A DNA stretch of 63,966 nt, the filler included, from Folioceros fuciformis (taxonomy: Eukaryota): NCBI GenBank assembly GCA_049999805.1. It is 19 parts of 19 records of this genome, joined end to end, with 100 filler letters (N's around TTAATTAATTAA, not from the genome) between each part and the next. Parts side by side here need not be neighbours in the genome. Positions count along the whole stretch, not along the records: positions 1 to 11,780 come from JBNGIO010004715.1; 18 more parts are not named here. The stretch is one strand, 5' to 3'. Positions 1 to 63,966 of the stretch are shown piece after piece. A program made the position numbers and the translations under genes. Below the pieces are notes generated by a model. It worked only from the letters and a program-made list of their open reading frames with translations, did not search any database and had not been told where the DNA came from. Every line of letters begins with the position of its first letter. Within the stretch, counting starts at the first letter, position 1.

Positions 1-97
1 GCGGGTAGCATGTGAGACTGTGAATTCAGCTGAGCGTGAGAGCCCTGCTGTGAGTGTGTACTGGACCACGCCCGCACCTCTGGTTCTTTAAAACGCG

Positions 98-969
98 ATG
101 GAGCGTATAGATAGGTGCGCGGCGCTCCTTATAGCATTCCTTTATGCTTCGAGTCTTGTAGTCTGCAAGCTGCTGGGGCGTAAGATTTGCAAGCTCAACA
201 TGGCGTTCTCTCCAGATGGGTCTGGCTCCTCTCCTGCCAAGCGCTGGGTGTATCATCATGACCACTTGGGCAGGTTTGCAAGCACTCCTACTAGAACAGC
301 TGCCTCCACTCCGCGTCAGAGGCAAGCAGAGATGCCAGCTCCTGCTGCGAGAGGTGGAGGGCGGCCAAGAGGAAGACATCGCGGTTCCACCCGCGCTTTT
401 CTAGAGCAGAGGCGCCTGGGAACAATGTCCTCACATACAAATGTTGGTGCTTCTAGCATGGCATCCCCTTGCAGGCCTGCCACGCCTGTGCCAGCAAATG
501 CTAACGATGAGACAAAGATTGTAAGTCTTGGCTCCATCGCCATATCTTGCTCTCCTTTGTGGTACAAGTGTTAGTATACCCGACACAGGATGATTCGGGT
601 GAGGGTTACACGCTGCCGAGAATTCGATGGGCATGTCATCAGCTATTACCGTGAGTGCCAAAACCATTGTCTGTCAGCATCCCTATGAGATTGTTTCTGC
701 CACTTACCCTAATAGCTCCCACTTATTGTGCAGGTTCTGAAACTCGGCTTGAAGAAGAGCATAGTCTTGAGACTAAGGAGCGCATCTCATACACAGAGTG
801 CAAGAGGAGAGATTCCCTTAGGTCTGACGAGACGTTCACCACAGCCTCTGAGCATGATTCGGACTCTTCAGAGCCTGACACTCTTGGAAGTCGAGCAAGC
901 CTACCAGTAGATAGTGAGGAGGAAGACAGTGTGGATTGGGGATGTGACCAGGGCTGGTTAGGTAGCTAG
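98..969 (+). CDS. Putative spliced antisense gene in the Copia 3' region, unknown function
   Basis: ORF 98-574 and ORF 655-969 are joined in frame by intron 651-733 (GTGAGT...CCCTAAT...TGCAG). The TAG at 572-574 is either removed by intron 521-574 (GTAAGT...TAG) or is a nonsense mutation. The final stop overlaps the pol stop in CTAG 966-969. Confidence 0.5.
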
Positions 970-3900
970 TTTGAAGAACTGAGGAAGTCACTTGGCTTCC
1001 CCATGCCCAGACCCTTCATGTGTCTTTCATGTAGCTCCTTTCCCAGGGCTTTTGTCAATACGTCCGCTGGGTTTTCTATCGTTGGAACATACTCTAGCAT
1101 GATATGGCCATCTTTGATTAGGTCCCTTATGAAATGATATTCCACCTCGACGTGCATAGTACGTGAGTGGAACACGGGCTTAGCTGCTAGATTCATCGAA
1201 CCCTGACTGTCAGTCCTAATCATGGTGCAGGTTGGCAAAGGAAGGCCAAGTTCGCTAAAAAGCATTTTGCACCAGGCAATTTCCTTGGAGGCAACTGTAA
1301 GAACCCTGTACTCAGCTTCCGTGCTGGAGAGGGCAACTGTTGGTTGCTTTTTACTCGACCAGCAAACTGGTCCTCTAGCAAACATCACAACATAACCAGA
1401 GACAGATCTCCTACTGTCAATGTCGCCAGCATAATCTGAATCTGTATAGACGTCAATGTCAATGGCAACATCAGGTCTGTATCTGTAGACTATTCCATGC
1501 TGTGCTGTTCCTTTGAGATATCTGAAAACCCGTTTAAGACATGTCCAATGTTCTTGGCCAGGATTTTCAAGGTACTGTGATAGCACACTGGTGGAATAAG
1601 CCACTTCTGGACGTGTTGTGTTTGCTGCATATATGAGCTTTCCAACACCCTGTCGGTAAGGTACTGGGACCATCTTGTCCTTTTCTGTCAGCGTCTGTGG
1701 GCTCATAGATTTACTAAGCTTGAGTCCACTGGGCAAAGGAGTGGACGCAGGTTTCGCGTCCTTCAGTCCAAGTTGTTCAGCACTGTCAAGAAGATATCTA
1801 GGCTGTGTGAGAGTAAGAATTCTTCGCTTCCTATCTCTCTGCATGTGAATTCCTAGACAGCTTTGCAAAGCTCCGAGGTTTGACATCTCAAATTTCTTTG
1901 ACAGCAGGCCATTGATCTTTGTTATAAAGGGAGGACTGTTACAAGCCAGGATAAGATCATCCACGTACACAGCAAGGTAACAGATTGTATCACCAGATCT
2001 GTATACATAGAGGCTACTATCTGAGGTACACTTTACGAAGCCCAAAGCTCGCAGTTCCTCATCAAGGACAGCATTCCATTCCAAAGCAGACTGTTTCAGA
2101 CCATACAAAGTTTTGATTAGGCGTAGGACATGATCCTCCTTGCCCTTAACAACATATCCGGTTGGCTGTTGCATATAAATCTCTGTGTCTAACTTGCCGT
2201 GTAGAAAGGCTGTTTTAACATCAAACATATCAAGCTCATAGTCGTTGTGTGCTGCCACTGCACATAAGATTCTGAATGTGGCAAGCTTGACAACAGGAGC
2301 ATATGTTTCCAGGTAATCCAGTCCTGGTACTTGGGAGAAGCCACGTGCAACAAGCCTAGCTTTGTATCTGTCGAAGGTGCCATCTGCTTTAACCTTCAGC
2401 TTAAAGACCCATTTGCAAGAAACAACCTTGCGTCCAGGAGGTAATTTTGCTAATTCCCAAGTGCCGTTCTTAATGAGACTATCGTACTCAGACTGAATGG
2501 CTTTTTGCCATTCTGCAGCATCTGGCCTACTCAAGGCTTCTTCATAAGAGCGAGGTTCGATAGGTTCCAGATTGGTAGCATGAGCTTGTGCTGATCCTGA
2601 CCTAAAGTCGAGTGATTTATAGTAATCAGGTGCACGTCTGTCCCTTGTAGGATATCTCCGCTCAAGTGGTGGAGGTGGTTCATGCATTTCAGGCTGCTCA
2701 TCTGGTGGTTCGTCGTCATTGTCACTGTCCAGGATGACATCTGCAGCGTCATGTGCGTCGTCATCATCCTCTGGAGCAGGTAGAGGTTGCTGCTGCTGCT
2801 CCGCAAGATCGTCAGCAAAAACATCATCCTCTGCTGGTTCTGGTATCTGATCTTGTGGTTCTTCCCCCCCTGCAGGAGCAACCGCTACAGGAGTTGAGTC
2901 ATCAAACACGGTGACAGGGGGAAGGGTAGACATATCAGCGTCCTCATCATCGGGAAGGGAAGTAGCTCCCACTGTTTTCCAAACACGTCCTTCATCAAAA
3001 GTGACACTGCGGGCATAGATAACCTTCTGCTGAGGGACATCATACAATTTGTAAGCTTTGATTCCCTCAGTATAGCCTAACATAAGGAGTTTTCTGGCCT
3101 TTGCAGAGAGCTTCTTCCTCTTCTCCTTGGGTATAAAGGCGTAGGCGATGCAGCCAAAGGTACGAAGATGCTGGATAGAAGGCTTTCTCCCAAAGAATGC
3201 CTCAAAAGGTGTTTGCCCCATGACAGCAGTGGTGGGTAACCTGTTTCTCAAATAAACAGCTGTCATCAATGCTTCAGCCCAGTAGGGCAGAGGCAGAGAA
3301 GCCTGATGAAGGAGAGATGAAACCATCTCCTGGAGAGTCAAATTCAGGCGTTCGGCAACCCCGTTTTGTTGGGGTGTGTAGACAACAGTTAGCTGCCTTC
3401 CAATGCCCTCCTCTTGACAGAAGGCTTGAAACTCGTTGCTTGTGAATTCGCCTCCATTGTCAGAGCGGAGAGTCTTTAGCTGCTTACCTGTCCATCTTTC
3501 CACATACTTGAAGTAAGACTTGAACAGGGAGAAACAGTCACTTTTGGCCTTCAAAATATAAGCTGTGACGAATCTTGTTTTATCGTCTGTGAAGTTCAGA
3601 AAATACTTGCCACCCCCAAGAGAGGGCTGTGACAAGGGTCCACATATGTCAGTGTGTACAAGTTCTAACACGTCTGATGCTCTGTGTGGTGCCTTGTTTT
3701 TGAAGGCTACTTGGTGACGCTTGGAAAGGACACAAGCTTCACACAAGGGAAGGACAGGTAGAGTGCCAATCTTCCCATCATAGTACAGATCACTACTAGC
3801 TAATTTTTGTAACTTAGCACTGTGTGGGTGACCTAACCTGTTGTGCCACAACATGGCCTTGTTGGCTGGATGTGTAGGATCATCTGAGGTATGTGGTACT

Positions 3901-5333
3901 GTATGGGACTGCACAGGATGACTGTGCAAGTGAAGACGGAAGAGATCGTGATCTGATGAGCCATAAGCTAGAACCTTACGATGGTCAAAGGCATCAACGA
4001 CCTGGCACTCTGTGGAAGTAAACAGTACATGACTGTTGTTGTCCAGATTCAGTTGTCTAAAAGAAATGAGATTTCTCGTCATTTCAGGCACAAAGTAAAC
4101 GTTTGTGAGTGACAACTTAAGCACTGAAGGTACAGGGAGACTCACTGTCCCTTTGCCTGGAGACACGAGTGCTCTGTCATCACCTAGATAGACGAACTGG
4201 TCTTTGACAGGTTTGTATGTGACAAAAGAATTCTTGTCAAAACATATGTGCGCTGTGGCACCTGTGTCTAGATACCATTCATGGAATGGCCTAGAACCTG
4301 CCTTTACAGACAGACATGTGGGGAGGACTAAAGGTTGAGCAAACTTCCTTACCCCTACTGCCAAGGCTGAAGGTGAGGATTGCTTCTTTACAACCACGTG
4401 TGTCTCTGCAGTCGCATTACCCTCCTTGCGAGGTATGCCGGCCTGCTTCTTGTGACACTCATTCTCCCAATGGCCGGGAATTTTGCACCAGTTGCATTTC
4501 CCGGGCTTTTTGGGCTTCTTCTGTGAGGAGGCTCCTTGCGAGCTCCCAGCACCAGGTGTGGTTTGTTTCCCTTTAGAATAGGATTTGCTGCCTCTTCCTT
4601 TATTGTTGGTGTAGAGGGCTTGCTGCTTCCCACGTTTGCTGCCACCTCTTGTGGCTTCCTCCTGAAGCAGTGCTCCCACTAGCTCGGAGAATGTCACAGG
4701 GGGTAACTGAATCTTGGCAGCTGAGGCTAACTTTTGAGTTTGTGCCTGTGATGTGTTGTAGGAGGTCACAAAATTGGACCAAGAGTCAGGCAAGGACAGC
4801 ATCAGGTAGATTGCTAACATGTCCTCCTTCACGTTTTCTTGTGTGGCTGCTTCCAGTTTTGAAACCAAATGCCTGAAAGTCGCCACATGTTTTTCCACTG
4901 AGTCACCTTCTCGCATCTTGCAAAGCTGCAGGTTCCGGAGGGCAGCCATCTGGCTGGTTTGGTTTGCGCCTGAATACAATTCACGGAGCCGAGACCAGAT
5001 GTCAGATGCAGTTTTAGCACCGACGGTGTGCCTCAACATTTCGGTTGTCAGGCCACCCCTTATCAAGTACATGGCTGCGCTGTTCTTAGCTGTCCATGTT
5101 TTGATATCTGCTGTACTACCATCTGTTTCTAATTTCTCTTCTCCTTTGGTGAGCTCCCAGAGTCCTTTATTCTGGAGAGCCCCCTTCATACACATCACCC
5201 AGATGTCATAATTCTCCCCCCCGAACCTGTCCTTTTCCTTGAACATGTCTATGTTAATGTTGATGGACGCTGATGTGGGTTGTGCGACAGGTCCTTCTTG
5301 GTCATCAATATCAATTTCACCATCAATAGCCAT
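966..5333 (-). CDS. Intact Copia gag-pol polyprotein (1455 aa)
   Basis: Gag N-terminus (FGGENYDIW), CCHC knuckle CNWCKIPGHWENEC, protease WYLDTGA, GAG-pre-integrase WHNRLGH, integrase VHTDICGP/LRSDNGGEF/QQNGVAER, RT CKWVFK/YKARLVARG/YVDD, RNase H TDSDYAG/ADVLTK. No stops. Confidence 0.97.
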   Translation of the reverse strand: MAIDGEIDIDDQEGPVAQPTSASININIDMFKEKDRFGGENYDIWVMCMKGALQNKGLWELTKGEEKLETDGSTADIKTWTAKNSAAMYLIRGGLTTEMLRHTVGAKTASDIWSRLRELYSGANQTSQMAALRNLQLCKMREGDSVEKHVATFRHLVSKLEAATQENVKEDMLAIYLMLSLPDSWSNFVTSYNTSQAQTQKLASAAKIQLPPVTFSELVGALLQEEATRGGSKRGKQQALYTNNKGRGSKSYSKGKQTTPGAGSSQGASSQKKPKKPGKCNWCKIPGHWENECHKKQAGIPRKEGNATAETHVVVKKQSSPSALAVGVRKFAQPLVLPTCLSVKAGSRPFHEWYLDTGATAHICFDKNSFVTYKPVKDQFVYLGDDRALVSPGKGTVSLPVPSVLKLSLTNVYFVPEMTRNLISFRQLNLDNNSHVLFTSTECQVVDAFDHRKVLAYGSSDHDLFRLHLHSHPVQSHTVPHTSDDPTHPANKAMLWHNRLGHPHSAKLQKLASSDLYYDGKIGTLPVLPLCEACVLSKRHQVAFKNKAPHRASDVLELVHTDICGPLSQPSLGGGKYFLNFTDDKTRFVTAYILKAKSDCFSLFKSYFKYVERWTGKQLKTLRSDNGGEFTSNEFQAFCQEEGIGRQLTVVYTPQQNGVAERLNLTLQEMVSSLLHQASLPLPYWAEALMTAVYLRNRLPTTAVMGQTPFEAFFGRKPSIQHLRTFGCIAYAFIPKEKRKKLSAKARKLLMLGYTEGIKAYKLYDVPQQKVIYARSVTFDEGRVWKTVGATSLPDDEDADMSTLPPVTVFDDSTPVAVAPAGGEEPQDQIPEPAEDDVFADDLAEQQQQPLPAPEDDDDAHDAADVILDSDNDDEPPDEQPEMHEPPPPLERRYPTRDRRAPDYYKSLDFRSGSAQAHATNLEPIEPRSYEEALSRPDAAEWQKAIQSEYDSLIKNGTWELAKLPPGRKVVSCKWVFKLKVKADGTFDRYKARLVARGFSQVPGLDYLETYAPVVKLATFRILCAVAAHNDYELDMFDVKTAFLHGKLDTEIYMQQPTGYVVKGKEDHVLRLIKTLYGLKQSALEWNAVLDEELRALGFVKCTSDSSLYVYRSGDTICYLAVYVDDLILACNSPPFITKINGLLSKKFEMSNLGALQSCLGIHMQRDRKRRILTLTQPRYLLDSAEQLGLKDAKPASTPLPSGLKLSKSMSPQTLTEKDKMVPVPYRQGVGKLIYAANTTRPEVAYSTSVLSQYLENPGQEHWTCLKRVFRYLKGTAQHGIVYRYRPDVAIDIDVYTDSDYAGDIDSRRSVSGYVVMFARGPVCWSSKKQPTVALSSTEAEYRVLTVASKEIAWCKMLFSELGLPLPTCTMIRTDSQGSMNLAAKPVFHSRTMHVEVEYHFIRDLIKDGHIMLEYVPTIENPADVLTKALGKELHERHMKGLGMGKPSDFLSSSN

Positions 5334-5451
5334 GTTGACAAGTTTTAATGAACACTAATCTGTGAAGTTGTAACCTGTGCTGTGCAGGTTAATCACGATT
5401 AAATGTCTAAGGACAGATGCTTGACAGTGAAAAGAGAAAACAAAACTAGCA

Positions 5452-6185
5452 TCACAGCAAATCAACAGGGTTAGTAATTTCCTGTTGTGCTGATGCTTGT
5501 CTACGCTCTATCTTCATGTTTCTGATTTCCCACCTATTGAATGCATAGGTGGCACAAGGAGGACATGAGTTCGGTGCATCAAATCTGTGGTTTTTATTAG
5601 ATTTTCCTGTATGCCTGCATGCGACTCCACGAACAGATGGGTTAGCAAGCAAATGAGGTCTCATCAAAACCAGCAGTTTGAAGTCCAGGTGAGAGATCTG
5701 TTCCTTCAGCAATTTCTATCAATGTGATTTTGGTGGGCTTTAAGCCTGGTCAGTAAATCTCTGATCCCTGTGTTTGGTGCAGCGTGTGTAGTGAGGAATC
5801 CCCTTGGATTAGGGTTACCAATTTGAGCACGCTGCCGTTGCAAGTCTGGAAGTTGCTGTCTGGGTAGATCGGGAGCAAAATTCAGGTGTCTCTGGTCAGG
5901 GCTGAGAATGCCGTTAATTGTGTTGAAGGCCTCTCTTAGATCCCTGCAGAGTTCGGGCTGATCCCTGTTGCGCACCGCCCATTCGGAGATGCGCTCATGG
6001 ATTGGATCCAAAAAGGTTTGCCTAGTCTGATTATTGCGCCTGCGCTCCTCACGGGCATCAACTCGTTCAACAGGACGAGGTGCCCAGACGCGTCCTCCAT
6101 TTGCAGCCATATGTGGCTGATTGTTTAAAAATTTGTAAAATGCATTCTGTATGCATCCTGTAATTTCTTTAATTTCTATATGCAC
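5452..6185 (-). CDS. Extra sense ORF between PBS and gag, one frameshift near 5710; unknown function
   Basis: ORFs 5706-6185 and 5452-5712 overlap and join with a 1-nt shift (…HQNHIDR/LLKEQISHL…), giving about 220 aa from MAANGG. Cys/His cluster near the C-terminus. Confidence 0.5.
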
Positions 6186-6460
6186 AGATTTGCCAAATCT
6201 GGCAGTTGTTCTAGTGGACCTCTATCAAATTTGCTAGACAGCAATTCTGACTAGAGATTCACTAGAGCAGACTCCAGATCTAGCTGATCTGCCTAGAAAA
6301 TTTCAAGAAAATTTCTAAACATTTCTTTTCTTGATGTTCCTTCTTTTCTTAATTAAAAATATGATTTCTAATCAAGAACAAGTAAAAGGAACATTATAAT
6401 GCATAGAAATTTATGCTCTATTAAATGTGCATTCTTTTGAATGCAATTTGCATCAGAGAC

Positions 6461-6790
6461 GCTCTAATACCATGACATTTTATATGGGCTAATACAAATC
6501 AATTATATTGATAATTACATTGTAGATCAAGAACAAGAAACTTGCTTATATAATAAATCAAACCTAAATCTAACTTAACTTTAAACGAACGGGTGTGACT
6601 ATATGAATAGACGTGACCCTAATGAAGAGGTAAGTCTCTTGGGCTATTGTACACACTACTTAATATCTAGTTATATTTTGACCTAATCTCATGATGCTAT
6701 CATAACTAATCCATTACTTATAGTATTGACACCTAGCCCGCACAACGTGTTTCTTGAGTACCTATAAACCCTAGAGACACTATTCATGTA
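6461..6790 (-). repeat. PBS (tRNA-iMet type, variant TGGTATTAGAGC) and 5' LTR of the intact Copia
   Basis: gctctaatacca at 6461-6472 abuts tgaca (LTR end ...TGTCA on minus). The outer LTR boundary is approximate. Confidence 0.75.
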
Positions 6791-8315
6791 GCTGTTTGAT
6801 CCTGGGTATGAGCCTCAAAGTTATCAAGAGGCGCTCTCTGGCCTAATGCTATTCATTGGAAGGCTGCTATCAAGTTGGAATATGACTTCTTGGTTTCTAT
6901 TCATACCTGGGAGCTTTGTAGACCTCCTCAGGGGAGGAAGATTGTCACCTCTAAGAAGGTCTTCAAGCTTAAACATCGGGCTGATGGCTCCATTGCTTGG
7001 TATAAGGCTTGATTGGTTCAACCTTGGACTCGGGGTTTTTTCCCAAGTCCCCGGCCTGGACTATCATGACACCATTTCACCTGTCGTGAAAGGTCATTCA
7101 CTTCAGTTGTTGGTTGCCCTGTCGACGTTCTTTGCTCTCATCATCCACCAGATGGATGTGAAAACAACATTCCTTCATGGCAAGTTATAAGAAGGCATAC
7201 ATGCAGCAGCTTGAAGGACATGAAATTTCTGGCAAACAAGATTGGTATCAATGCATAGATGAATTACTTGACTTGGGCTTTATAAAGTCTTTAGCAGACT
7301 CTAATGTTTACAGGATGCAAGACAAGTCTGGTTTTCTCACTCTTGCTCTTTATGTTGATGATTGTATCCTCCTTGGCACTGATATGTCAAGTATACAAAA
7401 GGTTAAAACCCTTTTATCAGACAGGTTTGATATGGTAGACATTGGTGAGCTATCATATTGCTTGGGCACTCAATTGTTAAGTAACCCAGATACAGGCACT
7501 ACTATCATTCATCAAGAAAAATACATCCTTGATATGTTGTATAGGTATAAATTATTAGATACCAAACCTGCTGCAACCCCCATGGAGGCAGGTTGTAAAT
7601 TGTTGAAGGATCAATCTCCTCAGACCCCTGTTAATATAGAAGAGATGAAGTCCATACCATATTCACAAGCTATTGGTTCGTTGATTTTCTGTTCTAACCA
7701 CACAAGGCCTAATATTTCTCTTCCAATTAGTATGGCTTCATAGTTTTTGAAAGAGCCACGACAGGCTCACTGGTTTGCAGCAAAACAAATCCTCAGGTAT
7801 CTTAAGGGAACAAGCAAATATGGAATTCATTATTCAAGACAAGCTTTTGATGGTCAACCTCTTACCCTTGTGGGTTATTGTTATGCCGATTGGGCATTGA
7901 CCTTGAGACAAGAGGGTTTGTCTCTGCTTATGCTTTCATGCAACACGGTCTGCGCCTAACGGTCGTATTCCATGAAGCCCGTTTGGCGCACTTTTGAATG
8001 TACACCATCCTAGTCACATATCCACATTTAAGCTGTTTTTTTTAAAAACATATTGGTTGGAGATGTTGTGGACACCATACATAATAAAAAATGTCTAAAC
8101 CAACTCAATCCAACTGAGACATAAAGTACAAAACCGATTAAATTTTGCCTAAAAACCAAATCCTCTTTCAAGTGCTCCGGTTTACTGGCGCATTAAACAT
8201 TGTGGTTCACTAAAAAGAACCTGGCTATGTGCATGCTATGAATAAAAAACCTTTACCAGTCACTTTTAAATAAAGGCATATTGTACCACAAACTGCAAGT
8301 ATTTTCGAATCTTGT

Positions 8316-9531
8316 CTATATCAAGTCATGTACGTCTTGGATGGCCTTAGAATCAACAACTATCTCTACATCCTTCAAGCGGTGGCCCTCTGTGTCGCCG
8401 AAGTCGTCTCCTTCCACCTCAAGAACCAAGAAATGAGGATCGTCCACTGTCTGAGGTGGAAGCGTGCCATTCTCATCCCAAATGGTCATTGCATACAGAT
8501 CTTCCGCTGGTCTGTCATCTGAGTGAGTAATAACTTAACCTTTCTTCCCCAGCAAACTATACACCTGCATCCGCCGATCCACGCTACCGTCGGTGCAAAC
8601 TTCTTTAGCCCAAAATTTTGTGGGCCCATGAGAGAACGGGTCTGTGCTAATTTCTTCATCAACGTCTGGCAAAGAACCAAGGCCATTCACTCTCTGCATC
8701 ATGTATGTCGTGCATCGTATATCAATGTCCATCGCAATAACATGCCTCCCCCTCTGAATAGCAGCCGGAAGGAACGATCCGGATCCTGCGCAAGCATCCA
8801 CTACCCAATCTCCTTCAACCGAAAACATGTTCACCAGCATTCCCATTAACCCCAACAGCTTCTGATATGGGGAGACAACCATCGAATCGGCCGAGTGAAA
8901 AAGATGTTTTTTCACAACAGTTTCATGCCTTATCACTCTCGGCAGAAGAAATCCCTCATTCGAAAATAAGGCTGCTTTGGTGGTATGAGCTTCCGAGTGG
9001 ACTGCACTTCCAATTGTCAGGTACTCCATAGTCTCTACTGCCCCTGCATTCGGAGGAATGTTGGTCTTTTCCCAAACCAATGTCTGTATGGTGCCTTTCT
9101 TGCACCATGGCCTAAGTGCCTCTCTCACCTGTGAGATGAGGTCAACCCCATGCATGAGGACCGCTCGATAAACATTGCTACTTGTGCATTGTGAAAACCC
9201 CTTGATAATGTCTTCAAGGTCCTGGCTAGTCAACTGCCTGTCATAATCATGTCGTTGGAGACCACGAGGCAAATCAGCGAACAATAGGGTATAAGGTCTC
9301 CTTACCAGAAATCTGCTCATCTCCAGAACGCTTCTCTACATCACTTGATATTTCGTTTTTTGGTTGCTGTTGGGGACTCTGAACTCTGACAAACCAGCAT
9401 CCATATCGGCGTCCGCTAGTTTTTGCTTCTCCTCTTCTAACCATTTCCAGTTCCTTGCTGGGTACACGTAATTCTGGAACGGCTTGGGCAACGATTCCAG
9501 GTCGTTTATATCTGCAGGTTTCTGCCAACAA
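8316..9531 (-). pseudogene. Beta-class amino (N4-C/N6-A) DNA methyltransferase, N6_N4_Mtase-like, disrupted
   Basis: Motif IV position LLFADLPRG (DPPY-like), then VWEKxN, motif X PYQK..L...LVNMFS.EGD, motif I VVDACAGSGS and GRHVIAMDID, in beta order. In-frame TAA at 8535-8537 is followed by a 72-aa acidic tail ending at 8316. Frameshift near 9325 joins ORF 9274-9531. Confidence 0.82.
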
Positions 9532-9571
9532 ATATCTTCGTCAGCAAACTATGTTACTTTCATTAGTCGAA

Positions 9572-9831
9572 GTGGTTGGAGTGCGCTGGTCGACCGGTGC
9601 ACTCCAACCACCTAACCACAGAAGTTGGACAATTCGGAGGTTGGCTTGGCTAGTAGCTGGAGTGTGTCGGTAGACCGGTGCACTCCCCCTATTTCGCATC
9701 CTTCAGTTTTTCTTGTGACTGCGCATTGTTGGGTGTGCGTCGGTATACCGTCGCACTACTTCCACTCCTTCTCATGAAATGTAGGACTGACTGCTTTGTG
9801 GCAGGTGTGCGCCGGTCTACCGGCGCACACC
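9572..9831. repeat. Cluster of CG-rich palindromes GTGCGCCGGT-NN-ACCGGCGCAC
   Basis: Copies at about 9572-9611 (about 40 bp near-perfect), 9659-9686, 9732-9759 and 9804-9831; further copies at about 8171, 10357-10412 and 40716. Confidence 0.85.
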
Positions 9832-9889
9832 CACCAGTTCACACACTTTTTCCTTATTCTCGTGTGTAGGTCTTTGCTGTTTTTTGTAG

Positions 9890-10320
9890 AGGGCTTTGAA
9901 TATGACTTGAAGCTCCATTGAAATAAGCTGAAGGCAGAGCGCGAGAAGAGTATCAAACATTGGGTCAAATATTATGGTGACCCCGGAAAGTACATTGGAA
10001 TATCAGTGGATGGTATGGATCAACAGAAGACTCAGTTGCCCCATTTCGTACGATCACCCAAAGATTTGGCTGATGTTGGCCTCATTGATGTCCATGTAGT
10101 AGGGTGTATGGTATACAACAAGACTTTGACATCAAAGCTCTTCATCGAGTTCGGCAACATTCGAAACGATGGGAACTTAATAATATCAATTATTCAGCGC
10201 GTGATTCACAAGTACGAAGGCTTGCTTCCTGGAGTGCTATATTTGCAGCTAGACAACACAGCACGGGAGAGCAAAAACGTGTTGCTGTTTTCTTATTTGA
10301 ATATGTTAGTGGAAAAGCGG
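9890..10320 (+). pseudogene. Sola-like (DUF7869-type) DDD transposase fragment
   Basis: H*NKLKAERE...DPGKYIGISVDGMDQQKTQLPHF...LYLQLDNTARESKN...LVEK. The DGMDQ and LQLDN motifs carry the first two catalytic Asp. Truncated at both ends. Confidence 0.7.
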
Positions 10321-11420
10321 GCCAGACCAGAATGAGCAAGCTTCTATCCTTAGCTTGCGCACTTCTGACCGGCGCACTTCTGATGTCTTCACGCCGGTAG
10401 ATCGGCGCACTCCTACCGTCCAGGGTTAAATGAGCAATATTGAAAAAGCTTTAACATTTTACAATTTCAAGTAATTCCAATTTCAAAAAATATCATTCCG
10501 TCTACATGCAGGCGGTAGTGTCAGACCAACCGTGGAACTAGAGAAGATTAAAAAGTTATACTGTTGGTAACCCGCAATTTCAGCTAGTTTCTGGGTAAAC
10601 ATGACGAATAGAAAGTTTAGCATGACCGTTTTTCCATAGATTTGGGGGTAATCTACACCAAATAGCATGATTTCTGAATATGAGCCACGGAAAATGACGC
10701 AGAAAATAACCTGAAGCCCGATTTGGCGCAATACGACCATTAAGCGCAGACGCTCTTATGTTTGTTGTGGTGGCATAGTAACCTGGTCATTAAAGAAACA
10801 ACCGACTATTTCACTATCTTCGACTGAGCTTGAATATGCAGCCCTTACACAAGCAGCTAAGGAGGGTATATGGCTATGCTGGTTGCTTAAGGATTTAGGA
10901 CAGGAGCAAATGCAACCGACTAAGATCTTCTGTGACAACCAGTTGGGCTCTTACACTTGCTTAAAATCCCGTTTTTCATGCCTGCACTAAGCATGTTGAA
11001 GTGCATCACCATTTTATCAGAGATGCTGTGGCAACCAATCAAATCGAGCTAGAATATATTGCAACAGATGCAAATCCAGCTAATATTTTGACAAAAGTAT
11101 TGGGCAGAGTGAAACTTTACCTGTTTTGTGATTCTCTTGGAGTGAAGGACTCCAATCAAACAGTTCCCTCAAGTGTTTGAGTTTTATCATGCAGTCATTG
11201 TTTAGTTGTCCTAAGCAACAACAAGGGAAGTTTGACATGGCTACTTTAAGAGGTATCTGAGTCAAAAAATGACTCACTGACGAACCTACTCCTCTCAACT
11301 CTTCTACGTTCTAGAATTTCTATGAAGTTAGGGTCGAAGCTGTGCATAATTTCGTCATTGTCTTCATCTTCAGATCCATACTCAATTCCCGCTTCTTCAT
11401 ATAGCTTTAATTTAAACACT

Positions 11421-11780
11421 TGTGAACCTCCAAAGTTTGGGGTAGTAGTTTGTTTTGGTTGAAAAAGGGTTAATAGTGGTATGGTTTGGTTTTCTTTTTC
11501 AACTTATTTTCCCTAATTTTCCTTGATTTTCTGGTCATTTTTCCTATTTTTCTTTGTGCTAATTAGGTTAATTGACCAGGAAATAGTTGGTTTAGTTATA
11601 AGAGTGGGTATAGGTTTGGTCCCAGACCTGGGAAGGTTTAGGTTCGGTACCAGGCCATAGGGTTGGGTGATTTAGTTTAATATTAATTAAAGATATATAT
11701 AATATTAAATGATTAAATAATAATATAATGATGAAAATAATAAAATAATGGTTTGAACATAGGAACAGGTATCTGGGTAT
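11421..11780 (+). repeat. High-copy dispersed repeat (LTR-like, begins TGTGAACC), copy 1
   Basis: Near-identical to 30201-30569 and 61738-62109; two of the three copies end at assembly gaps at the same point. Confidence 0.8.
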
Positions 11781-11880
11781 NNNNNNNNNNNNNNNNNNNN
11801 NNNNNNNNNNNNNNNNNNNNNNNNTTAATTAATTAANNNNNNNNNNNNNNNNNNNNNNNNNNNNNNNNNNNNNNNNNNNN
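11781..11880. other. Artificial contig spacer N-TTAATTAATTAA-N (first of about 19)
   Basis: Same six-frame-stop linker flanked by Ns at about 18781, 22029, 27908, 30570, 32560, 41912, 43977, 45435, 46800, 49294, 53229, 54682, 57037, 58366, 59964, 61603 and 62824. Confidence 0.97.
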
Positions 11881-11886
11881 AGCCGC

Positions 11887-12000
11887 GTGTTGCCGGCTGT
11901 ACAGTGTCTGGTAGGATCGCGGGCAGCATGTTGCCGGCTGTAGAGTGTCTGGTAGGATCGTGGGCAGCGTGTTGCCGGTGGTATAGTGTCTGGTAGGATC
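11887..12000 (+). repeat. Tandem repeat, about 41-bp unit, 3 copies
   Basis: GTGTTGCCGGCTGTA(C/G)AGTGTCTGGTAGGATCG(C/T)GGGCAGC repeated at the contig edge. Confidence 0.8.
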
Positions 12001-12825
12001 ACAAGGTGTAATGACCAGGGTGAAGGGGCTTGGCCCTAGCTCTTGATTGTAAAGGATGTGTCTTTCTCTGGACCTGTCCACTCTTGTTCCTTGCTTGGAC
12101 AAGTTCTGTAGGCCAGCCATGTTTCATGGCGTCTGGTAAGGTTGTGGGGGGGAGATATCCAAGAGGGGAGTGTGTTCCCTTCTTTCTTTTCTTTGGGGTT
12201 AGTCTAGTGACTCTTGCCGGGTAGGAGGAGTCAGTAGGGAAGTGTAGAAGGTAGTGGTGTCATTGTTAGTTGCTGGTGTTGGTGCTGGAGTGAGAGAGTG
12301 AGTGAAGTGAGTGAGGGAAGTCACAGATCTAAGAGGTTAGGGTCGTTGTAGTGACTGGAGTGAGTTTGTGGGCACCGAGAGAGGTGCAGCTGACCGCCGG
12401 ACAGCGAGGCCTGTCCTACGCCTGATCGGAGTTGGAAGGGAGCCCTCGAATCCATCATCGAGTCGATCAAGTCCGACCCTCCATCCACAGTAGCAAGGAA
12501 CCCCATCGCTCCTTCGTGGGAACGAAACCCAATGTCTCAACGATAGTGGGATAAGTGTGGCCACTAAAGGTGGAACCCGTTGGCAATCAGTGCCCGTGGT
12601 TTTGCCTCCACAGAAGGCATGCCGACTATTGCCGCCCATGACCCAGCTGTTGAGCCCCCCCATGGGGGGCTCAGTGCCTCCATTGAGCCACCTAGTTAGC
12701 TCCCTCTCGGCGCCCCGCCTTCCCTCTCAGCCTCAGCTGCCTTCACCATACCGGAGCTCTTTCGCATCCAATCCCCCGCAAGTCGACATCATACCGGCTG
12801 GTTTATGCAAGAGTGCAGACTCAAT

Positions 12826-13148
12826 TCCATACTTGAAACTTGCAACCCGGCAATGAGATTTACTTGATTTTTATGAAGCATCATCCATACTTGAAACTTG
12901 CAACCCTAGGGTTCAACTGCGACCCGGGTTCAAATCTTGGCAACGAGACTCACTTGTTTTTATGAAGCATCATCCATACTACGGTTCAATTTCTTTTTAT
13001 GAAGCATCATCCATACTTGAAACTTGCAACCCTGGGGTTCAACTGCGAACCAAGTTCAAATCTTGGCAAGGAGACTCACTTGTTTTTATGAAGCATCATT
13101 CATACTAGGGTTCAAATGCGACTTGGGTTTGAATCGTGACAATGAGTT
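12826..13148 (+). repeat. Tandem array containing the 3' half of a tRNA-derived element
   Basis: Units of TTTTATGAAGCATCATCCATACTTGAAACTTGCAACCC and GGGTTCAACTGCGACCCGGGTTCAAATCTTGGCAACGAGA; the latter matches the T-arm and acceptor end of 16812-16902. Confidence 0.75.
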
Positions 13149-14014
13149 TAGGGCCTTAATCTCGGCACATGGATGCCACCTTTGACCAACCTCCCAACCC
13201 CCACACGTTCCAGATTAGACGCATGTGGTTACACCTCAGAAGGTTGGAAGCATAGTCTAGCAAGTTAAAATATAAATTTTAACTTTGACATGAGATTGCT
13301 TTGCAACAATTTCAGTCAAGAAGGAAAGGAACTCTCAACCTTTAGTCATTGGACCATACACTATTGGTGATACATGTGCAGCTGAAGGGCTATGGGTACT
13401 TGCACGACCGACATCATTCATTGAGCAAGTCCAATGCACGACCGACATCATTCATTGAGCAAGTCCAATGGAAGAAACTCAAGGGCACGATAGATATAGC
13501 TTAATTCATATGACGGGCATGTTTTTCTAATTCATGGACAAATTATTTAGACATAGCTTGCCGATTTCTAACATTTCTAACCTTCGCTATAGTACTTCCT
13601 GCTTTAAGAACGGGCAGATGGGATTCACAGCTACATAGAGCTTTATAGGAGTTGCAGCATGACTCCCTCGAGCTTGTGATTATGAATGAGTTTTTGAGAA
13701 ACATTGAGGATGGAGTTCAAGCACAAAGGTTGTTCGATTGGGTTGCAAAGGAAAGAGGTTTCTTAGTTTTCTTCTGTGTAAGTAAGTAGAGAGGAACTTG
13801 GAGTGAGTTCCAAGGCACACTCAATGTGGCTTCTATTGGAACTATAGTGGAACCGATAACTAAGAGGACTTCACAATCAATAATGAGGGTATAGTGGTGG
13901 AAGCGATAGCTAAGAGGACTTCACATTCAATGATAAGGGTACATACAATCTCTCCCAACAAGCTAAGGAAATCTATGATAGCAATTTGTTTTTAAACTAC
14001 ATGATATCTTATCT

Positions 14015-15453
14015 TCACTTCATTCTTCTAGTGCGAAGTCTCCTATTAAATTTTGATATACAACCAAGTTTTGAGCTTGGCTTGTAGGTTGGATCCATTA
14101 CATAATCATCACCACTTGAATTGCTTTCCAAATTGCTTTGTAAATCATACATCCTTTTTCTTTTGCTACATTGTATCCTTTTGTTGACCACCCTTTTCTT
14201 GTCCTTGCAAGGAATGTAGGTTGGATCCGTTTCAGAATCTTTAACACTTGCAATACATTTTGAGCTTGGCTTGTACGTTGGATCCCTTACAAAATCATCA
14301 TCACTTGAAACACTTTCAGGACCGCTGTATAAATCATTGATTGGTTTTCTAAGCATCAGTTGTCTTCTAGTAGATTTCATTGTTTTATTGGCTAGTTGTT
14401 CCTCCTTCTTGCATGGCATGTATTTCATTACATTGTGATAGAAAACTATTTTTAGTTCTTCATCATGTAGATTTTCAAAATGAAATTTCATATCAATAAC
14501 TTTTGATGAACATGAAAATTTGACACTGTTTTACAATTACCAAAAAAAGGATGTCCTAAAGCTTGCTTTGCGGTTATTCTATCTTGGGGTTGGAAAGAGA
14601 GGAGTTGTTTAAGTAATGACAAAGCTAGGGGATCGGCTTTCGGAAATTGAAATTCAAAAGAACTTTTAAGGTGCTTTGTCGACATCTCATCTTCAGCTTC
14701 AAAAAAGCTTTCAATAATATTAAGTTGTTTTTCATTTCCCATAGAAGAATCTCCTTCAAACAAAATTCCTCGTTGTAATATTTCAGCAAAGATGCATCCT
14801 ATGCTCCATATGTCAATGGCTGAAGCGTAGTATTTTGTACCATCTGTACAAATCTCTGGAGCACGGTAACATTCAGTTACAATATCATAGATAAAATTTT
14901 CCTGGTGGATGAAATTTCTCGGTGGAATTAATCGAGCTAACCCAAAATCACATATTTTAAGCACACCTTGAGAGTTTAGTAGTATATTTTCAGGCTTCAA
15001 GTCTCTATGAACAATATTTGCTTCATGTAAATAATCTACAGCTTGAAGAATTTGCTGCATCAAATATCGTTGTTTCTCAAGAGGAAACTCGTCAACATCT
15101 TGTAACTCTTGTGATAAATCATGATCCATCAACTCCGTGATAATATAAACTTCATCTACGTTTTCTATTTCTATTGGTGGAAAAATTATTTCTTCTAGTT
15201 TGATGATATTTGGATGGTGGAGCATTTGGAGCAATATTATCTCTCGCAAAATAGGAATTATCGTGCAACGAGACCAATTCTTGAAATTGATATTTTTAAT
15301 AGCCACGCTTTCATCTGTCCTTAAATCTGTTGCTGCACAAACTTTTCCATAAACTCCTCTTCCTTTAATTTTAGTCAGAAGATATCGAGATTGTGTGTCA
15401 TATTTCCAAAAGTACGAGTTAACGTCACCTGGTAAATCCTTTTCCTGATACAT
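14015..15453 (-). pseudogene. Intronless, diverged group-D (TDY-type) MAP kinase derivative, split by a frameshift/ATGA overlap at 14488-14491
   Basis: GRGVYGKV, VAIK, LREI, HRDLKPEN, DFGLAR, YRAPEIC, AIDIWSIGCIFAE and FPKADPLALSLL. The next ORF begins KFHFE...ELKIVFYHNVMKY, resembling the group-D MAPK EFEFE...ELIYREILEY tail. No TxY (NFIYDIVT). Confidence 0.75.
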
Positions 15454-15934
15454 GTCGCAATATACTAATTTAAATCTTTTTTTCTTCTTCTAATCTTAAG
15501 ATGTTGAGTTCCTCAACATAAAATGAACATGTTCCTTTCTATGCCTTAACAATAGTAGCACTGAAGGTCTAATAGATGCCTATACACGAAAAGGCATTAA
15601 AAGAAGAACGAGGATCTCATGAAGTGTATTAGAATCCTTGAATTTTCTCGCCCATGACTTTAAGGAGCTTAGATGTTTTCTTCCATCTCGAGCTCTAGAT
15701 CCTTTTCTTGGTTGCATGTGTAAGGAAAATATTAAGTCCCAAGTTTTATGCATTAAAAGTGGAAAACAATCTATTCATATATAGCCTTGGGCATAGCTAT
15801 TTTAGAATATGGGGAAACATTTATCTCGATCTTAACATTATCTCATATAGTTTTAGGATATATATCCTACATAGCTCTAGGATATATATTTCTAGGCTCC
15901 ATATAGGACGTAGAAACAGACATTTCTTTGATCT

Positions 15935-16096
15935 AGGACTGAATGATGTCATGGCTTAGAGGACTCAATGATGTCATGGATTACAAGACTCAATCCTTTC
16001 ATGGCTTAGAGGACGCAGTGATGTCATGGATTACAAGACTCAATGATGTCATGGCTTAGAGGTCTCAATGATGTCATGGTTTAGAAGACTCAAGAT
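15935..16096 (+). repeat. Minisatellite, 25-bp unit, about 6.5 copies with alternating variants
   Basis: A(G/A)GACTCAATGATGTCATGG(CTTAG/ATTAC) repeated. Confidence 0.9.
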
Positions 16097-16811
16097 ATCA
16101 AGTTTTGTATGATGCTAGTCAAAGTACACATGGAAAGTGGATGCCAACTAGTGAGCACCCACTTTCTTTGATGATGGTCATTACTCTTGAAAAACAAATC
16201 ATTCCATCTTCGGCCTAGTTTAACAAGGATTATGTCAAAGACATATTACATTAGAAAAACACATGGAAGTCTATGCATATTTTTGTGAAAGGGGTTTACT
16301 AGTAGAGGTTAAGGCATAGTATCCCTTAACCTCTTTGCATGGTGTTGTATCTAGTTATATAGCATGATGAATAACACAAATGAAACTTTTGTAGTATTGT
16401 AAAGTATGATGATATTTCATAATTTATTTATTTTACTATTATATAGTATAATGCGATGTCATGAAACAAATCAAAGAAAGTGGTTTTTGTTATTCTATTT
16501 CCTTGTTATCGAAACGAACTTATTTATTTTAGTAGAAAAAGATGAAAAAAAACAATCCACGCCTAGAGAGAGATAAACCATGAAAGGAACACTAGGGCCA
16601 ACCCCAAAGCCTAATGAACGCTTGTTATCTAGTTATGTAGTATCATTTGTAACAAAAATAAAACTTTTATATTATAGTAAAGTATAGGGTGTAGTATCAT
16701 ATATATCATATAAAGTATCACATAGTATATACTATTGCATAATATGATGATACTTCACAAAACAAAGTGATTCTTGTAATAAATTAGTAAACTGAAGAAA
16801 TGTGGTTGAAA

Positions 16812-16902
16812 TCTTGTTGCCGGGATTCGAACCCGGGTCGTAGTTGAACCCCGTGTAGTGGCGATTCAAACTCTGTACTTAAACCACTATACTACAACAA
16901 GA
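16812..16902 (-). ncRNA. tRNA-derived Pol III-type element (tRNA-Asp-like body, aberrant elongated anticodon arm)
   Basis: Perfect TCTTGTTG/CAACAAGA terminal stem, A box TAGTATAGTGG, T arm CCGGG-TTCGAAT-CCCGG; no canonical 7-nt anticodon loop. Decayed second copy at about 17000-17060. Confidence 0.65.
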
Positions 16903-17067
16903 TTGGTGTTCGAAGTTGGTGTTTCCTTGGTAACTAGTTGTGAAATATCATTATTATTAATGATACATTTGTGCTAAATAATATGTTGCACAAAACAAAG
17001 CAATTCGAATCCAACAAGAAGTTGAACATCATGTAGTGGTGGTCCAAACTTTGTTTCTTACAAATAC

Positions 17068-18780
17068 TGTGAGATTAGATCCTAAGTATCTATGATATCT
17101 TAGGTGTTACTGTTGTTTAGGCTCATTAGCTTCCAGTGCTAGCCTCTATGGCCCGGTCGACTGTGGTGCATGACTCAACTCTTTCGAGGTAGCTGATGGC
17201 ATGGTTATCTTGTCGAAGAGTTAGGGGAACCTATGTCTTTTGTTAAATAGGTGCATACTTAATTAATTAATGAACAGTCAACGGGCATGTGCCAACGGGC
17301 ACATGCCAACTAGTACAGGTCAAGTCGGTTAGGTCAAACAGTGTCCTGACACTTGGACATGCCAACAACACCTGTGTGCTGAATGTGCTCTTTTATAATT
17401 ATGTTGTCTTTCTGCTCATCGTTGTGATCTTGTGATCCTAGCCTCTATTCGATCCTAGATGTCTTAACCATGAGATGGTATATCAGAGCCTGCTAACGCT
17501 TCTGATTTGCACGCCTGCCCAAAGAAAAGTTCTTCTTGGAGAATGCACCATTATACCTGCATTCCAGAAAAACGCGCAAGTCAAAAAACTGGCATCTAGG
17601 GATACTCTGAAAATTCCTAGAGGGTCCCAACATGCCTCGGCTTAGTGGTAATCGTCAACGACAAAATCAGAGCTCCTTGGGACGAGTACAATCTCAGACA
17701 GCTCCGATCGTGACATTACAACGTACCAAGGAAACCTTGGACCCTTACCAGAGGCATTCCGGTGAAGACTCTTTTGGGAGGCTCACTAGGGCTCGACAGT
17801 GTGCTGTCTACACAAGTGCTGCAAGCAATTGCTGGAATCCTGTACAAGACCAAGACATCTTGGGTGATATCACTCACCAAGAACCTGGACACAAACAGAA
17901 CATTGTTTAGTGCTCCAACTGTTCAGCTATTGGCTGCACTCAACAATTTAACAGGAAATCATTTATCAGTAGTAGGTCTACTAACCCAAATCCTACCAGC
18001 AATCATCATCTTGATTCCCAACTGCTTGCTCTTCTACAAGCACTCAGTTCGCAAGGAAAGGTGCACACAAAGTTACACCTAAAAACTCATAGTATCGCTG
18101 TTGATAGAGGGAGAGACACGACGAATTCTTAGTCACAATCTCTCGCAAGCTTGATCTCATTAACACTAGAGTGAGTCAACTTTTAGCTGCGGATACATCT
18201 CTAAGTCATATACTCAAAGAATCAACCCTGGTTGTGAATTCCACTACTGGAGATGTCTCTCAATCAGATTTCTAGTTCCATCTAGGTTATGTCCTCCCGT
18301 TCCTCCTCCTCTAGTACAAGATTTACATCCTCCTCTGAGCCTAGCACACCTCCTCAACGACTGAAACTTCTTAAGTTTCCCTTGAGGAAAAACCCTAAGA
18401 TTTCTGCAAAGGCAAAGATGTCTGGTCCAGAAGGAGGAGGAGGAGGAGGGGGTGGTGGCAGTGGAGGAGGAGGTGGCAGCGGTGGTGCACAAGTACCATC
18501 AGCACCTACTCATACCAGTGTCACACATTTCAAGGTTGACTTCAAGGACAAAGATAGGTTTAATGGCAGCGACTACGAAATCTGGACAATCAGGCTTCGT
18601 ACCATCCTTGAAGAAGAGGATCTTCTAGACATTGTTCTAGGAACTAAGCCAAAGCCAGCCACAGGTTCTCCACCTGCAGACATTGAGGCTTGGGCCAAGG
18701 CTGATCGTCGAGCCCGAAGCATTCTTGTTGCAGGTCTGGACAAAAACATGCTGCACCATGTGCAGGGGCTGGATACTAAC
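17068..18780 (+). mobile_element. Copia 5' end: LTR (about 17068-17470), PBS variant, leader ORF(s), gag start
   Basis: TG...CA LTR; TGGTATATCAGAGC at 17476-17489; ORFs 17632-17910 and 17762-18082; gag DRFNGSDYEIW at 18289-18780. Confidence 0.8.
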
Positions 18781-18880
18781 NNNNNNNNNNNNNNNNNNNN
18801 NNNNNNNNNNNNNNNNNNNNNNNNTTAATTAATTAANNNNNNNNNNNNNNNNNNNNNNNNNNNNNNNNNNNNNNNNNNNN

Positions 18881-21800
18881 TGGAGGTGGAGTTTCTACCA
18901 ACTGCAGCAGATGTCTGGACACAACTACATGATACATATCAAGTAAGGAATATATTGACTCTTGTTGCTGCTAGGAATGAATTCTATGGACTAAGAATGA
19001 AGGAGGGAGATACAATGAGTGCTCACATTACCCGCTTCCGCTACTTGAGACAACAAATTGTTCAGCTTGGTGGAACTGTATCTGATATAGACACAGTTGC
19101 ACAATTGTTGTCCAGTCTTCCTTCCTCCTATCAAAACTTTGTGGCCACACAGAATGTAGCCTTGCGCACCTCTGTTGCCACAGTTAAAGCAGGTGGTGCT
19201 GCCACCCTCACTTTCAATGAGCTAGTGGGAGCTCTCCATCAAGAGGAGCAGACTCGCCATCGGCCTTCTGGTTCTACAAAGGTTAGAACAGAGAAAGTGT
19301 TAGTTGCAATGAAGAAGCCTTTTGGGAAGGGGAAGGGTAAGGGTAAGAAAACCCCACCTGGAAATCCCAAAAGGCAAGGCAACTATAATTGGTGTCAGCT
19401 CCCTGGCCACTAGGAAAGAGAGTGCCGTAAGAAGAAATCAGGAGAAGCTCGCAAGGAGCCAAAACTTGAAGCTCATGTTGCTGAAAGAGGCAACAAATCT
19501 TCTAGTACCCAAAGTGCTCAAAAGAGCAGCTCAACAGTGTTGACTGTCTGCTTCACTTCAACAAGAGAGCATCCCTCTCTTTGGTTCATTGACTCAGGGG
19601 CGACCTCACATGTGTGTAACAATCGCCACCTGTTCACTACCTTCATTAGACAGTCATTCCCACAGTCAGTGTATGTGGGAGATTCACGTGCTGTGAAGGT
19701 ACTAGGAAGTGGAACAGTAAGTGTACCTATCTCTAGTTCACTCTTGAATTGCTAGATGTACTTTATGTTCCTAACATGTCAAAGAACCTGTTGTCAATTA
19801 GAGCACTTACACAAATGTCAGAGTTTGCTTTTCGCTTTGAGAAGGACTCCTGCTGTTTGTATAGCATAACACAACCTAGAGTGTGTTTAGCTAGAGGGTT
19901 ACTTAAGAATGATCTCTATCAGCTTTCAGTGGGAGATCATAGTCCAGCTGTGAATGTTGCTACATCTAAGTCTCTAGCAAATCTATGGCATGCTAGACTT
20001 GGACATGTAAATAAGGTCAAGCTAGACTTAATGTCCACAGGTGACTATTATAAAGAAAAGTTACCTTAATGCTTTAAGCACCTTCTAGTCTGCAAGTCAT
20101 GTGTACTCTCTAAACAAAAGGAGCTTCCTTTCAAGAACAAAAATGCTACAAGAGCTGATTGCGTTCTAGGATTGATTCACATGGACATTGCTGGGAAGAT
20201 ACAGGTACCTTCGCTAGGAGGAGCGGAGTACTACTTAACCTTGACTGATGATTTCAGTAGATACACTTGGACCTTTCCTCTTAAACAGAAAAGTGATGCT
20301 TTTGACAAGATATCATCCTGGATACCTATGGTACAAAGGCAAACTGGAAAGTTAGTCAAGTGTATGAGATCAGATAATGGAGGTGAATTTGTAGGTCACA
20401 AATATGACTCCCTATTTGATCAGTTTGGAATCACAAGGCAATTTTCCATACCATATACGCAACAGCAAAATGGTGTGGCAGAACGCAAGAACCAAACACT
20501 TATGGGAATGACTTGAAGCATGCTTTCATGGGCAGGACTTTCAAAGCGTTTCTGGGCTGAGGCCATAGTCACAGCAACTTACATTCTAAATAGAGTGTTG
20601 ACAAAGTCCGTGCCTGATAAAACTCCCTATGAATCATTCTGGGGAAGAAAACCAAGCTTGCTTCACCTAAGAGTTTTTGGTTCCCCTGCATTTGCCTTTA
20701 TTCCTCAACAGAAACGCAGGAAGTTAGGTGATAGGGCAAAGGCTCTAATTTTCCTAGGCTATTCTGAAGAATCTAAGGCATATAAATTATTTGACTCCAA
20801 TACTTCAGCTATTACCTTAGCTAGGAGTGTGACATTTGAAGAGTTGTCTTCACCACGTCCTGAAGCTTCAACATCTGTAGAAGATGCTCATGAAGACCTG
20901 TCTTATTCAGAAGATGGCTCAAATATACAACAGCATTTTAATCAAATACAAGATGAAGATGCTGAGGGTGACCTTGACCCTAATCAGTTTGCTGAATTTC
21001 CTTTATCTGATGGGGAGGAAGTGGTTGCTGAAAATACAGATGTTCATGAAGCCTTTGAGGAGAATTTACCACAAGTTGAAGGAGCTGATGATCCTTTTGA
21101 GGATGAAGGGTCAGTAGCCTCTCAACATTCTACACACAGTACAGCTGAAATTGTGCCAGAGGTCTTACCTCAAGTTCCACTAGCCCAAATCCAGGATCAA
21201 CCTCGTTATCCTATGAGAGAGAGGCGTACACGTGAGAATTGGTTAGAGAAACCATATGAATCAGTTGATTTCAGACAGGCCCATATTGCTGAAATATATG
21301 TACCTGACGTGAGACCTGACCCCCAATCCTATTCAAAGGCTATCAATGGCCCTGATGGTGATAAGTGGCGAATCTCCATTGATGATGAATTTAATTCCTT
21401 AGTAAAAAACAACACACCGTAAGCCAATCAGCTGTAAATGGGTTTTTAAAACAAAGCTCAAATCAGATGGCACAGTTGCACGTTACAAATCAAGACTTGT
21501 AGCGAGAGGGTTTAGTCAAATACCTGGTTTGGATTATGGTGATACCTTCTCACCTGTTGTTAAACCCCCATCTGTTAGAATTCTCCTTGCTATGGCAGCT
21601 GAATATAACTTGGAAGTTCACCAAATGGACGTGTGTACCGCTTTTCTTCATGGAGAGCTTGAAGAAACCCTGTACATGCAACAGCCAGAGGGGTTTGTTA
21701 GTAAGAAATATCCAAATAAAGTATGTAAGCTACTTAAAACTATTTATGGATTAAAGCAAAGTCCTCAAGCTTGCTATAAACGAATTGTGAAATACCTTCA

Positions 21801-22028
21801 GAAGCTTGGCTTTGTACAGACACCTGCAGACTCCAATGTTTTCTTCTTTTCAGAAGACAGCAAGTTTGTTATATTAGCCCTGTATGTGGATGATGCCATC
21901 CTTGTTACTAACAATATGATTTTACTATCTAAAGTCAACGACATGCTGAGGGCAGAGTTTGAGATGACTGACCAAGGTGAGCTGCAATATTGCTTGGGTA
22001 TTCAAATTCTGAGACATCGTGACAAGGG
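18881..22028 (+). pseudogene. Decayed Copia gag-PR-IN-RT
   Basis: WFIDSGA, WHARLGH, MRSDNGGEF, QNGVAER, HQMDV and YVDD, with stops and frameshifts. Confidence 0.93.
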
Positions 22029-22211
22029 NNNNNNNNNNNNNNNNNNNNNNNNNNNNNNNNNNNNNNNNNNNNTTAATTAATTAANNNNNNNNNNNNNNNN
22101 NNNNNNNNNNNNNNNNNNNNNNNNNNNNAGCCGGGAGCCTCCAGGGCGGGGGGGGAGGGAGGGGGGCGAGGGCAAGGGCAAAGGCAAGAGCAAGGCGAGT
22201 GGTGGGAGGAG

Positions 22212-24497
22212 ATGGCAATGGCAGCGTGCGGTGGCGCACTGGTGGCGTCGACAGCTATTCTGGATTACTCCGCTGCAGGCGCAGGCACTCCATCTTCCTC
22301 TCACAACCTAATCAACTCACAGCCTATCCGTAATGGCAAGCAATTGCTCTCAGGCATTCCTCTTTTCCCTCAATCCAAAGCTGTTCTCCCATTTTACAAA
22401 GGCTCCAAGCTTCGATTGTTCTCCTCCCACGCCCCTCTTGCTCGCATCGGATGTGGTGAACGTTTTATTTCCAGTTTTGACGGGTTGAATAAGGGATTTG
22501 GCAAAGCAGGGCTTCGGGATCGATGTCAAGGTTCGGCCTTGATGCTCAGTGACTTGATGCGTGCGGGTGCTTTGAGTTTTTTTTTTTTTTTTTTTTTTTT
22601 TGGTTTTCTGCCTCGCATTCCCTCCTTGCTGCTTCTGATGTACATTCGCCGTATGTGGTGGTAGGCGTGATGTACATTCGCCGTATGTGGTGGTAGGCGT
22701 GGCTGTGGCTACATCTGTACGATGTGTTTCTTAATTTGTTTTGTTGTGATGGTTTCCTTATCCGTCGGTGGAGGGTGAGGTGCAGGGGGATGGAGAGCGA
22801 TTTCTTCTGTGCTTTGCAGCGAATTTTTTGAAATTTAATGCGGACTCCATATTTCTGTCTTCTGTGCGGCTTTTTTTTTTCCGGCCCCTATCAGCCTCGA
22901 GGCTTGTCTGCTCCCGGGAACATCATGTCACTCTGTGGTTTGCTACAGGAGATGTCAGGGCATCCGCAACAGCTGACCAAAGCGGGCGTCAAGGCAGCTC
23001 GGATCTGGTTGTGTGCTTTGGAGAAATGCTAATTGATTTTGTCCCGACAGTGGGAGGTCTTTCTCTCGCCAATGCGCCTGCTTTTAAGAAAGCACCTGGA
23101 GGAGCGCCTGCCAATGTTGCTGTTGGGATTGCACGGCTGGGCGGAAACTCTGCTTTCGTTGGGAAGGTATCTTGCTCATCTTTCTTCCTTCTCCCCGTGT
23201 TCAAGCAGACTTTGGGTTTTGTTTTTTTTTTTCTTCAAATTTTTTTAACCATTGGCTGTTTGGTGTTGTAGGTTGGGGATGACGAGTTCGGACATATGCT
23301 TGTTGACATTCTGAAAGAGAACCAAGTAGACAGCCGGGGAATACGGTTTGATGTGGGAGCGAGAACAGCCCTAGCGTTTGTTACTCTGAGGCACGATGGA
23401 GAGCGAGAATTCATGTTTTACCGCAATCCCAGCGCGGACATGCTGCTTGAGGCTTCTGAGCTTGATGTTGACCTTCTGAAGCAGGTTGATTCTTTGATAC
23501 CCGTGCCTACATGCAGCAGTTGTATCGTGTTAGGTAAGCTGGCCAGCTCTGGCGTCAATAAGCATCTGTTATTCAGCTGATTGGCTTCTATGTTCAGGCA
23601 TCGGTGTTGCACTATGGCTCGATCAGTCTGATTACCGAGCCTTGTAGATCTGCACACCTGGCTGCCATGCGAATCGCCAAAGAAGCCGGTGTTTTATTGT
23701 CATATGACCCCAACTTGAGGCTGCCCTTGTGGCCGTCTGCCGAAGCTGCTCGAGAAGGTATTAAAAGCATTTGGAACGAGGCTGACATTATCAAGGTACG
23801 TGGCAGTCACAAGAGTCTCAGTGGCTTGCTTGGAACGAACGACATCATCGGAAGGCTCACAGAAACGAAAGACCTCATCTTGTGAGAGGCGGATGGTTTG
23901 CAGGTGAGTGAAGAGGAAGTTGCCTTCTTGGCGGAGGGGTCCGACCCGTACAGTGACAAGGCTGCTCGATCATTGTGGCACGATAATCTAAAGCTGCTGT
24001 TGGTGACTGAGGGTCGGGAGGGATGTCGCTATTACACGAAGGTCTGATAACTTTCTTTCCTTCCTGGCCTCGCTGTGCGAGCTTTCGTAAAGGCAGGAAA
24101 AGTGGGTGATCACTTATTACGTGATACCATTTCCACGTTACAGGACTTCAGCGGGAGAGTTGCAGGTCATCCAGTGCAGGCTGTGGATACCACAGGTGCA
24201 GGCGATGCATTCGTCGGTGGGTTTTTGACCCAGCTGGCTGGGGACATGAATCTTTATAAGGTAAGATTCTATTACAGCGACATAGATGGCTAGTTGTGTG
24301 GAGGCAAGCAATGGTTCTGTGCCTGATAAAGCAATATGCTGTGTATGCTGTGGCGGGGGCAGAATGAGGAGCGTTTGACAGAGGCTCTGCGGTTTGCGAA
24401 TGCCTGCGGCGCAATTACAACTACGGAGCGAGGGGCTATTCCTGCTCTGCCGGACAAGGACACTGTTTTGAAGCTCATGAGTAAAATTCTAGCATAA
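22212..24497 (+). CDS. FRK: Fructokinase (pfkB family) with N-terminal transit-peptide-like extension, 7 exons
   Basis: Exons 22212-22530, 22949-23166, 23272-23484, 23598-23795, 23904-24041, 24144-24260 and 24363-24497, all GT-AG. Motifs [48 protein letters not shown] and ANACGA. Confidence 0.95.
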
Positions 24498-25954
24498 TCT
24501 CTCCCGCGAATGTCCACGGTTGAATTAGTTTTTTTGTCTTTTTCCAGACGGAAGAGAATATTTACACTATTTGTACCTTATGCTTCCATTTTTTTATTTG
24601 TATAGTGGGGGTGGGGCTCTTTCTCCCAAAATGGGTTATCGTTTCCTGTCTTGCTTGGAAATGCTAGGACTTCTGTTCATCACTCGCTCTCTAATCGGTC
24701 TAGCGCTATGGCTACTCTTCTCCTCACGTTGAATGAACCAAGAATCTAGGCATCTGGCGGGAATATATGTATTTAGGCCATGCAATGTAGAACAACTGTA
24801 GCAGGTTGTCCTTTCAAGTGTTTCTAATGATGTTGAGTTTCTAATGTTGCTGTGTTTGTGTGCAATCACCATGTGGGTTGTCGGTGATTGGATATTTACA
24901 GATCGGTCGAAAACTTTCAATCAGGCGAACCAACCGCCCTGGGAAGGCCTGTCCCGATGGAGGTTTCCCAATCGAGCAAGTGACAGTGAGTAGATGTCGG
25001 GCGTGCTGAAGAACAACTGGTGAATGATGATGGGGGTTGGGGATCTGGCTCTGGCTCTGGCTTCGAAGGCGATGTGATGGATCGCAACAGGGTACCCGAG
25101 GATCAATTGGAAGAACCAAAAATGCGACCATATGCGTCATTGAAGACAAATCAAGAGGTAGGTGAAGGCCAGGTGCTACCTAGAGGCTAGTACTACCGAT
25201 GTAGTACCTACCGACAGCTCCACCCAAAACCTTTTACAGCCCCCAGTTGTGGTGACTTTTGGGGGCTGATCCCGACGATTCTGGCGTTTTGTTCTATTCT
25301 GGCTAGTACATACAGTACATCGTTTTCTTTTAAGTGAAGGTTATCCATGGGAACTGTAACATCTAGTTGCTGGTAAGGAAGAACCTTCGAGGAATATCTT
25401 GCTCCTGTGGGTGTTGAGGAACCTTCCTTGCTGATAAGGAAGAACTTTTCTTCCGAAGTTTGCCTTGTACCGACCACAGCTGTGTTTCCGAGGACGGACG
25501 AGGAACAATGCAGCTTCTGTGCCTGTGATCATGAAAAGAATGCACACATAAGTTTTGAGGGCTGTCAGGGGCGATGTCTTCAAGGGGTACAGATTCGGAA
25601 TTTCTGCCTTGCGCCAATCGGACCAGTGTTGTTTCGTTGTCCAAACATGTCCTGCCATCCCGAAACCACGGCGTCGGGGTCGGAACAGGGTCGAAACGAG
25701 TTGTTGAATCAACCCAGACAATAATGAAGTAGGCATGCACGTCACTCCAAAAAGGCTCTTGTTGAGGGTACTGCACCTACTTTGAGGGTGGGCATGCACG
25801 TCACTCCAAGTGGCTTTCAATTGGGGGTAGGCATAGGCATGCACGTCACTCCAAACGGCTCTTGAAAGGGAGTATATACTGCTATCAATTACAGGCTTGC
25901 ATAGCTCGGGCACGGGCACATGAGTCCTGATAGCTCACAGAGCTAATATCTCAT

Positions 25955-27907
25955 TTAGCGAGGAGTGACGTCCACCTGGGTGCCGCTGAGAAGGACATTC
26001 GTGGATGGCTCGGAGTCGGTCCCGGGAGCTCCATGATCAGGAGTCTGCTTGTAGTGATAGCTATGAACGCCGGAGTCTACGCTTACATTCTCTGCAAAAG
26101 CCCAGGGCATGGTGTGCCACATGTCCTCCAGATCGCGCACAACCTCCAGAATGGTCGGCCTCCCGTCAGGGTTGTCAAGGCAACAAGCCAGAGCCAGGCG
26201 CGCCATCGGCTCGAACATCTGTGCCGGGTACTCCGCCAGACAAGGATCCAGAACCGACCCTAACGTCCCAGCCTGGTAAGCCGCCTTCACCTCCCGCACA
26301 ATGTTCTTCCCCTGAGTGATGGGATGCATGCCCGTCACCAGCTCCAACAGCACCACCCCGAAGCTGTAAACATCGCTCTTGTCAGTCAGCTTGTGCGTGA
26401 GAAAATACTCGGGATCCAAATACCCCGGCGTCCCCTTCACCACCGTCGACACATGCCCGGGGCCCGATCCCTCCTGCTCCGGCGCCGGCGCCAGCTTCGA
26501 CAGCCCGAAATCCGCAACCTTAGCATTCCGCTTTCCGTCCAGCAGAATGTTGCTAGCCTTGATGTCTCTGTGGAAAATCGGCGGGCTCGCCTCGTTGTGC
26601 AGGTACGCAATCCCCCGTGCGCTCCCCAGCGCAATTCGCAGTCGCGTCGGGAAATCCAGCTCTGGCACCCCGCCATGCGACGCCGCGCTCAGATTATCCC
26701 GCAGCGTCCCCCCTTGCATGTACTCGTACACCAGCATCTGCTCCCCTTTGTCATCGCAGTACCCTATCAACCCTACCAGATTCCGGTGATGCACCCGCGA
26801 CAAGAGCTCGATTTCGGTGTAGAACTCCCGACTCCCTTGCAAACTCCCCTCCTCCGCCCGCTTGATCGCCACCGACACCACCCTCGTCTTCGTAACCCTA
26901 ACATTCTCCCCCTCGGCGCCATCCTTCCCTCCGCCGCCTTGACCATCTCGATGCGGTCTCACTTGCGCTTGACCTTTTTCATCTTTCGCTCTCACCAAGC
27001 ACTCAGCAGCATTCTCATCCTGCTCCTGGTGATGCCCATGCAACCCTGATACATCATCCGGAACCTCTATCTCCAACTCTCCTCGAAACACCTTCCCGTA
27101 CCCGCCCTGCCCGAGCTTCCGATCATCGCTGAAGTAGTCGGTAGCCACACAGAGCTCGTCGAAGGTGAACTCCCGCACCCCGGAGATGTTGAGCTTGTAC
27201 TGGCTCCCAAACCCTGACTCTCTCCTCCTCCTGGTGAGGAGGACCCGCTGAAGCGCGGGCGGGACCTTCTTGTTCCGGAAGAACCACAACCCCACGAGCC
27301 CGACCACCACGGCCGTCACCGCCACAGCCCCGACCACGATCCCAACCACAGCGCCCGCGCTGAGCCCGCCGCCTTTGGCCCCCGCCGTCCCGTTCTGGCT
27401 CGCGTAGTACCCGGCGTCCCAGTCGATGAACTCGTAAGGCCCGAACCAGGCATTGTCCGGGAGCTTCCAGTTGGAGAAGACGAAGAGCAGGCTATTCACC
27501 TGCTCCATGGTGAAGAACTGGTGTTCCGGCCCGCTCGGGAAGAGCTGCAGATCCAGCCGGAGCCGAGGCCCCGGCTCCCACGTGAAATCCCGCACCGCCA
27601 CCTGGTCCCATGACAGCGGGACGGTGTTGTTGGTGGCCTCGGAGATGGCGGCCGCGAAGTAGATGGTGTAATTGGTGCGGAACGGCGCGAAGATGGTGAA
27701 GCCCGGGGATTTGAGGCGCTGCACCACCGAGACCGGGTAGAGGCAGCTGCAGATGTCGTTGACGAGCTGCGGGGCAGAAAACTTGGCGGGGCACTCGATG
27801 CCGAGGCAGTCGGGCGCCGCTTCCCCGTGATTCACCGCGCCTTCCAGGTCGCTTTCATCCTCGCCTCTGGGAGTGCATTCGGTAAACCTGGAGGCCGTGA
27901 TCGGGCA
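25955..27907 (-). CDS. Receptor-like Ser/Thr kinase, LRR-VIII-1-like; 5' end lost at gap
   Basis: Juxtamembrane ectodomain CSC...RLKSPGF...WEPGPRL...FGPYE, TM helix, kinase LGQGGYGKV, HRDIKASN, DFGLS and VKGTPGYLDPEY. The frame stays open to the gap; no introns seen. Confidence 0.92.
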   Translation of the reverse strand, partial: CPITASRFTECTPRGEDESDLEGAVNHGEAAPDCLGIECPAKFSAPQLVNDICSCLYPVSVVQRLKSPGFTIFAPFRTNYTIYFAAAISEATNNTVPLSWDQVAVRDFTWEPGPRLRLDLQLFPSGPEHQFFTMEQVNSLLFVFSNWKLPDNAWFGPYEFIDWDAGYYASQNGTAGAKGGGLSAGAVVGIVVGAVAVTAVVVGLVGLWFFRNKKVPPALQRVLLTRRRRESGFGSQYKLNISGVREFTFDELCVATDYFSDDRKLGQGGYGKVFRGELEIEVPDDVSGLHGHHQEQDENAAECLVRAKDEKGQAQVRPHRDGQGGGGKDGAEGENVRVTKTRVVSVAIKRAEEGSLQGSREFYTEIELLSRVHHRNLVGLIGYCDDKGEQMLVYEYMQGGTLRDNLSAASHGGVPELDFPTRLRIALGSARGIAYLHNEASPPIFHRDIKASNILLDGKRNAKVADFGLSKLAPAPEQEGSGPGHVSTVVKGTPGYLDPEYFLTHKLTDKSDVYSFGVVLLELVTGMHPITQGKNIVREVKAAYQAGTLGSVLDPCLAEYPAQMFEPMARLALACCLDNPDGRPTILEVVRDLEDMWHTMPWAFAENVSVDSGVHSYHYKQTPDHGAPGTDSEPSTNVLLSGTQVDVTPR

Positions 27908-28007
27908 NNNNNNNNNNNNNNNNNNNNNNNNNNNNNNNNNNNNNNNNNNNNTTAATTAATTAANNNNNNNNNNNNNNNNNNNNNNNNNNNNNNNNNNNNN
28001 NNNNNNN

Positions 28008-29760
28008 CGGCACCTCTCCACGGGCACACCCCACCCCTACTTCGCATTTCCCACGGTCACGGGTTAGCTAGACCGCTATCTCCTATCATCCTATCTTATC
28101 TAGCCCCCTTTCTAACATAGTCTCCTAATTATCTCTCCAAAGAATTCTATCAAAACTCCAAAAAAAACAAATACTACCCATTTTTAAGACACCTATCTAC
28201 CATGTGGTCTCCACAAGGAGTCAGAGCCTTGGCCATGGTGAGTTGTGGCATGGGACACCACCAAAACACAACACTATGGAGATGATGGCCATGATGGTGC
28301 ACTTGGTGGAGTGAGCCCAGCCAGATGCGAGATTGAGGCTTAGGGTACATTGGCGGCTATCCAAGCAAGGTTACGGGATTTGGGACTTTATGACAAAAAA
28401 TTGCACAAGCAGAGATCAGCATGGGGCACTAGCTGTCACATTGGGCTTTGTTAGCAAAGAGCGGAACTTAATCCTTAGGCTCTACTAGCAGAGAGAGGAA
28501 CTCAATCCTTCGGTCTAGACGTATGAGTGCTCATGTGTCAGTTGCTTACCAGGAGAGGATGGGAGATTGAGCCATACAACAAGAGGCCTAGACACGAGCA
28601 TGAGTTCCGTAAACGTGAGCTGCTGGAGAGCGTGTGCTACTGATCAACAAGCAGGATGTCATATCCAGTAGGAAGGCACTGTGAGCTGCCGATCAAGACC
28701 ATGCCAGAGCTAGCTAAGTGCAATTGGGCTTGAACTAGTATGTGAGCAAAATACGGACTCATGTGCCCCCCCCCCCCCCCCCTCATTCTTTTCTTCCTCC
28801 TTCCTCCAATGATTTCTCCTTAAAGAGTTATGGTGTTCACGGGATAACCTCACTCGCTTAGGGTTTACCCTTGATTAGTTGTGGTTAGTTAAGTTTAGTT
28901 TAGTTTAATTATTCAAAGATCACTTTAGCGAAGAGATGCCTAGCATAGATAATATGCACTCTTTACATTACTTTGTAATTACTATTTGTTAATTTATTGC
29001 CTTATGATTCATAATCTCTCCTGCTCTCCATTTATGTCATGGTATCAGAGCAAGGCTCTTTATGATTATGTGTGAATGATAACCAGACTCATGCATGTAC
29101 TGGCATTATCTCACATTTGATGGCAACCATGACTATGTTGCCATTAAATCTTTACAAAGGTTGGACCTCAGATTCTGGACAGGACTGGTTTTCAACCTCC
29201 GATCCTACAAAATTCCGCTGCGTAGGAGCATGAGAGATTCTCTACTAAATCATGTATGGAATCTCAGTAATTCCAATTATTAATTTTATTAAGAGAACAA
29301 AAGCTGACACTGTTGCAGAGGAAGAACAATAGGGACTTTAGCAAAGTCACACAATTATTTCTAAATAATTTTGGAACTATGCTCAAGCCCACATTGCTCC
29401 TCTTGCACACAACTACCAGTTACAATGTCTGAATAATTTTAGATATGATTGCTACACTTTTTCTACAGCATGCCTCATCGGAGGCGTAGTTACCGTAACC
29501 CTGCAGATATATCCGCACAAAAATGACACTCATATCAGCCCAACTTACCTGAATTATAGCTGGGATCTGCTATATCAGGAATTCACAAATTGGGTGATGG
29601 TGTAGAAAGTGACTACCTGCTCTGGAGCATTCAAAATTTGCAGGATCAATTGACTAATGTGCTTCTTATGCAGGATGCAAAAATCGTGCAACAAAATTCA
29701 ATTGTAATTGCAAAAATTGATCAGATCAGTGAACAAATGGGTCAAATTTGTGCGCGCTAG
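28008..29760 (+). mobile_element. LTR retrotransposon 5' end: LTR ending ...TGTCA at 29039, PBS, decayed leader
   Basis: Canonical TGGTATCAGAGC at 29040-29051 directly after TGTCA; LTR start not resolved. Confidence 0.65.
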
Positions 29761-30200
29761 AAGCTTCTTCTCAGGGAATTCCAGCAATTGGATTATCCTG
29801 AACCCTTGTCCATAGTGCAACCAGCCATGGGATTGTATCTTCCAACCCTGTTGCCCACTCCTAGAAAGTCGGATGCACAAACGAGTTAGGGTTTTCACAT
29901 GAATGTCGAACTCATGTGAACCGGTGTACCCCTTGGCAGTTAGGGTTTTCACATTGATGTCCAAATCCTGTGAATCGGTAGACCCCTTGGAAGTTAGGGT
30001 CTTCTAGTTTTTTACTTTTTCGGTGCTGCCATGTCTCTTGGTGTCTTATTGATGCCTCTTTCTCCTAGTTCATACTTGTTCATTTCTCCTGCACAGGCAA
30101 ATATCTTGATTAGTCAATCTCTTCGGTGTTGACCACATAGCCCTTAAAACACCCGCCCTAAACACACGCCCAGGTTATCCTACTACTGTGACTAGCATTA

Positions 30201-30569
30201 TGTGAACCTCCAAAGTTTGGGGTAGTGGTTTGTTTTGGTTGAAAAAGGGTGAATAGTGGTATGGTTTGGTTTTCTTTTTCTACTTATTTTCCCTAATTTT
30301 CCTTTATTTTCTGGTCAGTTTTCCTATTTTTCTTTGTGCTAATTAGGTTCATTGACTAGGAAATAGTTGGTTTGGTTATAAGAGTGGGTATAGGTTTGGT
30401 CCCAGACCTGGGAAGGTTTAGGTTCGGTACCAGGCCATAGGGTTGGGTGATTAGTTTAATATTAATTAAAGATATATAACATTAAATGATTAAATAATAA
30501 TATAATAATATTAAATAATAAAAATAATATAATAATGGTTTGAACATAGGAACGGGTATCTGGGTATGT
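30201..30569 (+). repeat. Dispersed LTR-like repeat, copy 2
   Basis: Near-identical to 11421-11780. Confidence 0.8.
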
Positions 30570-31205
30570 NNNNNNNNNNNNNNNNNNNNNNNNNNNNNNN
30601 NNNNNNNNNNNNNTTAATTAATTAANNNNNNNNNNNNNNNNNNNNNNNNNNNNNNNNNNNNNNNNNNNNGGTGAAATCAAGCTGGAAAATTCTCCCAACC
30701 TGGCAATGCAACGAACCACAAGAACCTCTAGGAGACAAAGACACAGCAGGGACGAAGTATGGCTGTCTATTGGAACAAGACAAACATCAACAATCCGAGA
30801 ATCCATGGCTGGGTGCCTACATATATAGGCAAAAACCCCCAGGAGTTCTCGATGAAGTGTCCACCCGTATCGATGGTGGGCACTTTATAATCCTACTTTC
30901 CTTGATTTATGATTTTTATGTATTTTCTAATATCTTCTAATATAAATCTGCTATCTATATATGCGGCATAGCACCGCGCCTTTCATGCACAACCATGCAT
31001 ATAGGTTGCATGCGCCATGACACATCACCTGCCACATGTCCACATACATCACATGTCATCCTTCATCTCCATATGCATGCATACATGGCACACATGCATA
31101 TATGGCATACATATCATGTGCAGGCCATCCATGGGCCATGTACATGACATCATCAAGCACTTCAGCATCAGGGCTTATGCCCGAGATGCTCCAGTCAGTA
31201 TCTAG

Positions 31206-32034
31206 TCATAGAGTCTTAGGTGCTCTGTTTCCCATACAGCAACAGCATGACATGCTCACAAATCGATTCCCTAGTGGAATCTGTAACAACCACATTAGCA
31301 ACACAAACCTGTTCTCCTCTAGTGAAGAAAAGGTCGGCTTTAAGGCTTTAAGTGAAACCCCATTGCGAAACCCACACTCCCTAGCCATTGAGAACATGAC
31401 ATCTCGAACTGTAGCATGAGTGGCAATGCGGTGCCCCCCAACGAGACATTGTGCCAAGTGGGAACCTGTATAGACGATGGCAACCCCACAACTGCATGTA
31501 GAGAGAGAAAAAGCCAAGGGTGGGCCAAACCTAAGCGAAATCTCATCGTGGTGGTGAAAGTTGATGGTGCGATTTGAAATGCTTGGATGCAAAGTCGAGC
31601 TAAAATCTAAGAGCCCACTCCTTTACCTGAGCAAGATCAAATACGAGCTCGAGAAGACTAAGGATGGATGGATGAGTCTGAAAGAAGGGCTCTTAGTGCT
31701 TGGCCATATTGCTTTTCTAGGAGGGAGGCTTAGAGACCCTTCAACCTTTCCCTAGAAAAGGAGGTGAAAGGAGATAGAGCCTCATGAGCCTCCTAAGGTA
31801 GAGAATCCTTCGCTTGCCTAAGAAGAGACACTTATAAAGGGAAAACGCCCTCCTCAACACTTGAAATAAAACTTTCAAGAAAAGAGAAATCTTGTAGCAA
31901 AAAATGAGAGGCCAAAATTGAAGCTGACAAGCCTTCATGGACAAAAAGACCAGCGACCGGCAAAAGAAGCCTTCTTCCGAGAATCTGAATGAGGTTAGCT
32001 TCTTTTCCAAGTATTTGAATAGATGGCTTGTCAT
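31206..32034 (-). pseudogene. Decayed non-LTR retrotransposon C-terminus (CRE-like, CCHC plus restriction-like endonuclease)
   Basis: LRFGPP...CSCG...GSHLAQCLVGGHRIATHATVRD...ARECG, followed by a frameshifted D...DVVVADP-like region. Confidence 0.5.
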
Positions 32035-33714
32035 CGCTTATTTAATTAAACACTCGTTCCTTCATTGAACTTCCGAACGTCTGGTTTACGCGAGGTTCCC
32101 TGGTGCGCACGCAATCACTTTCCCGTGCTCGGCAGTGGCACGGGATATCTCATCCTTCTCGGCAACCAGGCAACCCTCAGGCTCCGATCCCAGCACCCAG
32201 ACATCCCTTCATTATCGACAGCAGGTTCAGGATCGGCCTCGATCACTTCAGCGCATAGCTTCCCAGTTCGAAGCGAGGGTCTTCCTACTAGTCTCAGCGA
32301 GGTAGAGAACCCGATCCGGGACTCATGGAGCAGACCAGATTCTTGCCTTGAGCTGTTCACGTGTTCCGTCTGTCGACCTTCTCTGCCTTGCCATGACAGC
32401 GTGACTCCTCGTCTCATATGTAAGCTGTTGTTTTGTCTGCGAGGGTTCGGACTAGCTAGCTTCTCACGATGCTTCGCCTATGTGCTACTGCCGTAACGGT
32501 ACCTGCGGAAGCCACGAGGAATCTTTTCTCTCATTCGTCCACGGGCCACGGGCCGCGGCNNNNNNNNNNNNNNNNNNNNNNNNNNNNNNNNNNNNNNNNN
32601 NNNTTAATTAATTAANNNNNNNNNNNNNNNNNNNNNNNNNNNNNNNNNNNNNNNNNNNNAACCCTAAACCCCATACTCTAAACCCTAAACCCTAAGAGTA
32701 ATTAGTTTTTTTAAATAGTTTTAAAAAATAATTCCTTTATGGCTTTACTAAGCCTCCAAGTTTAGACAACAATTTTTTCAAGTACAAATTGTCTAGAGGA
32801 ATCCGAAAAAAAAATTATTGAATTTAAGTCGGGATCAGACCTAAGTTTTACTGAGGTCTGATCCCGGTCTTGCTACGCATTACAAAGAAGACAAAAGCAA
32901 ATTATTATTATCTCCGCGAGGAGAGGTAAGAACAGCCCCAAGCCCCAAGCCTGAAGCCCCCTCACTTCGGGGACAGCCCGAAGCCCTAAACCTAGTGGCA
33001 CTAAATAATAAAGAGATGACATCACATTTGAATAGAACCAAGCCCTACGCCAAAAGGAAAAAGTTCATTGGCCTCGAACTCTAGTCATTCTAAGGAGACC
33101 ATTCTAAGCTTTGCATTGGCTTGAAAGCAAACTATCCAAGAAGATGGAGTACTTAGACCACAAGCTTTGGAGTGGTTTGAACTCGGAGTACTCTGACCAC
33201 ACAATCTTTGGAATGGTTTGAAAGCGGACTATCCAAGAAATTGAGGTGGACTCTACTATGTAACAAACGGGCTTTCCCATAAACCGCTCTCCCTGGAAAG
33301 TTTGGAAGAAACGGGGCTATGCATCAGTTGTAAACAAGCTTATCCATAATAAGTGGAAGATGGGGTTCTAAAGTTGTTCTTCACGTTTCAGTAAGATCTC
33401 GAAATTAAGTGCGTCAACTAAGGGTACGCAATGCCCACAATTGTAGACCATGGGTACCTCGGGGACATGGGTCATTCAGACAGACATAAGCGACCGTGTT
33501 CATTCATATTCCCCCCCTGCACAAAGAGGGACAGTAAGAAAAGTGAGACGAACTGTCAGTGACCAATTTCCGATGGACAGTTGACCAACCTGACTAGTGT
33601 CAATGGAGATGACAATTTTCTCAACCTAAACCGACCCCGAGCCTCTGTAGCAAATTGGCAGGTGAACAAAAAACAAAATACGTAAGCAGGATCAAAGACC
33701 CTAATAACAGACAT

Positions 33715-34443
33715 TCAAATGCCTTGTTCATCAGGTGTTAGAAGATGATCAATGTGGCTGGCGATGGGAGCTGAATTAGGCATAGCTGGGACCCGCAGCA
33801 AAGACGATTCGTCGGGGAGAGAAGGGCGCCGAGACTCAACTTCCGCAGCCCAATCAACTCCCACAGGGGTCTTCAATAGTCCTGCAGTGTTCGTGAAGAA
33901 CTCGTCTAGCTTTTGATGCCTCGACGTCTCGTACTCCATGGCTTGCAACTGCAGCTCCACCTTATCCAAATCCTTCACGAACTTGGCTTCTGGCGTCACG
34001 CCAGCTTCGTACTCCCACCAGAGTGCTTCTATGGTATCGGCCCCAGTTCCCGACCCCAACTTGTTGCAGAGAGTGCGGATGGCGTTCTCCTCCAGAGTGT
34101 GTTTTTCCTCCTTCGTTTTCCCGCAATGAGGGGTGATGTCCCCCACAAGCGCCTCCGCAATGTCATGCACAACAGCCAGACTCACGCACTTGTTCGCGTC
34201 CACACCCTCCTGCTTGGGAGCAACTAGTGCCATTATCGCCATGCGATACATGTGGTCAGCCACGGATTCGGTATTCTCCAAGCCCTGCAAGTGCCAACCC
34301 CTGCGAACGGTTGTCTTCAGCAATCCCACGTCCATGAGAAAGTCTATGGTAGAGGCCACGGACTGCGAGCGCCTGTCCGATCCCGCTTTGTCAGCATCAA
34401 CGGGGACCTCCGGTGCATTGGAAGTCAGAGCTGAACTGGCCAT
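33715..34443 (-). CDS. HD-domain 5'-deoxynucleotidase-like protein (HDDC2/YfbR family), intronless, 242 aa
   Basis: LK..RRGW, ESVADHMYRMA, VHDIAEALVGDITP, WWEYE, EAKFVKDLDKVE and QAMEYE. Confidence 0.92.
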   Translation of the reverse strand: MASSALTSNAPEVPVDADKAGSDRRSQSVASTIDFLMDVGLLKTTVRRGWHLQGLENTESVADHMYRMAIMALVAPKQEGVDANKCVSLAVVHDIAEALVGDITPHCGKTKEEKHTLEENAIRTLCNKLGSGTGADTIEALWWEYEAGVTPEAKFVKDLDKVELQLQAMEYETSRHQKLDEFFTNTAGLLKTPVGVDWAAEVESRRPSLPDESSLLRVPAMPNSAPIASHIDHLLTPDEQGI

Positions 34444-34634
34444 TTTGGCGATGAGATCTCAGCTTCCGTGAGCTCAAGCCCAAAGACAGCACACTAGACA
34501 CAGTCACGAGATCGTGTTACAAGCAAACTAGACANNNNNNNNNNNNNNNNNNNNNNNNNNNNNNNNNNNNNNNNNNNNNNNNNNNNNNNNNNNNNNNNNN
34601 NNNNNNNNNNNNNNNNNNNNNNNNNNNNNNNNNN

Positions 34635-34723
34635 GCCTCCGCTTCCCTTCCACTCACCTCCCGAGCCTCCGCTTCCCTTCCACTCACCTCCCGAGCCTCC
34701 GCTTCCCTTCCCCTCACCTCCCA
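34635..34723 (+). repeat. 30-bp tandem repeat in the divergent intergenic region between HD and PPR genes
   Basis: GCCTCCGCTTCCCTTCCACTCACCTCCCGA, about 3 copies, running into an N gap. Confidence 0.8.
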
Positions 34724-35390
34724 GACATCCACCACCGCTTCCGCTTCACCTTTGCTCTCATACCACGTATATCACCGCCTAGCTAATGTGACCTCTTTCG
34801 GCGCCCTACTGCCGACTCCCAACGAGGTGGAAATCTGCACTAGGGCTAGGGCTCGAATTAGGGCTAGGGTTCCGTTGAGAGTTCACATTCAACAACTGCG
34901 GCGTTCCCGCCATGAGGATGTAGTGCAGCGCGAACTGAAGGAACCCTGTGTATATAAGCTTCCGCTCGGAAATGTATGGAATTGAAGTGTGTCTGCACAG
35001 TTGGTCACTCTGAACCCGACATCAGGGTCCCAGAGCCTGTAACTGCCGCTTGACGAACTCGGCCAATTTGCACCTATCTGGTACTTCCATTCGTTGGATG
35101 AGTTTGAAGCGTATCGACGTCGGCTTCGAAGGATACGCTGTTCTGAAGAGCGGACGTTAAGTGAAGGGATGGACATTTTTCAGAGGCTTTGGGGGTAGCT
35201 GATGGCAGAAGCATGTGATCGAAGTACCTGACGTATCGCCTAGGGACGCGGGGGCTTCAGAGAAGAGGCGGGTAGTCCAGGGAAAGCTTAGACTTGTGGT
35301 GCTCAATTCTCAGGCTAGCTGGATTGCAGAGGTCGCTAGGAGAAGGTTGGAAGAGTTGTCTGTGCTGGTGAGCAATGCCTGCCGTAGAAC

Positions 35391-38300
35391 GTGTTGTCGT
35401 CTGTATCGCGGTATGCTCTGCGAGCAAAGGTGGATATGGAGACAGCCATGTGCGCAATTGGCGCACGGGAGCTGGGTTCCAGCTTCAGGCTAGACTCCGG
35501 AGATTCTCGTCATGCTGCGTTCGCTCCTGGCTTTTCATCCATGCACAGGGGAAGAGGGCGTGTCGTGGCAGGAAGTTGTTCGGACCCTTCGAAGCCCAAC
35601 GCGTGGGGTAATATGTGCTGTTGCATCACCTCTCCTTGTTCGGCGTGCGAACCGTTAGCGCGTGACGAATGCTCGTGGAGCTGGAGTTTTTACAGGAATG
35701 CAGCGCCTTTTAGGCAATGGCTGATGGGAAGACGTGAGCGCCCGGAGCTCGTGTGGTGGCAGGTTTCTCTGTGTCATGCACTTCGGTGGTACAGCAGGCA
35801 ACGTAAGAAGAGTTCCCGATCTCTCGCTTCGTCGTGTCGGAAGTCCAAGAAGAGTTCCTATGTAGACAGCTTTTACAAGCCAGGTGGGGTGGATCAGCCG
35901 CTGGCTGCAGTGTATGTGCACATGGGTCTTGCACCCATAGCGGATGGTCTCCCCGGACCTTCAGGCCACAAGAGGGGTAAGGCGTTCGAGTCCGTTGGCA
36001 AGCGATGTCACGAGCTACAGCTCATTGAGGCTGTTGAGACAATGGGAACTCTGGTGGAAATGGGTTACCGGGCTTCTCAATCTCTACTTTTTACTGTTAT
36101 GAGGAGATGTGTGGTTGAGAGGGATCTGGTTCTTGGGCGGCGTGTGCATGCCCTTACTGTGAAGAGTGGGTTGGGGTCAGATCCTTACTTGTGCAACCAC
36201 ATACTACGGATGTACGCTTCTCATTCCAGGTTGAAGGAAGCGATGGACGTGTTTGCCGGGGTCGTTAGTCCAGATGCCTTCATGTGGTCGTCTATCATTT
36301 CCGCGCATGTTAAACATGGCCACGATAAGCAGGCGATACAACTGTATCATCGAATGCGCAGGTTAAATGTGAAGCCAGATGGCCATGTGTTTGTAGCAGC
36401 CCTTCAGGCTTGTGCAAGGGGAACAGACTTGCTAGCTGGGAAGCAGGTGCACGCTGATGTGCTGGCCACTGGGGTCCAGCCTGATTGTTTTGTTTGTAGT
36501 TGTTTAGTGGAGATGTATGCTAAGTGTGGCAGCTTGGCGGAAGCTCAAATGGTGTTTGATGGACTGCGTGAAAAGAATGTGGTTACGTGGACTTCTCTGA
36601 TATCAGGATTTTGCCAGGAGGGCATGAGTCAGGAAGCCCTTCATCTTTACAGTGCAATGCAAAATGAAGGCATTTCTGTTCCGAATGCTGCAACTTTTGT
36701 CTCCCTTCTGCAAGCATGTGCAAATGTGGGTGCCCCTGCTTTGGAGGAGGGGAAACAAATCCATGCACAGTTGAATGATCAAGAACTTAAGGTTGACAAT
36801 GTCATAGGGGGCAGTCTGATAAACATGTATGCAAAGTGTGGCAGCTTGGAAGATGCTCAAAAGGTGTTTGACGGACTTGGTGAAAAAAGCACTGTCACAT
36901 GCACTGCAATGATAGCAGGATACTTGAAGTGTGGTTGCGTTGACGATGCTCAGGCATTGTTTGACAGGTTTCCTCAGAAAGATGTTGTGATGTGGAACAC
37001 GATGATTGCTGGATATTCCCAACAGGGCATGGGGCTGGAAGCCTTGTCTCTTTACAGCGTCATGCAAGAAGAAGCAAATTCTGTCCCGACTTCTGTTACA
37101 TTCGTGTGCCTCTTGCAGGCGTGTACAGTTGTCGGCTTGTCAGCTTTGGAAACGGGGAAGCAACTTCATGCACAGATAGGAGAACGAGGACTGCAGACTG
37201 ACTTAGGTGTGGCTTGCAGCTTGGTAAACATGTATGCAAAATGTGGCAGTATAGAAGATGCACGAAGAGTCTTTGATAGCCTTCCTCTTAAAAATGTGGT
37301 GACGTGGAACGCCATGATATCAGGCTATTCCCAGCAGGGCATGAGCGAGAATGCCTTCCATGTTCACAGCACTATGCAAGAAGAGGGCATCGCCATACCT
37401 GATGCGGTGACATTTGTATGCCTCCTTCAGGCATGTGCAAGTGAGGGTATCGCATCTTTGGGGAAAGGGCAGCAGTTGCATGCACAGATTAGGGAGAGAG
37501 GGTTTCAGGCTGATTTATTTGTAGCGAACAGTCTGGTTAACATGTATGCGAAGTGTGGCAGCTTGGAGGACGCTCAACGAGTGTTTGACGGACTTGGTAG
37601 GAAAAATGTCGTGACGTGGACTGCGATGATAGCAGGGTATGCCCAGCAGGGTATGGGGGTGGAAGCCCTTCGTCTGTACAGGGCTATGCAAGAAGAAGGA
37701 ATTGTTGCACCTGACCCTGTGACATACGTGTATCTCTTGCAGGCATGCGCAAATGTGGCAGCTTTGCATCTGGGAAAGCAGCTTCACGCTCAGATCGAAG
37801 AGCAATGCCTTCTAGCGGATGTTCTTGTAGCTGTCAGTTTAATAGACATGTATGTGAAGTCCGGGAGCATGGTGGAGGCAGATCAGGTGTTTGAGGCGTT
37901 GCCTGAAAGAGGGGTCATTGCCTGGAACTCGCTGATTGCAGGCTACACTTGTCAAGGAGACAGCGAAGTGGTTTTTGACTTGTTTCACAGAATGAGAGAT
38001 GAGGGCATTTGGCCAGCCAGTGGCACTTTCGTCAGTGTGCTCACGGTATGCAGTCACGCAGGTCTAGTGGATGAGGGGCAACAATTTTTTGAGGATATGA
38101 GCAGAGACTATGGCATCGTTCCCAAGTTGGAGCACTACACATGCATGATCGATCTCCTAGGTCGTGCAGGCCAATTGGACGAGGCCCTAGCCTTGGTAAG
38201 GACCATGACTGTCCAGCCCGATGTTGCAATTTGGCACACTTTATTGGGTGCTTGTCTAAAGTGGAACAACTGGAAGATGGGACGCCTTTCTTTTGATGAA

Positions 38301-38528
38301 GCCGTGAGGCTAGACAGACAGGACGCTGCAGCATACGTCTTGATGTCAAACATATACACGAGAGCTGACATGTGGGAGCAGGCATTTGAAATGCACTCGA
38401 GGAGGAAAGGGGCCGGAGCATGGAAGCAGCCAGGCCAGAGCTGGTGGACAGACATGGACGGACTGGTGCATAGTTTCCTGGTAGGGTGTAGGAAGCATAA
38501 TCTGCGAGGCTGGAGGAGCGTTGTATGA
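35391..38528 (+). CDS. PLS-class PPR RNA-editing factor with E1/E2 and truncated WW-type E+/DYW start; true start codon uncertain
   Basis: Repeated LVNMYAKCGSLEDA/VVTWNAMISGY/VTFVCLLQAC triplets, HYTCMIDLLGRAG, AYVLMSNIY and KQPGQSWWTDMDGLVHSF; no HxE/CxxC deaminase. Confidence 0.92.
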   Translation: MLSSVSRYALRAKVDMETAMCAIGARELGSSFRLDSGDSRHAAFAPGFSSMHRGRGRVVAGSCSDPSKPNAWGNMCCCITSPCSACEPLARDECSWSWSFYRNAAPFRQWLMGRRERPELVWWQVSLCHALRWYSRQRKKSSRSLASSCRKSKKSSYVDSFYKPGGVDQPLAAVYVHMGLAPIADGLPGPSGHKRGKAFESVGKRCHELQLIEAVETMGTLVEMGYRASQSLLFTVMRRCVVERDLVLGRRVHALTVKSGLGSDPYLCNHILRMYASHSRLKEAMDVFAGVVSPDAFMWSSIISAHVKHGHDKQAIQLYHRMRRLNVKPDGHVFVAALQACARGTDLLAGKQVHADVLATGVQPDCFVCSCLVEMYAKCGSLAEAQMVFDGLREKNVVTWTSLISGFCQEGMSQEALHLYSAMQNEGISVPNAATFVSLLQACANVGAPALEEGKQIHAQLNDQELKVDNVIGGSLINMYAKCGSLEDAQKVFDGLGEKSTVTCTAMIAGYLKCGCVDDAQALFDRFPQKDVVMWNTMIAGYSQQGMGLEALSLYSVMQEEANSVPTSVTFVCLLQACTVVGLSALETGKQLHAQIGERGLQTDLGVACSLVNMYAKCGSIEDARRVFDSLPLKNVVTWNAMISGYSQQGMSENAFHVHSTMQEEGIAIPDAVTFVCLLQACASEGIASLGKGQQLHAQIRERGFQADLFVANSLVNMYAKCGSLEDAQRVFDGLGRKNVVTWTAMIAGYAQQGMGVEALRLYRAMQEEGIVAPDPVTYVYLLQACANVAALHLGKQLHAQIEEQCLLADVLVAVSLIDMYVKSGSMVEADQVFEALPERGVIAWNSLIAGYTCQGDSEVVFDLFHRMRDEGIWPASGTFVSVLTVCSHAGLVDEGQQFFEDMSRDYGIVPKLEHYTCMIDLLGRAGQLDEALALVRTMTVQPDVAIWHTLLGACLKWNNWKMGRLSFDEAVRLDRQDAAAYVLMSNIYTRADMWEQAFEMHSRRKGAGAWKQPGQSWWTDMDGLVHSFLVGCRKHNLRGWRSVV

Positions 38529-38819
38529 AATTCCTGTCTACCGTAACGGTACCCAGGAATTTCATTCGAGGGCATTTCACGGGGGCAGAGTAACGTCGAA
38601 ATTATTATTGTAACAATAAAATAGAATTGAAAAAGTACATTTTTAAAACTTATGGTAAAGAAGTATTCATACTAAATTTTAATATCGAAAAGAATATTAG
38701 AAATATTTATATACAATTAATGATTTATTAAATTTTAAATTTCCCTTACGGGCCTCCCGGTGTTTGCAGCCAGGTTAAAGGCAAGAAACCCGACCTGGTG
38801 CTCCGACATGACCTTCGTC

Positions 38820-39190
38820 ACTACAAAGTAATTGAAGGCAAGAAACCCGGAGCGAAATAATTGTTGGCCAAAAAAATCCGAAGCAAAGTAATTATTGGCA
38901 AAAAAAACCCAAAGCAAAGTAATTATTAGCAAAAAAAATCGAAGCAAAGTAATTGTTGGCAAGACAACCAAAGCACTAGGTAGACAACCCTAAACCCTAA
39001 AGAAACCCCAAAGGCGACTTGTTCGCATCATACTTAGGGAAATGTCATAAACCACACTTCAAGGTCGACATGGTCATGTCTTTGTTGGCATCATACTAAG
39101 CCCAATGTCACCAACCACACTTCAAGGTCAACATGGTCATGTTAGTGTTCGCATCATACTAAGTGCAATGTCACTAACCACACTTCACTA
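38820..39190 (+). repeat. Two tandem arrays (about 30-bp and about 63-bp units)
   Basis: AAGCAAAGTAATTATTGGCAAAAAAA repeats at 38820-38965; CATCATACTAAG...AATGTCA..AACCACACTTCAAGGTC.ACATGGTCATG repeats at 39020-39190. Confidence 0.75.
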
Positions 39191-39499
39191 TGACTTGTTT
39201 ATTGTCCACTTTCCAGCTCTAATAACATAGTGTATGGCCGTAACGCATATCCTTCCGTATCACTATAATCTCTTTGCAACATAATCTATCTGTAACTGTT
39301 TGTATTCAAGTTGTATACGTGTACCATACACATACAAATTTGAAGAGGAGACACCACAACTACCTTGCGGCAAGTTACTTGACAACACCTTATACCTCAC
39401 AATGTGTATCGAGTTACATTGTGTGTGTGCTTGTGTTTTTGAGAGGACAACGTAGTAGTGTGCACTTAAAGTAGGCTTCGTAGTTCAGGCTCCGTAGTG

Positions 39500-40020
39500 C
39501 ATGATGAGGATTGATCTCCAAGTGGTGGTCGCTCAGTTGCAAGAAAATGAACCTATGCAAGTCGGTTATGTACCACTGCACATTGTTGTTGAAGATTACG
39601 ATGCAAGCTCACATATGTAGTGAGGGGTTATGTACCACTGCACATTGTTGTTGAAGATTATGATGCANNNNNNNNNNATGTACCACTGCACATTGTTGTT
39701 GAAGATTATGATGCAAGCTCACATGTGTATTGAGGGTGTGTTACTTTTTTCACAGCAATTTCCCTAAATGGTTGGTGCAAAAAGTGTAAGGAAGTTGTAA
39801 GTGGCAAGTTGCACTATCGTTTACATCTACTGCTTGCAAATTCAAGTTCCAAGACATGGGCAACAACTTTCATAGTTGGAAGGGATTTAATGAGGCAAAC
39901 TAATGAGGAGTTTAGTATGAAGTGAGAGGAGAAGCCTCACATTTGCTTAAAAGAATGGAAGGAGAGCATTTCTTTTGTCTCTCCATTAAGAGAGCCAATG
40001 CTCATCACCTTGCAAGCGTT
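39500..40020 (+). pseudogene. Decayed RPA1-like C-terminal OB fold/Zn ribbon, possibly Helitron-derived
   Basis: Manual translation NGWCKKCKEVVSGKLHYRLHLLLANSSSKTWATTFIVGRDLMRQTNEEF fits the Rep_fac-A_C pattern; internal triplication around a small gap. Confidence 0.45.
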
Positions 40021-40500
40021 TTTATTTTACATCAAGCAATAATGAAAACTACCTAGTACCATATAGTATATATATNNNNNNNNNNNNNNNNNNNNNNNNN
40101 NNNNNNNNNNNNNNNNNNNNNNNNNNNNNNNNNNNNNNNNNNNNNNNNNNNNNNNNNNNNNNNNNNNNNNNNNNNNNNNNNNNNNNNNNNNNNNNNGTAT
40201 ATATATTGTACTAGGTAGTTTTCATTATTGCTTGCTGAAATCATGAATGTGTGTATATATACCATTTTTGTGATTGCATCGATAGACAAAACATGCTTTC
40301 ACTTTAAGCCATATCTTTTGTTTTTCAAATACAAAACATGGGGAAGTCTTACAAAAGTTAGCATAATGCAATGCCTGCAAGGCAAAGTACGAAAGAAAAT
40401 AGTGGCAAGGGCGGTAGTTGGGAAGGATATTATCACTAAGTCCCTATTATGGATAAGCAAGAGCAAATGACAAGAGCAGCAGACAATGACAAAATTTGTC

Positions 40501-41631
40501 ATTCTGCACCTAATGGTCATATTCTATGAAGCCCGTTTGGTGCACATTTGAATTTACACCATCCTAGTCACATATCCACATTTAAGCCATTTAAAAAAAA
40601 AACACTGGTTTTGACGTGTGGTGGACACCATCCATCTCCACAGATTTGCCCACAACCAACTGGTACATAAGTTATTAGAACTATGAAAATTTCCAGGAAA
40701 AACGAATCGTACCCTGGGTGCGCCGGTCTACCGGCGCACTCAACAGTATGTTTGGGTGACAGGAAGTTGGCTATATGCATGCCATGAATTTATAGGGTTT
40801 AACAGTCGAATTTAAATATAGGCATAATGTACCACAGACTTCATCTACTCTCCAAATCACCTTTACACCAAAACATGAACGTCTTGGTTGGCCTCGGAAT
40901 CGACAACTATCTCTACATCTTTGAGGCGCTGGTCCTCTGTGTCTTCGAAGTCGTCTCCCTCTACGTGTAGGATAGAGAAATGTGGGTCGTCCACAGTCTG
41001 AGGCGGAAGTGTGCCATTCTCATCCCATATCGTCATCGCGTACAGATCTTCTGCTGGTCTGTTGTCCGATTGAGAAAATCTCTACTTTGTTCCCCAGCAA
41101 ACTGAATACCTGCATACGACGATCCACGCTACCGTCCGCGCAGACTTCTTTGGCCCAAAACTTCGTGGGCCCATGCGAGAAGTGGTTTGTGCTGATCTCC
41201 TCATTAGCGTCGGGCAAAGAGCCTATGCCATTCACTCTCTACATCATATAAGTCGTGCATCGTATATCAATGTCCATCGCGACAACATGCCTTCCTCTTT
41301 GAATTGCAGCCTGAAGGAACGACCCAGATCCTGCGCACGCATCCACTACCCAATCTCCTTCAGCCGAGAACATATTGACCAGCATACCCACTAACCCAAG
41401 AGGCTTTTGAACGACCATAGAATCTACCGAGTGGAACATATGGTTTTTAACCACAGCTCCATGCCTTATAACTCTCGGCAAAAGAAATCCCTGATTCACG
41501 AATAAAGCAGCTTTTGTGGTATGAGCTTCAGAGTGAACTGCACTCCCAACAGTTAAATACTCCATAGTCTCAACTGCCCCTACATTGGGAGGAATTTTGG
41601 TCTTCTCCCATACTCATGTCTGTATGGTGCC
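40501..41631. mobile_element. Second, diverged copy of the MTase-carrying TIR transposon (left end)
   Basis: TCTGCACCTAATGGTCATATTC.ATGAAGCCCGTTTGG matches 7949-7987; colinear with 7949-9095; cut at 41632 by an LTR-like insertion starting TGTAGAGG. Confidence 0.88.
40863..41631 (-). pseudogene. Beta-class DNA amino-methyltransferase, C-terminal two-thirds, copy 2
   Basis: MEYLTVGSAVH...QKPLGLVGMLVNMFSAEGDWVVDACAGSGSFLQAAIQRGRHVVAMDID; stop at 41239, frameshift near 41070; same acidic tail ending TAA at 40863. Confidence 0.82.
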
Positions 41632-42011
41632 TGTAGAGGGAAAAACTATTCGCGAACCCCTTTTTGAGTGATAGATTTGGTGGATTTTGGTTTTTTTGTG
41701 TGAAGTGAAGGAGAAAGCGGCTTGGGTTGAGGATAAAACCGAGGTATTTATACCCAAAGTCTCCTTGGGCCATGGTACTTTGGGCGAATTGGTGGCCAGA
41801 CCAAGTGTCTGGGGGTGGTTGGTTGTCCTTGGCCTTTGGCGGAGAGGGGGGGTACCGGGAGGTCTATATATGCACCCCCCCCCTTAAAAATAAGAAATAA
41901 GAAAGGGGCCTNNNNNNNNNNNNNNNNNNNNNNNNNNNNNNNNNNNNNNNNNNNNTTAATTAATTAANNNNNNNNNNNNNNNNNNNNNNNNNNNNNNNNN
42001 NNNNNNNNNNN

Positions 42012-43976
42012 TCCCTCTCCAGCAGCCCATGTTGCTGATGCAAAGGCTCCTGTTAGTATAGCCTACCTATGGCATTGCAGGCTGGGTCACCCTAATATAC
42101 AGGCTATGAGACGTCTTCTCAAAGAGACGATGGTAGCTGGAATTGTGGAATCGGAGTTACCTGATCTAGAGTTGTGTGTAGCTTGTATCCATGGCAAGCA
42201 GTTTAAATCCCACTTTGGAAGTGGTAAACCTCGCAACGTTACAGAACCTCTGGACCTAATCCACACGGATATTTGTGGCCGTATGTCTTCTTCATCCTGG
42301 GGAGGCTCACGATATTTTGTGGTATTTGAGGATGACAGGACTCACTTCACCGTTACATTTCTTCTTCAGCATAAGAGTGAGGTATTTGACTCCTTTAAAA
42401 AGTATCTGGCTTATGCAGAACGCCAGACTGGGCATAAGTTGAAATGCCTCAGATTCGACAATGCCAAGGAGTATCTGTCAGCTGCTTTCCAAGATTTTTG
42501 CGAAGAAAGAGGAATCACAAGATAGCTAACTATTCCTTACCACTCGGATATGAATGGTCGGGCTAAACGTCGCCATCGTACCATTTTGGATGCAGCCAGG
42601 TCCCTTATGTTTCAGGGGAGGCTGCCTGTACGTTTATGGGGTGAAGCAGTTCAAGTTGCAACATATCTTCAGAACAGGATTGCTGTTTCCTCACTTCATG
42701 GACAGACACCCTTTGAGGCTTGGACAGGGGTCAAGCCTGATCTGTCACATCTTCGAGTTTTTGGGAGCATTGCCTATGCACATATTCCGGACAAACTGCG
42801 TCAGAAGTTCTCTTATAAGTCAAAGCAGCATATTTTTATCGGCTACACTGTCGGCATCCATGGGTACAAACTGTTTGATCCTATCTCTCATAAGGTACTC
42901 CATGCCAGGACAGTGGTATTTGATGAGAGATCTGTTCTCCAAGCTTCTTCTTTGGATGATTCTGCAGTTACTGTCCCTTTTGATGTTGAGGAACATTTTG
43001 ATAATACTGATGCCTCTGAACATGAGTTGAAAGCTGTTACCTTTCCAAGGTTCAATGATGCCTCTTTTCTGGCAGATGACCTTGGACAGCCTGATTTGGC
43101 TGTTCTTGTTGGTGGGGTTGCTCCTCATGCAGGGGCTGTTCCTGGTGCTGTAGATTCTCCCCCATCTATCAACTCTGATTTGGATTCTGATTTTGAGGTC
43201 CCTGTCCAGGGTCCTCAGTCCCCTGTTGCTGGCTTTATTCCTCCCTATGGAGAGGCTGATATTGATGCACCCGTCCCTCAGCCTCCTCCTCTCTTACGTA
43301 GGTCTGGTTGCCCTCATTGCCCTCCCTCTCAGTGGCATGAGCCCCCGTATCGTAGTACAGATTTTCGTCCAGTCTCCTGACTCCATGATTCTCAGGCTGA
43401 TGAGTTTGTCGCTGATGTTGTAGATGTGGTCAACCTTACCATCACTCCTGGGTATGAACTGCAGTCCTACAAAGATGCTCTTAGTGGGCCAGAGTCTAGG
43501 CAGTGGGAGCAAGCCATTAGGTCTGAATATGACAGCCTGATACAAAACCATACCTGGAAAGTCTGCCCTCCGCCTCCGAGGAGGACAATTGTCACCTCTA
43601 AATGGGTCTTTAAGTTGAAATACAAGGCAGATGGCAGCATTTCCCGGTACAAGGCTAGGTTAGTAGCTCGCGGTTTTTCTCAGGTCCCTGGGCTGGATTA
43701 CCATGACACCTTCTCCCCTGTTGTCAAGTCCCAGTCTCTCAGGGTCCTCTTCGCTATGTCAGCCTTCTTCAAGCTATTCATTCATCAAATGGACGTCAAG
43801 ACTGCCTTCCTCCATGGACAGTTAGAGGAAGAGATTTATATGCAGCAGCCTGAAGGGTTTGAGCTGAAAGGAAAAGAAGACCACATTTGTAAGCTGCTCA
43901 AGACCATATACGGGCTGAAACAAAGTCCTAGAGCTTGGTATTTCTGCATAGATGAGTTTCTCCTGGAGTTTGGCTT
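42012..43976 (+). pseudogene. Decayed Copia integrase-RT
   Basis: WHCRLGH, HTDICG, SKWVFK, YKARLVARG and YGLKQSPRAW. Confidence 0.93.
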
Positions 43977-44076
43977 NNNNNNNNNNNNNNNNNNNNNNNN
44001 NNNNNNNNNNNNNNNNNNNNTTAATTAATTAANNNNNNNNNNNNNNNNNNNNNNNNNNNNNNNNNNNNNNNNNNNN

Positions 44077-45339
44077 GATGTCAAAACTGCTTTCTTACAT
44101 GGAAAGTTAGAGGAAGAAATTTTAATGTAGCAACCAGAGGGGTTTGAGCATACCGGCAAGGAGGAGTGGGTGTGTAAGTTACTAAAGACCATTTATGGTC
44201 TCAAGCAAAGTCCACGTGCTTGGTACCAATGCATCAATGAGTTTCTGTTAGGCCAAGGTTTTCTACAAAGCTTAGCAGATACAACTGTTTATTTCTTACA
44301 AGACTACAAGGGCAGCTTTGTTATTTTAGCCCTTTATGTGGATGATTGTATAATCCTGGGTACAGACCTGGATGGGATCTCTCATGTGAAGGGTTTGCTG
44401 TCAAGTTGTTTTGATATGGTGGACATAGGTGAGTTGTCTTATTGCCTTGGCACTCAACTTCAGAGAGATCCTGCCACTGGAACCCTGTTAATACACTAGG
44501 AAAAATACATCTATGATATGCTTTATAAATACAAGTTGACAGAAGCAAAGCCAGCGCTTACTCCCCTTGAGGCTGGATGTAAGCTTTCTATTATTCAGTC
44601 TCCACAAAATTGATGAGGACAAGGCAGAGGTGAGTGATGTTCCTTATGCTCAAGATGTTGGATCTTTACCCTCGTTCGCCTCCATTAAGCACCTTTGTCC
44701 GACATCCTTTGCACAGGGCATGCTAGAACATCAGGAGGACATTTGCAAACATTGGAGCCGTAGAGCAGCAGTGCCATGAGACTCTTTGGACACAGGAGAA
44801 GCAGGCTCAGATCTGTTGGTGTCCAGCTCTTCCTGAGCTTTGTTCAGGGTAGTTCTTGCCTGTTCCTCAGACACGCTGTTGTTCTCCTTAGTGACCTCTG
44901 CACAGTCTGGAGTCTGCACAGCTCTCGCACCCTTGGAGCCAGCCAAGGCTCAGCTTGGAGGCGCCAGGCACAAGTGAATCGTAGGAGCTGAAGCACAGTT
45001 TTTCAAGCAAGCGCGAGACTGACGAATGAGTGTGATGAGCACAAGACATAGTTGCCCTAGGTTTATAATACCACTATTATCCTTTTTTGGTATTTATTCG
45101 TATATGCAATGAGAGGGGGTGTTGAGACAAATAATTAAATATTATTTGTTGGTCATTGCCATATACCTAGATAAAGTAAACCCCTAAATGAGACGGTTGT
45201 TAGTTACACCCGTTCACAGGACTTGGATATAGATATTTATTCTTGTATCAATACTTAAATAATATAGAGTCAATCTGTTTTTTTAGTGCATCTGATGCGG
45301 TCATGTCTCCAATCTCGTGTAAATCCATGAAACTCAACA
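44077..45339 (+). mobile_element. Copia 3' end: RT remnant, extra 3' region, PPT, 220-bp LTR
   Basis: LYVDD; PPT GAGAGGGGG 45111-45119; LTR TGTTGAG...CTCAACA 45120-45339. Confidence 0.85.
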
Positions 45340-45534
45340 GTTACTTGCTCCTCGACTTCCACGACGCCCGCTGGCCTCGTCTGCGATGCCCGCTAGCCCA
45401 ATGCGATCGGGCGTTCGCGTCCGGCGCCCACGACNNNNNNNNNNNNNNNNNNNNNNNNNNNNNNNNNNNNNNNNNNNNTTAATTAATTAANNNNNNNNNN
45501 NNNNNNNNNNNNNNNNNNNNNNNNNNNNNNNNNN

Positions 45535-46799
45535 ACTTTGTTCTGTAGAGAATTTCTCTCCCACAGCCATGGGAGTGATGGCGGGCTTACAGTCTACCAT
45601 CATGAACCTCTCTAGCATTTGCCTTATATAATGAGCCTGGTGACAAAGTATACTTCCCTTATCTGGACTAATGAATATCTGTATGCCTAGAAAGAAGGTG
45701 AGCGGACCCAAGTCCGTCATAGAGAATTCAGCAGTAAGAATAGACTTAACCTTCTTCATTATGTCAGGGGAATCAGCAAATATCAATGCATCATCAACAT
45801 ATAGTGCTAGAATGGCAAATGTCTGCCCTTCTCTAAGGATGTACACATTTGTGTCTGCATCACTCTGACTGAATCCTGACTGGATCAGGTAGGCGTGTAT
45901 CTTCTTATACCATACTCTTGGTGCTTGTTTCAGGCCATATAGGCTCTTCTTTAACCTGCATACTTTATGAGGTTCTTTCTTACTAACATATCCTTCTGGC
46001 TGTGTGATATACATCTCTTCATCTATGGTGCCATGGAGGAAAGCGGTTTTGACATCCATCTGATGAATGTCAAGCTTACATTCTGCAGCGAGTGCAAAGA
46101 GCATCCTTACAGAAGACGTCCTTACAACAGGTGAGAAGGTTTCGTGAAGTCAAGTCCTTCGACTTGCTTGTATCCATGCGCAACGTATCTTGCCTTATAT
46201 CTGGCCACTGTTCCATCTGGGTTCAACTTTTTCTTGAGCACCCACTTGCCTGTGAGTGCCTTGCGTCCTGGAGGCAGGTCTAACAGCTCCCAAGTCTGAT
46301 TGTCGATGAGGGACTGGTACTCTGAGTCTACGCCTGCTTTCCAGCTTTGGCCTTCAGGGGAGGAAAGTGCTTCCTTTAGTGTGGCTGGCTCTCCAAGATC
46401 CTATGCTGCAAGCAAGGCCTGAGCAACATAGGCATGAGGTGAGGCATTCTTCTTTGATGTGTTGTCACTAGTAGTGAGATTAGAAGTTTGCTGCCTATAG
46501 GCCTTGTCCAGTTCGTAGCTTAATGGCTTGTTAGTCCACTGACTTGGATCAGTTGTATGTGTTCTAGACGATCTTCTAGGAGCTGGGGGCTCATATGTTG
46601 GTGCCTCATTATGCTCCTCGACCTCTTCCTCAGCTACAGGAGGAGATGGTGGAGTGTCATCGTCCATGTCATCATAATCCTCTTGCTGCTCATTCTCGGA
46701 GTGTTGACTAGTGTCAAAGTGAGAGTCATCTGCAGTGAGGTCAGGTTCATCATCTGGGAAAGCATCTGCTGGTTGAACTGGAACTACTGAAGCTACTGG
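45535..46799 (-). pseudogene. Copia RT fragment
   Basis: HQMDVKTAFLHG, YGLKQAPRVW and LYVDD. Confidence 0.92.
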
Positions 46800-46899
46800 N
46801 NNNNNNNNNNNNNNNNNNNNNNNNNNNNNNNNNNNNNNNNNNNTTAATTAATTAANNNNNNNNNNNNNNNNNNNNNNNNNNNNNNNNNNNNNNNNNNNN

Positions 46900-48985
46900 A
46901 CTTACTGAACGGAAACTTAAAACTTTACGTTCTGATAATGGAGGAGAATTTACCTCCCAAGCATTTTTTGATTATTGTCGGGTTGAAGGCATAGCCCAGC
47001 AATTTTCCATTGCTTATACTCCTCAGCAAAATGGTGTGGCCGAGAATAAAAATCTACGTTTACAGAAAATCACTGGATGCTTATTATCTCAAGCTAAATT
47101 ACCTAAGATTTATTGGGCTGAAGCCATTCTTACTGTCACTTATCTTCTGAATAGATTACCTACCTCTGCTGTAAAGAACATGACTCCATATGAAGCTTTT
47201 ATTGGTCGCAAGCCCTCGATTGAGCACCTTCGTATTTTTGGCTCCCCAGCTTATGCTTTTATTCCTCCTGCACAACGCAAGAAATTTGATCCAAAAGCTG
47301 TCCAATATAAGTTTATTGGCTATACTGAAGGTATCAAAGGCTATAAATTATTCGACCCCTCTAATCATAAGCTTCTATATGCTCGTAGTGTGACCTTTAA
47401 TGAGTCTGCCCTTCTCTTAGCTTCAGTGGGAGGATCTGTCGATTTTCCTTCACTCTCGGCTACTCCCACACCATTTCCTTCTGATAACGAAGATTCCTCT
47501 ATTTTTCCTGATGATGATCCCCGTAATCACTTCCCTTTTCCTTCTTCTCGTGTTGTCCCTGATTTGCAGGAGGAGGAGGAGTCAGTCCCCCTACGACGAC
47601 CTACTACACTAGATCCTGACTTGGAAGAACCTCAACATCTTCCTGAACCTAGTGACTTTGATTATGAGGATTTTGATCCTGCGTATGAAGATCCTGTCGA
47701 TCATGAGGATTCTCTTCCAGTCCTTGAACCTATTCAGGGACCACATCCGCCATCTGTCGTAAATGACACTTCTAATGATGAGCAACCTGCACCCAGGTAC
47801 AACTTACGTTCCCGTCCAAGCATCCCTAGACCTGCCGGTTGGCGAGAGCCTCCCCTTGGGTACCTTGCTTTTGCCGATCACACTTCTTCCCTTGCATTAC
47901 CTTACCTAGAAGCCATATACAAAGCCATAGCTGACCCTCAAGAACCTGCTACTTTAAAACAAGCCTTTACCCTACCTAAAAAGGACTTATGGAAAGCAGC
48001 TGTAGATTCTGAATACAATTCATTAGTTAAGAACTCTACATGGGAGCTGGTCAGGCCACCTAAAGGAAGAAAAATTATTACTAGCAAATGGGTATTCAAA
48101 ATTAAGAGAAAAGGGGATGGATCAATTGAACGCTACAAGGCAAGACTAGTGGCGCGAGGATTCACCCAGATACCAGGTCTGGACTATATACCATATGCCA
48201 CATATGCCCCGGTAGCTAAGTTTGCTTCATTACGTATGATTTTTGCTTTAACTGCACAATATGATTTCCATCTCCACATGATGGATGTTAAGACAGCATA
48301 TTTGTATGGCCGTCTCCAAGAGGAAATCTATATGAAACAACCCGAGGGTTATGAAGTTAAAGGCAAAGAAGATTGTGTACACAAACTTATTAAATGCATT
48401 TATGGCTTAAAACAATCAGGTAAAGAGTGGAATGTTACGATACATACTAAGCTGGTTAATAGAGGCTTTAAACATAGTAAAGCCGATTCCAGCATGTATA
48501 TATTAAAATTAGGAAATGATATTCTTTATCTACTATTATATGTTGATGATTTATTCATGTCTTCATCATCAGCTTCTCTCCTAGCAGAAATAAAACTTTG
48601 GTTACGAGGTCATTTTGAAATGATTGATCTCGGTGAGATGACATATGCTCTTGGAGTTAATATCATTCGTGATAGAATTAATAAAACCTTGAGTATTGTT
48701 CAAACAAAATACATGATTGAAAGCTTGGCTAAGTTTGGACTCGAGGAAGCAAAGCCTGTCCTACACCTTTTGCTAGCGGCATACGCCCTACCTCCTCTAT
48801 GAGCCCAACCACTGATGCGGAAAAACAAGAGATGTCAGCAGTACCATATAGACATGCTGTTGGCACTTTAATATATTTGAGTAATTTTACAAGACCAGAC
48901 ATATCATTCGAAGTAAGCACCTGCTCATAGTTTTTAGAGAATCCTGGACGTGAACACTGGATGTCAGTAAAACACATCTTCAGGA
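46900..48985 (+). pseudogene. Copia integrase-RT fragment
   Basis: LRSDNGGEF, SKWVFK, YKARLVARG and YVDD in ORF 47036-48802, then a frameshift. Confidence 0.93.
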
Positions 48986-49394
48986 GTGCCTCATGTGACC
49001 TTCATATTCCTTGCACGGCTCACTTCCTATGCACATCATACGCATACCAATTCTTGTGCAAATATATGCTTGAGGAACACCGGCATCATTTTTATTATTA
49101 GGGCAAACAAGATATGTTATGCCATCAGGGTTACCAGCTAGCATGGATTTTGCAGGAATATTATAATTGACATGAACAATAGACCTAGTGGGAGCAGATA
49201 TTTTTATGGAAGGAGTCCCAAAGCATTTATCGGTGATTTTAGCTGCAAAATATTTATTGGATGATTATTATTATAAGAGAGTGAAAGGGATAAANNNNNN
49301 NNNNNNNNNNNNNNNNNNNNNNNNNNNNNNNNNNNNNNTTAATTAATTAANNNNNNNNNNNNNNNNNNNNNNNNNNNNNNNNNNNNNNNNNNNN

Positions 49395-51900
49395 TACAGC
49401 CTTTAAGTACACCTGTTGTAGTTCCCACTCCGACTGGAGGGCACCAGACTTCATTAGACACAACTGTCGGGGAACCTAGCTACTTCCCTGACGATGATGT
49501 GTCCACTCGGGTTTCTGATGCTCAAACTATGCCTACAGATGTTGAACCTGCATATGGGAACAATGATGAAGGGTTAGCCTATGTGGAAGATGATGTGCCG
49601 CCAACCTATACTGAGGTGTATGCACCTGAACCAGCACTTAGAAGAAGTACGAGAAGGCACACTACCTCACCGGATGAATGGCAAACTCCACGGTTGACAT
49701 ATAATTCATTTTTGGTGGAGGATCAAGGGGAACCTATAGATTTGAGTGAGCCGCAGTCATACAAGGAAGCTGTAACCTCGCATGAGGCTGACAAGTGGCA
49801 AGTAGCAATTCAGTCTGAATATAAGTCACTAGTAGATAATAAGACTTGGGAACTAGTTGACTTACCAGCAAGGCGCAAGGCCGTAACTTGCAAGTGGGTG
49901 TTCAAGAAAAAGCTTGCACAGGATGGCTCAATCGCCAAGTATAAAGCCCGCCTAGTTGCACGTGGATATAGCCAGGTAGAGGGTTTGGATTATACCGAAA
50001 CTTTCTCACCTGTGGTCAGGGCAACATCTGTTAGAACATTGCTGGCTATTGCAGCACAATACGATTACATGATGCACCACATGGACGTCAAGACGGCGTT
50101 CTTGAATGGTACCCTGGAAGAAGTAATCTACATGATGCAACCTAAGGGTTTTGAGGATACAAAGCATCCAACTAAAGTGTGTAAGCTTCTAAAAACGATA
50201 TACGGGTTGAAACAGTCACCCCGGGCCTGGTATAAACGCATTGATAAGTACCTTAAAGACTCTGGCTTCGTTCAGAGTGAATCTGACAGCAATGTATACT
50301 TGCTGCATGATAAAAATGGAGTAGTATATCTAGCCCGTTATGTGGACGACGCAGTAATTATTGCAAGTAGTCCACTACTAATGAACAAGGTGAAGGGTAT
50401 ACTAACCTCAGAATTTTGTATGACTGATCTCGGTCAGTTAACGTATTTCCTCGGGGTGCAAATAATTCAGAACCTGGCACAGCACACTGTATTCATACAT
50501 CAGACTCAGTTCTTTAAACAGCTGCTTGTCAAGTTTAGGATGCAGGACTGTAAGCTAGCACCTACTCCACTAGCAGCAGGCGAAAAATTGACACTAGATC
50601 AATGTCCCAAAACAGAAGAAGAGAGGCAGAAAATGGTACAAATACCTTATAGGCCGGCTGTATGCAGTCTGATTTATGGAAGGAACTGGACCAGACCCGA
50701 ATTATCTCAGTCAGTGGGAGCTACGGCTCAGTTTCTCCAGAATTATGGGAGCTCACATTGGGCGGCTGTCCAACGGATCATGAGATACTGAAAGGCACAC
50801 CAACATTAGGACTCTTGTGCAGGCAGCATCCAGGCAGACTTTTACTTACATGCTTTTCAGATGCTGACTGGGCAGCCGATAGTGACACCAGAAGGTCAGT
50901 TTCTACGAATTGTTTGCTTCTGGGCCAAGACGAGTACAATTCCACGATAATATCGTGGTACAGCAAGAAGCAACACGTTGTTGCTCTCTCCTCCACTGAA
51001 GCGGAGTATGCATCCACTGCTATAGCAACACAAGACGTGGTGTATACAAGATCATTGCTGGAATCACTTGGAGAAAAGCAGACTGAACCAACCTTGCTGA
51101 TGTGTGACAACCAATCGGCAATCGCGTTAGCCCGTAACCCTGTCATGCACTCTCGCACCAAGCATATAGATATCAAGCATCACTTCATTAGGCAAGTGAT
51201 CAATGAAGGAAACATCAATCTACAGTTCTATCCTACAGATGCTAATGTAGCTGATGTTCTCACAAAGGCTTTAGCAAGAGAGAAGCATGAAAATTTCTGC
51301 AAGGCCATGGGCCTCACTTGCATGCCAGAAACCTAGAAATTATCTCTGCACCCACTAGGAACTTGCAGCCAGACAACCTAAACCTGTATGAATCCATCCC
51401 TTGAACTGGCGCTGGGGATTTGTGATTGAGCACATGTACCAGGGCTCTGCAGTCGACGGAAACAGGCAGCACTTGGTTAGATTCATGGCAAAAACCCTGC
51501 AGTGGGAGCTTGCTTGGTGCGCGGGGACTCACCATAGCGCAAAATCAGTTTGCCGTCCTCAGCGAAGGAGCTGCCAGCATACATAAAACTTTCAGAACAG
51601 ATCGGCACGCCAGCAACACCGCCACCAGCAGGAAGCCAAGTGCGGCCGAGTTCATGTTCATCGCGACAACAAGCCGGGAGCGCCGGCAACCCTAGCGGCT
51701 ACTTCAACGGATACGAACAACAGCAAACACATGTAGTTTTTAGGTCTGCATGATATAATTATCGATATTAAGCCTAAGTGGGAGTATAGAATTTAAGGTT
51801 GAATTATAGGCATTAAATAGATAATAGTTAATATAATTATCGTCTTCTTGATCTCTCTCCTCTAGCATCGATCTTACTCATAAATCTTTAACTCAGAAAA
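49395..51900 (+). mobile_element. Copia RT-RNase H, extra 3' region, PPT and probable LTR start
   Basis: ORFs 49499-50791 and 50662-51336 (SDADWA, ADVLTK); purine tract AAGTGGGAG at about 51776-51784. Confidence 0.88.
51354..51689 (-). CDS. Putative spliced antisense ORF downstream of Copia pol
   Basis: 86-nt intron 51532-51447 (GTGAGT...CTAAC...TGCAG) joins ...KLILRY to EPWYMCSITNPQRQFKGWIHTG... in frame. Confidence 0.4.
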
Positions 51901-52071
51901 CTCTGATATATGAGAAACGCTGGTTAGACGTTTCTCAGACACCCCACTTACCTTGCAAAATATATATATATATATAACCTAAGATATGTTGATTAAACGT
52001 GTCTCAAACACAAGATGTTGTAAGTCTTAAAACCTAAGGTACGTTGATTAGACGTGTCTTAGAAACTTGAT

Positions 52072-52361
52072 GCTCTGATACCATGATAGGATCATATCAG
52101 GATCGCATAAACATAAAGAAGGCTTTATAACATAAGAGCAAGATCATAGAGACAACAATAGAGACTCACAAGAGGCTCAGCAACAAGACCCACAAGGGAC
52201 TCACTCCAACCTTAGAGGAGGCCCTTTATATACCCTAGGAGAGACCGCTATACTATTATAGTACTACAGTCTAGTCCACAAACCCTTGAGACTTACCATA
52301 AGCCCTATAATATTGATAACCACTAACATCACAAACTATAACAGAATCTACTATTCCTATC
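52072..52361 (-). repeat. PBS (TGGTATCAGAGC) and adjacent LTR
   Basis: gctctgatacca at 52072-52083, followed by TGATAGGA...TCCTATC. Confidence 0.7.
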
Positions 52362-53328
52362 TTGCTCCAAGATACTACGCCCGATCCAGCCTGGTGAATT
52401 CACGTTGAGCAATTCTGAAATCCTTTCGAAGATCACGCCTTTGGTATATTTCTCTCTCCCTTTCCCTCTCTGTTTGTTTGCTGCTATGAAGTCCTAGTCC
52501 TCAGCATATGCCTTGCCTCACCATGGGTGGTTTGTATTGTCAACCGGAGCATGGCTTGTACAAAATCAAGCTGCAAGTTTTGGATACTTCCGGAAACGTG
52601 CGGACATGCACGTATGTGAACTTTGAGATCACTTGGGCCTGACCTTCTCAAGTAGACTCCCAGGCTACCGAGTTCCCATCCATCCTGCAGCACAAGGCAA
52701 GTGAGTAGCCTGCCATAAGCCGCATTGCCAGCAAGTAAATAGGGATGCTAGAGAGTGCGCTTGTACATAATACAAAGCCATACACATTCAGTTATCATGT
52801 AGCTAGCCAAGCCTTTTATACCAGAGTTTCAGGTGTTCCTTAACCCTCCGTTATTAGGTGTCCTCACGCTGATCTTGCTCGTATATAATTCCTCATTGTA
52901 ATCGATCTACAACTTTGTGGTACATGTGTACAAGTAGATAAGACCATGCAGGTGTAGTTCAGCAAAATAGGACCATAATGGGGCCACCTATGCAGAATGG
53001 GGCCAAAACTGAAAGGAAGGCGCCAAAATGCTAGCCCGGCGGCTGGGAGCCTAGGAACCTGGAACTCGGAAGGGCATATGAACACTGCAAGCACGAAACT
53101 CTAAAGAGCCTATGATCCCTCCAAAGTAAAGTTATTATGTTGGTTACTTCCAAGCATGAGCCTACTTGTTTGTGTCTTAGTAAGTGTGCTCCTGCCAGAT
53201 GCAAGTGGTTGCAGCACCTGGTAGCTTGNNNNNNNNNNNNNNNNNNNNNNNNNNNNNNNNNNNNNNNNNNNNTTAATTAATTAANNNNNNNNNNNNNNNN
53301 NNNNNNNNNNNNNNNNNNNNNNNNNNNN

Positions 53329-54681
53329 TTGGCCCTCACATGATAATAGCATCCTCTCTGCCTCATCTAATTCGCCAGCACGCCCAAGAAGATCAATCAT
53401 GCAGGTGTGATGCTCAACAGTAGGTATGACACCATGCTGTTCAGCCATGGAATCAAAGAGCTTGCGACCCTCCTGGACCAGACCCCCATGACTGCATGCT
53501 ACTAGAAGGCAAGTAAAAGTAGCATCGTGAGGCTGAACACCGGCAGCTAACATCTCCTCGAAACAAGCTAGCGCCTTGCGACCTTCATCACAAGCACCAT
53601 ACCCAGCAATCAGGGCATTCCATGTGACCACATCTTTAATGGCCATGCTGTCAAAAACCTGGCGTGCATTTTCCACCTCACCACATTTTGCGTACATGTC
53701 CACCAGGCAGGTTGCCACCACTACATCATCCAGCAGACCTCTGTGGACAATTTGTGAGTGAACGTCCGTACCCTTCTGCAAGCCACCTGTGCTTGCACAG
53801 GCCTTCAGAATGCAAGCAAAAGTAACATCATCAGCCAAAACGACGCCTGCCTCCTGCATCTCTCCATACACAACAAGGGCCTCTTGGCCGAGTCCTTGCT
53901 GTGCAAACCCAGCAATCAGGGCATTCCATGTCACCACATCCTTCGACCCCATCCTATCAAAAACCTGGCGTGCATATTCCAGCTCACCACATTTTGCATA
54001 CATGTCCACCAGGCAGGTTCCCACCACTACATTATCCAGCAGCTCTCTTTCGACAATCTGTGAGTGAAGCTTCCTGCCTTTCTGCAAGTCACCAGTGCTT
54101 GCACACGCCTTCAGAAGGCAAGCAAAAGTAACATCATTAGCCAAAATGAGCCCTGCCTCCTCCATCTGTCCATACACAACAAGCGCCTCTTGGCCGAGTC
54201 CTTGCTGTCCATACCCAGCGATCATGGCTGTCCATGTCACCACATCCTTCGAGGCCATGCCGTCGAAAACCTGGCGGGCATCTTCCAGCTCACCACATTT
54301 TGAATACATGTCCACCAGGCAGTTTCCCACGACTACATCATCCAGGAGATCTCTCTTGACAATCTGTGAGTGAAGCTCCCTGCCCTTCTGCAACGCACCA
54401 GTGCTTGAACACGCCTTCAGAAGGCAAGCAAAAGTAACACGGTCAGCCAATACGAGGCCCGCCTTCTCCATTTGTGCATATACAACAAGCGCCTCTTGGC
54501 CGAGTCCTTGCTTTGCATACCCAGCAATCAGGGCATTCCATGTCACCACATCCTTCGAATCCATCCTGTCAAAAACCTGGCGTGCATATTCCAGCTCACC
54601 ACATTTTGCATACATGTCCACCAGGCAGGTTCCCACCAGTACATCATCCAGCAGACCTCTGTGGACAATCTGTGAGTGAAG
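53329..54681 (-). CDS. PLS-class PPR protein, partial (both ends in gaps)
   Basis: Very regular P-L-S triplets LVDMYAKCGELE.ARQVFD/VVTWNALIAGY/VTFACLLKAC, then CSHGGLV and HTCMIDLLGRAG. Confidence 0.92.
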
Positions 54682-54781
54682 NNNNNNNNNNNNNNNNNNN
54701 NNNNNNNNNNNNNNNNNNNNNNNNNTTAATTAATTAANNNNNNNNNNNNNNNNNNNNNNNNNNNNNNNNNNNNNNNNNNNN

Positions 54782-56110
54782 GTGGAACAGCCTGAAGGCT
54801 ATGTTCATCCTAAGTTTCCAACATACGTCTGCAAACTGAAGAAGGCATTGTATGGACTCAAACAGGCACCTAGAGCATGGAATGCTCGTATCATAAGCTA
54901 TTTGAAGGAGCGAGGGTTTGTGATTGGAGACATAGATCACAGCGTGTTTGTAAAACAGACCAAGGTAGGACAAGTGTGTCTTGTCGTTTATGTTGACGAC
55001 CTGATAATCACATCACAGGAGATGATGCAGATGGTATTGCAGATGTCAAGGCGAATCTGCAAAAAGAGTTCAAGGTGAAGGATCTTGGTGAACTCAGGTA
55101 CTTCTTAGGAATTGAGGTTGTGTCTACACCTCAAGGAATCTGGCTATTCCAAAAACAATATGCTAAGGATATGTTGCAGAAGTATGGCATGGCAGATTGC
55201 AAAGCGATGGATACACCATTGGAGCAGAACGTCAAGTTGCAAATGGATGTAGAAGCTGAGCTGGAAAATGTGACTATGTATCGACAGATGGTCGGAAGTT
55301 TGATCTACTTGACTATCACACGTCCTGACTTAAGTTATGCAGTGGGACTGATTAGTCAATTCATGCAGAACCCAAGGAAACCGCACTTGGATGCAGTTAG
55401 AAGAATCATGAGATATGTGAAAGGAACTACTGAGTTTGGATTGCTCTATGAGCATAGGAAGCATCTTGAACTGACAGGATATACAGATGCTGATTGGGCT
55501 GGTTGTGCGTATGACAAAAGATCAACCAATGGATATGCATTCAGTCTGGGAAGTAGTATGATCAGCTGGCAAAGCAAGAAACAACCGACAGTTGCTTTGT
55601 CAAGCACAGAAGCAGAGTATCGAGGAGCTGCAATGGCAGCCCGTGAAGCAGCTTGGTTGCAGAAGTTGCTACATAATCTTGGAAATATAGTGAACAGCAA
55701 GGTTACAATCTACTGTGACAACATGAGTAGCATGAGGTTGGCTACTAGTCCTGTGTTTCATGCTCGTTCAAAGCACATAGAAGTACATTATCACTTCATT
55801 AGGGAAGCGGTATTATCTGAGAAGATAGATCTTCGGCACGTGAAGACCGAAGACCAGGTAGCAGATATCTTTACTAAGTTGCTAGGTAGAGATAAGTTCT
55901 AACACTTTCATGAACTACTTGGAGTGTTACAAATAGTCTGAGCTTGAGGGGGAGTGTTAGAAATCAAGCTCTAACTGAATTGTTATTAAGAGCATTCAAC
56001 ACTTAGGATAGTGTAGATTATCCCATATTGAACTCGTAGTTATCTATCACCTAAGTGTTATCAGGATATATCAGGATATACTAGGATATTGCACCCTCGA
56101 GACTAGGTCC
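54782..56110 (+). mobile_element. Copia RT-RNase H, PPT and LTR start
   Basis: YVDD, TDADWAG and ADIFTK; PPT GAGGGGGAG directly before TGTTAG at about 55955. Confidence 0.9.
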
Positions 56111-56113
56111 TCT

Positions 56114-57036
56114 TCAAAGGGGAAGTACAAGGAGTGAAGTCGTTCCCGTGGTAAGTCTTGTAGTCGTAACAATGTTGAGTGTTACTATTGTCACAAGAAG
56201 GGTCATATCAGAAGGGACTGTGAGAAGTTCAAGAATGACAAAGGAAAGGAGAAAAAGCAGAGCGACAACAAGGCAAGTTCGAGTGTCAAGCGTGACGAGG
56301 TGAACTCTGTTGATGATGGAAATGTTCTTACCTCTTCTTCCTTCAATTCTACACAATTGACAGCCGTGGAGAGTCACTTATTCTCTAATTGGATAATTGA
56401 CCTAGGAGCATCTTTCCATGTTACTCCGCATAGGGAGTGGTTTAGCACTTATGATGCTACTAGGAAAGGATTTGTTCAACTTGGAAATAACTACGCATGC
56501 GAGATTGCAGGCGTTGGTGATGTGCAGTTGAAGTTCGACAATGGATCTTCATTCGTACTGAAGGATGCTAGGCATGTTCCGAAGTTGACCAAAAGCATGA
56601 TTAGCGTAGGGCAGTTGGATGATGCGGGCTACCACTATTGGTTTGGAGATCGTTCTTGGAAGATCTCCAAAGGTTCTCTTGTGTTAGCTCGTGGATCGAA
56701 GTGTGGCACTTTGTACTCACTTCAGGTAACCACTGTCAAGGATCATGTGATTTGTGTAATGGAACAGCCAAGTGTTTCCTTGTGGCATAGTCAGTTAGGA
56801 CATGTCTCAAAAAGGAATGTGAAACTGTCGAGCAAGGATTGCCCAAGTTCTGCGGAGGACAAAGCTGAAATGGAGAAGGTTCCATACTCATCAGCTGTAG
56901 GGAGTTTGATGTATGCAATGATTGCCACACGTCCTGACATTGCTTTTGCAGTGGGAGTGGTTAGCAGGTTTATGTCAAACCTTGGCAGGAAGCATTGGGA
57001 GGCAGTGAAATGAGTTATGAGGTACTTAAATGGTAC
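56114..57036 (+). pseudogene. Internally deleted Copia (knuckle-protease fused to RT end)
   Basis: CYYCHKKGH, WIIDLGASFH and WHSQLGH, then directly KVPYSSAVGSLMYAM. Confidence 0.85.
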
Positions 57037-57576
57037 NNNNNNNNNNNNNNNNNNNNNNNNNNNNNNNNNNNNNNNNNNNNTTAATTAATTAANNNNNNNN
57101 NNNNNNNNNNNNNNNNNNNNNNNNNNNNNNNNNNNNGAGTTCTTTTGCTTTCACTTGACTTAAACTAAAGATAGTAAGCAAGTTTCTTTTAGCAATTTCT
57201 ATTTGCCTCCCTTGATCTTCTACTTTGATTAGAATAGAGCCAATGAAGTTAGCAATAAGTATGAAATCTCCTACTATCTGGCTAGACTTCCTAGCAATTC
57301 TAATCTTTGCATTCCTATGTTGTATGTCTTATCTTGCAGCCTTAATCTTCTTCCAATAACCTTGCTTGCAAGGATTGAAGGAATCCATCGCGTTGAACCA
57401 AGAATTGGATGCACTGGGTGTGCATTATTGAAGATTAGGGAACATGCAAACATGACAACAATCTATGACATGCAATCTAAAGAATTTATACATCTTCTAC
57501 AAAGAATGTAGGAGAAGATGAAGAAGAAGAGTAGATTAGCAAGTTAAGTTTTCCATTGCAAATAGAGAGTAGCAAT

Positions 57577-57906
57577 GCTCTAATACCATGATGAGAATCA
57601 TACCTACTCTAGGTAGCAAAACATAGCAAGCAAATAGTAGAAAGCTTTTGCACAAAAAGAGTTGTATGCATTGATTATAATAGAAAGTACAAAGCCTTTA
57701 TATAGGCTAGGTAGTTATAACCATAAGGTGGTTGTAACCATAATGTCGTTGTAACCATAAGGTGGTTGTAACCATAAGATGGTTGTAACCATAAGGTGGT
57801 TATAACAACTAACTACTCAATAAAATACCTAAAGCCCTAAGATCTAAATTAATTAATAGACTTAGGTACCCTAGTGAAGAGTGCCCTAAATAGTAATATT
57901 TCATCA
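57577..57906 (-). repeat. PBS (TGGTATTAGAGC) and LTR with an internal short tandem repeat
   Basis: gctctaatacca at 57577-57588; TGATGA...TCATCA at 57589-57906; CCATAAGGTGGTTGTAA repeats at about 57715-57805. Confidence 0.8.
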
Positions 57907-58465
57907 TTGTTAAACATGAGTGACATGTCCACCACTAGGACTGCCCTCTATGGCTCTTTGCCCTGGAAAGCACCGACAACGTAAGTCCACAGTACACATG
58001 GGCTTTAACACGTTGAAATCGTTTTTTTCCTTATGAGATATTTGCCAAGTGCTTCGTAGCAGCAAATGTGTGATTCCCCCCAAGAACACCCATTACATAC
58101 TGCTGCGCCCAAAACTTGGGTTGCCTAGTTGTGGCTGGAGTTGCAGTGGTCAAAGTGCTTGGCGGAGGGCTCATGTTCTTCCATGGGCGCCCCTGCAAGT
58201 TGCTTCCCTTGTGAATGGTTGTTGTGCTACTATAGGTGTGTGGCAATACCTATGTAACTGTTGGCTTGAGGGTAGACTCAAGGACTCCCTAGAAGTTCTT
58301 GCTAACAAGCACAAGCATGCAACAACCGGCCCAAGGAAAAACTTGTTGGGCCGTTTTTTGGATTGNNNNNNNNNNNNNNNNNNNNNNNNNNNNNNNNNNN
58401 NNNNNNNNNTTAATTAATTAANNNNNNNNNNNNNNNNNNNNNNNNNNNNNNNNNNNNNNNNNNNN

Positions 58466-59963
58466 ACCGGAGGAGAAGTTCACAGGGAAGAAACCTGACT
58501 TGTCACACTTAAAGGTATTTGGTTGCATTGCTTATGTCCATATTCCGGATGAGTTGCGGACTAAGCTTGATCCAAAAGCAGAAAAGTGTGTCTTCATTGG
58601 GTATTCTGTTACACAGAAAGGATACAGGTGCTACAATCCCAGTACACGGACTATGAGAGTAAGCAGAGACGTAGTCTTTGATGAAATGGGTAGCTGGTAC
58701 TTTGAAGTCCAAGGAAGTAGTGTAGCTGATTTGCTTGAAACTGAGGTAACAAGCAATGCAGGTCAACAATCACAAGTGTTGAGTGGACCGCAAGCGTCAT
58801 CAAACTCGACAAATGTTCAGAATCCATGGAGTGGCAGGTTGCGAGGTAGTGTGAGTCCTACGAGCTCCACAGCTGTGTCTCGCAAAGGGAAGGAAAAAGT
58901 CCAGAATTCAAAGATACCAGACCTAAGTGCAGGTGCGGATGATTCAAGCGACTCTGAGCAGAGCTTGGATGAGGAATTCGGTGTACCGAAAATCGAAACA
59001 CCTGGTGCAAAAGAGGTTCAATCAGCCCCTGGAAGTGGTTCAATCCCACGGAGATATGGAAGGCAGAAGGTTCCAATACAGCGGTTGACCTATGATAGCT
59101 ATGTAGCTAGGCACCATGCCTATATGGCAAAGGTTGTACAGGATGTGGAACCAAGAAGCTTTGAAGAAGCTATTGGAGACACAAAGTGGGAACATGCTAT
59201 GGATGAAGAAATGAATGCGCTAAATCAGAATGCAACATGGGACCTAGTACAACTACCTGAAGGCAAGAAACCAATAGGTTGCAAATGGGTGTACAAGGTC
59301 AAACACAACGCAGATGGTAGTATCAACAGGTACAAGGCAAGGCTTGTGGCCAAGGGATATGCCCAGACATATGGAATAGATTTTGAGGAGACGTTCAGTC
59401 CAGTTGCCAAAATGGCAACAATTCGAACCGTGATCGCACTAGCGGCATCGAAAGGTTGGGTCCTACATCATATGGATGTGAAGAATGCGTTTTTACATGG
59501 AGAATTGCTGGAAGAAGTATACATGGACCAGCCACCAGGTTATGAGGATTTGGATCATCCAAATCATGTGTGCAAGCTGAATACAGAGGCGCAGCAATGG
59601 CAGCGTGTGAAGTGACTTGGATTTGTAAGTTACTCGGAGATTTTGGATTGCAGGTCAACGACAAGGTTGTTATCTACTGTGACAATCTTAGCAGCATACA
59701 GTTGGCGCGAAACCCAGTGTTTCATGCCAGGACAAAACAAATTGAAATACATTATCATTTTCTTCGCGAAAGGATTTTATCTGGAGCTATTGATCTTGTG
59801 TATGTCAACACAGACGAGCAGATAGCCGATATATTTACTAAGCCAATGGGAGCAGAGAAGCTGAAGAAATTCCGAGCTATGTTAGGTGTACAGATGCTAT
59901 GTTGAGCTCGAGGGGGAGTGTTGAGTTATCGAGCTCTATATGAGCTAAACTCATGTGGTGTTA
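58466..59963 (+). mobile_element. Internally deleted Copia IN-RT/RNase H with PPT and LTR start
   Basis: HLKVFGC, CKWVYK, deletion at about 59580 joining to AEYRGAA; PPT AGGGGGAG before TGTTGAG at about 59919. Confidence 0.9.
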
Positions 59964-60063
59964 NNNNNNNNNNNNNNNNNNNNNNNNNNNNNNNNNNNNN
60001 NNNNNNNTTAATTAATTAANNNNNNNNNNNNNNNNNNNNNNNNNNNNNNNNNNNNNNNNNNNN

Positions 60064-61602
60064 TTGCTAGGTGGAGAGCAGCCCGTGCTAAGCTAGCCTC
60101 ATGTGGAGTGATTTTCTCAGAAGGAAGAGCAGCTATGTTGTTTCTAATGAGTCTTCCTCCTAGTTATGAATAGTGGAGCTTAAGCATTCAAGCCACAGCA
60201 ACTATAACTCCTGCAACAGCAACCACAACTCCTGCAACAGCAACCACACCTGCAGTTACTAATCTCACTGTACAGAAGTTAGTCGGTGCTCTTTTACAAG
60301 CTGAGGCAAATAGGAAGCACATGAGAGGTGGATCCAGTTCTGGAAATTCTCACAAGCAAAGTGACATTGCACTCTTCTCCAGCAGAGGGAGAGGGCATGG
60401 CAGGGGTCGAGGACACGGAAGAGGTGGACGTGGTCGAGGTGGCCAGTCCTTTTATCAGCAGCCATCCAACTTTGGAAATGTTGCATCCGGTTCTCAAGGT
60501 GGGAAGAAACCTGGAAGATGTAATTACTGTGACATTCCAGGTCATTGGATCAAGGACTACAGAAAAAGGAAAGCAGATGAAGCAACTAAGGGAAAACATG
60601 TTGAAGGGAATTCAGCTAGAGCCTCCACACCGGGGCTATTAGTTGCTTGCTTGAGTTTTGTTTCTCGTTCAGCTGCTCATCAGTGGTTCCTGGATAGCGG
60701 AGCATCCAACCATATGTGTGCTCAGAAGAAGCATTTTGTGACATATCAAGTAGCTCCCACATGTCACAAATCCACAGTGTCTCTAGGACACAATTCAGAA
60801 ATTCCTATTGAGGGATTTGGTACAGTAGAAGTGTACCTGACAGGTGGAGGAACCCTGCGATTGGAAATGACTTTGCATGTACCACAGCTAGCTAAAAACT
60901 TGGTCAGTACTATGGTAGTTGGCAAAACAGGCTTGTACAGAATCATGTTTGAAGGAGTTGAGTGTGTGATCTCACGTCTTTTAGACTCTGCAATGCTTGC
61001 ACGAGGCAAACCACTTTATGATCTGTACCTCTTGGATTTTGTTCCTGATAAATACCCTGCCAAATCACATATAGCAGATGCCAAGTCTTCAGTTAGCAAT
61101 GTGTTTAAGTGGCATTGCAGACTTGGGCATCCAAACATAAGAGCAATGAGACGATTGCTGAAGGAGAAGATTGTCATAGGATTTTTAGACAGTGACCTAC
61201 CTGATCTTGAACTCTGCGTTGCTTGTGTTCATGTCAAGCAGTTTAAGTCACATTTCGACAGCGGAAATTCACGCAAGGTCACTCAAATACTAGACCTGGT
61301 TCATACAGATATATGTGGGCCGATGTCGGTGAGTTCCTGAGGAGGAGCTCGTTACTTTGTCGTGTTTGAGGATGACAGGTCACATTTCACTGTAACAGAG
61401 CGTTTGCATCAAAAAGGTGAAGTGTTTAATAGCTTTAAGCGTTATCTAGATTATGCTGAAAGGCAAACAGGCTACAAGCTGAAGAGCATGAGATCAGATA
61501 ACGGCAAGGAATACCTCTCTAATGAGTTCCAGGAGTTCTGCCAGGAGAAGGGAATTACCAGACAGCTGACCATCCCTTACCACTCTGACATGAATGGACG
61601 TG
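60064..61602 (+). pseudogene. Copia gag-PR-IN fragment
   Basis: CNYCDIPGHW, WFLDSGASNH, WHCRLGH and MRSDNGKEY. Confidence 0.92.
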
Positions 61603-61737
61603 NNNNNNNNNNNNNNNNNNNNNNNNNNNNNNNNNNNNNNNNNNNNTTAATTAATTAANNNNNNNNNNNNNNNNNNNNNNNNNNNNNNNNNNNNNNNNNN
61701 NNGGGAAGAGGATTGTGGGAGAAGGGAGGAAGGGAGG

Positions 61738-62109
61738 TGTGAACCTCCAAAGTTTGGGGTAGTAGTTTGTTTTGGTTGAAAAAAAGGTTAATAGTGGTAT
61801 GGTTTGGTTTTCTTTTTCAACTTATTTTTCCTAATTTTCCTTGATTTTCTGGTCATTTTTCCTATTTTTCTTTGTGCTAATTGGGTTAATTGACCAGGAA
61901 ATAATTAGTTTGGTTATAAGAGTGGGTATAGGTTTGGTCCCAGAGCTGGGAAGGTTTAGGTTCGGTACCAGGCCATAGGGTTGGGTGATTAGTTTAATAC
62001 TAGTTAAAGATATATAATATTAAATAATTAAATAATAATATTAAAATATTAAAATAATATAATAATATAATACTGGTTTGAACATAGGAACGGGTATCTG
62101 GGTATGTCA
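61738..62109 (+). repeat. Dispersed LTR-like repeat, copy 3
   Basis: Near-identical to 11421-11780 and 30201-30569. Confidence 0.8.
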
Positions 62110-62923
62110 GTGTCAGGGGTCAGGGTCTGACGATAGGCTGGCTGATTGCTTGGCTGGCATGAACGGTTGTGGAGGCCATGCCCTAGCTAGAGCTAGAGGC
62201 AGGGGTTGCAGCCGCCCCCATCCCCTTTTCTCCCTCTCTCCCTTCCTCCTCCATTCCCTTCTTGCCCCCTTCCTCTTCTTCCTCCCTTCCTTCTCAATCT
62301 ACCCTCCTTGTTTCTTCCATTGGATCCAAGTTGCAGGTAGGGATGCTGGCTAGGCTATCGACACCGAGTGTTGGAGATCACAACGAATTGATGCAGGTCC
62401 AGCCAGGCTTCTCATGAGCTATTGGGTCCAGCCTGCTAGCTGCTGACCAAGGAGCAAGGAGGCTGCAGCGTTGAAGGAGAGCTCTGCCATTGCCCGTGGT
62501 GGGGCGATTTCCTTCTTTTTCCCCCTCCTGCCCGTTTTCTCCAATCCCGCTGCCATCTCCTCTCGCCACGAGCCGATCCAGGCCCCCCCCCCTTGAAGGG
62601 GGGTTTAGGGTTTAGGGGTTTAAACCCTAAACCCTAAAACCCAACTTTGGCAAAAACCCTAAACTTGGCAAAAACCCTAAACTTGGCAACTTGAAGGCTA
62701 TGAGAAGAAAGGGCATGAGGACTGGGTCTGTAAGCTGTTGAAAACAATCTATGGTCTCAAGCAATCACCCAGGGCTTGGTATCAATGTATTGACGAATTC
62801 TTACTTGAGCTTGGCTTCAAAAANNNNNNNNNNNNNNNNNNNNNNNNNNNNNNNNNNNNNNNNNNNNTTAATTAATTAANNNNNNNNNNNNNNNNNNNNN
62901 NNNNNNNNNNNNNNNNNNNNNNN

Positions 62924-63685
62924 TGCCCCACATCACCAGAAGACGTCAATGAGATGAAGAATGTACCTTACAATGAGGCTATAGGTAGCTTGCTGTACTT
63001 TTCAATATGGACAAGGCCAGACGTTGCACTAGCCGTCAACATTGTGGCCAGATCTATGTCAAACCCCGGAAAGGCTCACTGGACAAGCGTGAAATGGATC
63101 CTACGTTATCTCAAAAAGACCAAATCCTTAGGGCTAATGTATAAGGCTGATCATGCAATTAACCTCAAATTAAATACCTTGTTGGATGTAGACTGGGCTG
63201 GCGACCCTAACTTGAGGAAATCAGTAGCAGCCTATTGCATGCGCATCAACGCTTCAACAGTTTCTTGGGCAAGTAAAACGATGTAGACAATCTGCACATC
63301 TTCAACCGAGGCTCAGTATGCAGCAACAACCCTAGCCACGAAAGAGATTCTATCGATCAGGCAATTTCTTCAGGATATCAACGAGTCACAATCAAAACCA
63401 ACTAAGCTGTTTTGCGATAATTAGTCCGCCATCGCAATGACTTATAACACAATATTGCACGCTAAGACGAAACATGTGGAAATTCAACACCATTTAATCC
63501 GTCAGACCGTGGCCAACAAGCAAGAGATCATGAAGTATATCAGCATAGCAGAGAATACAATAGATCTCCTGACCAAGGGGTTATCCAAATCACTTCATGA
63601 GAAACATGTAGTTGCAATTGGGCTTTTCAGCAAGGATTCTTATCTCAGGCTCAAGCGTGAGGGGAAGAAACTCAATTGCCCATGA
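62924..63685 (+). pseudogene. Copia RT end-RNase H fragment
   Basis: TRPDVA, DVDWAGD, KTKHVEIQHH and DLLTKGL, with stops. Confidence 0.9.
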
Positions 63686-63966
63686 CTGTCAGCCATCACA
63701 CATTCTCTTCAGCAGCATCCAAATTTCAAGCCTTGCGAGATTGGATCCACGGTGAGGAGGAGTGTTGGCGCACCACGCGTTGGGGTACCGCCGACATACA
63801 CCGCGGACCGATGCACAACGTTTTTAGGGCACGTTTCGGTTTACCCTACTTAAGCACACATAATAGTAAATAGTAAATATTGTAGTTAGTGTAGTTACGA
63901 ACAGTTAAACTGCCCAAACCGAATAGCGGTTTATACTTTCCTATATGTGGCCATCAGCCATAATGA

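Follow-up and report, generated by a model that had tools for sequence, protein, structure and literature searches.

A decayed DUF7869 transposon with a divergent beta-class DNA methyltransferase gene in a Copia element of Folioceros fuciformis

DNA-modifying cargo of transposons and the present locus

Accounts of DNA methyltransferases carried by transposons have until now come from brown, red, and green algae, and their role has nowhere been demonstrated. In the Ectocarpus element Sola1-1_Ec32 (21.5 kb), described in 2025, a gene for a 1104-aa protein that has both a ParB-like and a DNA methyltransferase domain lies on the strand opposite to the transposase; according to the accessible part of that paper, the methyltransferase is of prokaryotic type and predicted to make 4mC or 6mA, and the authors proposed that the protein binds and modifies its own element (PMC12477816). 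The Plavaka elements of red algae, as described in the accessible part of a preprint, are giants (17–19 kb) with an EnSpm/CACTA transposase; they carry PAG2, in which PF01555 is fused to SET, and a separate protein, PAG3, with a ParB-like domain and a 2OG oxygenase, and PF01555 cargo moves among Plavaka, Mutator, Zisupton, and Fanzor elements (bioRxiv 10.1101/2025.02.11.637652). The same text cites basidiomycete KDZ/Plavaka transposons with TET/JBP genes, which resemble the present case in that a DNA-modifying enzyme is conserved in a DNA transposon, but these are oxygenases acting on 5mC, with another transposase group and in another host kingdom. Novelty of such cargo, as implied by an earlier note on this DNA, can therefore not be claimed, because transposon genes with PF01555 or with ParB-like and methyltransferase parts had already been described in these algae, as far as the accessible parts of the sources go.

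The locus analyzed here lies in a stretch of 63,966 bases from Folioceros fuciformis (GCA_049999805.1), which as a whole is called the window. In our reading, which we consider well supported, it is a dead, internally deleted DUF7869 cut-and-paste transposon that sits in the RNase H part of a streptophyte Copia element and carries a long-standing, divergently transcribed methyltransferase accessory gene. Compared by description with the accessible account of Sola1-1_Ec32, the methyltransferase again lies opposite to the transposase strand, whereas the window copy is only 2.8 kb long, deleted, and dead, and has a streptophyte host, no ParB-like part, and DLPRG as motif IV. With the Plavaka elements, as far as they are described, it shares a PF01555 methyltransferase as conserved cargo and tandem inverted-repeat arrays next to the accessory gene. 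Transposon-borne methyltransferase cargo is thus known from algae, and what is new is a streptophyte member with the unusual DLPRG motif and without the ParB-like part.

Element ends, transposase remnant, and palindromes

The earlier note had described 22-bp terminal inverted repeats (TIRs) around a 2.8-kb insert that splits a Copia RNase H frame, and both observations stood. The element (7942–10757) has inverted repeats at both ends and interrupts a Copia pol gene. The TIR cores (7948–7969 and 10730–10751) are identical at 20 of 22 bases and are the sole two matches in the window at up to three mismatches, where none was expected from 100 shuffles; beyond the cores, the match continues to a length of 28 nt (left TIR, 7942–7969, plus strand; right TIR, 10730–10757, minus strand), with 23 of 28 bases identical. 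The left boundary recurs in the organism's Logan contigs, as 17 contigs in run X1 and 13 in run X2 match from 7942 onward and differ in the sequence before it. With the ends taken as 7942 and 10757, the flanking 4-mers ATGC (7938–7941, left) and ATGT (10758–10761, right), a candidate 4-bp target-site duplication, agree at three of four positions in what is the only complete copy; a short target-site duplication of 4 bp has been reported for Sola2 (PMC3627910). The left flank (6792–7941, plus strand) is a decayed Copia pol from RT to RNase H and aligns to residues 1060–1290 of an intact Copia polyprotein encoded in the same window (966–5354), and the right flank (10758–11180, plus strand) resumes the same pol in RNase H and aligns to residues 1328–1384, which places the insert within the RNase H part. 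The CpG observed/expected ratio of the left flank is 0.21; across the window, CpG stands at 0.77 of expectation in both element copies and at 0.39 in seven Copia segments. The window also carries a 5'-deoxynucleotidase gene with 53–57% identity to named land-plant proteins, and PLS-type PPR and receptor-kinase frames, in keeping with a land-plant-like host.

Inside the TIRs, the plus strand carries a transposase remnant of 137 aa (9922–10332), which the earlier note had already recognized from its DGMDQ...LQLDN residues, the first two acidic motifs. It matches PF25273 (DUF7869) at 66.5 bits against a cut-off of 26 (E 3.1e-18), and all five transposase relatives found match the same profile (1e-49 to 1e-53); a search of the transposase profile against solved structures gave no match. 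The N-terminal region and everything past about 10321 are missing from the remnant, including the third acidic motif (GHTHDQID in relatives), which has been deleted; past 10321, other Logan contigs run on as ...FLKIKVGFL, like full-length relatives. The DUF7869 transposase probably belongs to the Sola1 group, an assignment that follows the published parallel rather than a sequence comparison; the label "Sola-like" in the earlier note thus agrees, by description, with the opposite-strand accessory gene in the accessible account of Sola1-1_Ec32 (PMC12477816).

Between this remnant and the methyltransferase frame on the minus strand, both divergent within one TIR pair, lie four palindromic units (9571–9831) spaced 72–81 bp apart, with the 22-nt consensus GTGCGCCGGT-CT-ACCGGCGCAC. 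At up to three mismatches, this palindrome is confined to the two element copies of the 63,966-base window, with none expected. A degenerate unit at 8172–8193 is intact in copy 2 (40718–40739), and the consensus bases that the window copy lacks at 8182 and 8193 are present in eight and nine X1 contigs, respectively. Two further units (10367–10381 and 10392–10417, within 10360–10417) lie just past the deletion junction. A 17-nt subterminal motif ending in GGCGCA (7974–7990, plus strand) is half of the internal palindrome and recurs in the same orientation twice, at 10714–10731 just inside the right TIR, where it is one base longer, and at 40528–40544 in copy 2. The palindromes thus are the element's own, as both copies have them in the left subterminal region and each TIR adjoins a half-site.

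This bears on whether the methyltransferase gene and the remnant could have come from different nested or recombined elements and be neighbors by accident. The inverted palindrome units that bracket the remnant (9800–9825 and 10392–10417) would fit such a composite origin, as would Logan contigs that bypass it by joining 9828 to 10392 and 9603 to 10391, and the fact that copy 2 ends short of the remnant region. Some Logan contigs join one palindrome unit directly to another, and contig depth peaks at 10282–10412. Beside the position of the palindromes in both copies and at both TIRs, however, the divergent gene pair recurs in an unrelated metagenome contig (L025) and in the published Sola1-1_Ec32, as far as its description reaches, and contig depth is alike over the two genes. 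We therefore consider a composite locus quite improbable and continue with a single element.

A divergent methyltransferase pseudogene

The minus-strand frame at 8316–9548 reads FADLPRG, then SPYQKLLGLMGMLVNMFSVEGDWVVDACAGSGS, and is a pseudogene of a predicted beta-class DNA amino-methyltransferase, with two in-frame stops (TAG at 9336–9338, TAA at 8535–8537). Motif IV (DLPRG, near 9260–9274) precedes SAM motif I (AGSGS, near 8776–8790), so that the order is permuted, with D21-x-P23 before G184-S-G186. The earlier note had read this order as that of a beta-class N6_N4-type enzyme, and profile and structural comparisons bear it out. The match to PF01555 (N6_N4_Mtase) has E 1.2e-6 and 29.1 bits, where the cut-off is 26.7, and is confined to the C-terminal third; relatives match this profile end to end, for example P0009 (8.7e-13, profile positions 3–218 of 221). 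Against solved structures, the family profile finds a DpnA-like enzyme (3.3e-13), CcrM (5e-11), MboIIA (6.6e-11), and RsrI (5.7e-10), whereas N4-cytosine enzymes score lower with the same profile (1e-7 and 6e-4). The AlphaFold2 model (pLDDT 85.7, pTM 0.84) matched CcrM at 6.8e-15 in Foldseek, and also MboIIA, RsrI, and PvuII; among the matches listed, the best 32 are all beta-class DNA amino-methyltransferases. Pfam, the family profile, and the predicted structure thus place the window protein among CcrM/MboIIA/RsrI-type enzymes. It shares the fold, the motif order, and the Q-K-P and D-x-x-x-G-S-G motifs with CcrM, M.MboIIA, M.RsrI, M1.HpyAVI/DpnA-like, and M.BceJIV, but unlike these bacterial and phage enzymes, to which it is only 15–19% identical, it has D-L-P-R rather than DPPY, has no restriction partner, and resides in a eukaryotic transposon.

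The earlier note had also set the gene beside MpDN4MT1 of Marchantia and N4CMT of bdelloid rotifers. These are eukaryotic PF01555-type enzymes as well, and the fold of N4CMT (8s9o) is matched at 3.5e-11, but they are host genes, and in motif IV they have a serine (TSPPY in DN4MT1) where the window protein has an aspartate (the family shows D-x-P-Y or, here, R). A serine at this position has been tied to N4C, according to the accessible part of Iyer et al. (PMC4738411). Adenine enzymes outscore N4-cytosine enzymes with the window family profile (1e-11 to 1e-13 against 1e-7 for N4CMT-type enzymes), and neither motif IV nor this profile revealed a tie between DN4MT1/N4CMT and the transposon family, so that this part of the earlier interpretation finds no support.

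The search of representative proteins returned 127 matches at E up to 1e-3, 22 at up to 1e-10, and two at up to 1e-30, and the top match (8.4e-36) is 39% identical; named relatives come from Chara braunii (four), Ginkgo, and Riccia. In the tree, the window protein groups with P0001–P0003 (support 100/97), which are short (288–446 aa), next to a Ginkgo-containing clade (98/94). DLPRG is common to the window protein and these three, whereas in the other 13 of 17 aligned members Y, H, or S stands after D-x-P; most have D-[IFA]-P-Y, and L025 has DPPY. That bacterial or phage DNA, present by contamination or by very recent transfer, was taken for plant DNA might have been suspected from the language-model neighbors of the methyltransferase, which are phage and bacterial PF01555 clusters. 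This reading is refuted by the position of the element inside a Copia pol within one contig, by its multi-copy state in the organism's reads, and by the relatives in Chara, Ginkgo, and Riccia, and retains a negligible probability.

The canonical motif IV, (D/N/S)-P-P-(Y/F/W), is replaced by D-L-P-R in the window protein, and the near-invariant proline of QKP is a leucine in copy 1, which makes catalysis in the DLPRG subclade doubtful. The subclade protein may therefore be non-methylating and serve the transposon as an accessory factor that binds DNA or regulates, comparable to the inactive partners of MT-A70 enzymes. DLPRG sets these four proteins apart from the rest of the family, purifying selection demonstrates function but not catalysis, and inactive methyltransferase domains of the METTL14 type and in DIRS1 are noted in the accessible part of Iyer et al. 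(PMC4738411). Retention of D21, P23, W88, Q158, K159, and the AGSGS SAM loop speaks against this, as does the AlphaFold2 model, which predicts a complete and confident methyltransferase fold. We regard a non-methylating protein as less probable than not.

Copies, selection, and the wider family

A truncated second copy (40503–41632, plus strand) retains the left TIR, the subterminal region with the intact palindrome, and, of the methyltransferase gene, the two thirds toward the 3' end (40863–41632, minus strand), with the same left end and gene order, and then gives way to unrelated sequence. It is 78.6% identical to copy 1 in DNA, and 85% and 80% in protein over two stretches. Both copies are pseudogenes, in line with the earlier view that both are decayed, copy 1 by its stops and copy 2 by stops as well as deletions of 9 and 2 nt. 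Differences between the copies fall at codon positions 1, 2, and 3 in the ratio 23/16/88, and dN/dS over 251 codons is 0.106 (bootstrap 0.065–0.154). As dS is 0.78, the methyltransferase was long under purifying selection while joined to the same transposon end.

The family is multi-copy in the organism. Summed Logan contig depth is in the hundreds over 7924–10805 and 6–91 in the flanks, and the TAG stop at 9336–9338 is private to the window copy, as position 9338 is G (CAG) in four of four X1 and five of five X2 covering contigs. Copies without this stop and copies with a fuller transposase are thus present. Both genes within one TIR pair were seen in a single copy only, and no full-length family copy was seen in the window or in the organism's Logan contigs.

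L025 carries a ParB-like and DPPY methyltransferase gene (minus strand), a DUF7869 transposase gene (plus strand), and palindromes between them, which is exactly the architecture given for Sola1-1_Ec32 in its accessible description, here with DUF7869. Inverted-repeat arrays adjoin the accessory gene in both loci, but the six 16-nt copies in L025 (within 3750–4397) are unlike the palindrome of the window, and each L025 protein shares about 30% identity with its window counterpart. The N-terminal part of its methyltransferase appears to have a ParB, Noc, and KorB fold (Noc 2.1e-4, ParB 3.5e-4), which neither Pfam nor a sequence profile detected. In the window copy, a ParB-like domain is absent, as the frame stops at 9548 and the palindrome array begins at 9571. 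Among 73 metagenomic DUF7869 loci, one has a methyltransferase, where only seven have at least 4 kb upstream of the match. Judged by its relatives, the methyltransferase belongs to a eukaryotic, transposon-associated radiation whose longer members carry a ParB-like, putatively DNA-binding part in front.

Capture of gene fragments is frequent among plant DNA transposons, as in Pack-TYPE elements. A host or foreign methyltransferase fragment might likewise have been taken up once by a non-autonomous element, without any function for the element. The low dN/dS over so large a dS beside the same end, the presence of the entire domain with no intron debris in the frame, and the ties to transposases in L025 and, as described, in Sola1-1_Ec32 argue against such a capture, and no close cellular homolog came up, with none in a word-indexed near-length search and 39% identity at best overall. 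Capture is therefore hardly probable. That the methyltransferase is cargo of the family and no chance passenger is supported by the two diverged copies, their dN/dS, and the gene pair of L025, and the earlier idea of a transposon family with its own DNA-modification cargo is upheld to this extent.

Possible function and significance

The methyltransferase may have acted on the element's own DNA and marked it, and the palindromes would be the likeliest sites. In Tn10 and IS10, Dam methylation tunes transposase binding or timing, and marking could do the same here; alternatively, methylation could counter host silencing. For the wider family, N6-adenine is suggested by the motif IV aspartate and by the higher scores of the profile with adenine enzymes; the DLPRG subclade, with its Tyr-to-Arg change, may or may not share this chemistry. 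In a speculative extension, to which we assign a low probability, streptophyte DUF7869/Sola1-type transposons would write 6mA or 4mC on their own palindrome arrays and ends, and so stay readable for the transposase or shielded from silencing by CpG methylation, and in the DLPRG subclade the enzyme, lacking the ParB tether, would have been retargeted. The higher relative CpG content of the element than of Copia (0.77 against 0.39) fits such self-methylation.

As both window copies are dead, the locus is a pointer rather than an experimental object. Together with the relatives in Chara, Ginkgo, and Riccia, it indicates that methyltransferase cargo under strong purifying selection is also found in transposons of streptophytes, and these members offer plant systems for questions of self-marking, the timing of transposition, and escape from 5mC silencing. 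It is also a warning for annotation, as plant genes labeled "DNA methylase N-4/N-6 domain" may belong to transposons rather than to the epigenetic machinery of the host.

Element ends, insertion site and host sequence

The earlier note described an insert bounded by 22-bp terminal inverted repeats that splits a Copia RNase H frame, and both parts of this description were borne out. The inverted repeats at 7948-7969 and 10730-10751 are identical at 20 of 22 bases, and a search of the whole window with the repeat returned these two sites alone (chance expectation 0); extended outwards to 7942-7969 and 10730-10757, they agree at 23 of 28 bases. The left end at 7942 is independently backed by 17 X1 and 13 X2 contigs from the Logan sequencing runs of the organism, which match inward from this position and are unlike the sequence before it. 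An intact Copia polyprotein encoded in another part of the window aligns with the flanks, which are collinear, at residues 1060-1290 (left) and 1328-1384 (right), and therefore the insert splits the RNase H region. ATGC/ATGT, with three of four bases in agreement, is a possible 4-bp target-site duplication; no duplication was found abutting the 22-nt core repeat, no paralogous empty Copia site was found within the window, and the contig joints 7897>10820 and 7599>10844 lack the precision to fix the duplication. An argument for it from the Copia frame was dropped, because joining the flanks with a single ATGY copy does not restore that frame. Beside the decayed Copia into which the element inserted lies an unbroken, apparently intact Copia gag-pol frame of 1462 aa (966-5354, minus strand).

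The whole of copy 1 lies within the first contig (1-11780). Since the window is a pseudomolecule in which a spacer with stops in all frames joins short contigs, sequences on either side of a spacer block are not real neighbours; the blocks (N44-TTAATTAATTAA-N44) recur at 11781-11880 and in 18 more places, for example at 18781-18880 and 41912-42011. Long PLS-type pentatricopeptide-repeat frames (35388-38528, plus strand; 53281-54729, minus strand), a receptor-like kinase frame (25955-27955) and a kinase frame (14488-15489) are host genes that indicate a land plant, and the frame of a host-like 5'-deoxynucleotidase shares 53-57% identity with named proteins of land plants.

A beta-class methyltransferase gene and a transposase remnant

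Our analyses agree with the earlier reading of the minus-strand gene as a beta-class N6_N4 methyltransferase. The frame (8316-9548) contains two in-frame stops, and its 266-aa core matches PF01555 with 29.1 bits, just above the curated cut-off of 26.7, while in its relatives the match spans the entire profile length. A word-indexed protein search at near lengths gave no match, which indicates a poorly sampled lineage; HMMER, run exhaustively against 1.84 billion representatives, recovered 127 relatives (E<=1e-3), of which the top one has an E-value of 8.4e-36 and 39% identity. Against solved structures, the family profile matched beta-class enzymes, namely DpnA-like (3.3e-13), CcrM (5e-11), MboIIA (6.6e-11) and RsrI (5.7e-10), and the best fold matches of an AlphaFold model (pLDDT 85.7, pTM 0.84) were CcrM, M.BceJIV, TTHA0409, MboIIA, rotifer N4CMT, RsrI, HpyAVI and PvuII; these results confirm both the fold and the order of the motifs. 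N4-cytosine enzymes rank below the adenine ones in the profile search (1e-7 and 6e-4), which leaves the previously drawn link to DN4MT1 and N4CMT unsupported. In a 17-sequence family alignment, L17, D21, P23, W88, Q158 and K159 are invariant, and G184 and G186 nearly so. The catalytic motif is non-canonical: it reads D-L-P-R-G in the window protein and its three closest relatives, D-x-P-Y-G in most of the family, and DPPY in the metagenome contig L025. Judged from the motif IV Asp and the profile scores, adenine would be the favoured target of the family; in the DLPRG subclade, where Arg replaces Tyr, activity is doubtful. An 18-nt direct repeat (16/18 bases; 8543-8560 and 9535-9552), one at each in-frame boundary, flanks the core and may be due to chance or be the trace of a rearrangement.

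The named relatives are four Chara braunii proteins, Ginkgo Gb_37443 and one Riccia sorocarpa protein. Our 28-row tree comprises the window protein and 27 of 28 relatives hand-picked from the 127 hits, the Riccia row having been left out because its domain match is partial. The window protein clusters with the closest relatives P0001-P0003 (support 100/97), and this group is sister to a Ginkgo-containing clade (98/94), with a Chara clade outside.

The claimed transposase remnant (9922-10332, plus strand) proved to be a DUF7869 protein, matching PF25273 with an E-value of 3.1e-18. Five longer relatives (456-586 aa, 51-59% identical) have the motifs DGMDQKKT, LYLQLDNTARENKN and GHTHDQIDQMFS, of which the remnant retains the first two, the rest being lost. 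Past 10321, other contigs of the organism read on as ...FLKIKVGFL, like the relatives, and therefore the window copy is deleted there; also absent is the N-terminal extension of a further 400-600 aa seen in the full transposases of the metagenome contigs L001 and L025. The transposase profile matched no solved structure, a scan of viral contigs with the transposase alignment gave 49 pattern matches, none of which was confirmed as a relative, and a literature search for 'DUF7869' found no paper.

Palindromes, a second copy and purifying selection

Four units of a 22-nt palindrome, spaced 72-81 bp apart, lie between the two genes (9571-9831), two more lie downstream of the transposase remnant, and the left subterminal region holds one, which copy 2 has in perfect form and copy 1 in degenerate form. 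Palindrome half-sites adjoin both terminal repeats, and outside the element copies no unit was found elsewhere in the 64-kb window. Tandem Repeats Finder reported no array over 7900-10800 because the palindromes are too far apart and too diverged. In other contigs, one unit is joined directly to another, and the units are therefore where deletion derivatives have their breakpoints. Summed contig depth reaches its maximum at 10282-10412, with 4311 in X1 and 2323 in X2, roughly tenfold the level over the remainder of the element; this palindrome-bearing stretch, which follows the deletion junction, seems to be part of a far commoner short derivative or MITE.

Copy 2 (40503-41632) has the same end, subterminal region and gene orientation as copy 1, and is cut off at 41632. 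The unrelated sequence that starts abruptly there (TGTAGAGG..., 41632-41911), inside a 1.7-kb contig, probably reflects another insertion or an assembly join. Over 251 codons, the two copies differ with a dS of 0.78 and a dN of 0.083 (dN/dS 0.106, bootstrap 0.065-0.154), with 23, 16 and 88 differences at the three codon positions, and their non-coding left regions are 72% identical. It follows that the copies accrued most of their divergence under purifying selection, with the gene attached to that end. The TAG at 9336-9338 is private to copy 1, as the other covering contigs have CAG (4/4 in X1, 5/5 in X2). Summed contig depth is in the hundreds over 7924-10805 versus 6-91 in the flanks, and single element positions are covered by up to 21 contigs; the Logan contigs come from one sample and, at 150-1000 bases, are unable to link genes to element ends. 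No RNA data carrying the element were listed. On 7400-11300, C>T (115) and G>A (202) differences are far more numerous in run X3 than in X1 and X2 of the same sample, a pattern that a converted (bisulfite-like) library or a damaged one would give.

CpG in the two element copies (7942-10757 and 40503-41632) stands at 0.77 of expectation (153 observed, 199.8 expected), versus a pooled 0.39 (264 observed, 676.1 expected; range 0.21-0.54) in seven Copia segments (966-5354, 6800-7941, 10758-11700, 20517-22028, 42012-44000, 46900-48802 and 49400-51336; Fisher's test, odds ratio 1.99, p = 1.6e-7), and GpC is 1.0 in both. This CpG retention may bear on function, and youth of the transposon family could account for it just as well.

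The gene pair in a metagenome contig, and similar cargo in algal transposons

Among 73 metagenome loci obtained with the transposase alignment, a family HMM and tblastn found the methyltransferase at one, L025; most of the loci are uninformative on this linkage, as the contig extends 4 kb or more upstream of the transposase match in just 7. The arrangement in L025 is that of the window, in both order and orientation. A minus-strand gene encodes a DPPY methyltransferase domain (its second ORF matches PF01555 at 7.1e-14), and the 650 bp that separate it from a plus-strand DUF7869 transposase contain a different, 16-nt palindrome six times; each protein is about 30% identical to its window counterpart. 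The region preceding the methyltransferase domain, when modelled (pLDDT 80), had Noc, ParB (7bnr), KorB, Spo0J and sulfiredoxin as best fold matches; only the fold search revealed this ParB-like region of the long forms, which neither Pfam (E<=0.01) nor a sequence profile against solved structures (E<=1) had detected. The L025 palindrome also occurs at 1065-1080, 1168-1183, 6341-6356 and 311-326, and falls exactly at interruptions of the methyltransferase and transposase frames (ORF breaks 1062-1084 and 6392/6393), as if introns carried the element's own repeat.

The novelty implied by the earlier note is unsupported, as similar cargo has been published for Ectocarpus and Bostrychia. The relevant section of the Ectocarpus paper describes a 21.5-kb Sola1 family with a ParB-like plus DNA methyltransferase gene on the strand opposite the transposase, and its authors propose that the protein binds and modifies the element that encodes it (PMC12477816). 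In the Bostrychia preprint, the passages on PAG2 (PF01555 with SET) and PAG3 (ParB-like with 2OG oxygenase) report adjoining tandem inverted-repeat arrays, and movement of both among Plavaka, Mutator, Zisupton and Fanzor elements (bioRxiv 10.1101/2025.02.11.637652). The eukaryotic adenine methyltransferase clades set out in the pertinent part of Iyer et al., 2016 (PMC4738411) include no streptophyte transposon clade, and our search of the literature on land plants or the Pfam family found no report of such cargo in land plants. The kind of element is therefore known; new here are the host group, the short form and the DLPRG motif. Dam and Tn10 provide a precedent for methyl-marking of transposon DNA. 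The enzyme would mark the element's own palindromes, as suggested by the gene-array-gene layout that the elements share, by the ParB-like tether of the longer forms, and by the proposal already published.

Our data show the anatomy of the element and purifying selection on its methyltransferase, and the original observation was correct and right in its core reading. In conclusion, DNA transposons that carry a methyltransferase are a recently recognised class, and this element is a dead representative of it whose placement in a streptophyte is new.
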